A stretch of 58,077 nucleotides of DNA, the filler included, from Jimgerdemannia flammicorona (taxonomy: Eukaryota): the NCBI GenBank assembly GCA_003990765.1. It is 3 parts of 3 records of this genome, joined end to end, with 100 filler letters (N's around TTAATTAATTAA, not from the genome) between each part and the next. Parts side by side here need not be neighbours in the genome. Positions count along the whole stretch, not along the records: positions 38,787 to 58,077 come from RBNJ01001980.1; 2 more parts are not named here. One strand, 5' to 3'. Position 1 is the first letter of the stretch. Every line of letters starts with the position of its first letter. The notes beneath the pieces are model-generated. The model was not told the DNA's origin, ran no database searches, and saw nothing but the letters and a program-made list of their open reading frames with translations. This document shows, one piece after another, positions 1 through 58,077 of this stretch. The translations under genes were made by a program, and so were the position numbers.

Positions 1-316
1 GCTCTGGAACTCAGTAGTTTTAGTTATTGGAATTTATATTTAGCTTTATATCTTAGCAACCATTGAATTATATTTTGTATAAATACCTCTCTTATTTCCT
101 CTGAAATAAAGTCAGTCAAGTTTCAGTGCAATACACAATCCCTTGCAAGCAATCTAAGAGATAACAAGACAGTTAAAGATAAGAAGTTTGAGGACTATAA
201 GACCTTGGGAAGGCACTCCAATAAGAACTTGCTTATAACAAACTTGAGTTAGTCTAAGAGATACACCTTGAAGAGAATCTGGCATATTTGAAGGACTCAG
301 CGACCACTACGTGACA
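1..316 (+). mobile_element. Probable 3' part of an LTR (truncated by the window start)
   Basis: CpG-poor segment with TATAAATA (~78) and AATAAA (~105). It ends in ...CCACTACGTGACA, resembling the ...CCACTATGTTACA end of the gypsy LTR at 49856. Sequence switches abruptly to CpG-normal after 316. Confidence 0.5.
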
Positions 317-499
317 ATATATATATACACTTAGGGTTTTATACGTGTTTCACCCAGACACAGAACAATGATCATTCATTCGAAGTTCTTGGTTTTCAGG
401 GTCATTTATTGGGTTGGCAAGAGGTTATTGGTGTATTCTCGTCGTGACGTAGTTGACATCCCGTGGGCGTAGCGTAGTTGACATTATGCAGGCGTAGCG

Positions 500-1460
500 T
501 AGATTGACATTGCGGCAAAACATTGAACGACAAAACATCGGTTGGAGGCCACTTCCTCAAGCTGTACAGACCACGAACACGAATATTGTGAAGTTGCTCT
601 TGACAGACACCAAAGCGGACCCAACACCAAGACCAACAACGGAAGGTCGCCGCTTCGCTTAGCTGCGCCTGTCAAGCTCGTGAGGTTACTTGTGGTTGAT
701 TTCGGGGAGGACGCCCTCGCCAATGAAAACAGGGTTGATGTCGCTTGAATACGCTGTGTTCAAAGGGAACGTCAAGGTCATGAGGTTGGTCATGATTGAG
801 TATGAAGAGGACGCCAACGACAGGAATCCTCAACCGATGACGCTTTGCAGAGAATAATGAATGAGAATCTTGAGGTTATGAGGTTCTTCGGGGAAAGTTT
901 GTAGCGGACTCCAAAGCCAAGGTCAATTACGAATTTACATCACTTCACATTGCTGCACTGTACAGGCAGGACATCATGTGAAGTTGGGCATGACTGAGTT
1001 AGGGACGAGCGCCAACCCTAATCAGGTTGATGGTTGGACGCCGCTTTACATTGGACATATTATCGTTCGCAAATATTTGACGTAGATGGTGGACTTATTG
1101 CTCGACGAGCCTTGTACGACCTCTTGCCAAATCTGTGAAATTACCTCTACCCCATACACCGGTGGTGTAGGAATACCATGCTGCAAAGGGGCACGTCAAG
1201 CTGCTGAAGACTCTCGTTCCGACCTTGGAGTCACGCCAACGGCAGAAACAATAATGGATCAATGGTACTTCTGGTCGCTGTGCAGAATAAACACATGGAG
1301 GTCGTGAGGGCGTTCAGCGGGCGAGTTTGGGATGGATGCTAATGACAAGAAAAACAACAAATCGACGCTGCTACATAGAATGCGCATCTCGTGGTTTGAG
1401 ATCGGACGCAAACACCAAAATTGAATCCGTCACACAGAACGGGCGCATCAACATATTAAA
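500..1460 (+). pseudogene. Degenerate ankyrin-repeat gene
   Basis: Ankyrin-like units in shifting frames: GWRPLPQAVQTTNTNIVKLLLTDTKADP, NGRSPLRLAA, SLEYAVFKGNVKVMRLVMIEYEEDAN, TSLHIAALY, DGWTPLYIG, AVQNKHMEVVR. Multiple frameshifts and stops, no consistent splice sites seen. Confidence 0.7.
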
Positions 1461-2461
1461 TTTCTCGTGGCCGAGTTCGAGGCGGCCTATTAAAGCATGC
1501 GATTTGGAATTACTATCTTCATGACCCTCAAGGGAAATAATAAAGCTTTTACTTGTTTGATATGAATATTATCGTGAAGTCCATTGATAAATATGTGAAA
1601 TTATGTGTGTGTCACATATAGTTCGGTCATGGATATTTTTATATTTCGACTGAATAACCCATTTCCCTAATATTTTAATGTCCAATAAAATTCAAAATTT
1701 CAACGTCAATAGCCTTCGCACTACTCTTACGTTGCAATGTGAAGGTAGGAAACTCTCAGATGACACAACCATTATGCAAAACCATGTTTAAACAGCAGAG
1801 AGAACCTACTGCGTGGTTCTTTTAAAATAGCAAGTTTCTTACAAATTTTTTGTAAATAATTTCATCTTTCACTACGTACGAGTCCTACCAGTGCACATGC
1901 ACTCGGCGACGGGGCGCACAGGCACACAAGTCAACGAAATCCTCAACTTATTTGCTCTGTGGTGTAATGGGAACGGACGGCGCAGAGTCCGTCGTCAAAA
2001 AAAATGAGCCCATGTGACTGTACATATCGAAGAAAAGGATTTTGGCAGAGAGCGCCAAGGACATCGCATATGCCCTCAAAACTAACGAATCGCCCATTTC
2101 ATTGTATCCATTGCGAATATATGCCAAAGCCGTCGCAATGTCCCTAAATTATTTATTGTACCTATCAGGGGTTTCAAGACGTAAAGAATGTCGCAAATAT
2201 CCTCAAAATCTATAAAATTAACACGTTATTGAATCATTTGGGGAATAGAAAAGGTTCAACAATTGTTTCTGGGAAGGTGCGAACCCCGATTCGGCATAAC
2301 TAAGCTCCGTCGTTACACAAACGTCGCGAAGTCGCGAGATTGACTTCGGATTACGATTTGTTCACGTGGCTACTGCGGAGACCAAAACACAAAGCCGAAA
2401 TCACCTTCTTACTGCGCATTGCCGAATCCTCCACCTAAGCAACAAACCACGCAGGGTCAAT

Positions 2462-3602
2462 ATGTCGCAACAACAGAAGAAAGATGGCGAATCGTCACCA
2501 ATCCGTCTCGATACTCGGGTTGTGGGACTTCCTACAGCTATATCGTGGCCGCGCAGGTATGAACGGAAAGAATTCTACAATGCGAAGGCATTTATTGTTA
2601 CTCCAAGGAGTGAACATCCTGGAATACCTGCCTTGCATGAGAAGGTCCAGCGTGCGAAAGACTGTCTGGGCTTCGCCGACGCCCCCAATATGGCGAGCGC
2701 TGTGGGTATTCAACTCTTCGTCCATGTGGAACCTGTCATATCCAGCATATGGGAAACTCACGTGTTTTACGTCGTTTGTGTGAAATTGAAGAGTTTTATC
2801 ATTGTTGGTGATGGCGCGGACGAAACTCCTAAACCTACCGAAGAGGCAATCAGAGCCATCATGCAGTATGCGGATGGAAAGAACCTTCCAATCATTTCGG
2901 TGACCATGCTCAAGGTATTAATCGTCGATCGCTCTCGCAAGATGAATTTCTATGCTCCCAACTAACATTATTTACCGATCTTCTTAGTTGTATGAAGAAC
3001 ATATGGAAGAGATCGATGAGTAAGTCTTACGCCTTTCGCAATATCAATATATATATATATACCGACCCCCTACAACCATATTCATATGTACACAGCGACG
3101 CCAGCGTTCCTTTTGTTCTTCAAGAGGGAAGCGGACCAGGCATGACGCTTACAATGGGTCCAGATTTCTTCCGCTACGCTGAAGAAAACGAGGATGACGC
3201 GTACGATGAACTCGGACGCCAGCAGCTACAGAAGGACGAATATGTGGCCTTTGTTAATAACCTTCACCTACCAGAAAAGTACGTCATGCAGATCCCAAGT
3301 GTTTACAAAGTGTCCCAGTCTCATTCATGCACGTCCCTCGCATCTTATCCAGGGAACGTCTTGGAAAATACCTCAATTACGACCCTATTCGCCTCATCGG
3401 CACCCGCTGGAAGGTCCACATGGTGCTGAATCGCTATCTGGCACTCGCTTGGGAGGTTAGCGGCCACACATGGACTTTTAATTTCCACGAAGAAAATTTC
3501 AAGACCGAGTATCAAGGATTGTTTGGAGAAATAGACGCCATCGACGCTCTTCGCGCATCTGTACTGGCCTTTCTCAAAAATCCACAGGTTTTTTTATCGT
3601 AA
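2462..3602 (+). CDS. Hypothetical protein, 4 exons (2462-2914, 2988-3019, 3096-3278, 3353-3602)
   Basis: Three ~75-bp GT-AG introns (GTATTA..CTAAC..TTAG; GTAAGT..ACAG; GTACGT..CCAG) join the ORF pieces in phase, ending at TAA 3600-3602. No recognisable domain. Confidence 0.7.
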
Positions 3603-5017
3603 ATTTAGACACGAAGGCGTCTGAAAATTTCGCCCGGAGATTGTATCTTGGTCCTCAAAATCAATTAATTGTTCAAAAAAAAAAAAAAAAAAAAAAAAAT
3701 ACAACGGTGTTTGAGAATAATGTGTACTAGTTTATTTTATTGATCTACATCAAAGTTCACTGCTCGTTATGCATCTTTGGGACCTCAATGAACGATGTCA
3801 AAGCTGTCTCACTCCAATTTGACCAAGTAGCTTGGCTCAGGCCAGGCCTTACCGTTCGCTTACGTCCATAATCACTGTCAGGAGCACGCTCCCCCTTTCA
3901 TTTGGATGATAGCGACCCCGCTGTCTTGGCGAAGGAAAACGATTTCGACTAGGGCATTTACTAACTCCACCAGTTACCGCACTCACCTGTTTGGCTTGAC
4001 CCAACGCCATTGGCACGATTTCCGTGAGCTACTTGAACATCACGAGCAATTCATCCCGGACACATTGGGATAGCTGAGAAATGCGTCGGAGGGCCTCATT
4101 CTTCAAAGAAATCGCGTTGGACACAAACACTTTCACCGAAAGCTGAAGGAAAAAGGTAAGCTATGTGTGATTGCATTCGGCCACACATTTTGTACAAACA
4201 ATTAAATCTTGACAAATAATTGCTCCCAATATACACAATAACAGATGATCCAATCTTCTGGCACTGACGCCGACAAACCCTCTTATATCTCAGATGACGC
4301 ACATCTCCGAATTCGAAATGGAAATACTGCAACACGCCAAAGTAGTTCATCAGAGATTGGGCGGAGGAGGTGGGTTGTTATTTTTTATATCGGTAAAGTA
4401 AATTCTGTCGTCTTTACTAGAACAGAGATGGAAGGGGTGATTACTTGCACATGATCTCATCTGACCTCTCCAAAACGGAAAGGTAGAGCGCAATGCGACC
4501 TACGGTCCTATCATGAAGTGATCCAGCGACGCTATTCGCACCTATCCATCGGTGAATGGTACGTCCATGCTCCTAGACCTCTGTGTTCTGTCTGAAAACG
4601 ATTCTCTTTGACACGACTTTCTCTCGTATAGTTCAGCGGTGAGATCCAGATAATTGCTTCGAGGGGCAGACTAGGGCGCTTGGCTTTTGACATCGTGATG
4701 ATGGGTAAGTAACCTGTAATTAAGCTTTAAAATGTTATTAATGATGTAATATACCCCTGGCTCTATGCTTATATATTTCTGTTGATATTCTCTAGATTAC
4801 ATCATCGTAAGTTTCAGCTTCCTTAGCAAGATTATTGTAAATCCCTACTATCGCTTCAACATTTGTTTTGACGCATGCCACATCTCTAAATCGTTTGATA
4901 GGAGGTTTTATTTTGCATGGCAGGGTAGGAGAATATTATGTTGGTTATGCGAGGATGGCAAAGCCATGTTATCGGCGTGTGACTTAAGTTAATATTAAAA
5001 CGTATAATTACAAAGCG

Positions 5018-5092
5018 ATGATTCTGCGAAACGATGGAACGATGACTCTGCTGAACGATGGAACAATGAATCTGCTGGACGATGGAATGATA
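5018..5092. repeat. Three imperfect 24-bp tandem repeats
   Basis: GATGATTCTGCGAAACGATGGAAC / GATGACTCTGCTGAACGATGGAAC / AATGAATCTGCTGGACGATGGAAT. Confidence 0.7.
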
Positions 5093-6606
5093 ATTGTCTA
5101 CATTAATATGCATTTATCTGCATTATCAGCATTACCCTAACGTAGAAATCGTGGATTATTGGAAGCTTGCATTCTTTCAACTGGGGAAGCCATTTTCGTG
5201 GCGGCAAGATTACTTACGAGTAGGACCTGCGTCATTGCTTGGTTTGAATCAATCACAATGATATCGTCTCATCTATGTCACGGACACCGCGCCCACAATA
5301 CATAACATTTGACAACCGTGATAGACAGGATCCTTTATTTCTCTCGCTATTATGAACACCATCGATCAATATGACGACATCAATATCAACTAGATGGAGT
5401 TTGCAATATTATGGTCAAATATGATTTTACCTCGCATACCCTATATACAGCACCCTCCTTAATCGAGTTCTCTTATAACGAAATGAATATTTGTCACGCA
5501 TCATCGATATTCCGACATCGTGCGATATGTCTTAATACAAAATCTATTAAATATTGCTTAATTACGACTGGGATTTGCTATATAAGTATCTGGACCGTCC
5601 CATGTGTCAATCACAAAATGAATGGCCCTAAACAAATCTAATTTTACAAGAGATATAAATAGTGACATTGGTTTTGTCTATAGCTATTTGTTTTGTCCAT
5701 GGTACGCTCCTTTTCAAACCCCAAGTAGTATTGTTTCCGCACATGGTGGTTCTATGATTTAGATACTTTGTGCTTTTATACCACGGAAATACTCTTACGC
5801 CATGAAAATACTTTACAGTAATCGGCGTGAGCTACAGTCAGTGTGATCCGTCAACTGCGGAACGGCGCTTTACTTGTTACTATTTCCTTAATATGGTTCA
5901 CTATTTATGGCCGAGACTAATCCTTTAGAGCAAGAATATTCCTGAGTCACTATTTACGGGCAAGACAGGGAACAGTTCGAGTCCACCAACCATTGCTATG
6001 AGGAGTAGGCACGAGGTCTTGAAACAAATTTTCCGATAATCAACGGTTTCAGGCCAGAGTTCCCGGTCCAACTGGTAGCCAACAAAGACCTTTGATAGCG
6101 GCTGCATCGGAATATTTTCTATAAATGCATCGGCGCTTCCTCTTTTAATGAGTGGGACCACAGGTCAATGTATGCCGGAATGTCTCGGGGGCATAGGTTT
6201 CGGGCGCGGAACGCCCGTCTCTGTTTGGGATTAAATCATGTTTCGCCTTGAAATGCATAGCGGGCGTATACTTCCCTTTTTGGGTTGCCTTCTTTGGTTA
6301 TGCGCTCCTTAACATTGTAATCCAGCACTTCACGTATTATACGCTACTCGTTGAGCCTCTACGTACATTTGCTATATTCGCCATCGTTCTATCTGCCACC
6401 CTCCCTCCCTACTCATGTATATACAAGGGTCGGTTTTTCTAACGTGTGTATCACCCAAAAACATATAATTTGATTTAAGTTTGCCTTATTTCCTTCTTTC
6501 AATTCTGCCGTAGTTTATCTTTCTCGCGGGCATTATCGCTAGTCATTGAAACTGTATTCCATCTAATAAGAACATTGCTTTTGCTACTCTTCTCCTTTTT
6601 TCCACC

Positions 6607-8240
6607 ACGGACGTCCATCCCAAGAAAGGATGTGACATTGAGAATGTCATCTTGTCGTCAGTTGAGGAGTACGTTTTGCCACGCCATGGTTAAATTGTGA
6701 TCAGAATTCATCCGACACGCTCCCTGATTTTGCATTCTTCTTCTACGTGCATTGGAAAGACTTGGACGTGTTTGTCAAGAGTCACCCCAAGTCCATGTTT
6801 ACTGATCTTTTGCAGAATAGTGTCGAATATCGCAGTCAAAAATAAGGCAACGGTCCAATGAATATTGAATAACCAAACAGTGTAATGTTTCCTTCCCATC
6901 CTGTCCTCCAAACCCTTCGATTCCTTCCCCCGTCTGTTGGCCCAGATAACTGGTGGCTCTGCTAAGACTACTGGTGTTTGGCACCACGACTCTTGGGATC
7001 GCGAGCTGTTCCCACCAGGTCAAACTGCAAAAGAGCTCGTGGGGTCAATGTTCTCTCGGATCTTTTAGTGACACTCGTCTCGGTGGTGGTGGTGGCACCA
7101 ACTTAGCCAACCTGCCACTAAATTTTGTTGACAAAAGGTGCCTGCCAAAGTATCCACACAACCAATTTTGTGTAAAAACTATATTTGAGGTCGCCAGGAA
7201 GCACAACCTAGACGGATAAGCATTTTTGCAATGATATTGTCCACAGTCTCTCTGGCAAGGGTGTCGGGCCGAAGTGCTTGCGCCTATTCTGGCTTATAAA
7301 CGTATATATTCCGTGAAGATCCTTACTTTTCGATCATTGTGTCATGTTCATGGTCATTGGTCACGTCATAGAATCATACTGGCGTCTGTATTTTTCCAGA
7401 GTTCCACTGGAATGCTATTAACAACTGGATCTCTGGCTTGGACCACGCCGGCAAGCACAAGAAGGGTTGGACGACTCTCAACCTGTTTGGTGGCAACTTC
7501 CAATCGCTCTCTGTCGTCCAGAAGACCAATTACTACCTTAAAATCAGACGGCACACCGTCTCCCGCCATGGAACATGCCCTCCTCGGTATCGACGCTCAA
7601 CACTCCATCCTCTTCACCTACGTGAAAAAGCGCGAAATTTACAAGAACACCCTATTAATTATTTCCACCAAGCACGGGCCAGTCGCCTATTGATAGGGCT
7701 CTCCTCAGCAGGGTCCACCAGGACCCTTCCACCTGGAGCGTGCCTGTCATCTACTTCAGCGGCGATGATGTTGGTCTCCTTTGCCTCAAAAGTAACAATG
7801 AAAGTGTCGCCGCAGGTGCCAGCCTGTATATACGCCAACGCGACAAAGCTCGGTCTACTCAACCTCGGGGAAGGTATCGTCGTTTCGGAAATTCGGCAAC
7901 GGACCATGTGTACGGACATGATCATCCAAACCGCCCCGGTGCTATCTATACTAAGGAAAGTAAGGTTTCCAAGCATGGTGGATTTAACGAAGACGTTATG
8001 TACGTCCTTTTTATTGTGCACAACCCGCGCTTCCACGCCAAGAACGTCTCTGTCCCTGTGTCCACCAAGCAGATCGCCCCATCCATCCTGGTAGCTCTTG
8101 AATTGAACCAGCATGAGCTGCAAGCATTCGCCATTGGAGACACTAGGACCCTTCATCAATTGTGTAATATATTGAGTGACGCGCGACTTATACATAGTAT
8201 GCAAATCCCCGTAATTTCTATTATCTATACAGCAGCCTGA
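6607..8240 (+). pseudogene. Type I phosphodiesterase/nucleotide pyrophosphatase (alkaline phosphatase superfamily) pseudogene
   Basis: Family-like motifs in order across frames: DLDVFVKSHPKS, SKPFDSFPRLLAQITGGSAKTTGVWHHDSWDRELFPPG, CLPKYPHN..TIFEVA, LFGGNFQSLSVVQKT, IISTKHG, AIYTKESKVSKHGGFNED, VSTKQIAPSILVALEL. Interrupted by frameshifts and stops (e.g. TGATAG at 7691). Confidence 0.7.
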
Positions 8241-9936
8241 TAAATCTATCATTTTTAGCGTCAGTTCACTTGAAAAATCGTGATATTTCATTTGCGGGCG
8301 GGGAAATATCCGAATTACATGGTTTTGTATAACACCATGCAATCATGAAAGTCTTAAGGGTCGTCCTATCCTTCCACAACATGACCCACCCTTCCAACTT
8401 GGCTCGCAACAATTTTTTTATTACTGCGGGCGTCTCCAAATGGCAACTAGCTTTTATATTCCACTGTCGTACAACTAACGAACGACATTGTTCACCGCTG
8501 CCATCCATATCTTTGCCACGTCCCATGATTCTACGATGCCGAAACAGAAGCACACACCCGAATTCACAAGCATTTTTGCGAAAACGCGGATATACTTCGC
8601 CTCTTTATTCAGTTTATACCCTGCAGTAAGTGTTCGAAAGTGAAAAATAAACATCCCACCATTAGCTTGTGAGCCACGGCTGCGTCGCTAACGACCACCA
8701 AGCGCTTCACTCCGAGCTTCATTCAGAATATAGGTCCGGAGTCTTCCGCCCATTTACTGAAGGAGATGTATTGGCCTATCCGGAAGAAGTTGCCTTTTTG
8801 AGTGAAGCGATTTCGGCTACTTTTTTTTACAAATTGCTCGCGAAATAGTAGAGGCTTACCGAAATAATGTATTCCTCTCGGATCAGGTAATTCCTCGCCA
8901 CCATTGAACTTGTCAGTCTCCCTGCCGAGAACGAGGAATAATATCCGAAAAGTGCGACGATCAGGGTTATGGCGACGATGACGATCATAGTGGTATGTTT
9001 GCAGAGCGTTTTCGAGTAATAGGAGGTAGGTGCAGATTAGGGACTTTTATTTTTTGAATAGACTGACGATGTACCCATTGCCATGTCGGCGGCATTCATT
9101 GGGCCATATATATTTAGTTTAGCGATTGGTGACCTCGAAACTCAACACTCCAATTTTCAAGCCTCGTTTTACCACCATGGAACCGCCCACCCAACAACCG
9201 CGCCTACGAAAATCCCTCCTTTGATATGGATGGCATAGTTCGGCGATGATACACCCGCACCTGGCAATGAGACACCTACCTCCTCGAGGAAGCCGGTGTG
9301 GTTAGAGAAGAACAGGAGGGGTGACTGGTCACTAGGTCTGTTATATGAGGTCCCATGAGGTTTATACTATTACGAGTATCTCTGGCAAGACATTATGTTC
9401 TATTAATGGCTAGAAAGTCGCCTTTAGAAATAATTTCTCAGCCGTTGCCGGTTTCAATGGCCTTGGCCAATCGACATGGCGCGATTAAATTTAGAGGGCA
9501 ACTCCTACTAACAGTGTGGTATTCCGATGCTCCTTCAACAAATTCCAGGTGGGCGGGGTGAGACTTTTTCTACACATTTACCACAGCTCGGAAGCACCAA
9601 CAAAGATTAAAACCGTTTGGAGTACCGGTCAAAGCGGTCGTTTAAAAACACCCAAATAACAAACAAATTATTGTATATGACCATGATGACAAGGCGCCTA
9701 CCGTTTCTCTAAAAATTGGACCTAATTCAGTTGCGATGCGCGGACCACCCCCGATAGCTGCCCAATGCGCAGGTCGGCCAAAATATGCATAATATGATAT
9801 TTATATTGAGGCTCGATAATTTCGTTTTAAATAATCAAACGCATCCCAAGCAGAATAAAACTGATATCAAGTGTGCAAAGTTGGCTTTCCATCGTTGGCA
9901 AAGGAAATAGGAGATTGCTCATCAATTAAAGACAGG

Positions 9937-10252
9937 TAGTGCTCCCAAATGAATTAAATCAATTCCAATTGAATTGGAATAAATTGGAGTCTGATTTGAT
10001 TCAATTTGATTCAAAATTAAGAGTCAAACTTTGAAATACAATAACTTAACCAAATTTAATAATCTTCATTGTGCCAGATTTCTCTAGACAAGATAAACCT
10101 AATAAGTTATAATTTGTCTAATTTGGATTTTTTTTCTTTTCTTTCATTTTATTTTTGTTCTCTAATTTCCAAATATTTTCATCAAATTATTGAATTTTAA
10201 ATATTAAGGTTCAAATTAAATTATCTCTCAATTTGATTCATTCTGAGTACTA
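9937..10252. mobile_element. Small AT-rich element with imperfect terminal inverted repeats (MITE/hAT-like)
   Basis: 5' TAGTGCTCCCAAATGAATTAAAT versus 3' ATTTGATTCATTCTGAGTACTA. A similar TAGTACTCTGAAT terminus followed by GATTT/GAATC motifs occurs at ~40053. No TSD seen. Confidence 0.4.
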
Positions 10253-11067
10253 TGTAAAGTTACAAAGATACTATATATTATAATGTTACAAATATAAAAA
10301 ATATTGATCTAAAAGGAAATATTATATAAGACAGTTACTCAAATTAACTTATTTGTTGAAAGAACCTCTAGTCTAATACTAAAAGCAAAGTGTCCTGCAC
10401 ATGAGGAGGCTAATGTGAGATGAACAGTGTTCTATATAAAATGAATCTAATGTGGGACATGGGTTTGGCTCAAAGGAAGCATACGATTCCAAAGGCCCGC
10501 CAATCGCATTCGTATGTGAAGAGGCCGGGCACACATTTATTGTTCCAAAGGGGGATGGGTGGGAGGGGTGCGTGAAATCGATTGATACAAATTACTAATG
10601 ATGATTGCTAGAGTATATTGAGGGAAATGTGTGGCCACTGCCTAACTCTTGGGCATGCAGTTGGAGCTTGGGCTAGCTAAGGTAGGGTGCAGAAAGCGAT
10701 TGAAACTGACTAAGCTAAGATGGTGGATTGTATGATTACATTGCATGAATGTTTAAGCACATGGTAGGGTGCAGGAAGCAATTGAAACTGACTAATCTAA
10801 GATGGTAGTTGCATTGCACAATGAATATTAGATGCATAAGTGTTAAGTGCAATGGCCACTTTGCTCATTTTGAACTATGTTCACAACTATATCAAAGTGT
10901 CCCGCACATGAGGAGGCTAACGTGAGATGAATAGTATTCTATATAAAATGAATCTAATGTGGGACATGGGTTTGGCTCAAAGGAAGCATACGCTTCTGAA
11001 GGCCCGCCAATCACATTCGTATGCGAAGAGGCCAAAGAACCATGGGCCTGGGAAGTGGGCAAGGCTC

Positions 11068-12100
11068 CTAAATGTAATGCTGGTGCCGCTGACTGCTTGT
11101 GGGCATCTTTTGGCCACCACCTGCCAAACCCATGACCCACTGGTAGTTGAGTAGAGGAAGTGCAGCCAAGGTGACTGTCATCCGAGGTAGAATCTGGTCG
11201 AGTTGCCAGATGTAATGCAGAAAGGCCGTAGACTTCCACTGACCAGCCAGTTGAATGATGTGATCTGAATATCCCACTGATACAAGAAGAGTAGCACCAC
11301 CAATGCGGAAGGAATGACCATGAATTCCAGTGGCTAGTGGAGTGTCTCTTAAAGGGGCCCGAATGGCCTCGATAAATGTTGAGCGAGAGAGAGGTTGAGT
11401 GGGACTGAAGGAGAAGACAGGGTCCTCGGGACAGGCAGGGCAGAGGCGGATCATATTGTCAATCACAGAACAGGGGCAATCGAAGGCACCTGAAAACCCC
11501 AGAAATACATTGCCTGAGATACCAGTTTTGGAGCGAGGGAGGTGTAGAGACCAAAAGGGCCGGGAAAGTGTAGGGTCCCAGTGCCATCAAAGGTGGCGCC
11601 TGCATGCCTGCCAGTGTGAGTCGAATGGTAGGTGGTCAGAAGATGTCAGCTCGCATGAGGCCATAAAAGGCTGTACACATGGCCACCCATATGGTGGCAC
11701 CATGAGGTGTAGTAAGGGAGAGAGCAGCATGAATAAGCTGCAAGTGTTGGCGAGTAATAGGAAGGCATTCCAGTGAGTGTGAGGGGGGTGGGTGGTGCTG
11801 AATGGATTTCAATGCCATGTCGAACAGGGGTAAGGATGTGCAGTGGAGAGGGGGGCCTCACCAGTGGGCCAGTTGATGAGTGGCGATGTCGTAGAAATAG
11901 TTCTTAATGGTGGTATATGGCTTTTGATCATTGGCCAGCCATAGGGCCCAGTAGCTGAGGAGGTCATCATGAAGAGGAAAGGCAGTGGTATCATCGATGC
12001 TATAGCAGCCTAGGAAGTGGTAGAAGGAGTTGGTGCCAGATCGAAGGGCACCAGTGCAGGTGTGAGAGTGTTGGTAGAGACAGGACTTGAGTCAATGGCA
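11068..12100 (-). pseudogene. Ngaro tyrosine recombinase (stops and frameshift; overlaps the RH C-terminus)
   Basis: TIKNY, TAFYGLMRA (catalytic R), LHLPRSKT (K), GHSFRIGGAT (HxxR), LAGQWKSTAFLHYI (W, Y). Confidence 0.88.
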
Positions 12101-13692
12101 AAGCCAAAGGGGGATGATACGGTTGTAGGAAGCAGTTCCTGGGGATGGGAGGGGAGATGGATAAGATGAGATAGGGAGTCGGTGGGGTTAGATGAGGAAG
12201 GAATATACTGAGCTTGGATATCAAACCCTCTGTTGAGATGTAAGAGGGTAATGCGTCGTAAAAGATCATTGACGAGAGGGTGGTGCTGTGCCCAACCACT
12301 GGTTAGCAATTCAATACAGGGTTGGCTATCGCACCATAAGATGATATGCTGATGATGAAAGGAGGAACCCCACAATGCAAGCGAAACCCAGATGGCGAAC
12401 ATTTCCTTCCAGAAAATATCATATCCCTTCTGGTTGCTGAATGAAGAGGCCCACTGAATGCTCCACCAGCATTGGCCCAGAAGGCCGCCGGCACCAATTG
12501 TTCTGGATGCATCTGTGAATAGACCACAATCCTGCCAATCAGAGTGGAAAAGCAGGCGACAACCTGTCCATGAGCATAAGATGTCCTGCCACCATTGAAG
12601 ATCAGTGGCTAGGCGAGAAGATAGATGATGCCGCCCAGCATAGGGTGGTTTCCATGCAGAGATGAAATGAATGATGGAATCACAGAATACTTTCCCATCT
12701 GGAAGGACTTGGATAACATGCATGAGATGACCCAGTAGTGAATGAGCATCGTGGTAAGACCGAGGATGTGGCCGATGAGCCTGATGAGGTATTATGAGCC
12801 AGTCTGCGAGCAGAGAGAGGATGCATGTACGTTTTTCAAGTGGGAGGCTGATTGTCATATTGGGGGCATCGAGGAGAAAGCCCATGTACTCGATAGTTGG
12901 TGTGGGAGGTATATCCTTGGCTGCTTTGAGGGGAAGACCAAAGCGAGCAGCAACCGAGTGAAACTGCAAGTATGTAGACTGAGCAGTAGAGGGTGATGCG
13001 ACATAGATAAAGTCATCCACAAAGTGGCCCAAATTGGGAAGGTTATACTGCTGAATGCAAATCCATGTGAACAAATCCATCAGAGATGTGAATATGAATG
13101 GTGCTGAGCGAAGGCCAAATGGAAGGAACATGTCAAGGAAGAAAAGGCCAAGCCAGCAGATGCCTTGCATAGCCCAGTCAGACCAGTGAATGGGGATCAT
13201 GCGAAAGGCTTCAGCAATATCTGCCTTCCAAAATAGTAGAGCTGTGGCACCAAGTGCGAGGAGTAGCTGGAGGAAGGACTGGATCGACTGGTACTGAATT
13301 GAAAACTCCTCTGGGTTGATGCCATCATTTACAGAGGCTCCCTCTGGGAAGGACAGGTGTTGAATAGTGCGAAGTTTAGTAGAGTTCTTTTTTGGGACAA
13401 CTCCTAGGAGAGCATTGCGAAAGGGACGAAACTCAGTTGGTAATGTAGAGGGAGATGAAAAGGGTCCTAAGTAGCGACCAGCTTGAAGTTTGGCAAGAAT
13501 GTTGGCAGAAAGGATATCATGATGTTGGTAAGCTGATGCCAGATTGTCAGATATGTAGTCGATATGAAGCTCAGGATGGGAGTGATTGCCGTGAAGGTAA
13601 CCCTGATGTAGGCCTATTAAGTGGTACTGAACGAGAAGTTGGTCTGGATGGGTGTGAAGTGCTCGTTGCCACTCCCAAGGCAGTATAGACAT
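12010..13692 (-). CDS. Ngaro reverse transcriptase-RNase H (uninterrupted 560-aa ORF)
   Basis: LGVVPKK, SVNDGI, KADIAEAFRMIP, LPFGLRSAPFIF, FVDDF, EYMGFLLD. RNase H motifs FTDAS, KEMFAI, WCDS, YIPSSSNPTDSLS. Confidence 0.93.
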   Translation of the reverse strand: MSILPWEWQRALHTHPDQLLVQYHLIGLHQGYLHGNHSHPELHIDYISDNLASAYQHHDILSANILAKLQAGRYLGPFSSPSTLPTEFRPFRNALLGVVPKKNSTKLRTIQHLSFPEGASVNDGINPEEFSIQYQSIQSFLQLLLALGATALLFWKADIAEAFRMIPIHWSDWAMQGICWLGLFFLDMFLPFGLRSAPFIFTSLMDLFTWICIQQYNLPNLGHFVDDFIYVASPSTAQSTYLQFHSVAARFGLPLKAAKDIPPTPTIEYMGFLLDAPNMTISLPLEKRTCILSLLADWLIIPHQAHRPHPRSYHDAHSLLGHLMHVIQVLPDGKVFCDSIIHFISAWKPPYAGRHHLSSRLATDLQWWQDILCSWTGCRLLFHSDWQDCGLFTDASRTIGAGGLLGQCWWSIQWASSFSNQKGYDIFWKEMFAIWVSLALWGSSFHHQHIILWCDSQPCIELLTSGWAQHHPLVNDLLRRITLLHLNRGFDIQAQYIPSSSNPTDSLSHLIHLPSHPQELLPTTVSSPFGFAIDSSPVSTNTLTPALVPFDLAPTPSTTS

Positions 13693-13725
13693 GCTGGGGG
13701 GTCAGACAGGGGTGGGGTCACAAGA

Positions 13726-14997
13726 TTAGCCGTGGCAAATAGAGCACTCTGTACCTGGGTGAGAGCTATAGCAGAACAAGCAGACATGTGGGTGGCCACA
13801 ATTGCTGTGGCAGCCGAAGCCATTGTAGTTACAACAGATAGAACTGGCTGCACTATTCGAGGAGAGAGTATTATCTGGTTTGATGGGGAATATAGGTCGC
13901 ATGAGAGGGGTTTGGGTGCAAGAGGTCGACACATGCCCCCGAACCCTGCACTGAAAGCATAAAAGGGGACATAATGAGGTCATTCTGGGACTTCCTATTG
14001 AGGAGGCCGTTGCCTGTATAGGCCGACGTGTTGGTTGGTAGGCAAGTGGTGCTGATGCCAGCTGGCCGACAATGGTTTCAAACATGCGCCGGACAGCATC
14101 TGGGTTGCCAATATCCAGCTCTGGAAAGGATGCTTTAAGTGTGTGAACTTGCCGGTCAAACTGCTGAAGAGCAGCCTAGTCATAATGGTTGTTGATGGCC
14201 TTGATGATAAAGATGATATGTACGAGTAGCTGTGCAGCATGTGCAGTGTGGGGAGCAGCACGAGTAGTGCCCAGAGACAGCAATATACCCCGAATATTGA
14301 AGATGGCTTTAAGCCAGAGTGGTAGGTCGAGATCGCGGTCTGGTGGATGTGAATCAGGTTTTCGCCGATTGCTTGGACACGATAGTAAGACATTGCCTGT
14401 CCATTCGGCCAGTATTTGATATTCCCCTGCCTTAAGTGAGGTCAGCAGCTCCGATGGAACCCAATCGTGATGTAGAACAGCATCAGAGACGAACGGGGAA
14501 TTAGATGACTCACCATTTAAAGGGTTTGAAAACTATGCTGGTAAGGGTGCTGATTGGGTTGGCTGTGGTAAAAGCGAGAGAACTGCCGGAGAGGTGTAGG
14601 TGGCTGGAAGAGGGAGTGCTGGTGGTACGCTGGGTGATAGGACTGGAGGGGGGTTGATGTTGGCTAAAGGTCCGTGGAGATGTGCCACGAGTGCTGGAAG
14701 TAGCTATTCAATCAATACATCGACTTCATAACCATCAGGGAGCAGTGCTGGAGCCAGCGCCATAGGTTCAGCAACTGGGAAATCGGGGCCAGGTCGATGA
14801 GCATCGAGACGTGTAACCAGGGTGGCCTTTTGACCATCTATGGAGAGGTCGTGTTTGCGGCAGAGTGTGATGAGCTAGTCCTTGCACAACGTACGTAGGC
14901 TAGTTAAGTTGGGAATTGATGGGGGCATATGTGGGGCACCAGGTGCTAGAACTGGGGGACCAGACAGTAGGCCTTGAGACCGACGGATAGGTGGCAT
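13726..14997 (-). pseudogene. gag: Ngaro Gag (424 codons, several premature TAG): SAP-like N-terminus, CCHC knuckle and C-terminal Cys/His finger
   Basis: Reading through stops: MPPIRRS...LRTLCKD*LITLCRKHDLSIDGQKATLVTRLD...CFQCRVRGHVSTSC...CCNYNGFGCHSNCGHPHVCLFCYSSHPGTEC. In frame with ORF 13726-14085. Confidence 0.8.
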
Positions 14998-16778
14998 GAT
15001 GTATCTGAGAGATAGTGTGTGAAATCAATTGATATGAATTACTAACAATGATTGCTAGAGTATATTGAGGGAAATGTGTGGCTGCTGCCTAACTCTTGGA
15101 TATGCGGTTGGAGCTTGGACTAGCTAAGGTAGGGTGCAGAAAGCAATTGAAACTGACTAAGCTAAGATGGTAGATTGCATGATTACATTGCATGAATGTT
15201 TAAGCACATGGTAGGGTGCAGGAAGCAATTGAAACTGACTAATCTAAGATAGTAGTTGTATTGTGTGATGAATGTTAGATGCACAAGTGTTAAGCACAAT
15301 GGCCACTTTGCTGCATTTTGAACTATGTTCACAACTATATATAAAAACAGAAAATTATAAGATAGAGATACTGTTCAATTTAAATCTAATTTTTCAAAAT
15401 TCAATAACTCAACCAAACCTATCCAAATTTAATAAATTTTAACTTATTAGATATATCTTCATCAGTTATTGCATTTTGAAGTTAGGATAAAACTTTTGAA
15501 TCACTATAAATAATTACAAAACTCTACTTTATTATATAAGTAAAAAATAATAATAAAATAAATATATTAATATATCTCAAATGAGATCAAAATTTCATTT
15601 AAAATAAGCAAATATAACTTCTTATATATTTATTATTAATTGTTATAATCTAATAATTTCAAGTTAAATTTAAATAAGTTAAGTTTAAATATATGTAAAT
15701 ATAAATTAAAACAAATAAAAAAAATACATTATTTTAATAATAATTAATTATATTTTAATATATTGTAATATACTAGCTCAATGGAGATAAATTATAAGAT
15801 TGGAACTGATATATAGATTAGCTTGAGCTCTCAGTTATTTTGTTAAAAAGTAATAAAATATTTAATAGTTTCTAATATAAGTTCAAGTAGTATATAATGT
15901 AAACAATTTCAGTAGTTTTCTAATTAGACAGATTTGATATAATATAGTATTTCAAATAGATTCTCTTAAATATAATAGATTTCTCTTCTGGCTTAGTCTG
16001 ATAAGTATACCAAATATATCAGATTTTCTTTCTGGCTTTATCTAATAAGTATACCAAAAGAGCAGAGTTCTCAAATTTAGGCTTAATCTAGTAAGCAGAC
16101 CTAAATTAGCAGACTTTTCTTCTTTATATTAAAAAGTAGACTAAAGTGAAAAAGAAAGCTCAAATTTCCTAAATAGTAGCTATAAAGCAGATATTTCTCC
16201 TAAGTATTGTAGTCTTTCCTAGATTAAGTGGCTTTTGGTAGATATATCTCTTAAAGAATATTAGAAAGACTTATCTTTTACTTTGGAACTTTTTAGACTC
16301 TTCTTTATATTAGAAAGTAGACTGGAGTATAAATTGGATATTATGTTATCTTACTTTTAATACAAATTTCTGACTGAGGTTTATTTACTATTATCAATGA
16401 GATATTTTATATACTTGTAGTTACTTACTAATTACTATATAATCAATTATAAAATATATATTAAAACTCATTTAGAAAAATATTCCCTTAGGAGACAGAT
16501 ATTTCTTTAGATTATAGATCTTCTCTCAGAGTATATATTTACTCTGAATCTATAAAATTTATTATAATTTTATATATCAGCTATTTATATAGTAGTGGTA
16601 TAAGGAAAAACTATATAGAATCACTATGCTGTGTATTTTTATATATTATCCAGCTATACTATAATGTTTTCTTATTATATTAGCCCTCACTATACAATGT
16701 TCTTTACTCAGACTATCCTTTAGTCATTATTCTAATATCCATAGGCATATTCTGCATCTATGTCTGTATCATTATCTC

Positions 16779-17844
16779 TTTTTTTTTTTTTTTAACAGAC
16801 TCAAAGTCCTGCAGATTTTTAATGGGAGAGAACCTGGACTATATAGGCCAAAAACCTCTCCTACCACCCATCAAGCACTGCCCCCCCATTAACATAGGCT
16901 AACTATTGTCCAGCAGCTTCACCATGCCAGGTGCAGCAGGGCCTATATTAGCCTATACCTCATTCTACATACCATGCTCTCTCTACTATCAGGGGGAACT
17001 CAGCCATATGCTAATGACTGAAAGCACATGTCCAAAACCCCAATGTGTACAAGACTATGCCCAAGTCAAATAGAAAAGCCCCTACCACCCCAAAGAGAAT
17101 AATAGGCAAAGAAAAACCCTCATCAAAGTATATCACAGTAGATAGGGCCTGGTTCTCCCAGATGAGGTGAGTAGAGGACTTATACATGAGGTGAGAGGAG
17201 ACCCCCAATATCCTGCTACTCAAGCCTGTGGGCCTTGATCATGTTTCCATATCAGCTCCCTGTTCTAGTTAAGTATAGCCAAGACATCGGAAATGGATAG
17301 CCTTGGGCCCCCCAACCCCCCCCAATGACTAGGGCCCAATCTGCTGAATTGCCAAAAGAAGCCCATAGTGACACCTACCACCTAACCACTCCATACCAAT
17401 CAAAAGGCCCCACTAAAGCAGCACCTGCCCCAGCCCTGACAACTGCCCCCAGCCTAGCACCCTACTGGTATCATAATCACCCTTCTACCAATCTGTAATA
17501 GCCATCTCTCCTCCCATCCCAACAACATCTAAAAAACAGTCACATATACCAGAACCATACTCACCAGGAAGCTTGCCAAAGCCAGAGGGCTCTACCACAG
17601 ATACTGAGGACCTGCAGGTAACCTACACTGGGCACTTGATGCCCAAGGTTTGCCAACTCTCTAAGTAACCTATGATGCATCAAGACAACACCTTATTGGT
17701 AACAGCAAAAGAAAGAAGGCACTATATCAAAATGAGTATACTCCAGATACAGCTAAAGGTACCAGAATTAGCAAAAAAGTAAAGAAGACACTGATTGGAT
17801 ACTAATAAAAGGACAACTTATCACTATTGCCCTCCTTCTACCAT
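16779..17844 (-). mobile_element. 5'-truncated polyA non-LTR retroposon (copy 1), 16-bp TSD
   Basis: PolyT at 16779-16793. TCTGTATCATTATCTC is duplicated at 16763-16778 and 17845-17860. Homologous to 55232-56428. Confidence 0.88.
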
Positions 17845-18249
17845 TCTGTATCATTATCTCCTTCTGTGTCTTAATTACTCAATTCTAAGAGTTCTTCTTC
17901 TTCAGAGAACAGTACTTCAATACTACTAAAGATTAATTGGTATCTAGCTATATTCATTTATTATATATCAATTAAGTTTAATTGAATCTGAGTGAGGACT
18001 GAGAGATTCCTTTTGTATATTTTATATAATCTGTCTACTGCAATGATATTTGTTAAGGTCAGGCCACTGGAGTTTCTTATATAGATATAGTAGATCTCTA
18101 GTAAAAAAATTGTAATAGGTATTAGGTGATGATGATATCCTTCTGAAGTATTTAGATTTATCCAGTTTTCTTGAGCTTCTAAGAATTATAGTAGTGGGAT
18201 TGGAAGAGTCTAGAGGTACTGGGCAATTCTCTAATTTATTATATTTAGA

Positions 18250-19080
18250 GAAGATATATATATCTTGAGATAGTTGATGTAGACTAGAGTTGTCAAGGGT
18301 TATATATCTTTACTCTTTATATAAATACTGGTCTCTCTAATATTATATATAATGTAAAATTCTTTATATTTAGGCTTTAATTTAGTGGTAAAGTTAAATT
18401 CAATTATATTTCTCTAAACAAAAACTAAATCATCAATCTGATCTTCAAATTCTTTTATTTCTGGTTATAGTACTTCTTTTGTCTTTTGTGGGTCTTGATT
18501 ATCTGAGCTCAGTAGTTGTTATTGTTTTTTGAGAAGATCTCTGAGGTTCTCATAATCAATAGTTCTAGTTTTCATAAAACTTTATCTCAAATGGCTTTTA
18601 TTTGGTAGAGATATTGTGGGTATTCTGAATTTCTCATAGAATCTCAGATAAGTAGAGATCTCAATTAGTAGAATTGACTTAAATAAGTTTCTTTTTGATA
18701 ATCTGATTCATTTGTCCTATCATACCATTAGTTTGAGAATGATATAATATGGTCTATTTTAAGTAGATTTGATGAATTCTGTACATTAGTCAGAGTTAAG
18801 TTTTTCTGGAGATCTATATCTATGTGTGAGGCCCTGGAGGAGGCCAGTAATAGTCAAGGTATCAGTAATTTTTATTAAAAAAGCTATAGACCATTTAGTC
18901 AGATATTCTATAAATATTAAAATATATTTGTATTTTTCTTTGTATAACTAATATGAGTTTAATAATATCTTGTTCTATCTTTGAAAAATATAGACTAATG
19001 ATGTAATTAGTTATAGTAGTACTTAAAAGTTCTTCTTTTCTTAATACTTCTGATTGATGGCACATTTCTTAAGTATATCT
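18250..19080 (-). pseudogene. Heavily mutated Ty3/gypsy integrase relic
   Basis: Degenerate motifs KYILIFIEYLTKW, YHSQTNGMI, KLKPKYKEFY (GPY/F-like). Confidence 0.65.
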
Positions 19081-19294
19081 CCGACTGGTGTTCTGAGACT
19101 AGACCAGTATTAGTATATTGTTTATAATATAACAAGCCAGTAGAAAAAATATACCAAGTTATTATCCAAATTAATAAATATAATTTAGCTATATACTATA
19201 TTAAGTGTGCTAGGCAACCAGGACTGCCCTACTGTGCTAACTTATATAAATAACCCAGATAACCAAATAAGGACACAAAGTGTTCCTTTTTTTT

Positions 19295-19394
19295 NNNNNN
19301 NNNNNNNNNNNNNNNNNNNNNNNNNNNNNNNNNNNNNNTTAATTAATTAANNNNNNNNNNNNNNNNNNNNNNNNNNNNNNNNNNNNNNNNNNNN
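19295..19394. other. Scaffold gap with artificial TTAATTAATTAA linker
   Basis: 100-nt N block with a six-frame-stop linker at 19339-19350, flanked by homopolymers. Confidence 0.97.
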
Positions 19395-20342
19395 AAAAAA
19401 AAAAAAATTATAATAAAATTATATATAATAATAAAAAAGACTCTTATTTCAATAGAATATTATATCAATTTATAGTTTTTATTTTTATTTTATAAAGTAT
19501 ATTAAAAAAAACTAGTAGCTAAGTTAGAACTTTTTTTCTCTAAGCTATATTATATTGTTGAGAGATTTATATATCTGTATAATTTATATGATTATGAGAT
19601 TTATATAGTTGAGAGAATTATACAGCTGTGAGATCAATTGACTATTAATTATATAATACTATACTATATCAGAAATCTGATTTAGATATTATGATCAAAT
19701 ATTTATTCTATAATTATTATTCTTAATTCAGATCAACTATTATAACTTTTTACTGAATAAGTCATTTCATCTGTGAATTATTGTATTTAAACTTTTATAT
19801 TCTAACTAGTGTAATATAGCAGATGCTTACTCTTGAAAGTATGTCAGATTTCTATATCTTGAAAACTTGACTGTTCTAACTCTCGCAGAGTCCTTGGGGT
19901 TGCAGGGGAGGGTGGGTGAGTTCAAAGTATATCTGCCCACAGGCTTACTAGTTCCTTTGCTATCTCTTTGCTTTTTGAACTATTTCAATCTGAGACTTTA
20001 TTCACTCTGAGATACTAGGTTATTTATACAAGTTTTGCTAGCTATAAGATGACTAAGTTATGACTATATTTCCTATATATGAGTCATTTCTTTCACAAGT
20101 GTTAAATCCTTAATATCTGTTAAATCTTTAACAATTGTCAAAGAGTTTAACATCTGTGAATAGTTTAAAATTTGTAAAAACTTTAATGTTTGTGAAATGA
20201 CTACTATCTGGGCTATACTATATTTGGGAATCAGATTCAGATATCATGATCAAATGTCTTATTCCCCTGATTTGTATTACTAATTCAGATCAACCATCAC
20301 AACTTCCTCCTGAATAGGTGATTTGTCTCTGAAACATCCTAT

Positions 20343-20804
20343 TTACTCAAACTCCCATATCTTTATGATTTGTATCTCCTTGTACTGTACAATTTGTGTC
20401 ATTACATTCTCCCAGTGATATCTTTTGATATGTCTGAAATCTCCTGGAACTACTCCTCAAAGGTGGGCTAAGGCTGGCTCGTCATCTTTGAACAACTTGT
20501 TGATTCGTTTAGCAATTGTGATCTGAGCATGGGAAAGCTGGCATTCTCTAATCCAGTCTTCTTTTCCCATCTCTGACTGCGAATTCAGTAGTTGTCCCAG
20601 TTTGAAGTATTCTTGAAACTTGGTTCAGTTCTGATTGGCCTTGAAGTGTGAAATTTGTGACAGGTGTGTCTGGACTATGCTTTGGATACTGTCAAAGGAT
20701 TCCTCCATGGTGGGTGGTTCAGTGGTATACCATTGTCTTTCTATGGCTCGCTGTGCAGCACTAATGATCTTGAGAGCTGAGGTGGTACTCCTCTGGTTAG
20801 CCAT
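20343..20804 (-). pseudogene. ORF3 accessory protein (153 aa) between integrase and 3' LTR, copy 1
   Basis: MANQRSTTSALKIISAAQRAIERQWYTTEPPTMEESFDSIQSIVQTHLSQISHFK...EYFKLGQLLN...FKDDEPALAH.... Two internal TGA (probably from CGA). Same length as copy 2. Confidence 0.75.
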
Positions 20805-21985
20805 GGTACCTCTTGAGTCAGTTTCAGTAAATAGTAGTGGGGATGATTGTGCCTGAGAGTTTTCATAGCCAAAAGGTGGTCCCTTTTATATCTTGCACAA
20901 GGTAAGGTCCTTCCCACTTGGGCTCCAGTTTTTATGATCATGAAGCTTCTACCATATTCCAATATACCAGGACTTTGTCTCCTATCTTGATAATCTCTGG
21001 GTTTGTGGGTCTTTTCTGCATTCTTCTATTATAGTGCTTGTACCTTGGTTATGTAATCTTTGGCCCTCTTCCTGATTTGGTGTAGTCTCCATATTTCTCC
21101 ATCCATATGTTTCCATACAACATCTCTATTGGACAATAGGGTTTCTCAAGAACTTTCTTCTCCAAACAACATCTCTTGAGGGGTAAAGTGGGTACTTTGT
21201 GATCTGATATCCTGGAGAGCAGATAATGCTATTGGCAGATAGTGATTCCAGTTTTCATAGTTATCACAGATCTTGGCAATAACATTTTTGAGGGTCTTGT
21301 TAGTCCTTTCTGCTTGTCTGTTTTCTTGAGGGTGATAAGCTGTGGTCTGAATGTGCTGGATCTTGTACTTCTTATAGAGAACCTCAAAGAACTGGTTCAC
21401 AAATTTGGTTCCTCTATCTGTAGTTACTTGCATTGGGGTCTCGAACTGACAGATGATTTCTTTGTAAAAGAATTTAGTGATTGACTGTGCATTGACTTCC
21501 TTGAGGGGTCCTGCTTCTATCTATTTTATAAAAAGGTCTATGATGACAATGATATATTGGTTGCCAGTCAAGGTCAAGGGTAGAGGGCCAATTACATCCA
21601 TTGCTATGTGGGCAAATGGTACTGGTTCTATGTGTGCTGATCCCAGGGCTTGGTTTTGTTGCTCTTGTTTCTGTTTCTGGCATTTGTCACAGGTTTTGAC
21701 AAATTGTCTGATATCTTCCTCCATTCCTGGCCACCATATCATTCTTTTTGCCTTATCATATGTATTTGTTCCTCCTAGATGGTCAAGTTTATGTACTGAT
21801 TTCATTGCTTGCTCCTTCTTGTGTTCTGGTATGACTTGTAGTTTTTCTTTCTTCAGTGTTTCTCCATCAGTTTCAAATTGTTTCCATGTTCTGTTGATAA
21901 TCATTTGTGTCCATTCTTCCAGATGTTGGGGCATCTTTCGCTGTTTCAGATAAGTGATGATTCTATAGTAAAGTTCCTTATTCAT
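20797..21985 (-). pseudogene. ORF2 integrase, copy 1 (own ATG, +1 frame relative to RH)
   Basis: H..DHLG...WWPGM...CDKCQ zinc domain; MDVIGPLP; TTDRGTKF; YHPQENRQAERTN; KLEPKWEGPY. No chromodomain seen. Confidence 0.88.
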
Positions 21986-24900
21986 GATTGATTTATTGGT
22001 TGGCAGTATTTCGGGGTGTCTGTGAGAGAGCATCTGCATTGGAATTTGTTCTTCCAGGGCAGTACACAATGGTTATGTCATAGGCTTGTAGCATCATTAT
22101 CCATCTGGCATAGATTTCTTTGGGTTGTCCAGTTGTCAGTAGCCAGGTAAGAGCTGAGTGGTCTGTCTGGATGGTAAAGTATCTTCCAGCCAGATAGTAG
22201 TGGAACTTTTCCACAGTCCAGATAACTGTGAGACATTCCAACTTATAGGATTCATATTCTTTTTCAGCTCCTCAGGTTCTGTGACTAAGGTATATAATGA
22301 CATACTCTTTTTTGTCTTTCTTTTGAGCTAGAATTGCTCCTAGCCCCTGTGTACTTGCATCTGTCTGCAGAATGAATTCTTGAGTCCAATTGGGTCATTT
22401 GAGGATGGGTGCCTGGGTCAGTCTGATCTTGAGTTCATCAAATGCTTTTTGTTATCTGCCAGTCCACTGGAACTTGGTATCCTTCTTATTGAGTTCATAG
22501 ATTGCACCTGTGATGTTGGAGAATCCTCTAATAAATCTGTGATAGTAGGAGACAAGTCCCATGAAGGCTTGGGCTTCTGTAACAGTAGTGGGCCTTGAGT
22601 ATGCTGCTACTGCTTGTATCTTAAGGGGGTCTGTGTGTGTTCCATCTCAATTGATAACATGGCCAAGGTAGGAGATCTTGATTTCTGCAAACTTGCACTT
22701 CTTGGGTTTGATGTAAAGGCCATGTTGTCTTAGTCTCTCCATTATCTGCCATATGTGCTGCAGATGTTCTTCAGATGTCTTGCTGTAGATGATTACATTA
22801 TCAATATAAACCATCATCCATCTTCCCATATCATAGCAGAAGATTTTGTTCATCATTTGCTGGAAGCTTGCTGGTGTATTACACATCCTGAATGGCATTT
22901 GCAGGTAGATGTAGATTCCATCTGGGGTTATGAAGGCTGACTTTTCACTTGCTATTTCTGTGAGTCTGATTTGGTGGAATCCTGAGTATAAGTCCAAGGT
23001 GCTGTAGTACTGTGCTTCATCTCCTAGTGTTATGAGGATATCACTGATGAGGGGCAGTAGTTGGCAATCCTTCTTGGTAACTGCATTGAGCTTTCTGTAG
23101 TCAACACAGAGTCTTGGGGCAAATTCTCCAAGCTTGCTTCCTTTTTTTGGGGCTAGTACAACTGGTGAAGACCAGGGGCTGCTGGCTTTCTTGATAATAC
23201 CAGCTTCTTCCATCTGCTTGATTTCTTCTCTGAGCCATTCTCAGTAGGCTGGTGGGACAGGTCTTGCCTTCTGGTAAATTGGTTCAGTATCTCTGATATC
23301 TACCTCATAATAGTAGTGTGGAGTCTTTTCTTTGATATCCTTGAAATCTGTGACAAGAACATCCTCAAATTTACAGAGTAATTTCTTGAGTTCCTCCTTG
23401 AGTGGGAATTCATCTTCAATGGTGTAGCTGTGCTCATTTGTGGTTTCCTCCTTCTTATACTTCAGTTCAGTGATCTTGGTACTAGCAAATACTCCTCTTC
23501 CTCTGGATCTGAATCCTTTCTTTCCTCTTTTTATTTCCTCCAAATTCTTGACTTCTATGATCCTTAGTTGTAGGATTGGAAAGATCAACATCTGCGCCAG
23601 TTGATCCTTCTTCTTGACTGGGAATGGGATTGTAGGATTGTGATTCCTGGCAATGAGCAGGATTTCTCCAGTATAGTCAGAATTGATGACTCCCCCTTCA
23701 ATAGTAATTTTGCTTCTGGCCAGGCTGCTTCTTGTCTTGCAGATCCCAACATGATCCTTTGGAATGGTCATCTCCAGTCCAGTTGCAAGTAGGGTGGTTG
23801 TCAGGGGTTCCAGTATAGCTTCTTCTACTATGGCAATGTCCATTCCAGCTGCATTTTCTGACTTGTATTCTGGCAAAACTGCATCAGGGTGGGTCCTTCG
23901 AATCTTGACCTTGATTTCTTCTTCATCATCATTATCTTTCAGGAGGGCTGGTGGTTCATCATCTTCCTCCTCCTTCTCTTCTCTGGCCTGTTTTTCAAGA
24001 GCTTTCTGTCTTCTTTCCTGGTGGGTCTTCTTGATTCCAATAGTGCACTGGTAGCAATCATTGATATGCTCTATACAGTACATCTTGATCCCATGAGGAC
24101 AGACTCCTAGTGGTGCATAATTTTCTGCAATCTTCTTGCACCATTCTTCTTCACTCATCCATCCAACTTTCTTCTTTGGAGTAGTCACCATATAAGCTTC
24201 CTCTTGCTCACTCTCTTCTTCCTCCATGTCAGGCAAGACTCCTTTATTGATATTGATGGGAATTTGTATCTTCTGTCCCCAATAGGTGATTTGTATCTTC
24301 TGAGCATTAAGATCGATTACTGCCCTGGCTTTGTGAAGCCATTGATTGCCAATAAGGATATTATAGTTGGTAGCATTGGTTACGATTACATCTACTGGGA
24401 TGGTTGCTCCTCCAATCTTGATGGAGACATCTTGGATCTTTCCCAGAGGGGTGGCTCTTGTGCCATCTGCTGTGACAAACACCAACTTGGTTGCTTCTTC
24501 AATCTCCCAACCTAGGTGGTCTGCTGCCTTCTTGCTGAGAAGATATCCTTCTGTTCCAGTATTGATGATGGCTTCAAAGATTCTATCTTCAATTTGGTAT
24601 GTTATAGGCAGAGGTTTTGCAATTGTCTTCACTTTCTTCTCCTGAGTCCTCCTGAATATTATTGGCCTCAGTTATCTTCCATCCTTGCTCCTTGGTTATT
24701 TTGGTGAGTCTGAACCTCATTTGCTGTCTGAATGTTGGGATTTCTGTAAGCTGACCAAAAGTTGCGTTGACCTTTTGTTGGCTAAGGTCCTTGAAGATAT
24801 CATACTTGAAAGTCTTGGTCTTGCAAAGTTTCTTTTCTTTTTCTCCTTCACTGGCTGAAGTGGTTCCTCAGATAATATCTTGAACAGCTTGCTCCAGCTC

Positions 24901-25963
24901 CATATCTTAGTCCATCTCTTTGACTTGCATTTCCATAGTGATTTCCATTTGTTTTTCCACTGGATTCTTCTTGGATCTTCCTGGTGGTCTCTTGTAGGGT
25001 TCCTTGCAAACATCCTTCTTAGTGGTCTGGGCAAGATAGGCCTCCCATTCTTCTTCATTGGAATCTCCAATTTCTTCAAAGATAATTGTGTTGGCCTACT
25101 CCTTGTTTCTAGTAGCATTACTTGATTGGGCCTTGTGCTTGGTTTCACTCATGCATTCATAGAAGTAGTGGCCTTCTTCTCCACAGGTGTAGCAGGTACC
25201 TTTCTTCTTGTCTAAGGTGGCAGCAAACTTCTGAACAGGGCAGCAGTCCCTTTCTCTGATCTCCTTTACCATATCTCTCAGGTAGGCAGTCATTTCCACA
25301 AACCTCTTGGTAAGTTCCTCCAAAGAGTCACTGTTCTTTTGCTGCTCTGTAGCTTTTGGCTGAGGTGTGTTTCGATTGATCATTGTGATAGGGATCACAC
25401 TGCTTGTCTTGGGTGCTTCAATTCTGACTCCTGTGACCCTCTCCATTGTATGGTCTTGTGGGTATCTGACTATCCAGTATCGCTGAGCATAGGTGACCTT
25501 CTGTGATAGATCCAGAATTACTGGTGATGAGCAGATGGCCATGGCTATTTCTGGGTGGACTCCTTTCATGAAGGTTGCTTTGGCTACTTGGTCTCGGATA
25601 GTATTAGCATAATCTGTAAGGATTATCTGGTATCAGATTCTTGTGTAGAATGTGTTTGGATCTTTACTTATTTTGGCATGTTGTATTGAGCTGATCCTTT
25701 AGAGCTTGCTTGATCTCATCTGTATAGTAGGCATTTCAAAGCCAGGTCTTCTGTGCTATCAGTGTAGCATCAGCATTATTTCCTGCATGGTATACAGCTG
25801 TGAATGCTGCTCTTGCAGGGCCTTGTAGGCTAAAGGTCATAAGGGCTACTTGCTGTGCTGCTGTCAGGGCCCTTACAGTGGTATATTACTCGAAATCATC
25901 AATGAAGGTGATGATTGATTCATCTGAGGTATATCCATGAAATACTGGTGGTCTTATATCCAT
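21978..25963 (-). pseudogene. ORF1 Gag-PR-dUTPase-RT-RNase H polyprotein, copy 1 (stops, small indels)
   Basis: MDIRPPVFHG, CYTCGEEGHYFYEC knuckle, AIINTG protease, dUTPase, RT (SPWSSPVVL, LCVDYRKLN, LDLYSGFHQI, YIDN), RNase H (QTDAS, TDHSAL, NSNADALS). Confidence 0.9.
23499..23915 (-). CDS. dut: Trimeric dUTPase domain within gypsy Pol
   Basis: Five motifs: AAGMDI, TRSSLA, GGVINSDYTGEI, DQLAQML, RGKKGFRS. Confidence 0.93.
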
Positions 25964-26562
25964 CTTGTCTGGGTATTGGAGCTCAGTTTGTATAGTTGTT
26001 CAGGTAGTGGCAGTTGTTTGTTGTTCAGCTTGAAAGTGAGGGATTCGTCTTGAATCACCAGCCAATGGGCACTAAGTTGTAATGTAGCAGACACTTACTC
26101 TTGAAAGTATGTTGGATTTCTGTATCTTGAAAACTTGACTGTTCTGACTCTTGCAGAGTCCTTGGGGTTGCAGGGGAGGGTGGGTGAGTTCAAAGTATAT
26201 CTGCCCACAAGCTTACTAGTTCCTTTGCTATCTCTTTGCTTTTTGAACTATTTCAATCTGAGGCTTTATTCACTCTGAGATACTAGGTTATTTATACAAG
26301 TTTTGCTAGCTATAAGATGGCTAAGTTATGACTATGTTTCCTATATATGAGTCATTTCTTTCACAAGTGTTAAATCTTTAACATCTGATAATCATTGAAG
26401 AGTTTAACATCTGTGAATAGTTTAACATTCATGAAAACTTTAACATTTGTGAAATGACTGCTATCTGGGCTATATTATATTTGGGAATCAGATTCAGGTA
26501 CCATGATCAAATGTCTTATTCCCCTGATTCGTATTACTAATTCAGATCAACTGTCACACTAG

Positions 26563-29420
26563 TTATATGTTTTTATACTGTGTGATCTGCTTAATTATAT
26601 TCTCTTAATAATATTTCTTTATCTACCAAAATTCTCCAAGTATTACTCCTTAGAAATAGATCAGAGCTTGCTTATTATCTTTGAATAATCTATTTGATAA
26701 TTGTAATTTGGGTATAATATCTAATCCTTGGTGATCCACTCTTCTTTAGTTATATATTTTTTCTTATTTAGTAATTATTCTATTTAAAGTACTCTTAAAA
26801 CTCAGCATAATTCTGATAGACTCTAAGATATACAATATATGATTAGTGAGTCTGTATAATATTTTGAATACTATCAAAAGACTATTCTATAACAGGCAGC
26901 TCAATTGAATACTATTTTCTTTCAATAGCTTACTAGTCAGTACTTATAATTTTGGTAGTTATAATAGCACTTTATTGGTTTACTATAGTTTTTTTATTTT
27001 TTTTTTTATTTTTTTTTATAGTTACTTTGGACTTTACTATTTATTATCTATTCAGTCTATTAAGATATAATTACAATATCTCAACCCACTATCCAATCTC
27101 CTAAGAGGGACCTCCCACTATACTATTATAATTGAATGCTATCTTACTATCTCTCACTATAACTCTCCTTCTACTTAGTTAACTATAGTACTTCTTGAGT
27201 CAGCTTTAGTGAATAATATATAGCAGAGATAATTATGTCTAATAATTTTTATAGCCAAAAGGTGGTTTCTTTTATACATATTTTATATAATATAATATCC
27301 TTTTCACTTAGCTTTTGTTTTTGTAACTACATATAAAACTTCTATTATATTTTAATATATCAGAACTTTGTCTCTTATCTTAGTAATCTCTAAGTACTTG
27401 TAGATCTTTTCTCTATTATTCTATTGCAATGTCTGTATCTTGATTATCTAATCTTCAGGCTATGTTCTTATTTAATACAATCTCAATATCTTTGTATCTA
27501 CTTGTATATCTATATATTAGATAATAAGAATTCTTTAGAACTTTCTTCTCTAAATAGTAATTCTTAATAGGTGAAGTGAGTACTTTAATCATATATTCTG
27601 AAGAGTAGATAATATAGAAGGTAGATAGTTATCTCAATTTTCATAGTTATGGAAAATCTTAGCAATAATATTTTAAGAGTTTTGTTAGTTCTTTCTATCT
27701 GTCTATTTCTCTATAGATAAGCTATAGTTCAAATGTACTAAATTTTATACTTTTTATAGAGAACCTCAAAGAGCTTATTTATCAGAGTCTTAAATTATTA
27801 AATAAATTCTTTATAAAAAAATTAGCAATTGACTATATATTAGCTTCTTTTGTAAAGAGGTCCATAATGATAATGTTATATTAGCTATCAGTCAAAGTCA
27901 GAGGTATCAGATTAATTACATTAATTGCAATATGAGTAAATAATACTGATTTTATGTCTACTGATCCTAATATCTGATTTTATTAATCTTACTTCTGTTT
28001 CTAATATTTATTATAAGTCTTGACAAATCTTCTGATATCTTTCTCTATTTCAGACCAATACATTATTCTTCTTATCTTATTATAGATATTTGTACCTCCT
28101 AGATAACTAAATTTAGATACTGACTTTAATACTTATTTCTTCTCATACTCTGGTATGACTAATAGTTTCCCTTTTTTTGATTTTTTTCTATTAGTTTTGA
28201 ATTGTTTTCAGCTTCTGTTAATAATTATTTGTATTCATTTTTTAGATGTTAAAATATATTTAACAATCTTAGATAGATAATAATTCTATAGTAGAGATTT
28301 TTATACATTTTGGTTTTACTGGTTTAAGTCCTTCAAGATATCTGTGAGAGGATGTCTACATTGGTATTGACTCTTCTTGGGCAGTATATAATGGTTACAT
28401 TATAGACTTATAGTTTTATAATCTATCTAAAAAATATTCATTAGAGTTTTCTTATAGTCAATAACTAGATCAGGGGCTGAATATTAATCATAATAGTGAA
28501 GTGTCTTTCTGCAAGATAATATAGAACTTTTCTACAGCCCAGATAATAGCAAGATACTTCAGCTTTTTGAATTTATATTATCTTTCTCCTCTACAGATTC
28601 TTTAGCTGAGATATATAATCACATATTTAATTTTATTCTTATTTTATACAAAGTAGCACCTAGTCTAATTGAGCTCACATCTGTCTATAGAATAAACTCT
28701 GAAGATTAGTCAGATCTTCACAAGATAGGTACCTGGATCAATCAGGTCTTGAGATGTTCAAAAACTTATTATTATCTACTAGTCTATTGAAACTTAGTAT
28801 TTTTCTTAAATAGTTCATAGATAAGATTTGCATTATTGGAGAATCCTTTGATAAACATACTGTAATAAGTAGTAAGTCCTATAAAAGCTTGAGATTCTGT
28901 AACTGTGATAGATCTTGAGCAGACTGTGATTGCTTGAATTTTAATAAGATCTATATAGATTTTAGTCTAATTGATGATATATCTAAGATAAGTGATTTTG
29001 ATTTCTGAAAACTTACACTTCTTTGACTTAATATACAGATCATATATCTTAGTTTTTGTAAGATTTAGTAGATGTGATTTAGATATTCCCTAGCTATCAT
29101 GCTAAAGATATTATATTATTCACATATACTATAATCTATTTTTCTATATCTTTGTATAAGATCTTATTTATTATTCTCTGGAAACTTACTGGGGTATTGT
29201 ATATTCTGAATAGTATTTACAGTTAGACATAGGTTTCTAAAGTTCTGAGTATAAATTCAATATAATGTAGTATTGTACTTTATCTTCTATATGTATCACT
29301 AATGAGGAGCAGTAGTTGGTAGTCCTTCTTGGTGATCTCATTGAGCTTTCTGTAGTCTATATAGAGTCTTGGAGAAAATTCTTTTAACTTGCTTCCTTCT
29401 TCAGAATTAGTACAATTAAT
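26563..29420 (-). mobile_element. Older, heavily mutated related gypsy element (RT-RH-IN-ORF3) interrupted by copy 1; its 3' end continues at ~19660-19805
   Basis: Collinear, TpA-shifted similarity to copy 1 RT/RH/IN. The ORF3 homolog reads continuously across the CTAG insertion site. LTR-edge and purine-tract remnant at ~19725-19760. Confidence 0.8.
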
Positions 29421-30261
29421 AGTTAGGCTGTGCCACCACATATTGAGTTGCTATATAACTAAGATATTTCAATATGAATAAAGAGTAGAGCTATATTATT
29501 GATATTGCCATTAAATCGATCTTGCTTATAATTTATACCTATGAAAAAACAGCCATAGTTTGCTTTGAAACCCACATGTCGTGGTTTACGCTCTCACTGA
29601 TGGTGGTAAAGACGGAATATTCTGACTATGAGATGTGCCGAGATCGAGCAATGCAGGTTCACCCTACATACTCTTCCTGTATTTAACCAGAATAGAGAGT
29701 AATATAAATAAATTAATAATAATATTAAAACGAAAAGAAAAAGGGAGAAACCCTGTACTGAGATTAATATATTTGACAAAGAGCAGCATTTTGATTGCAG
29801 CGTTGCGATTGATGACGTAGATTTTGATGATGTCGACATTACTGGCGTAGTATCCACAACAAATAACTTGCCAAACATGAGCACGTTGTATGACGAATTG
29901 GGAACTTTGTACATGTTGATCGCACACCAAAATCACACAGGCTGCGGATATCGGCAGTTATGGAGAGGTTGGTCCAAAGTTGCATCCTGACCAGCGTCAC
30001 ACGGATACTCTCCCATATAAAATTATTTTATTTATTTGGTCTTTATCATGCCTTAATTCAAAGCCAATGTTCAAATGATAATACAACAATTTGATTTTTC
30101 TTTAAATATATATATTTTTATAAGCATAAGAATGGTTTTGTCTCAGAGTCAGTGCATAGCATGCTATTGTATCTAAGCATGTAAATACGTTCAAGTAAAA
30201 AAAAAAATAAAAAAAATAAAAAAAATACGAACTTATCTACGACAAAGCAAAAATTGGAGGT

Positions 30262-30969
30262 TTATGACCGTCGTTCTTTTTCGTAGATCCAGCAAAGTCT
30301 GCCGAGGTGCTTACAACGATCGCAAGGCGCGCCTCGACATCCTTTCTTATCCAATTTGCACCCAACGCACACTTTTCCAGGCGGGTTCCGTTTTGTGGTG
30401 ATGACGGTAAAGTGAACGCGGCATCGCCTCTTCCTCTTCAAACAGTCTGGACATGACTTGTATGGCATAGGTTTTTGTATAGAAGTCGGTGCTTGTTGTA
30501 TGATGTTCGCCGAAGAAGATAGTGGAAGAGATGGTGGACTGGCAAGGGGATTCCGAAAAATTGGCTCTGGCTTAGGTGTTGCTTGATACATAATTGCGTC
30601 GCCATTTGGGAAGTTACAAAGGTAAGATTCCGATTTGAAGTGAGGTTGTATGCCATCGAGGCGGCTGTGCGAGATTTGGTCTAAACCACCAATTGGAAGG
30701 ATGTTCATGTAGTAGGAAGGAGGTACACAGACAGGGGTACCGTATGGCACGGCGTTGTTACGAAGCACCGATTTGAGATAGTTTTGAAGGGTATTGAAGT
30801 TGCCATTGGGGCGTATCTGAGAGTGGCGGAGGAAGCACCAGGAATGTGATAAAAAAGGCGTGCTGGGCGAGCTGAGGTTGACGTCGCGAAAAATGAAAGA
30901 GGACAGCGACTGCGCCTCGGGCTTTGGAAGAGAGGGATGGAATTTTGTGGTGTGTGATTTGTTAGCCAT
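30262..30969 (-). CDS. Intronless C-terminal Zn(II)2Cys6-like zinc-cluster protein (paralog 1)
   Basis: CVGCKLDKKGCRGAPCDRCKHLGRLC preceded by CPDCLKRKRRCRVH. Pro/Ser-rich N-terminus. CpG-normal. Confidence 0.8.
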   Translation of the reverse strand: MANKSHTTKFHPSLPKPEAQSLSSFIFRDVNLSSPSTPFLSHSWCFLRHSQIRPNGNFNTLQNYLKSVLRNNAVPYGTPVCVPPSYYMNILPIGGLDQISHSRLDGIQPHFKSESYLCNFPNGDAIMYQATPKPEPIFRNPLASPPSLPLSSSANIIQQAPTSIQKPMPYKSCPDCLKRKRRCRVHFTVITTKRNPPGKVCVGCKLDKKGCRGAPCDRCKHLGRLCWIYEKERRS

Positions 30970-32179
30970 GTTCTGCTGTTATAAAAATTTCACGCGAAAA
31001 AAAGAGCCCTTTATACGATAACTATTCAGTTGTGGTTATCCGAATCCAAAACCGCCTGCCAAGTGGACATTTTGGGCATGTGACGTGTTCTGAAGTCTGC
31101 ATTGAGCGGTGTAACAGGAAAGAATGAAGTCGTTTAAAACAGCGGCTCCCCCCTGCATAGACTGTGTTGGACGGTGTAACATGAAAGAATAGGAAATTAT
31201 AAAAGGTGAGAATGTTACACCGTTTACGGATGCCCAACCCAACTTGACCCATGTGTAGGGAAGACTTCGTGGGACGGTGTAAAGGAAAGAATGATGCACG
31301 GTTTGTGGCTAGCGCATAATGATCAACGAGATATTTCGTGCTGCCTAATTCTTTTAATTACTAAATCGGGCCTTTCTCGAGTCATTCTCGGACAAGTAGG
31401 ATCGAATGAGACCGATAACATGGGGACTTGGCCCCAATGTGACCCATTATACCTTCATCCTATCTTCGCTCCGTGCCCAAGGTCATGAGACTTGTCGTGG
31501 TGGATTGAACATTTTTGCGAGCATCCGGAAAGGAAGAAGGTAATGGTCCCGATGGACAATGGCTCGGCCCACTATATGAATTTTCGAAAATGCTCATCTT
31601 CCGTGTGAGACAACATGGAATGTGTCTTAAGAATTCATGTAGATTGAATACATATCGCAGTTCGGAATATCGCGACGGGGATGATTGAAATTGGGAAAGG
31701 TTGTGCATCAAATCTTCGTGCTTAGGAGGTCATCGCCTTCTCGTTGTCATATTCACTCCGAAGCGCAAAATGTTTTCAAACAATATTCAAACTATCTAAG
31801 ATTAGATACAAAACTACAATATTCTGAAACCCAGTAAACCTTTACGATACGATATTCCACCCGTACCACGGCTCAGATACACTAAGGGGTTCACTCCCTT
31901 TCCTGATGAAAGTGAAAGTTTAATGATTTCCGAGTCCATCAGAACCTGCGGACACTCTTCCAAAATTGGGGGAAGGATTTACCTGCATGATCACGTCTTG
32001 ACACCATGTCTGCCTTCTTGGCCTGCTGTCCAACGGTCAACATTTGGGTGGCCAATTGGGCTCTCTCAACATGTCAAAGGTGGAGAAGTTCTCGTGCGAG
32101 ATTATCATGTTCGTTTTTTGAGCATGATATGACTCCTTATTGGATTGGTGCGACCCGAATGAGCAGCCAGGAAATGGGA

Positions 32180-32422
32180 GTCGTGACGGTGATTTCTTTA
32201 CGAAAGAGGTTCAAGTGTTGTATTCGGACACGGTCATGGCCACGGCGGTGACGAAATAATAATTATATAAGGTGACACGGTGACGGCTCGCATTAATTAC
32301 GGTCACTGAATCACGACGGTGGCGATCATCACGGTGATCATACTGTGGCGATCATAGCCACGGTGATCATCAGTGGCGATCATAGCCACGGTGACACAGG
32401 GGCACGGTGACACATGACGGCC
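32180..32422. repeat. GC-rich cluster of (C)ACGGTGA / GTGGCGATCATAGC motifs
   Basis: About ten ACGG-containing motifs, including tandem CACGGTGATCAT...GTGGCGATCATAGC units. Confidence 0.65.
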
Positions 32423-32933
32423 AAGGGAAGGGAAAACACGTCTCCTACTCAGTCGATTCAAGGTGCGGCTCACCATTCTTTGCCAGTATTACCTGTACCA
32501 TAAATTCCGATATATTCAAGTATATGTAATTACCGGTCGGTTGTATGTGATTCAAAGTTTTATTCAAATGGATACATCTGTCAAGCCTTCTGTTTATTGG
32601 AACCCATTCGTTCATTTACCCAAAAGTTAAGAAGGATACACGTAAAGCTTTCTCATACGAACCCCTATTTGTTTTATTCTCATTGTAATATTAATTCATA
32701 GAGCTTAATTTTAACTGGCGATTTAACTAACTCGCCAGATATATATTTGACTTTACATAAATATTTCCATATGCATAAATTTGAAGAGTTTGATCTTATG
32801 GTCATGCATGTCACACACTTTATATCTGTAAAATTAGTCATACTTAAACTTAAACTTATAAGTTGATCGGCGTCAAAAAGAGCCCGTAGATGGTTGACGG
32901 CAACGTCTATAGGTTTAAAATTTAGGGTCGCCA

Positions 32934-33581
32934 TTACTTATTGTCAACCCAACAAAATCTGTCGAGGAGGTTACAACGAGCGCAGGGTGCGCCTCGACAT
33001 CCTTTCTTATCAAATTTGCACCCAACGCACACCTTTCCAGGCGGATTCCGTTTTGTGGTGCTGACGGTAGCGTGAACGCGACATCGCCTCTTCCTCTTCA
33101 TGCAGTCGGGACATCTCTTGTATGGAATAGGTTTCGGTATGAAAGTGGTCAGGGTGGGGGTTTGTCGGTTGACGTTGGCGTTGGAAGGCAGTGGAGGAGA
33201 TGGTAAAATGGCAAGGAGATGCCCTGCTTTTGGCGTTGCTGGATTCATCACTGTGTCACCATTAGGAGAGTCGCTGGCGTAGGGTTCAGAGTGCGAGCTT
33301 CGGTCTATATTTCCAATTGGAATTGGTACACTTGTTGTGACGCCGTCCGGCATTACTCTGTCATGAAGCACCGATCTGACATGATCTTGAAGTATATCCA
33401 GATCGCCTTTTGGGAGCAACGGGGAGCGGAATAAGGGGCATAGGGCTTGAGATGAATGAGGCATGCTAGTAGGGCTAAGGCCAAGGTCGTCGAAGTCGCG
33501 AGAGGATCGAAATTGATCTCCTGGCCTAGGAAGAATGCGTCGGTATTTGGTGTACGAAGCGTCGTCTATGTTTGCTTCCAT
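32934..33581 (-). CDS. Intronless C-terminal Zn(II)2Cys6-like zinc-cluster protein (paralog 2)
   Basis: CPDCMKRKRRCRVH and CVGCKFDKKGCRGAPCARCNLLDRFC. First ATG at 33581. Clear paralog of 30262-30969. Confidence 0.8.
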   Translation of the reverse strand: MEANIDDASYTKYRRILPRPGDQFRSSRDFDDLGLSPTSMPHSSQALCPLFRSPLLPKGDLDILQDHVRSVLHDRVMPDGVTTSVPIPIGNIDRSSHSEPYASDSPNGDTVMNPATPKAGHLLAILPSPPLPSNANVNRQTPTLTTFIPKPIPYKRCPDCMKRKRRCRVHATVSTTKRNPPGKVCVGCKFDKKGCRGAPCARCNLLDRFCWVDNK

Positions 33582-35199
33582 ATTTGCTTTTACACTCGTT
33601 TCATGCAACAAACGGCGTATTTATATGTGGCTATGTCGACTGGTTTTGGGCAGACTGACCGTACGATCACAATATCGGAATCCCCTATGTGGACATGTGA
33701 CGAAACTGGCAAAGTTACACGGATGCGGTACCGATGGTAGGATATTGGAAAAACTGCTTAATTGCTATTTCAAACATTATGTTTCCCTCCAACAGTTTTT
33801 CGACCGCGAAACCTTTGACCTATGTATCGTAAGACACGACCTTAGTTCGCAAATCCGTTGCTCATTTTAAGACTCGTGAGTTTCTTTAGCATCCTCAATG
33901 GCTACAAATGAGAGAAAATGTAGGGAATATCGTTATTTACATCTGGGACCGACATGACAGATATGACCCGAATCTGCGTTAGTAGCGTCACAGGATCAAA
34001 CGTCGTCACGCCAAAAATGTCGATAGCGTGTACCAATGCCGCGTGCTTACAATGCACAAATTTAGATCGGCGATCAAAAGCCCCTTACTATCTAGAATAG
34101 AAGACAATCGCGTCGAAGTAAAAAACCTTCACCCACTAAAAAATAGACAAACCGCCCGTTTCGTGCGCGGAAGCGTTATCAAATTACGTTTATTTATGAA
34201 ACGCTTGTACAATTACTATACGTAGCTATGCAAGGAAAATTATGACGTTGAACAGGTTGTACAATTTTCGTGCTTAACGTGTTCAAAGCCTTTCAGTAAT
34301 TTTAAAAGGCTTTCTTACCTGTCGCAAAGGCAGCTCCGCCCACTAGATAATAGATAAACCCCTTGATTCGTGTGCGTCAACATGCATCTACGTTTTTTAA
34401 TGAAACCCTGAACAATTACTATACATAGCTCTCAGGAAAAATTGAGTTGTACAATCTTCTTAAAGTGGGTTAGATCTTTTTATTCGCTAGGGTGTAAAAT
34501 GTTCATGAAAAATAGGACTAACCTTCGTCAACATTATATCCCGTTTGTGCCATTAGATCACATAATCAAAAACTTCATGGGAGATTTCTGTGCAATGGCG
34601 ACTCAATATGTTAAAGTGTGCACTCAAAGTGTAAAGAATTGTGAAGTTCATGCCCTAGAAATAGAATCCGCACAGAAGATATATTTAACACTAATATTTC
34701 TGTTCACGAGCCGCTGAACAACAAAGGAAATTTTGAGGGGAGTTATGACAGCGATTGGTGACCCAAATTTTGACGGTAACACTATAATTGAATAGCCACT
34801 ACCACGTGACCAGCCTCCAAGGATCATCTCTTCCTGACGTGACACCAGCGATCCATCAACGAAATTAATTTCGGCCCCTTTGTTGATCCTGGGTGATTCG
34901 CCTATGGTGTTCCAAACCATTATCTCCATCAGACCGCTATACCTAGACTGCTCGTTGACTGGTGTTGATGAGGTTGGGTACAGGAAAGATTGACGTGGCC
35001 AGCCAACTCGCTTGCATTGCATATTATCTCGTTGATGAAATTCTCATTATTACATCTTGATAATGTGGCTTATATATGTAACTACGACATCTTTAAGTTA
35101 CGTCACTCGACGCGCTATCTGGAATAATAAACAACGCCCCTCTTCTCCTCCAACATATAGCAGTTGAAAATAATTTTTATTCACCACTGGACAAGATGT

Positions 35200-35930
35200 A
35201 GATGACAGTTGTGTTGGCTGCTGCATTTGGGCTGACTGGGATATAGAGGAGGTTTTGACTGGTATTTTTACATAAAATTCTTGATTTCTTTTTCCTTAAA
35301 CTGAACATTATGCAAGATGACTATATAACTCTTCTTAATATTTCAGAGCTGATATGATTTGCTGCTATATTTTAGAAACTCATTCTTGTCATCTTTCAGC
35401 TTAAATTTATATTAATTAGTATTACTTTTATTAAGAATACATATATATATCACACCTAAATATATATAGATGGAATATGTTAGGCTTCATTTTACTCTAT
35501 AATTCCTCAGGGATAAGATCATCATCTCTCTTGGATTGTTGATTGTTATTGTCAGATTTCTTGCTTAGAGCTTGAGAAACAGACTTTGTCTCAATAAGAA
35601 TATAATAATCTAGCTACATATATAATATTTCAATAATAATATAGTTAAATCACTCAACTATATCATTTTGTTGAGATATATAAGCTATTGTCTGATAGCA
35701 TATACTGTATTTTCTCAAGAACTGCTTAAATACACTATTGATATATTTATATCTATTATCTAAATATATAATATATATTCTAGTAATAGTCTTAAATTTT
35801 TTGAATTTCTCTAAGACTTTTTTTTTAGCTAATAAGAAGTATACATATGCTTTATATATTTAATTATCAATGAATATAATAAAATATCTCTTTTTACTAT
35901 AAGAAAGATATATATTAGACTATAGATATC
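35200..35930 (-). pseudogene. Ty1/copia integrase relic
   Basis: Degenerate AYISQQNDIVE*FN (cf. PxxPQQNGVAERxN) and upstream YFIIFIDN motifs. Confidence 0.6.
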
Positions 35931-35944
35931 TATATATATATATA

Positions 35945-38786
35945 TTATGGAATACTTAGAAGAGGCTTGCAAGAAGAGGGTTATTTATTATTGATTACAG
36001 AATATATGCTTTAATATATATTGATTGATGATATAGTCAAGAATTGGCTGCACTACTATATATTGAGATATAACCCAAATTCTAGAAATTTCAATACTCC
36101 TGCTCAATGAGATATGCAAACTATAAAGAAAAAACTAAGCTATAATCTTTGCAAATCTCACTGCAATATTCAATTACTATCTAGAAACTGAAAAATACTC
36201 AAATTCTCTACTTATAGGATCAAAAATAGGTTGAAAAACAATACAATGAAGATATATAGATGATAAATATTGGTAGAAATCACCAATGTAAAATCAATGT
36301 TAGAAGAGAGGTTTGCTACTGCTCTATTATTCTATTTTATCCTGAAATATCCTTATTACTAGTATATAGCCCTGTAATATCTATTCCTTGTATACATAAG
36401 TCAAACTTTGTCTTTGAAAGGGCTTTAGTCAATGAATCTGCCATCATATACTCCATTGAGATATATTCAAGATATATAGTTCCTTTTTCTATACATTCAT
36501 ATATGAAATAGTACTGTATATTAATGTGTTTCATTCTGGCATAATGTATAGAGTTCTTTTCCAAAGCTATCATCAACTGGTTGTCTTACTAAAGTAGTAT
36601 AGAGTGCTGTTGCTCATATCCTACATAACTCCCTTAGAGCTATATAGCTTCCTTTATTACTATTGACAATACTTGATATTCTACTTATATAGAAGATATC
36701 ACCACCAAAGATTGCTTATATATTTATCATGAAATAGCTCCTTTTTCACTGATTTTAAAAAGATATCTAGTTATAGACCATCTATTATCCAGATCACTAG
36801 CCCAATTAGTATCACATATACCAGAGAGATTTATGATACTTTCTGCTTTATCTCTTATTACTGCCTAAACTGAGTGTATAGTATACTGTTCTCTTGATAT
36901 ACTGAAGAATGCACTTAACTGTCATCTAATGCATATTATTATAGTATGATGAGTATTGCACTATCTTGTTCACAGTATAGGATATATTAGGTCTTGTCTC
37001 AAGTATAAGATATATGAGAGATCTCACAGCTTATCAATAGGAGATGTCATTATCTTTGGGTGTAGTTTCAGACTTCTTTAATCTCATAAATATCTCTATA
37101 GGTATCTCAACTGACTTACATTTACTCATACCAAATTATTCAAGTATAGTTTAAATATAGGCTCCTTAGCTCAGATATATAGTCTGTACACTCCTGTCAT
37201 ATGTAATAGATATCTCCAAAAGGAAAGACATGCTCCCCATATCTGTCATCTTGAATTTCTTATGTAGTGCTGCCTTTACCTCATTGATTTCACTCACTGT
37301 TCTAACCAAAATAATATCATCTATCCAAATTTCTAGGTATACTGTTCCTAAGGATATATTTCAGATATATATGTATGGATCAGCTTCATAACATTCAAAT
37401 CCATTGTCTAAGAGATATTTGTTGATTTTTCTATAGAGCCCTTTACATAGTTTACATACAAGTTCATTCTGATTATTATTATAGAGTTTGTATCTCTGTG
37501 GCTAATAAATATATAGTTCTATATCTATATCACCATTCAAGAATGCTGTCTTTACATCCATTTGGTGGATTTCATAGTTATATTTAGCTCTGATCACAAG
37601 AAGTATTCTAAGTGAAGTAAGTTTGAATACTAGGGAAAATATCTCATCATAGTTAATACTATAGTCTTGCAAGTATCCCTTTGCTACAAATTAAGCTTTA
37701 TACTACTCTATACTGCCTTAACTATTCCACTTAACTTTGTAGACCCACTGAGATACAATGGCTTGTCTATTCATCAGGAGAGAAACTAGATCCCAGATGT
37801 TATTCTTGATGAGTGAACTATACTCCTCATCTATAGTCTTTTTCTATTTTCTATTATCATTTGAATATATAGCTTCATTATAGATTGAAGGCTCATCTGC
37901 CATAGCTATGTAAGTGTATTTGTAGACATAGTTTATATGATGTTTGCTACTGTGAGATTTCTTCAGAGCATCCCAATAACCTCCTAAATCTGCCTCTACT
38001 TCATTCTGTAGTCTAGATTTGTGTATTTTTTTGCCCTTTAGAGAGGTATTTTCTTTATTGTCCTTATCTATAATTTCCATAATTCTTGACTCTGGTAGCC
38101 TCATTGGTATGAATATAGGTTATGCTGGCACTGATATAGGTGCCAGAAATGTCTTTGTAGTTATTTTGGCTGCTATTCCAGATGTAAATGCCATTCTGCT
38201 AGCCCTTGAAGTTAGTATAGATGTTGTTGGCTGTACTATCAGATTTACCATCAGATTTGAGATAGAAATTTCTATCTAAATTTTCTGATTTTTGATCTTA
38301 ATCTTCTTGAACTAGATATTATGAGAGATGACTGTATAATACTTCTGTAGATTTCACAGTCTATATGCTACTCCATCATATCTAAGGAATATATGCTTTT
38401 CTACTTTAGGCTCAAATTTGCCTCTATTGCCACCTTTATCCAGAATGTAATCCTTGCTTTCAAATATACATAAGTGTGAGATATCTGACTTGGATCCACT
38501 CTATAATTCCTCAGAGATAAGATCATTCCTGTGATCATCTGACTGATTGTTATGAAATTCTTTACATTTCTTACTTAAGGCTTAAGAAACATAATGATTA
38601 CTGGTATATGCTGCTGTATTCACTGCTTCAGCCCAGAAGGAGTATGATAAGTCAGCTATATTTATCATTTTTTTTTTTTTTTTTTTNNNNNNNNNNNNNN
38701 NNNNNNNNNNNNNNNNNNNNNNNNNNNNNNTTAATTAATTAANNNNNNNNNNNNNNNNNNNNNNNNNNNNNNNNNNNNNNNNNNNN

Positions 38787-38836
<50 letters not shown>

Positions 38837-39990
38837 TATACATAGAGAACTATTTCCTATATAATATAATATATTATGTAACTCTTGAATCCATTAATCA
38901 GATATCATTATTATCAGCTAAATTTGCAGTGAATTTACTAGATATATATATAGATAGGATAGCTCACTTTAATGGTATTTTTATTTCTGGCAGTATTGAT
39001 GTTATTGGTACTTTATATCAAGGGAAAATTATATTACTATTGACCAGAATTTATATATAAATTACTAGATTTGGTGAATTTGCCTATATATATATATAGA
39101 TCTTATACTAGCAGACCTAGTAGAAGAAATATAGTCATCTATATATATTACTAATGTGAAGAACATACTATCATTGTTATTAGTTTCAGTAGTATTAGTA
39201 TTGTCATATTTCTCTTTGTCTTAATAACTCTTTCCACTATCTCTATATTACTAATGCTGGCTTCTATAAATATTTTCACTACTCTTCTTATTGTTTTTCC
39301 AGTGATAACAGTTATACTTCTTATATCTATATTTACCATAGTATTTAAAGTAACTATTATATTTGATAGATTAACTAGACTAGTTGTTATTATATTATTG
39401 AACTTAGATTTATTAATCTTATTTAGTATCACATCTGTATAATCTATAGAATATATTCTTATCATTGTCAGTGGTACTATTTCCTTGGTATAATTCCTCA
39501 TTCATGAGGTTTATTATAATGTGAGTATAATCTATAAGTTTGTTAATTTCTTACATGGCCACCACTATAATATGATAGGCTTCAGGAAGGTTCCTTATAA
39601 GAGCCCAGACCTTGTCTTTATTATTTATACATTGTACTAATATACTTAGCAAATTTACCTAATTCACTAAATTATTGATGTAACTGATATATTTATAGAT
39701 ATTCTTCTTTATCTTCATTTATTGATACAAATATCAGAGATTTTAGATAAAATTAATTCAATTCGGATATTTGCATCTTATGATTATATAGTGTTTTCTA
39801 TATAAGTAGTTGCTACATATATTATAAGCTTCACTTGGGAGTTAGATAGTATAAATGTAATCTTATATAATACTTGATAGTCATTTATACTATTATAATC
39901 TTATATCAGTACTTATGGATTTATAAACTCTATCAAGCTATATTTGTCAAGGAGATTTATTATATAAAATGTACAGATTATATAATCTTT
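35945..39990 (-). mobile_element. Degenerate Ty1/copia retrotransposon (gag-like, IN, RT, RNase H) spanning a gap
   Basis: RT IHQMDVKTAFLNG, IWIDD; RNase H CDTNWASDLDNR, KHINIQYYF, MADSLTKAL; IN FWAEAVNTAAY. IN precedes RT. Joining across the gap and the boundaries are uncertain. Confidence 0.8.
38687..38786. other. Scaffold gap with artificial TTAATTAATTAA linker
   Basis: 100-nt N block with the linker at 38731-38742, flanked by polyT and polyA. Confidence 0.97.
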
Positions 39991-42059
39991 TCTGTCAAAG
40001 ATTAAGATAGACCTCTTGGCTGTATTTATGATTACAACTAAAACTATGTTTTCTAGTACTCTGAATAAGTCAATTTAATCTAGATTTAATTCAGATTAAT
40101 TTGGATTGAATCTCATCCAGATTAACTCAGATGGGATTTGAATCTCATCTAGATTGATTTGAATCTGATTTCCAAATTAGACAATTAAATGTTTATATCA
40201 ATAACTCAATAAATAATTATCCAATTTTGATGATATTAGGGTTATTGCAAAGTCCTTAATAAGGCCTTTCTGATATACTGGTTACATCTCTATCTATAAG
40301 TAGATTTATATAGATATTTCAGATATTTTGAGTATTTCAGAATACTTTTCAACCTATTAAAATTTTATAAATATAGGATTTTATATTAGTCATAATTCTG
40401 GGTTATATGCAGTTCATATATTATATATTGCTTTTTTATTCTAGTTTGCATTTCTTTTTTTAGAGTACATATTGTATTTCTTTTTTGTTTACATATCTTA
40501 TTAAGTTAGAGTATTGAGATAGCAACTCAATATTTAGCATATGACCTTATTCCATTTCATTAGATTTATGTCATTCATCAGTAATACTGAGAAATATATA
40601 ACCTATGTAACTTCCATAAAACACCTCTCTTTTACAATATTAATATTATCAAAATATTGGTTTATTAATATATTTAATTATATATTATTAATTTATATTC
40701 TTTTTTTAATTTAGTATTACCTAAAGTAGTTATTTTTTTATCAGATATGAGTTAGAACTATAATAGATTATTTTAATACTCTTAATAATATAGATTGAAC
40801 TCTAGTCTGAGTTCTAAAGAATAGAGAAGAAATATATATTCATAAAAAGTTACTTCTTATACAAAACATCTCTTTGATCAGAAGATTCAAAATAGATTCT
40901 ATGTTAAAATCATAAATTGTTCTATTCAAATTATTATTATAATATAATTTCTCCAGATTGAAATAAATTAGGAAAAGACCAGATAACAAAGAGCTATAGA
41001 ATAATAATGATTTAGATAATAAAGATGAACTGCAGAAAGTGAGACCCCAGGAAGATAAGAGATAAGAGACTATAAGCCTATAGAACTATAAAAAAATATT
41101 CTAAAAAAAGCTATTTAACTATTATATATCTAAAATTCCAGATTTTATAAGGATGAGATATAGCAGAACTATAGAATGATAGATGATATTAGACTATAAA
41201 TAATAATGAATAGCTAGATTATTATTTGCTACTTTTTACTCATTACTGCTTATTACTCATCATTTAGTACTAAACTATCAGCTGCTCTTACTTATTGTAA
41301 ATAGCTAGTCCATTCACCATTCATTCTTAATAAAGTGAGAGATAGTTATTATCTGATATCATTATATTTATTGAAATATCTTTTATAGCAACTCAATATA
41401 TAATAGTATATATAGTCTGACTATATTATTATTATAAATATCATCAATATATATAAAAGCATATAAGCTAGTATCAATAAATAATAAATATCTTCCTTCT
41501 CTCTACTCTTTCAAAGTATTCTTTAATAGTATTATATTAAAATCTATTAAGGTAAAATAAATATACTAATAAATAACTTACTATTATATATATATATATA
41601 ATCCAGATTATTCAAGTACTATCTGATATAACTTATATTATAGAATAATAAGAGAAAGAAGACTAGCTACAGAACTATAGTAGAAGATAGATTATAGGAA
41701 GATAGATAGATAATAGATTTTAAAATAGATAATAGATAGTAAGATAGTGAAATAGATGATTAGAACTATAAGATAGATAATAAAATCTACATATTAGTAG
41801 TATAACAGACTAGTATTGCTTGACAATATAACTCAATACTATATAACTATAACCTTTTATAATCTTAATATATAAATATAAATCTTAATATATAATTATT
41901 ATCTTTCTAAATAACTGTGATCTGCTACTATATAAATAGTATAATCATTACTGTTTAGTTATAGAATAAAAGTATTTCAAGCACTCTTACTCTATAATAA
42001 AATAAATAATAAATAAATAATAAACTAAGTAACTAAAATAATCTACTATTGTATAAATA

Positions 42060-42420
42060 GTTTTCTTAAAATTAAGAGACTAGGCAGATCTTAAATTGAG
42101 ATATTAAGTAACTTTAAGTTAAGAGTAGGTAGTCTTAATTAAGAGACTGATAGGAAATCTTAAATTAAAATATCTAATAGTCTTACATTGAGGCAATAAT
42201 CTTAAATCAAATGGCTAGATAGTATTAAATCTAAAGACTAGTTGGTCTTAGATTAAGATACTAGGTAGTCTTTTAATATAAAGTTATCTGCAGGATTAAG
42301 CATCAAGCCTCTCAAATTAAGGCAATTTAGTCTCTTAATTTAAGACTACTTAAAGATCTTTTAATATTTCTTAATTTAAGATCACTTACTCTAAACTGAA
42401 GATTGTTTAGTATCTTGTTT
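42060..42420. repeat. Array of imperfect palindromic AGTCTTAA..TTAAGACT motifs
   Basis: Repeated TAGTCTTAA / TTAAGA(GA)CT units. A similar array lies at 51745-51900. Confidence 0.55.
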
Positions 42421-43717
42421 TATATCAGTCTGGTCTCTTATAGATAAGTATCTTTAAGAGATCTTAAATTATCTGAGAAGAATAAAATTTATAAATAATG
42501 ATAATAAAATTTTATATTAATATATTATTAAGTATAATATAAATTATAATTAAAATATTATATTTAGATACTATATATTATACATATATATATTAGATTT
42601 TATAAATAGATATATATAAGTTATATTAGATTTAGGGTTAGTAATTAGAGTTAAGGTTAGGATAGGTTTAAGTAAGATTAGAGTAGATTTAGTAGAGTTA
42701 GAGTAGGTTAAGTTATGTTGAGGTTAGATTAGAAAATTTCAAATAAATTATTATATATATATATATATATTTTATTTATATAATATAATTATTATAATAT
42801 ATAAGTAAAATAATATATAATTGAATAAATATTATTTATACTATTATTTTAATAAGTTATAATAGTTAAAATACTCTTTGAGATAATTAGTCTCTAGACT
42901 ACTTTTCTTATTATAGATTATAGAGATTTTCATTTATTGTGATAAGTGGTAGATTATTCTACTAAAATTATAAATTAGCAATATATCTTATCTAGTATAC
43001 TAAGTAACCAAAACTGCTTTATATTCTATTCTGTATAATTAGCTAAAGATAACAGAAATAGTATTTTTACCTATATTGGTCCAATATACTATACTGAGTA
43101 AATATGTTATATCAGTCCAGTATACTATACTATCTAGTATAATGACTGATCTGAATTAGTAACATAAAACAGGGGAATTAGACATTTGATTGCGGTATCT
43201 GAATCCGATTCCCAATATAGCTTAGCCTCATAAATAGCAGCCACATTCTGCAAAGTGCAGAAACTTTAACATTTGCAAGGATTTAGAAGATGTTAGAATC
43301 TTCGCAATCAGCAAAATCTTAGCAGATGTTAAAAGATTCAGTACTTGCAAAATGAGCCATTACTTAGCCACCTTATAGTTAACAAAACTTGTATAAATAA
43401 CCCAGTATCTTAGAGTGAATAAACCTCAGATCGAAATAGTTCAAAAGTAAAGAGATAGCAAAGGAACTAGTAAGCCTACAGGCAGATACACTTCAAACTC
43501 ATCCACCCCTACATCCCAAGGACTCCGAGAAGTCAGAGAAGATCAAGTATTCAAGATACAGAAATCTGACATACTTTCAAGAGTAAGCATTTGCTACATT
43601 ACAACTTGGTGTCCATTAGCTGGTAATTCAAGACAAATCTCTCACTTTCAAGCTGAATAACAAACAACTGCCACTACCTGAGCAACTATACAAACTGAGC
43701 CACAATACCCAGACAAA

Positions 43718-46700
43718 ATAGATATGAGACCACCAGTATTTCACGAGTATATATCAGATAAATCAATCATTACCTTCATTGATAATTTCAAGCAGTATAC
43801 TACTATAAGGACCCTGACAGCAGTACAGCAAGTAGCCCTCATGCCCTTCAGCCTATGAGGTCCTGCCAGAGCAGCATTCACAGCTACAACCCATGCAGGA
43901 AATGATGCTGATACCATACTAACAGCACAGAAGACCTGGCTCTAAAATACATATTATACAGATGAGATCAAGCAAGCCCTGAAGGATCAGCTCAATACAA
44001 TATACCAAGGAATAAGTGAGGATCCAAACACATTCTATACCAGAATTCAATATCAGATAATTCTCGTGGATTATGCTGCTGCTATCTGAGATCAAGTAGC
44101 CGAAGCAACCTTTATGAAAGGAGTTCACCCAGAGATAGTCATGGCCATCCGTTCATTACCAGTAATCCTGGATCTGCCACAGAAGGTCATGTATACTCAG
44201 CGATATTGGACAGCCAGACACCCACAAGACCATACAATGGAAAGAGTCACAGGAGTCAGAATCAAAACACCAAAGGCAACTAGTGTGATCCCTACTATAA
44301 TGATCAATTGAAACACATCTCAGCCAAAAACTACAGAGTAGCAAAAGAACAGTGACCCTATGGAGGAACTTGCCAAGAGGTTCACCAAAATGACTGCCTA
44401 TCTAGGAGACATAGTAAAAGAAATCCAAGAAAGAAACCACCACTTAGTTCAGAAGTTTGCTACCACCTTGGATAAGAAGAAAGGTACCTGCTATACTGGA
44501 GAAGAAGGCCACTACTCCTATGAATGTATGAGCAAAACCAAGTGCAAGGCTCAACCAAGCAATGCTATATGAAACAAGGAGCAGGCCAATACAATTACCT
44601 TCGAGGAAATTGGAGATTCTGATGAAGAAGAATGGGAGGCCTATCCTGCTCAGACTACTAAGAAGGATGTTCGCAAGAAACTATACAAGAGATCACCAGG
44701 AAGACCCAAGAAGAACTCAGTAGAAAAGTAGATGGAAACAGCAACTGAAAGTCAAGCTGAAGAGATGGACCAAGATATAGAGCTGGAGGAAGCAGTTCAA
44801 GATATTATCCGAGGAACTACCATAGCCAGCGAAGGAGAAAAAGAAAAGAAACTTCACAAGACCAAGACTTTCAAGTATGATATCTTCAAGAATCTTAGCC
44901 AACAAAAGGTCAATGCAACCTTTGGACAGCTCACAGAAATCCCAACATTCAGACAACAAATGAGGTTTGGACTTGCCGAAACAACCAAGGAGCAAGGATG
45001 GAAGATAACTGAGGCCAATAACATTCAAGAGAACTCAGGAGAAGAAAGTGAAGACAATCGCAAAACCTCTGCCTATGCAATATGCCAAATCGAAGATAGG
45101 GTCTTTGAAGTCATCATAGATACTGGAGCAGGAGGATATCTTCTCAGTAAGAAAGTAGCAGACTGCCTAGGCTGGGAAGTTGAAGAAGCAATCAAGTTGG
45201 TTTTTGTCACAGTAGATGGCACAAGAGCCACCCTTCTGGGAAAGATCTGAGAAGTCTCCATCAAGATTGGAGGAGCAACTATTCCAGTAGATGTAATTGT
45301 AACCAATGCCACCAACTATGACATCCTTATTGGCAATCAATGGCTCCACAAAGTCAGGGCAGTAATCAATCTCAATGCCCAGAAGATGCAAATCACCTAC
45401 CGGGAACAGAAGATATGAATTCCCATCAATGTCAACAAAGGAGTCTTGCCTGACATGAAGGAAGAAGAGAGCAAGCAAGAGGAAGCTTATATGATGACCA
45501 TACAGAAAAAGAAGAAGAAAGTCAGATAGATGAATGAAGAAGAATGGTACAAGAAGATTGCAGAAGGATATGCATTACAAGGAGTCTGCCCACATGGAAT
45601 CCGAATGTACTGTATGGAGCATGTCAATGAGTGCTACTAGTGCACTGGCAAAATCAAGGAGATCTACCACCAAAGAAGAGAGAAGACCCTCAAGAAACAA
45701 GCCAAAGAGAAAAAGGAGGAGGAAGATGATGAACCACCAGCCCTTCTGGAGGACAGTGATGATGAAGAAGAAATCAAGGTCAAAATCTGAAAGACTCACC
45801 CTGATGCAGTCCTGCCAGAATACAAATCGGAAAATACAGCTAGAATGGATATTGCCACAGTGGAAGAAACTGTACTTGAACCCCAGACAACTACTCTACT
45901 TGCAACTGGCCTGGAGATGACCATCCCAAAGGATTATGTTGGGATCCTCAAGACAAGAAGCAGTTTGGCAAGAAGCGAAATTACGATTGAAGGAGGAGTC
46001 ATTGATTTAGACTACATTGGAGAAATACTACTCATCACTAAGAATCACAATTTTACTATTCTATTCCCAATCAAGAAGAGGAACTGACTGGCACAGATAT
46101 TGATCTTTCCAGTCCAATAACTAAGGATCATAGAAGTCAAGAAGTTGGAGGAAATGAAAAGAGGAAAGAAAGGATTCGGATCCATAAGAAATGGAGTATT
46201 TGCCAGTACCAAGATTACTGAACTAGAGCACAAGAAGGAGGAAATCACAAACAAGCACAGTTATACCATTGGAAATGAATTTCCACTCAAGGAGGAACTC
46301 AAGAAAATACTCCATGAATTCAAGGATGTTCTCACCACAGATTTCAAGAATATCAAGGGAAAGACCCCACACTACTATCATGAGGTAGATACTAGAGACA
46401 CCAAACCAATTTACCAGAAGGCAAGACCTGTCCCACCAGCCTACTGAGAATGGCTCAGAGAAGAAATCAAGCAGATAGAAGAAGCTGGTATTATCAAAGA
46501 AGCCAGCAGCCCCTGGTCTTCACCAGTTGTACTAGCTCCGAAAAGGAAGCAAACCTGGAGAATTTGCCCCAAGACTCTGTGTTGACTACAGAAAGCTCAA
46601 TGCAGTTATCAAGAAGGATTGGCAATCACTGCCCCTCATCAGTGACATCCTTATAATACTGGAAGATGAAGTACAGTACTATAGTACCTTAGACTTATAC

Positions 46701-47708
46701 TCAGGATTCCACCAAATTGGACTCACAGAGATGGCAAGTGAAAAGTCAGCCTTCATCACCCCAGACAGGACCTACATCTACCTATGAATGCTATTCGGGA
46801 TGTGTAATGCACCAGCAAGCTTTCAGCAAATGATGAACAAAATCTTCTGCTATGACATGGGAAGATGGATGATGGTCTATGTCGATGATGTAATCATCTA
46901 CAGCAAAACACCTGAGGAACACCTGTAGTACATACAGCAGATTATGGAAAGACTGAGAAAACACAGCCTGTACATCAAGCCCAAGAAATGCAAGTTTGCA
47001 GAAATCAAGATCTCCTATCTTGGCCATATTATCAATCGAGATGGAACACACATGGACCCCCTCAAGATATAAGCAGTAGCAGCATACCCAAGGCCCACCA
47101 CTGTTACAGAAGCCCAAGCATTCATGGGACTTGCCTCCTACTATAATAGATTTATTAGAGGATTTTCCAACATTGTAGGTCCAATCTATGAACTCAACAA
47201 GAAGAACATCAAGTTCCAGTGGACTGGCAGACAACAAAAAGCATTTGATGAACTCAAAGTCAGACTGACCCAGGCACCCATCCTCAGATGACCCAATTGG
47301 ACTCAAGAATTCATCCTGCAGACTGATGTAAGTATACAAGGACTAGGAGTAGTTCTAGTTCAAAAGGAAGATAAAAAAGAGTATATCATTGCATACCTAA
47401 GCAGAGGAACCCAAGGAGCTGAAAAAGAATATGAATCCTACAAGTTGGAATGCCTTGCAGTTATCTGGGCCATGGAAAAGTTCCACTACTATCTGGCTGG
47501 AAGACACTTCACCATTTAGATGGATTACTCAGCTCTCATCTGGCTACTGACAATTGGACAACCCAAAGGAATCTATACCAGATGGATAATGAAGTTACAA
47601 GCCTATGATGTAACCATTGTACACTGCCCTGGAAGAACAAATTCCAATGCAGATGCTCTCTCACGGACACCTTGAAACACCCCCAACCAACAAATCAATT
47701 ATGAATAA
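43718..47708 (+). pseudogene. ORF1 Gag-PR-dUTPase-RT-RNase H polyprotein, copy 2
   Basis: ORF pieces at 44114, 44360, 44732, 45845 and 46145 are all in one frame (no gag/pol shift). IIDTGA protease, dUTPase 45773-46186 (GVIDLDYIGEI, RGKKGFGS), RT YVDD, RH NADALSR. Many premature stops. Confidence 0.9.
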
Positions 47709-48907
47709 GGAGCTCTACTATGGAATCATCACATATCTGGGACAGCAAAAGATGCCCCAACACCTGGAAGAATGGACACAAATGATTATCAACAGAACAT
47801 GGAAACAATTTGAAACTGATGGACAAATACTGAAGAAAGGAAAACTACTAGTTATACCAGAACACAAGAAGGAGTAAGCAATGAAATCAGTATATGAACT
47901 TGGCCATCTAGGAAGAACAAATACATACAACAAGGCAAGAAGAACAATATGGTGGCCAGAAATGGAAAAAGATATCAGACAATTTGTCAAAACCTGCGAC
48001 AAATACCAGAAACAGAAACAAGATCAACAAAACCAAGTCTCAGGATCAGCATATATAGAACTAGTACTATTTGCCCATATAGCAATAGATGTAATCAGCC
48101 CTCTACCCTTGACCCTGACTGGTAACTGATATATTATTGTCATCATAGACCTTTTTACAAAGTAGATAGAAGCAGGACCTCTCAAGGAAGCCAATGCACA
48201 GTCAATCGCTGATTTCTTCCACAAAGAAATCATCTGCTGGTTTAAGACCCCAATGCAAGTAACTGTAGATAGAGGAATAGAATTTGTGAATCAGTTCTTT
48301 GAGGTTCTCTATAAGAAGTATATATAAGATCCAGTACATTTGGACTACAGCCTATTATCCTCAAGGAAATGGACAAGCAGAAAGGACTAACAAGACCCTC
48401 AAGAACATTATCGCCAAGATCTGTGATAACTATGAAAACTGGGATCACTATCTGCCAATAGCATTATCTGCTCTCCAAGATATCAGATCACAAAGTACCC
48501 ACTTTACCCCTTGAGAAATGCTGTTTAGAGAAGAAAGTTCTCAAGAAATCCTATTGTCTAATAGGGATGCTGTATGGAAACATGTGGATGGAGAAATATG
48601 GAGACTACACCAAATCAGGAAGAAGGCTGAGGATTACATAATGAAGGTACAAGTACTACAATAGAAGAATGTAGAAAAAACCCACAAACCCCTGGAGATT
48701 ATCAAGATAGGAGACAAAGTCCTGGTGTATCGGAACATGGTAGAAGCCTCATGGTCATGAAAACTGGAGCCCAAGTAGGAAGGACCTTACCTTGTGCAAG
48801 ATATAAAGGGAACCACCTTTCGGCTATGAAAACTCTCAGGCACAATCATCCCCACTACCATCCACCAAAACTGACTCAAGAAGTATCATGACCAGTCAAT
48901 GAAGTAA
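47701..48907 (+). pseudogene. ORF2 integrase, copy 2 (own ATG overlapping the ORF1 stop)
   Basis: ATGAATAA junction. GHLG..WWPEM..CDK, YPQGNGQAERTN, EGPY. Confidence 0.88.
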
Positions 48908-49349
48908 TACTGCTACCCTCAGAATTACTAGCATGGCCCAGTAAGCCATTGAAAGACAGTAGTGTTCTACCGAGCCACCAACAATGGAAGAATCCTTTGA
49001 TAGCATCCAGAGTATAGTGCAAACACACTTGTCACAAATCTCACATTTCAAGGCCTACCAGAACCAAACTAAGTTCCAGGAATACTTCAAGTTGGGACAG
49101 CTACTGAATTCAAGACTGAAGATGGGAAAAGAAGACTGGATTAGAGAATGTCAACTCTCCTACACTCAGATCATGATTGCAAAAAGGGTGCATAAGTTAT
49201 TTAAAGACGATGAGTCAGCCTTAGCCCATTTCTGAGGAGTAACCCCAGGAGACTTTGGATATGTCAAGAGACAATATTAGAAGGATGTAATGACACAAAT
49301 CACACAGTATAAGGAAATATAAATTATAGAAGCCAGGGAATTTGAGTGA
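48888..49349 (+). pseudogene. ORF3 accessory protein (153 aa), copy 2
   Basis: Contains ORF 48984-49235 (MEESFDSIQ...EYFKLGQLLN...AKRVHKLFKDDESALAHF). Extends in frame through stops to 154 codons, as in copy 1. Confidence 0.75.
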
Positions 49350-50289
49350 ATAGGATACTCCAGAGATAAATCACCTATTCAGGAGGAAGATGTGACAGCT
49401 GATCTGAATTAGTAACATGAAATAGGGGAATTAGACATTTGATTGCGGTACCTGAATCTGATTCCCAATATAGCTTAGCCTCATAAATAGCAGCCACATT
49501 CCACAAAGTGCAGAAACTTTAATATTTGCAAGGATTTAGGAGATGTTAGAATCTTCGCAATCAGCGAAATCTTAGCAGATGTTAAAAGATTCAGTACTTG
49601 CAAAATGAGCAATTACTTAGCCACCTTATAGTTAACAAAACTTGTATAAATAACCCAGTATCTTAGAGTGAATAAAGCTCAGATCAAAATAGTTTAAAAG
49701 CAAAGAGATAGTAAAGGAACTAGTAAGCCTGTGGGCAGATATACTTCAAACTCATCCACCTCTATATCCCAAGGACTCCGAGGAGTCAGAGAAGATCAAG
49801 TATTCAAGATACTGAAATCTGACGTACTTTCAAGAGTAAGTGTCCACTATGTTACACTAGATATACCTACTATAGATAGTAATCTATAATGAATAATATA
49901 GTAACTAAATAGTAACTACAACTGTATAAAATACTCCAGAGATAATAGTGATTAAAAAATCAATCCAAAAAAGTTCAAAAAGCAAAAAACCAGTCTGTCT
50001 TTTATATTTTGTAAGAAACTCTATAGCTATTACTTAGAGATTGTAAGCTTACTTTCCCCACTTTGGTTCACTTTCTAATATAAAGAATAAGTTTGTTTTT
50101 CAAGAAAAGTATATTTTTAGTTTACTATTTAGATAAGTGAAGAGAAATCTATTATTTCCAGAGAGCTCACTATGAAATCTTGCTATAAGTCAGTCTATCT
50201 GATATAACTTTACAGTAGAGCTAGTATATTATAACCTCATATAAATAAAGCCAGTCTTTGATAAAGAATATATATCTGAGCTATTTGTA

Positions 50290-50460
50290 TAATCTAAGTT
50301 ATTGAATTACCTGTCATCTGAGTTATCTAAGTTATTTAAATTATCCAAGTTATCTAAGTTATCTAATATTTCCAGAAGGCTACCAGTTCTATAATAATCT
50401 ATATCATCTGAGTTATCTGAGTTATCTAAATTATTTGTACTATCTAAGTTATTATTCAAA
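50290..50460. repeat. Degenerate 9-bp tandem repeats (GTTATCTAA/GTTATCTGA)
   Basis: Two runs of about 5 units each. Confidence 0.6.
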
Positions 50461-52499
50461 AAATATACTAATAAAGCAGAATCTATACTAAATCAAGTTA
50501 TTTATCCAAATTACATAAGGAAGTCTCCTAAGATTGTCTCAATAGAAATTACATACTTTTGGAGATTATTATACTATATAGATCATTATATAGAGATCAC
50601 TCTACTCAAGAATAAAACTAATAAATTACTGGACTATTATATATAAAATAATCACTATACTATATAGAGATTATCATACTATACAAGAGATTATCATATA
50701 GAAATTGTATACTTTTGAAGAATGCTCATACTATATATACACCAATTACCACTATACTCAGAGAATCATTCTAATAAGAGAATTGATACATAAATTGACT
50801 GTTGTATCCAGACTTGACTATTATATCACTAAATATTAATAAGGATATCAGAAATTCTAGAATATTTTATTGCTTTGGCAAAGTAACTATGGGCTTAAGC
50901 CAAACTATATTAATCTCTAACTTTGTAATTTGTCTCTATTAAGCTGGGCACATTACATTATATATATATAAATATATTTTTAAAATATTTATAATAATCA
51001 AAATCTACCGAAATAGTCAAAATTACTAAATATATAACTAAATAATATAAAAGATAGTAAAAAAACAAAATAAAGTATATAAATAAGTCTATAAAAGTAA
51101 AAAATAAAGAATATAAAAAAATAATATATATTCTATATTATAATTATATATTTTATTTTGAGGTATTTTTAAAAGAAAAAAAAGAAAAAGAGATTTATTA
51201 GAAAAAATTAATAATATATATACTTAAGAATAGAAATATAACTTTAAAGATAGTTTTAGTATTAATCTTTTATATTAATTATAACTTATTATAATTACTC
51301 ACTACTACTCACTATTCCTAAAGACTATTTTTATTAATATATCTTATTAAAGTAATATTTACTTTTAATATAATACTATAGGTATAAATATCTAATATAT
51401 TATATTAGATATTTGCTTATCTATTTTATTAAAAATGAAATAATCTCACAATCTAGAAAATAAGTTGTAAACTATTTAGATAGATATTTAAGATTCAGAT
51501 AATTATATCAGATAGAGTTTTGTTTTGGAATATAAGATAGAAGAGAGTATTCTACTATATACTGTATAGTTATATTTAACAGATTACTGAATAAATAAAG
51601 CTATTAATTTGATGATCTGGCCTTCAAGACTATAATTTAGTAAATAATATAGTTATGAATATTATGATAATAAATTCAGCCTTAAATCTATGCCAAATTG
51701 AAGTCATCAGATGATTAATCTGAAATTTTATTTTTAAGATAACAGATAGTCTTAAGTTGTGAGAGTAGTTGATCTTAAATTAATAGTCTTAATTTGAGAG
51801 ACTGTCTAATCTCTCAATTTAAGACTACTCTCAATTTAAAACTATCTGCTCTCAACTTATGATCTCAATTAAAGCTCTTTAAGACTATCTAATATCTTAA
51901 TTATTTTATTTTTAATTTATTTTATTAAATATACTAGAATAGTTAATAATGATCTCAATAAGGATAGTGAGATTTTAATTATATATATTTCTCTTTTATG
52001 AATATTAAACTATGTTAAAATTTTCTCTTCTATAATTTTCATCTCTATTTAGTAAGTGGCTATTTAATTTAGAGATTTTAAAATACTATCTTCTTTAATT
52101 CTAAATATATAAGAGATTTTAGTATAAAAAAGTACTTCAAACTCTCAGATTAATAGAAAGTATATAGCTTTGACATCTGTCTCCTAATTGGCTTCAAATT
52201 GATAGAAATTCTCTATCTTACAGTTTTGACCTCTATCTGTTAGTAGTTCTTTATTTGGAAGTTTTCAGAACTTTCTTTAATTTTAAGTATATTAGAGATT
52301 TTGGTAAAATAAAGTACTCTAAACTTTTATTTTAGTTCCAGATTAATAGAAAGTATATAGCTTTAATCTCTATCTATATATTCTTCTAACTTATAGTTTT
52401 GATCTTTACTCTTAATGAGAGATTTTAATATCTACTTCATGATTTATAGCTATATCTTATATATATAAACAGATCTATTATTAATCTAGATAATAATTT

Positions 52500-53800
52500 C
52501 AAATATTCTCTTTAATAGCTTTGATTTCTGCCTTATTACTACATATATTATTAAATTAAAATAGAGCTCAATTAAATCAATTAGATCATTCTGATTACTT
52601 AAAGACTATCAAAAATATAATATAATATTTTTAGAAATTTCATAAGTTATAATCTCATAGTATTTATACATAATATTACTGAATAATTTAAAATTAATAA
52701 AAAGGTTTTACATCAAGCTCTGAAAATAATTATCAATTATTTAGATTCTAAAACTATTCTGGTTACTGAAAAAAAGAAAAACTTGTTAGATATTGTCTTA
52801 ATATATAATAACTTGGATTTGGCTTGTCAAAATCTTCAATTAATTATTCAGTTATACAGATAGTTAAAACTAGATAATATTTATTTTCTATAATAAAAAA
52901 CCCAGATTGAGATTAGTGAAATAGATTTTTAGCTTATTATTTAACTATATCTTTCAGAAAATCTAAACTACTAATATCAGCAAGAGCTTAAAAAGATAAT
53001 TCTTTTATTATTAATAATTATTTTGATAAAATTTAAAATATTATTAATAAATATTCTCTTACTATTAAGTAGATAAAAAATATAGATAAAACTACTTTTA
53101 GTCTTTTTGAAAAACTTCAATATATCTTAACTCTAAAAGATACTTAATATATATCTAAAGTATCAGTAGCAAATATAATAGATTATATATATATCTATTT
53201 ATATAATAATTTCTACTACTTATTTTATAATACTATTAATAATCATCTATAAAGAAAAAAGAGCTATTAAGAATTACTTAGATAAAGTACTATCTGGTAT
53301 AGTTATAAGATTTACTAAAAAAGGATATATAGAAAAAGTTCTCTTTAATCAATATATTCAATATTTTATTTACTCAATTTTACCAATAAGATCTATATTA
53401 ATAAGATATATTCTATTTATATTTAATAGATATAAAAGTTATATTTATCTTTTAAATATTAAAGCTTATAAGACTAATAATATTTTGTTATTAATAATAT
53501 TTTCAAATAAAATATATATATTATAGTTCTATCAGCTTTCTTTCAAGACTTTAAAAGCTAAATATAATAATATTTATAATCAATATTGTAATATAAACAA
53601 TAGAGCTATAGTTACAAAATATATATTTATAAGACTCTTTAATAAAGCTTATGTGAAGACTTATATAGCTAGAAGAATTATTAATATATTTAAATATACT
53701 AATACTTTATCAGTAGATTATAATACTATTTCTATTAATATATTAGCACTATCTTTATTAACTTAGTATATTATATCTTTTTAACCTTATCTTAGCATAA
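52500..53800 (+). pseudogene. Heavily mutated pogo/Fot1-like DDE transposase relic
   Basis: TpA-shifted motifs in the expected order: FTKKGYIEKVLFNQYIQ, LFIFNRYKSY (cf. LLIxDGHxSH), FFKTLKAKY, IINIFKYTNTLSVD (cf. NIxxGFxxxGIxP). Confidence 0.5.
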
Positions 53801-54240
53801 ATTTTTATCTGAATCTTATATTGAAACTTAATCTCAATCTCTTTAACTTCAATCTCTATCTGAATTATAATCTCAGCTTTAATTATTTCAACTTCAACCA
53901 TTATATATCTAACTTTTAATACCAGAAAAGAAGATAAAAATATTAAAGCATAAAGTAAACTCTTTAAGAAATAAATTAATATTGCTTAGAGAAAAAAATC
54001 TACAGAAAGTAAACTTTTTAAAGAATGAATTAATATTACTTAGAGAAAAAAATCAAGAATTAAAATATTTTAAAATAATATCATTAGTAACTATATATAT
54101 TCAAATATCTTATTTAACCATCTAAATTACCTCAATTAAACAAAGAAGAATTAATAAAAAGAAAACAATTTCTATATACTTAATTATTAATAACTGAAGA
54201 AATATATCAAATTTTCAAGCAGCAAGAAGATAATAAATAG

Positions 54241-54329
<89 letters not shown>

Positions 54330-55229
54330 AAAAAAAAGAAAGAATAAAAAATAAGAAAGAAATAAAATATAAAGAAATAAAGTAAAAAAAAAGAAGATAT
54401 AAAAAAGAAAAAGCAAAAAGATAAAAAGAAAATACAAAAAATAAATAAATAAATAAATAAATATTATAGATCAATGAAGACAATAGATAACTACTTGTAG
54501 TTATCTTATATATTAGCTTTAGATATTAATAGTAAGTTATATATATTATAATTATTCTAGTTCTAGATATTAGCAATAAGATATATTTTCTATATATAGT
54601 CTCTTTTAGTATTATTATATTCTTTTAAGTTGAATACTTATATATTTATCTTTACTTTACTTTAAATTCTATATCTACACTTATTCTGTTTTATTCTTTT
54701 TTTCATAAATTTCTTGATACTATTTTTTGTTGGAGCAGACTTTATAGTCTTTTTCTTTTTAGAATATTCCAAATAGGCTATATTTGTATAAATATTACAT
54801 TTATATATAATTTTATAATTATCTTACTGAGATAGATTAGTTGTATAAAGAGATTGAATACTTTTAAAGCTAAGCTATACTTGATTGAGTATGATTAATA
54901 GAATTGGTAAATATGAAAGTAGGTATAAAGTAAAGAAGTAATATTATAGATCTGAGAGTAGTTAGACTTCTAACTTACTATCTACTATTACTATTGATAT
55001 ATATAATATATAGCTTATTAGTTTCTAGGAGTCTGCTAATTGAATTATCAAATGAGTCATTCTATAACTCAAGTGTACTTTTCTTCAGTAACACTGATTA
55101 TTATTGAAGAGGTATTAAAATAAAAACTCATATATTCAATCTATAGATATTCTTAAAGAACTTGAGTAAAAGTGAAATTATATATAAAAGGAGAGCATAC
55201 TAGCTGATAGTATAATAATATAAATGAAG

Positions 55230-55231
<2 letters not shown>

Positions 55232-55260
<29 letters not shown>

Positions 55261-56428
55261 TGAACTCAATGTCTTGTGGATTTTTATTGGAAGGGAACCT
55301 AGACTATATAGGCCAAAACCCTCTCCCACCACCCATCAAGCACTGTCTCCCTATTAACCCAGGCTAGCTATTATCTACCAGCTCAACCATATCAGGTACA
55401 GTAGGACCTATGGCAGCCCGCACCTCATTCTGCACACCATCTCTCCCTACTACCAGGGGAAACCCAGCCATATGCCAATGACCAAAAGCATATACCTGAG
55501 AATCCAATGTATGTATAAGGCCATGTCTGAGCTGAATAGAATAGCCTCTGCCACCCCAAAGAGAATGACAGATAAAGAAAAAATCCTTATCAAAGCACAA
55601 CATAGTCGGTAGAGGCTAGTTCTCTCAGTTGAGGTGAGTAAAGAACTTACACATGAGGTGGGAGGAGACTCCCAATACTCCACTACTCAAGTCTGCAGGT
55701 CTCAATCACATTGCTATTTCAGCTCTTGGTTCTAGTTGAGTATAGCCAAGATGCCTAAAATGGGTAGCCTTGGGCCCCCTGACTCCCTCAGATGACTGGG
55801 ACCCAATCTGCTTAATTGCCAAAAGAAGCTGAGAGTGATACCTACTATCTAACTATGCCGCACCAATCAAAAGGCCCCACTGAAGAAGCACCCACTCCAG
55901 CCCCAATGACTGCCCTTAGCCTGGTACTCTACTGGTTTACTGTTATTGTCCTTCTTCTTATCTGTGATAGCCATCTCTCCTCCCATCCTAACAATACCTA
56001 AAAAGCAGTCACCTATACCAGAACTGTGCTCATCAGGAAGCTCACCAAAGCCAGAGGGCCCCATTACAAGCACTGAGGACCTGCAGGTAACCTACACTGA
56101 GCACTTGATGCCTAAGGTCAGCTGACTCTCTACATAGTCCAAGAAATACCGAGACAGTACCTTATTAGCAATGACAAAAGGAAGAAGATACTACACCAAA
56201 ACAGATATACTTCAGATATAGCCGAAGGCACCAGAAACTGCTAAAAAGTGGAGAAGACACTGATCTGACACTAATAAAGAGGCAACTTATCACTATTGCC
56301 TCCCTCCCACTATACTGCAACAGGTACAGCAAACCAACCTGAGGTAGAGGGGATAATAATTATAGAAAGTGGACTTGGAAGGTTGCCTACCAAACCATTG
56401 TGACCAGTAAGATAGTGGAGAAAGGATG
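55232..56428 (-). mobile_element. 5'-truncated polyA non-LTR retroposon (copy 2), 13-bp TSD
   Basis: PolyT at 55232-55258. TATAAATGAAGTC is duplicated at 55219-55231 and 56429-56441. Homologous to 16779-17844 and ~120 bp longer at the 5' end. Confidence 0.88.
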
Positions 56429-56865
56429 TATAAATGAAGTCATTGATTAAGTGACCTAAGAGATGGGTGCAGATCTATATAAAGAGATCTATAAGAGAGT
56501 AAATATGAATGAGATAAATGAGAAAAATATGTTGCAACTACTCTCAGTATACATACTATTATATTTTAAGTTATACTGAAATCTATAATTCAAATATCTT
56601 TTTTTTATAAAAAAAAACTGAAGAGAATTTATAAATATATGTCTATTGGCATTATGTAGATGACAAAAGATTCTTTTGTTTGAAAGCAATGTAATTTTGC
56701 AGACAAATATACAGGAAGAAGTATATAAGGTGGACTATCAATATAAGCTGCATCAATCAGCATAGTGTAGGGTCTCTATGGCAAGCAAAACAATGTCCAA
56801 AGCGCGATATAAGGATGGAAGTTTTGACAAAGATGTATAATTTTGCAAGCATATAATTATTTCCC

Positions 56866-57057
56866 ATTGACCAGAACCATGATCCTATGGATATTTTGTC
56901 GATTTTCTCTGTAAATAATCATCCAAATCCAATAAAATGTATATTTCCAGAAGGCCCTAAATCAGGCGAATCCAGCACACTTAGTTAAGTTGAATTTGGA
57001 TGAATATTCATGGGGAAAATCGATAAGCCGTCCACAGGTCGTAGTTTCAGTTGACCA
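56866..57057. repeat. Imperfect ~65-bp inverted repeat (MITE-like hairpin)
   Basis: 56866-56932 (…GATCCTATGGATATTTTGTCGATTTTCTCTGTAAATAATCATCCAAATCCAA) pairs with 56990-57055 (TTGAATTTGGATGAATATTCATGGGGAAAATCGATAAG…). Confidence 0.65.
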
Positions 57058-57197
57058 GTGCGGCATGCATTTGCAGAATACACGATTGTGTGACAGACAC
57101 TAATTCGTTTTCGGTGGTGGAATTTGATAGAATGTGACGTTACGGTTAATTTAAAAGTTTGCATCCTTTTGCCGGTTGCTTTTGTCTCTTATGCTTA

Positions 57198-58077
57198 ATG
57201 TCTTCGTTTAAACATTTGGGAAAGAAAATTAAGGCCAGCTTCAGGTCGCACAAGACCCAAGCTGATACGACAGATACGACGGAGATACGCGCTGATACGA
57301 GCACTGCGACTATAGAGAATTCGCCAGAGTCACCCACTGTCCCAATGCAAGACATTACCAGAATGACGCTAGATACGACAGAGACAAGCGGGGGTGCGCC
57401 AGGGACAGTAAAGACACGGGCTGATGCGCTAGAGGCACGCATGGATACTACAGAGACACGCGGTGATGCACTACAAACACGCATTGATACGACAGGGACA
57501 GGCGCCGATACGCCAGAAGCACGCATCGTTCCACCTTCTGTCCAAATTCAAGATCCTGTTAGAGGCACTGAGTTTGTGGACGATGGTCTCACACCCGAAA
57601 TGGCACGCAACCGTTCCACTGACGTTAGGGACGATCCTTTCACACTCGAAACGGCCATACTAAACGCTGAGGTAACAATCATCGCTTTCTCGGTAATAAT
57701 CGTTCCCCGCGATAATTCTGCTAATGGTTATATCTTACATCCTGTTGATATCCCTGCCTTCTCCTTTTTTTCTAGATTACCCCAGAAGTTACTGAGAAAG
57801 AAGATCAGCTATCAGGCACACGGCATAACAAGTCGAAAGGAAACGGCAAAGGGGTGCATATTTTTGTTTTTTTCTCTATATTCGTTCTTTCTAGGGGCTC
57901 TGTATTCCTGTTCTTAACCTTTCTGTCATCATTTCAAAGGTGACTTCAACTGCCTCAGGCTCCGCCGGTCGACCTAGAAATCCTCTCGTACCTGATCATC
58001 TCCAAACGAAAGACGTGTATCGGTGGAGCTACGATGACGTAGTCGCATTCCTAAGCGCCAACCTCGAGACGTGGGAG
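57198..58077 (+). CDS. 5' part of a multi-exon gene (57198-57671, 57776-57853, 57940->end) with 14-aa repeats and the start of a SAM-like (Crinkler-type) domain
   Basis: Phase-consistent GT-AG introns. Repeats RMDTTETRGDALQT/RIDTTGTGADTPEA. Exon 3 reads DVYRWSYDDVVAFLSAN, resembling a SAM N-terminus (WxxxDVxxFL). Confidence 0.6.

Follow-up and report, generated by a model that had tools for sequence, protein, structure and literature searches.

The window analysed here, a stretch of 58,077 nucleotides from Jimgerdemannia flammicorona (assembly GCA_003990765.1; three parts of three records joined end to end), contains three elements, which are Ty3/gypsy (Metaviridae) LTR retrotransposons. Copies 1 and 2 belong to the same family (Table 1). 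They are 86% identical and differ by 714 transitions and 107 transversions; within each copy, the LTR pair is 92.1% identical over 492 columns (copy 1) or 94.6% identical over 442 nt (copy 2). Copy 1 runs from TGTGACAG to ATTACA, and the TG...CA ends of its LTRs and the short target duplication are those of a Ty3/gypsy insertion. In Pfam searches, the ORF pieces of copy 1 contain, in order, PR, dUTPase, RVT_1, RT_RNaseH and Integrase_H2C2, and the piece homologous to the NADALSR region is RT_RNaseH. Together with the metagenome relative L010 (see below), these pieces give the order Gag(CCHC)-PR-RT-RH-IN, to which a dUTPase is added between PR and RT. The integrase is also of the Ty3/gypsy type, with Pfam matches to Integrase_H2C2 and rve. 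In addition, KWEGPF is seen in the related protein P0001, GPY/F being the name given to an integrase module motif in the accessible part of PMC2836005.

Table 1. Features of the three elements, in positions of the whole window.
Feature	Position	Strand	Remarks
LTR retrotransposon copy 1	19810..26558	-	same family as copy 2
Copy 1 LTRs	5' 26558-26078, 3' 20301-19810	-	
Copy 1 flanks, CTAG	26562-26559 and 19809-19806	-	
ATGAATAA stop/start overlap, copy 1	21978..21985	-	
Private TAA in copy 1 RH tail	21993..21995	-	CAA in copy 2
Third element junction	28306..28317	-	heavily AT-decayed; reads AAAACCAAAATG
LTR retrotransposon copy 2	43138..49856	+	LTRs ~43138-43603 and 49391-49856; ends read by eye
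Copy 2 flanks, CTAG	43134-43137 and 49857-49860	+	read by eye
NADALSR, last conserved RNase H motif, copy 2	47646..47666	+	pol frame
RH tail, copy 2	47667..47708	+	13 poorly conserved codons and pol stop TAA (47706-47708)
ATGAATAA stop/start overlap, copy 2	47701-47708	+	
Integrase start codon, copy 2	47701..47703	+	conserved; +1 to pol frame
Integrase ORF, copy 2 (MNKELYYG...)	47701..48950	+	end approximate; YPYY-like N-terminus, H2C2 zinc finger, rve core

Copies 1 and 2 are both pseudogenes. Where RT begins, both have a TGA (23243-23241 in copy 1, minus strand; 46445-46447 in copy 2, plus strand), which is probably a CGA>TGA change because it is aligned with an Arg codon in the relative L007, and they carry numerous further stops and frame changes. 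A role for the shared TGA as a readthrough site was rejected, given the Arg in L007 and given that CGA>TGA is the commonest type of decay here. The many TAA, TAG and TGA codons also led us to consider an alternative (ciliate-type) code; we rejected this idea, as translation with table 6 restores no long ORFs. The stop codons have arisen by private C>T substitutions. The third element is too decayed to carry weight. Its Met lies in the frame of the RH motif behind a TAA, as the sequence-only reading had described, and a TGA precedes it as well; ATGTATAA is retained, the RH tail falls 1 nt short of the length seen in copies 1 and 2, and the region is about 28% GC.

The border between RNase H (RH) and integrase (IN) has an unusual form in copies 1 and 2. 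The sequence-only reading had placed the integrase start in an overlap, ATGAATAA, with IN at +1 to RH, and we find exactly this arrangement in both copies. The overlap holds stops in both of the frames that are not used by IN (in copy 2, TGA at 47702-47704 and TAA at 47706-47708). The linker had also been described as having the same length in both copies, and this is borne out because the alignment of the two junctions (345 columns, 94% identity) has no internal gap. The further claim that the RH frame ends at GAA TAA does not hold for the copies as they stand, since neither reaches that point: copy 2 stops earlier at a TGA (47673-47675, plus strand; CGA in copy 1) and copy 1 at the private TAA of Table 1. 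These early stops in the RH tail are private C>T changes. In the soil-metagenome run X1, position 47673 reads C in both of the contigs that cover it, and position 47875 reads C in 18 contigs; an X1 contig with a depth of 35 covers 47568-47720 with no gaps. Two soil-metagenome DNA runs from the same study, X2 and X3, gave next to no matches. Downstream of its start, the copy 2 integrase ORF is interrupted by a TAA (47875-47877) and changes frame near 48300 and again near 48630, and the integrase homologue of copy 1 is 69% identical to P0001.

To this pair we added eight metagenome loci, seven of them distinct (L004 and L005 are the same), whose integrases are 42-99% identical to P0001, for a set of nine junction sequences. 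A long ORF followed by a separate integrase ORF is present in intact relatives. L010 has a 1350 aa Gag-PR-dUTPase-RT-RH ORF, open from the start of the contig, and a 419-codon IN frame; L005 has a 971-aa ORF plus IN, L004 has 509 aa and a 431-codon IN frame, and L009 has 186 aa and a 442-codon IN frame. By Pfam, the first ORF of the relatives carries CCHC, PR, dUTPase, RVT_1 and RNase H, and the second carries H2C2 and rve. The earlier proposal of a separate integrase ORF in a family whose gag-pol has no frameshift is upheld by these loci, among which the split is conserved. The RH motif is found in the IN frame in none of the eight loci, and that frame is open for merely 5-37 codons upstream. 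In all seven distinct relatives the stop of the RH ORF overlaps the IN ATG or ends at most 8 nt after it. Stop and start overlap by 4, 8 or 11 nt in every one of the nine junctions, out of frame and within the spacing of about 20 nt that characterises TURBS-type reinitiation after a long ORF. The IN frame is at +1 relative to RH in five lineages, in the forms ATGAATAA (also in L001), ATGAATAG (L010) and ATGnnnnnTGA (L002, L007), and at -1 in three, in the form ATGA (L004/L005, L009, L012). Despite its differing codon position relative to the pol frame, the IN ATG is invariant (9/9), and position -3 is A in seven junctions and a purine in eight. The sequence-only reading had asked whether the ATG and the +1 offset are fixed; the ATG is retained throughout and the offset is not, and the fixed feature is a stop codon beside a start codon. 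Because the layout recurs in intact relatives it is more than chance, and the separate, overlapping IN ORF is a family trait and not decay. The relatives share ancestry, so the seven junctions amount to fewer independent observations than their count suggests.

Database proteins give a similar picture. Among representatives of IN clusters, 16 begin exactly at the conserved Met, and four more carry 2-24 extra residues before it. The 27 top-scoring IN rows, which comprise 23 database proteins, N-terminal fragments among them, and four locus ORFs from the present analysis, all have no RT/RH part, and the first fused protein ranks 28th. On the RH side, the 13-residue tail ending in E also occurs in L001, L010 and the proteins P0005 and P0162, with the stop after this tail read as DNA in L001 and L010. 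Of 61 RT-RH ORFs with tails of at most 40 aa, 21 end in Q, K or E, against a background of 18% (p=0.002); these endings, read at the protein level, fit NNA-TGA or GAA-TAA. Fusion is seen in more distant relatives: of 63 loci examined from the locus scan, made with an alignment of five sequences, 16 have IN and the RH motif in one frame, and none of these 16 exceeds 35% identity. A scan of viral contigs returned a single distant, fused locus, and a scan of genome contigs with alignment A3 returned no locus. Eleven loci with a short open stretch before IN (L027, L038, L056-L060, L063, L066, L075, L076) resemble fused elements that have decayed and were counted neither for nor against. In the sister group (L083, L082) an AT-rich spacer without overlap precedes the IN ATG, and the IN ORF there lies ~100 nt past the nearest upstream stop and ~300 nt past the RH ORF. 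This spacer leaves room for a mechanism of initiation that is independent of termination, and an AUG-dependent start that is not tightly coupled thus probably exists close by.

Based on these junctions, we propose, with rather more belief than doubt, that IN is made by coupled termination-reinitiation at the pol stop. The genomic RNA would hold two cistrons, a long Gag-PR-dUTPase-RT-RH ORF and then a separate integrase ORF whose AUG overlies the pol stop, as AUGAAUAA in the window family and as AUGA or AUGnnnnnUGA in relatives. A ribosome would terminate at the pol stop, some 40S subunits would remain on the unstructured, C/A-rich RNA, and these could restart at the adjoining AUG with its purine at -3. 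The outcome would be a free integrase whose amount relative to Gag-Pol is small and fixed; we infer from the sequences that IN translation depends on pol termination and that the dose of IN is lowered thereby. Overlaps of the AUGA and UAAUG types are documented as the hallmark of reinitiation downstream of long ORFs, according to the accessible part of PMC10275272. Part of the stop placement is automatic because a TGA arises in one frame whenever an A-initial codon follows the ATG; since this pairing follows from the conserved N-terminus of IN, the position of the stop is partly expected.

A special signal is normally required for reinitiation once more than 1000 codons have been translated. 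One such signal is TURBS, with a core motif UGGGA (calicivirus-type TGGGA) that is complementary to 18S rRNA and flanked by a stem. We looked for a TGGGA motif and for an RNA fold at the junctions and identified no special reinitiation signal of either kind. TGGGA is present in none of the nine junctions in the 120 nt upstream. In seven junctions, RNAalifold, a method that does not predict pseudoknots, returned no pairs, and single-sequence folds, with pseudoknots likewise outside the method, were the same as shuffles (z from -0.89 to +1.25). Of the upstream motif and stem that mark TURBS, neither was found in this search for the TGGGA core and for a conserved or unusually stable fold.

Two alternatives concern the split itself. 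The offset could stem from an indel of 1 bp that a decaying, non-autonomous sublineage has inherited, with the ATG there by coincidence, a view suggested by the state of the copies (both dead, full of transitions and sharing the RT-start TGA) and by the third element, where RH and IN are in one frame. It is contradicted by the intact two-ORF relatives across 42-99% IN identity to P0001, and the depth-35 X1 variant is gapless across the junction. The shared TGA is answered by the Arg codon of L007 and its probable CGA>TGA origin, and the third element by its retention of ATGTATAA, its tail being only 1 nt shorter in a region of low GC; we regard an indel, the refuting case named beforehand, as having next to no chance of being right. 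A short intron could instead remove the junction and fuse RH to IN in the mRNA, and splicing inside pol is reported for the Ogre elements of plants. However, six of nine junctions, including both copies, L001 and L010, have no GT dinucleotide from -45 to +8 relative to the ATG; a donor farther upstream would remove the catalytic ADALSR motif, and the frame correction required would differ between the +1 and -1 lineages. We consider an intron highly improbable.

The remaining alternatives accept the two ORFs and differ in how IN is translated. Frameshifting is common in retroelements, and a programmed shift at the pol stop (+1 in the window lineage, -1 in the ATGA lineages) would yield a Gag-Pol-IN fusion that would account for IN packaging. 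In GAA-UAA-G a slow-to-decode stop sits in the A site and a one-base skip enters the IN frame, as in the +1 shift over the U of UAA, UAG or UGA in antizyme or Euplotes. A signal for frameshifting, however, would impose a single direction, and both occur inside one clade. The codon before the stop varies (GAA, GCG, UUG, CAA, AAA, CUA), the -1 lineages have no X XXY YYZ heptamer before the stop, and we found no stimulatory structure at the junctions. Nor does a frameshift need an AUG, yet the ATG is present in all nine junctions, and 16 database clusters begin with its Met. A programmed site would combine a shift heptamer, a single direction and no need of a start codon, which is not what these junctions present, and frameshifting is in our judgement improbable. 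The IN cistron might otherwise start at its AUG independently of pol termination, from a subgenomic or spliced mRNA or by internal ribosome entry on the unstructured, A/C-rich leader; other retroelements do make subgenomic RNAs by splicing or from internal promoters. Any AUG-dependent route is compatible with an ATG that never varies and a purine at -3, L083 and L082 have their AT-rich spacer instead of an overlap, and in the +1 type the 40 nt upstream are unstructured and G-poor (3-6 G per 40 nt, compared with 19-23% G across the body of the element). Independent initiation does not explain why, in each of the seven distinct junctions, pol remains uninterrupted as far as the ATG and meets its stop no more than 8 nt later, a placement that recurs in three sequence forms and both frame directions. 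We think this route unlikely, while giving it serious weight. Termination-reinitiation is favoured over internal or subgenomic initiation and over frameshifting because both shift directions occur, there is no slippery site and the ATG never varies, as far as the sequences can speak to mechanism.

Known cases of stop/restart resemble the RH/IN junction in part. In the accessible part of PMC10275272, the TURBS-dependent systems of caliciviruses and influenza B have stop and start overlapping or a few nt apart and out of frame, like here, and make the downstream protein at a fixed low ratio. In contrast to these viruses, the junctions have no TGGGA-type motif (0/9) and no conserved upstream fold; here a retrotransposon Gag-Pol lies upstream, and an enzyme rather than a minor capsid or matrix protein is made downstream. 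The same source describes AUGA with an upstream pseudoknot in Helminthosporium victoriae virus 190S and UAAUG in the hypovirus CHV1, and in both the upstream coding sequence is required (PMC10275272 and the accessible part of PMC2699510). These are fungal viruses, and the host of the window elements is probably a fungus too. In the victorivirus type an H-type pseudoknot precedes the AUGA; an AUGA overlap is also found in our -1 lineages (L004/L005, L009, L012), where the folding used cannot predict pseudoknots, whereas the overlap of the window lineage is 8 nt, AUGAAUAA. The non-LTR retrotransposon SART1 likewise makes a second protein by stop-start coupling, as proposed here: UAAUG couples its ORF1 and ORF2, and a downstream RNA structure is needed (accessible part of PMC10275272). 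SART1, however, separates a Gag-like ORF1 from the whole of pol, whereas here the split lies inside pol, between RH and IN.

Overlapping, out-of-frame ORFs also set the dose of a downstream enzyme in the +1 frameshifting of Ty1 and Ty3 and the -1 frameshifting of retroviruses. Those shifts occur at gag/pol or pro/pol, without an AUG and in one direction, whereas in the present elements gag-pol is one ORF and the break comes before IN, with an invariant AUG and in both directions. Fungal gypsy elements of the PosPlaTy3-5 type have a dUTPase between PR and RT, the same placement as here, and the accessible part of PMC2864245 does not mention a split integrase. Other ORF splits appear in the accessible parts of PMC5911963, PMC4427930 and a 412/mdg1 preprint. 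In the literature covered, which scarcely includes subscription journals and Repbase reports and in which a prior description may therefore be missing, no LTR retrotransposon integrase is described as coming from its own overlapping cistron. The RH/IN stop-start layout is apparently undescribed before.

A free-standing gypsy-type integrase gene with a YPYY-type N-terminal region, as in the window family, is also found in Ginger1 DNA transposons. According to the accessible part of PMC2836005, which leaves the origin of Ginger1 unresolved, these encode a gypsy-integrase-like transposase with YPYY, H2C2, DDE and GPY/F, and a C-terminal OTU or Ulp1. One database protein, P0157, has H2C2, rve and Peptidase_C48, the sole Ulp1 found, and it falls on the split-integrase side of a branch with an SH-aLRT of 100. 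The window elements differ from Ginger1, which is recognised by terminal inverted repeats, a C-terminal OTU or Ulp1 and no RT, in having direct LTRs, Gag, PR, RT and RH and no Ulp1 or OTU. Because LTRs, Gag, PR, RT and RH are present, they are retrotransposons and not cut-and-paste elements. We raise as a doubtful idea that a whole Ty3/gypsy clade, seemingly common in Mucoromycota-like soil eukaryotes, produces free IN from a separate cistron through stop-start coupling rather than by excision from Gag-Pol, and that this uncoupled integrase gene was the stepping stone to Ginger1; the Ulp1-bearing, Ginger1-like P0157 would then lie nested within the split integrases.

In the textbook view, the integrase of LTR retrotransposons and retroviruses enters the particle within Gag-Pol, and the dose of the enzymes is set at the gag/pol border. 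In this family, dose control appears to be shifted to the RH/IN border and the integrase would be a free protein, which raises the question of how it reaches the cDNA or the particle. If reinitiation is true, one must also ask which signals let ribosomes of a fungus-like host start again once they have translated more than 1000 codons. Annotation pipelines that expect a single pol ORF will label such elements as broken. Lastly, if our proposal is true, one may ask whether a free-standing integrase cistron eased the change from a retrotransposon to a DNA transposon such as Ginger1.

By a repeat search and LTR alignments we delimited two full-length LTR retrotransposons of a single family in the window (copies 1 and 2; see the table), each with CTAG on both sides. 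By its LTRs, domain order and integrase modules, each of which we tested, the element belongs to Ty3/gypsy, and the open pieces of copy 1 match aspartic protease, dUTPase, RVT_1, RT_RNaseH and Integrase_H2C2 in Pfam. The copies are 86% identical over 6164 columns, differing by 714 transitions and 107 transversions, and under the standard code both are disrupted by numerous stops as well as several private frame changes. A ciliate-type code is ruled out, as reading with it leaves both copies broken. The GC content of the window switches between blocks of ~43% and blocks of 19-28%, and these blocks, together with the transition excess, resemble C-to-T hypermutation of repeats, either RIP-like or by deamination of methylated C. 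Given the Arg at this position in the relative L007, the TGA shared by both copies at the start of reverse transcriptase (RT) is probably a CGA-to-TGA change, parallel or inherited. CTAG is a palindromic tetranucleotide, and the wider flanks differ between the copies; on the basis of two insertions, it may reflect a target-site preference. CCGG is the target reportedly preferred by Ginger1 elements.

Features of the window
Feature	Position	Strand	Detail
Copy 1	19810-26558	-	LTR pair 92.1% identical over 492 columns
Copy 2	~43138-49856	+	LTR pair 94.6% identical over 442 nt
CTAG flanks, copy 1	26559-26562, 19806-19809		
CTAG flanks, copy 2	43134-43137, 49857-49860		
Third element	~26700-29500	-	AT-decayed relative, heavily decayed
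dUTPase between protease and RT, copy 1	23244-24671	-	PF00692, E 1e-23
dUTPase, homologous part of copy 2	~45790-46090	+	homology to copy 1
Shared TGA at RT start (PPAY*EWLREE)	23241-23243 (copy 1), 46445-46447 (copy 2)	-, +	common to both copies
NADALSR in pol frame, copy 2	47646-47666	+	sequence read
Earlier tail stop TGA, copy 2	47673-47675	+	C>T change absent from copy 1
Earlier tail stop TAA, copy 1	21995-21993	-	C>T change absent from copy 2
ATGAATAA, copy 2 junction	47701-47708	+	sequence read
ATGAATAA, copy 1 junction	21985-21978	-	sequence read
Pol stop TAA, copy 2	47706-47708	+	after 13 tail codons; sequence read
Different retroelement	10568-15312	-	298-nt direct repeats, 10568-10865 and 15015-15312, 92%
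Pair of paralogous ORFs (238 aa, 228 aa)	30262-30978, 32934-33620	-, -	226-nt stretch 84% identical
Three direct-repeat blocks	16772-17780 and 55237-56249		~79-80% identity, 38.5 kb apart
Filler joins	19295-19394, 38687-38786		each two 44-N runs with 12 bases between, adjoining long poly-A runs

The sequence-only reading held that integrase (IN) is split from RNase H (RH) by an overlapping start and stop, behind a linker of equal length in both copies. This is confirmed: both carry ATGAATAA, the IN frame (MNKELYYG...) is +1 relative to the RH-containing pol frame, and the junctions align without gaps. At the start codon, ATGAATAA closes the two remaining frames, with TGA and TAA. The RH frame had also been read as running to the junction stop; that stop is present, but a private earlier tail stop in each copy had been overlooked. 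In a soil metagenome run containing this family (421 contigs), position 47673 is C in both covering contigs and 47875, which belongs to a TAA within the copy 2 integrase, is C in all 18, and a depth-35 contig crosses 47568-47720 gap-free. In the third element the Met is in frame with RH behind a TAA, as described earlier, but a TGA precedes it as well; the tail is 1 nt shorter and ATGTATAA is still present. This element is too decayed to carry weight on the layout question.

Protein searches recovered a stand-alone 433-aa integrase (P0001; 69% identical to the window integrase), a 412-aa integrase starting MNKEVYYG (P0002; 40%) and an RT-RH ORF (P0005; 81%) ending ...HHE, 13 residues past ALSR, the tail length and last residue of the window element. 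In an exhaustive HMMER search with P0001 followed by hmmsearch classification of the protein set, the homologous Met is the first residue in 16 cluster representatives and follows 2-24 extra residues in four more. The RT/RH part is absent from the 27 top-scoring rows (23 database proteins, N-terminal fragments among them, and 4 added locus ORFs), and the first fused polyprotein ranks 28th. One metagenome scan for DNA gave 89 relatives, with 80 loci kept, of which 63 were examined, the other 17 having little or no DNA before the match; the ordinary fused layout, in which RH motif and IN share a frame, occurs in 16 of the 63, all at most 35% identical to P0001. Three observations serve as no more than leads to the host: the nearest Atlas cluster is found most often in Mucoromycota, NCBI lists RT-RH relatives at ~50% identity under Rhizophagus irregularis, and the soil metagenome is the only run to contain this DNA.

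Eight close-clade loci include the junction (seven distinct, L004 and L005 being identical there). None has its RH motif in frame with IN, and the IN frame is open just 5-37 codons upstream. IN is +1 in L001 (ATGAATAA), L010 (ATGAATAG) and L002 and L007 (ATGnnnnnTGA), and -1 in L004/L005, L009 and L012 (ATGA). The ATG is fixed in all nine junctions (both window copies and seven relatives), but the +1 offset is not. L010 has a 1350-aa ORF with CCHC, protease, dUTPase, RT and RH, open from the contig start, and a downstream 419-codon IN frame that carries H2C2 and rve; L005 has a 971-aa ORF plus IN, L004 a 509-aa ORF plus a 431-codon IN frame, and L009 a 186-aa ORF plus one of 442 codons. These intact two-ORF relatives show that gag-pol is a single ORF without a frameshift, as first supposed, and that selection maintains the split before IN. 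In a quick ML tree of 55 chosen integrase rows (10 close split, 12 more distant split, 1 Ulp1-bearing, 32 fused), one branch (SH-aLRT 100) has all split rows on one side, plus fused P0124 and P0152, and the close clade (SH-aLRT 99) holds +1 and -1 forms alike.

We lean modestly toward coupled termination-reinitiation as the source of IN, because an overlapping stop/start pair is the recognised mark of reinitiation following a long ORF, both in viruses (caliciviruses, influenza B, RSV, CHV1 and HvV190S) and in the non-LTR element SART1 (PMC10275272). Pol translation would terminate at its stop and restart at the overlapping or adjacent IN ATG, much as in the viral cases. The pol stop sits on the IN ATG or just behind it, a purine occupies -3 (A in 7/9 junctions, G in 1/9), and L004 retains the ATGAATAA octamer despite pol running in the other frame; the argument from stop placement is weakened in that TGA right after ATG is automatic for any A-initial second codon. 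Of 120 P0005-related RT-RH proteins, 105 contain the RH motif. Among these 105, tails of at most 40 aa occur in 61, 21 of which end in Q, K or E versus an 18% background (p=0.002); longer tails do so in 6 of 44. This excess, seen in protein sequences, would be expected if many short tails end NNA-TGA or GAA-TAA and lends indirect support. TGGGA is the motif of TURBS-type reinitiation, which uses an upstream signal of calicivirus and influenza B type; it occurs in none of the nine junctions, so we do not class the family there, and no conserved or unusually stable RNA fold was found at the junctions.

Internal or subgenomic initiation of IN, though rather doubtful, stays the main rival because a sister group (L083, L082) starts IN without tight overlap. 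In L083 the IN ATG lies ~100 nt past the nearest upstream stop and ~300 nt past the RH ORF, across an AT-rich spacer, and L082 looks similar. In both L083 (1-2481) and L082 the RH ORF extends into a ~270-aa non-integrase tail, and IN begins after the spacer at the homologous Met. Both contigs are filed under bacterial MAGs, though these are eukaryotic retroelements, which suggests contamination. A programmed frameshift at the pol stop is argued against by a direction that differs among lineages, a variable pre-stop codon, the absence of an X XXY YYZ site before the stop in -1 lineages, and an ATG falling at different pol-frame codon positions. A short intron removing the junction is unlikely, as GT is missing from -45 to +8 in six of nine junctions and a donor farther upstream would remove the catalytic RH motif.

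An LTR retrotransposon integrase expressed from its own overlapping cistron was not found described in the literature covered, with most subscription journals and Repbase reports outside that coverage and absence therefore unproven. A dUTPase between protease and RT, also present in L010 (PF00692, E 2e-33), is already known in some fungal gypsy elements (PMC2864245). Elsewhere in the window, the different retroelement looks DIRS-like, with a 563-aa ORF weakly matching RVT_1 and RNase H and a 172-aa ORF weakly matching a tyrosine recombinase (Phage_integrase), all below Pfam cut-offs. The paralogous ORFs both end in a cysteine-rich CxxC...CxxC...C motif and have no Pfam match, and the direct-repeat blocks belong to another repeated element.

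Finally, one integrase search match, P0157, has an Ulp1 peptidase at its C-terminus in addition to H2C2 and rve, the architecture of Ginger1 transposases (PMC2836005), and falls among the split integrases in the quick tree as sister to P0149 (SH-aLRT 94). PMC2836005 did not settle which gypsy lineage is nearest Ginger1. Going by this single protein and the quick tree, a free-standing integrase cistron would make a gypsy clade a natural intermediate toward Ginger1.

Follow-up and report, generated by a model that had tools for sequence, protein, structure and literature searches.

The analysed window is a stretch of 58,077 nucleotides joined from three parts of the genome of Jimgerdemannia flammicorona (assembly GCA_003990765.1). 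It contains two full gypsy-type LTR elements, which are in opposite orientations. Copy 2 is on the plus strand at positions 43146-49840 and is bounded by LTRs at 43146-43587 and 49399-49840 that are 94.6 % identical to each other. Copy 1 is on the minus strand at 19810-26558, and its LTRs (26078-26558 and 19810-20301) are 92 % identical. The LTR ends, TGTGA...TTACA, are of the TG..CA type, and both copies are surrounded by a 4-bp CTAG duplication. The coding regions of copy 2 are arranged in the order gag-PR-dUTPase-RT-RH, IN, and a third open reading frame, ORF3, which in both window copies is positioned between IN and the PPT. The PPT of copy 2, CAGGAGGAAG, is located at 49380-49389 on the plus strand, 30 nt past the ORF3 stop and just 5' of the 3' LTR, and that of copy 1 is at 20303-20312 on the minus strand.

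ORF3 of copy 2 (48888-49349, plus strand) and ORF3 of copy 1 (20343-20804, minus strand) are both 462 nt long, comprising 153 codons and a stop, and can be aligned without indels. The equal length of the two frames, pointed out in the initial annotation, thus holds, and the encoded protein has a mass of about 17.5 kDa. The homolog that had been noticed in an older third element is a decayed remnant at 26980-26557 on the minus strand. This remnant is heavily mutated, contains many stops, has an amino-acid identity of 39-48 %, and is cut at approximately codon 147, where copy 1 inserted with the CTAG duplication. The continuation of the third element behind copy 1, at 19659-19809 on the minus strand, contains the last ORF3 codons, a decayed PPT, and the start of an LTR.

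The reading frame of ORF3 is interrupted by six internal stops in copy 2 and by two internal TGA codons, at positions 60 and 116, in copy 1. Each of these stops corresponds to an Arg (CGA, CGG, AGA, or AGG), Trp (TGG), or Gln (CAA or CAG) codon at the same position of another copy, and all the stops in both full copies are attainable through C>T/G>A changes, as had been proposed. Codon 116 is TGA in both window copies, encodes Arg in the related element L001 described below, and is R, W, or Q in database relatives, which is the spread expected of a deaminating CGA/CGG codon. Both window copies of the element are dead. The open frame is more than a product of chance, since all 153 residues are intact in L001 and in the proteins P0008, P0017, and P0024.

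Relatives of ORF3 were identified by a phmmer search of 1.84 billion representative proteins with the copy-1 translation, in which stops were replaced by X. The search, which had no length limit, returned four matches with E <= 0.001, each 49-165 aa long, and no long polyprotein was among them. A word-based search with P0003 identified 11 proteins at E <= 0.01 among 14 candidates, and cluster look-ups provided further members of the group, referred to here as subfamily A. P0008, P0017, and P0024 are full-length proteins of 153 aa with mutual identities of 69-72 %, and they end in EAWEFE as do the window copies. The shorter subfamily A proteins may be cut by contig ends or stops.

P0024 is encoded by the 6479-bp metagenome contig L001, which contains a near-intact element and was the sole relative returned by a scan of metagenome contigs. 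The Pol frame of L001 (774-4619) includes gag with a CCHC knuckle, protease, dUTPase, RT, and RNase H. It is followed by IN (4504-5838) in the +1 frame, which has an H2C2 zinc domain and an rve core, and by ORF3 (5795-6256) in the next +1 frame, which is open for all 153 codons. The three-frame layout Gag-Pol(dUTPase) / IN / ORF3, originally read from the decayed window copies, therefore recurs in L001 together with its start/stop overlaps. The gag of L001 is interrupted by a TGA and its IN by a TAG. Words of the contig also occur in the soil-metagenome runs from 14 studies and in those of one organism. Pfam domains were detected in L001 in the order zf-CCHC, aspartyl protease, dUTPase, RVT_1, RT_RNaseH, Integrase_H2C2, and rve, with the dUTPase placed between PR and RT; neither ORF3 nor IN had a Chromo match in Pfam. 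The LTRs, the PPT, the target-site duplication, and the domain order all fit, and the element is a Ty3/gypsy (Metaviridae) LTR retrotransposon.

Selection acting on ORF3 was quantified by the Nei-Gojobori method for copy 1, copy 2, and L001, three DNA copies among which there are no indels. In the ORF3 frame, pS is 0.69-0.78, which is near saturation, whereas pN is 0.11-0.14. The resulting pN/pS of 0.15-0.20 compares with 0.7-2.1 in the other two frames. Differences at the first, second, and third codon positions number 34/17/66 between copy 1 and copy 2, in agreement with the many third-position changes noticed initially, 30/12/66 between copy 1 and L001, and 32/17/69 between copy 2 and L001. 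In the stretch that had been quoted as an example of synonymous change, both window copies translate to D-S-I-Q-S-I-V-Q-T. When only transversions are counted, which excludes C>T/G>A decay, the numbers are 8/1/11, 13/2/25, and 7/3/24, and second positions are depleted. Elsewhere in the elements, pN/pS is 0.19-0.22 in RT and, relative to L001, 0.13-0.22 in RH and IN. ORF3 is a genuine coding gene on which purifying selection acts as strongly as on RT and IN. The suggestion that it specifies a selected protein is thereby upheld: its pN/pS equals that of RT, RH, and IN of the same elements, is not near 1, and frame-breaking indels are absent. Because conservation at the level of RT is maintained across lineages with saturated synonymous sites, the element clearly needs ORF3.

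These values also bear on an explanation in which ORF3 is untranslated and represents either a cis-acting RNA or DNA element by the PPT or the chance survival of an open frame. Such a reading would be consistent with the position of ORF3 next to the PPT, with the good conservation of the 40 nt that separate the ORF3 stop from the LTR, and with the stops in both window copies. However, the amino acids of ORF3 are kept while synonymous sites approach saturation, second codon positions are depleted even among transversions, and the exact length is held among copies whose nucleotide identity is only about 75 %. The same motifs are, moreover, retained in a subfamily with approximately 25 % identity. 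An untranslated ORF3 is extremely improbable.

This second subfamily, B, was among the 29 proteins with E <= 0.1 identified by a profile search of 1794 candidates. Its members are approximately 150-170 aa long (about 165 aa), compared with 153 aa in subfamily A. The alignment of the two subfamilies by hhalign covers 122 columns with a probability of 96.9 % and E of 1.7e-10. Both subfamilies share an invariant E-F-Q (EFQ..Y..G..N), the core TIAxRIYxLF(R/K)D..AL.H.(K/R)G, and a C-terminal hydrophobic-x-x-W-x-hydrophobic motif among acidic residues (VEAWEFE or ELDEWDL). Subfamily B has in addition the segment EGEYPPFIDFG and a tail with a net charge of -15 to -16. Some of the subfamily B contigs are about 5-8 kb long and one is 15 kb; judging by the homology and the contig sizes of about 5-8 kb, subfamily B presumably belongs to retrotransposons as well. 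Scans of viral contigs and genome contigs for the DNA context of subfamily B returned no relative.

The family appears to be undescribed. Pfam searches with both window ORF3 translations gave a best E of 0.035, which does not reach the cut-off for a match, and searches with 37 family members gave nothing for P0024 and a best E of 0.01 in any member. HTH_Tnp_Mu_2 was matched by two of the 37 members with a best E of 0.031, which is at noise level. A sequence profile search of the PDB yielded one match at E 0.093 and no relative, and ORF3 had no significant similarity to the gag of its own element (tblastn E 0.52). In the ESM Atlas, P0024 matched only unnamed clusters and P0029 had no usable named match. 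Pfam and the PDB thus provided no match to an already described ORF3 or IN C-terminal domain, which the initial annotation had considered as a counter-argument. Titles and abstracts on ORF3s of LTR retrotransposons and basidiomycetes and on additional ORFs of fungal gypsy elements contained no description of the ORF3 protein. An 'add. ORF' of unknown function is indicated for some fungal elements in the Figure 3 legend of Novikova et al. 2010 (PMC2864245), and it could represent an earlier record of ORF3.

The AlphaFold2 model of ORF3 is all-helical, with eight helices, and is of low overall confidence, with a pLDDT of 53.2 for an alignment of 21 rows and a pLDDT of 57.1 and pTM of 0.53 for 37 rows. 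The best-modelled stretch is formed by residues 40-120. Foldseek searches with this low-confidence model gave no match at E <= 0.001 in the PDB, among 344 at E <= 10, and none at E <= 0.001 in BFVD. The best Z-score in a VIA-align comparison with 48,161 chains was 5.0, and chains of ParB, KorB, and SopB had Z of 4.0-4.3; none of these values rises above what helical models give as background. With a pI of 5.7-8.8 in subfamily A and of 4.6-5.0 in subfamily B, the protein ranges from near-neutral to acidic. Among the candidate roles put forward in the initial annotation (targeting, nucleic-acid binding, or anti-silencing), this speaks slightly against that of a basic nucleic-acid chaperone. Its N-terminus, MANQRSTATALK, is polar and does not form a signal peptide, and no transmembrane or hydrophobic segment was detected, as the Kyte-Doolittle mean over 19 residues reaches 0.39 at most. 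The missing signal peptide and transmembrane segment rule out an Env. A chromodomain was also rejected, given the lack of a Chromo match and the position of ORF3 in the +1 frame with its own ATG. The description of ORF3 as a soluble, helical protein other than Env therefore held, and the fold comparison suggested at the outset gave no match above background.

The frames of the element are linked by overlapping start and stop codons. At the Pol/IN junction, the start of IN overlaps the Pol (RT-RH) stop in the motif ATGAATAA, which is located at 47701-47708 on the plus strand in copy 2 and at 21985-21978 on the minus strand in copy 1. Copy 1, copy 2, and L001 all have this motif in identical form, with the IN ATG positioned five nt before the Pol TAA. 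At the IN/ORF3 junction, the ORF3 ATG overlaps the end of IN in the +1 frame, as had been recognized in the window copies, and the two frames overlap by 8 nt (copy 1), 20 nt (copy 2), or 44 nt (L001). The junction of copy 1, ATGGCTAA (20797-20804, minus strand), has the form ATGnnTAA, with the ATG at 20804-20802 and the IN TAA at 20799-20797. In copy 2 the junction spans 48888-48907 on the plus strand, with the ATG at 48888-48890 and the IN TAA at 48905-48907. Methionine is found in the first column in all 28 of the sequences that reach it. The first 14 residues of ORF3 are conserved in the ORF3 frame, whereas the overlapping tail in the IN frame is not. Synonymous sites in the last 30 codons of IN are mildly conserved, with pS of 0.41-0.53.

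In caliciviruses, influenza B virus, and the SART1 retrotransposon, reinitiation after a long ORF is brought about by stop-start overlaps such as UAAUG and AUGA, and the efficiency drops beyond about 30 nt (PMC10275272). A start codon that is out of frame with the preceding stop and overlaps it or closely precedes it is characteristic of this mode of translation. UAAUG coupling is also in use in the fungal hypovirus CHV1 (PMC2699510). As in these systems, the downstream AUG in the element is out of frame and a few nucleotides before the upstream stop (ATGGCTAA in copy 1, ATGAATAA at Pol/IN). Because of this likeness to known reinitiation cases, the start/stop overlaps at both junctions suggest that the three-cistron element is translated by a stop-restart mechanism. 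However, the 44-nt overlap in L001 exceeds the distance of about 30 nt past which reinitiation falls in the viral cases covered there (PMC10275272). At the IN/ORF3 junction, neither a TURBS-like element nor a stable conserved RNA structure was detected, and alifold predicted a weak structure of -13.3 kcal/mol over 166 nt for three sequences. Excerpts of the literature on termination-reinitiation and on retrotransposons contained no description of stop-restart translation in an LTR retrotransposon.

The same junction could instead be the site of +1 ribosomal frameshifting near the IN stop, in which case ORF3 would be a C-terminal extension of IN and serve as a targeting module at the place of the chromodomain. 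IN usually travels in the polyprotein, and in related elements targeting is directed by modules at the C-terminus of IN. The Pol, IN, and ORF3 frames are successively +1 in all three copies and a chromodomain is missing from these elements, which would agree with such an extension. However, the ATG of ORF3 is conserved, as are the first 14 residues of the protein in the ORF3 frame, although the IN stop of L001 comes after them. A frameshift at the IN stop would delete these conserved residues in L001, which favours independent initiation at the ATG. Since the position of the IN stop varies (8, 20, or 44 nt), there is no fixed shift site. Furthermore, no long protein with an ORF3 domain was found among all the representatives, and, though this carries little weight, none of 339 candidates scored in a word-based search for fused or longer forms. 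An extension of IN is unlikely.

Production of ORF3 from a spliced or internally promoted mRNA is possible. From such a subgenomic mRNA, ORF3 could be expressed as a Rev/CERV-like or Tas-like nuclear regulator that acts on the export of the element's own RNA or on LTR transcription, and its acidic hydrophobic C-terminus would function as an export signal or an activation domain. The acidic C-terminus with the hydrophobic-x-x-W-x-hydrophobic motif is conserved in both subfamilies and fits loose export-signal and acidic-activator patterns. However, the protein is neutral to acidic and lacks a basic RNA-binding stretch, and no similarity to Rev/CERV/Tas-like proteins was found in its sequence or in the fold of its low-confidence model. 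Contigs from four runs aligned to L001 contained no leader-ORF3 joint, a result of little weight for contigs of DNA type. A precedent for a regulator is CERV of the Ty3/gypsy element Cer1 of C. elegans, a protein of 517 aa that is translated from a spliced mRNA of five exons and has exons in common with gag (PMC10309623). In contrast, ORF3 is a single frame of 153 codons whose own ATG overlaps the IN stop, and its sequence is not similar to that of CERV. CERV is also the nearest functional precedent for the adaptor role considered below, though it is unrelated in sequence, size, and expression route. A Rev- or Tas-like regulator made from its own mRNA is quite improbable as the identity of ORF3.

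The observation of ORF3 that had been made from the sequence alone was confirmed in every particular checked, and its interpretation as an accessory protein is supported. The explanation that best accommodates the results, and which we favour with somewhat better than even confidence, is that ORF3 is a genuine soluble helical protein, made by reinitiation, that acts in trans as an adaptor or regulator. Ribosomes on the full-length RNA would finish IN at its stop codon and begin again at the ORF3 AUG close by, so that ORF3 would be made in small amounts tied to IN synthesis. Acting in trans, the protein may then serve a nuclear step as an adaptor or regulator, and the candidate steps are pre-integration complex traffic, RNA traffic or handling, and integration targeting. 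Its helical core could hold a component of the element, while the acidic aromatic tail could recruit a host factor. We infer the adaptor function because it fits the helical core, the acidic aromatic tail, the putative IN-coupled production, and the enzyme-level selection. As the structural model is of low confidence (pLDDT 53-57) and has no fold match above background, this role is suggested by features of the sequence.

A bolder version of the scheme, which we regard as speculative and doubtful, is a tri-cistronic element in which two stop-restarts would yield IN and then a new class of accessory protein, a conserved in-frame UAG in IN would be read through, and ORF3 would found a family of host-factor adaptors without a retroviral accessory counterpart.

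Additional genes of LTR retrotransposons are the raw material for retroviral env and regulatory genes. To our knowledge, evidence of function exists for very few of those that are not Env. LTR retroelements with extra ORFs are known; what appears to be new here is a selected ORF3 family in an element with three frames. The layout, in which IN and ORF3 each begin at an ATG that overlaps the preceding stop, is unusual. If it reflects reinitiation, a translation strategy of RNA viruses, fungal viruses included, would extend to LTR retroelements and provide a simple means of setting the ratios of Gag-Pol, IN, and accessory protein. The lack of a Pfam entry and of a recognisable fold makes the family a clean target for structure and interaction work.

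Several features of the element have parallels elsewhere. The env-like ORF3s of errantiviruses and Athila occupy the same place between IN and the PPT or 3' LTR; however, ORF3 of the window is only 153 aa long and lacks a signal peptide and a transmembrane segment. A dUTPase between PR and RT of the gypsy polyprotein, as observed here, is present in fungal Ty3/gypsy elements of Postia placenta (PosPlaTy3-5), Phanerochaete chrysosporium, and Tuber (Tmt1) (Novikova et al. 2010, PMC2864245). Those elements are described as having one or two ORFs, whereas IN is in its own frame in the element studied here. In bdelloid rotifers, gypsy-like lineages that carry a dUTPase also have a third ORF, which is not Env in every case, and the rotifer ORF3s are Env-like, a GDSL esterase, or a DEDDy exonuclease (Rodriguez et al. 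2017, PMC5408684). Unlike the rotifer ORF3s, ORF3 of the window has no enzymatic or membrane signature.

The divergence between the two window copies is uneven along their length. Between copy 1 and copy 2, pS is 0.20-0.33 across gag-pol-IN but 0.78 in ORF3. Nucleotide identity is about 87 % before the IN/ORF3 border, falls there to 75-80 %, and is still low in the LTR. The decrease at the border and in the LTR indicates that the history of the 3' module, composed of ORF3 and the LTR, differs from that of gag-pol, and recombination between subfamilies is the most likely origin of this split.

The integrase (IN) of the gypsy-type elements is encoded in a frame of its own. In copy 1, copy 2, and L001, a near-intact relative from a 6479-bp metagenome contig, the IN frame is positioned +1 relative to that of gag-PR-dUTPase-RT-RH. 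The TAA codon terminating the Pol frame is located five nucleotides after the IN ATG, within the conserved ATGAATAA (overlap at 47701–47708 of the plus strand in copy 2, 21985–21978 of the minus strand in copy 1, and about 4603–4619 in L001). A separate cistron for IN is unusual among LTR elements.

The IN frames of copy 1 (21523–21521, minus strand), copy 2 (48163–48165, plus strand), and the otherwise near-intact L001 (5074–5076) share an internal in-frame TAG. The codon lies in the context ..DLFTK*VEAGPL.., and related integrases have a tryptophan at the same position. It is unlikely that the TAG arose independently three times: L001 has 28 TGG codons, of which copy 1 has a stop at one and copy 2 at three, with no codon affected in both copies. 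Purifying selection acts on IN both 5′ and 3′ of the TAG, with ratios of nonsynonymous to synonymous differences between copies (pN/pS) of 0.13–0.22. Readthrough of an inherited stop, or a lineage that is complemented in trans, would account for the shared TAG.

Another stop, a TGA in the N-terminal part of gag, is present in L001 (771–773) and at the homologous codon of copy 2; copy 1 has CAA there. CGA codons are hot spots for stops: 6/28 of those in L001 are stops in copy 1, 8/28 in copy 2, and 4/28 in both. The gag TGA is therefore likely the result of parallel deamination in L001 and copy 2.

Copies 1 and 2 are mosaics. Their gag-pol-IN regions are about 87% identical, with pS of 0.20–0.33, and the identity is only 75–80%, with pS of 0.78, in ORF3, the frame following IN, and the LTR. 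The breakpoint is close to the IN/ORF3 border (copy 2, 48600–49840, compared with copy 1, 19810–21090).

Both full copies are flanked by an identical 4-bp CTAG duplication (26559–26562 and 19806–19809 for copy 1; 43140–43145 and 49841–49844 for copy 2), and these cases, only two in number, hint at CTAG as a preferred palindromic target. The element that copy 1 interrupts, in the last codons of its ORF3, belongs to the same family and is older, AT-rich and heavily mutated (19659–19809 and 26557–30000, minus strand).

Direct repeats at 10568–10865 and 15015–15312 (92% identical, 4447 bp apart) and the stretch that they enclose are probably a further LTR element of a different family. The sequence between them has 48–53% GC and a strong GC skew of 0.25–0.29. 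A dispersed direct repeat of about 1 kb (16772–17780 and 55237–56249) has 79–80% identity; its two units, from different records, are separated by 38.5 kb in joined-window coordinates.
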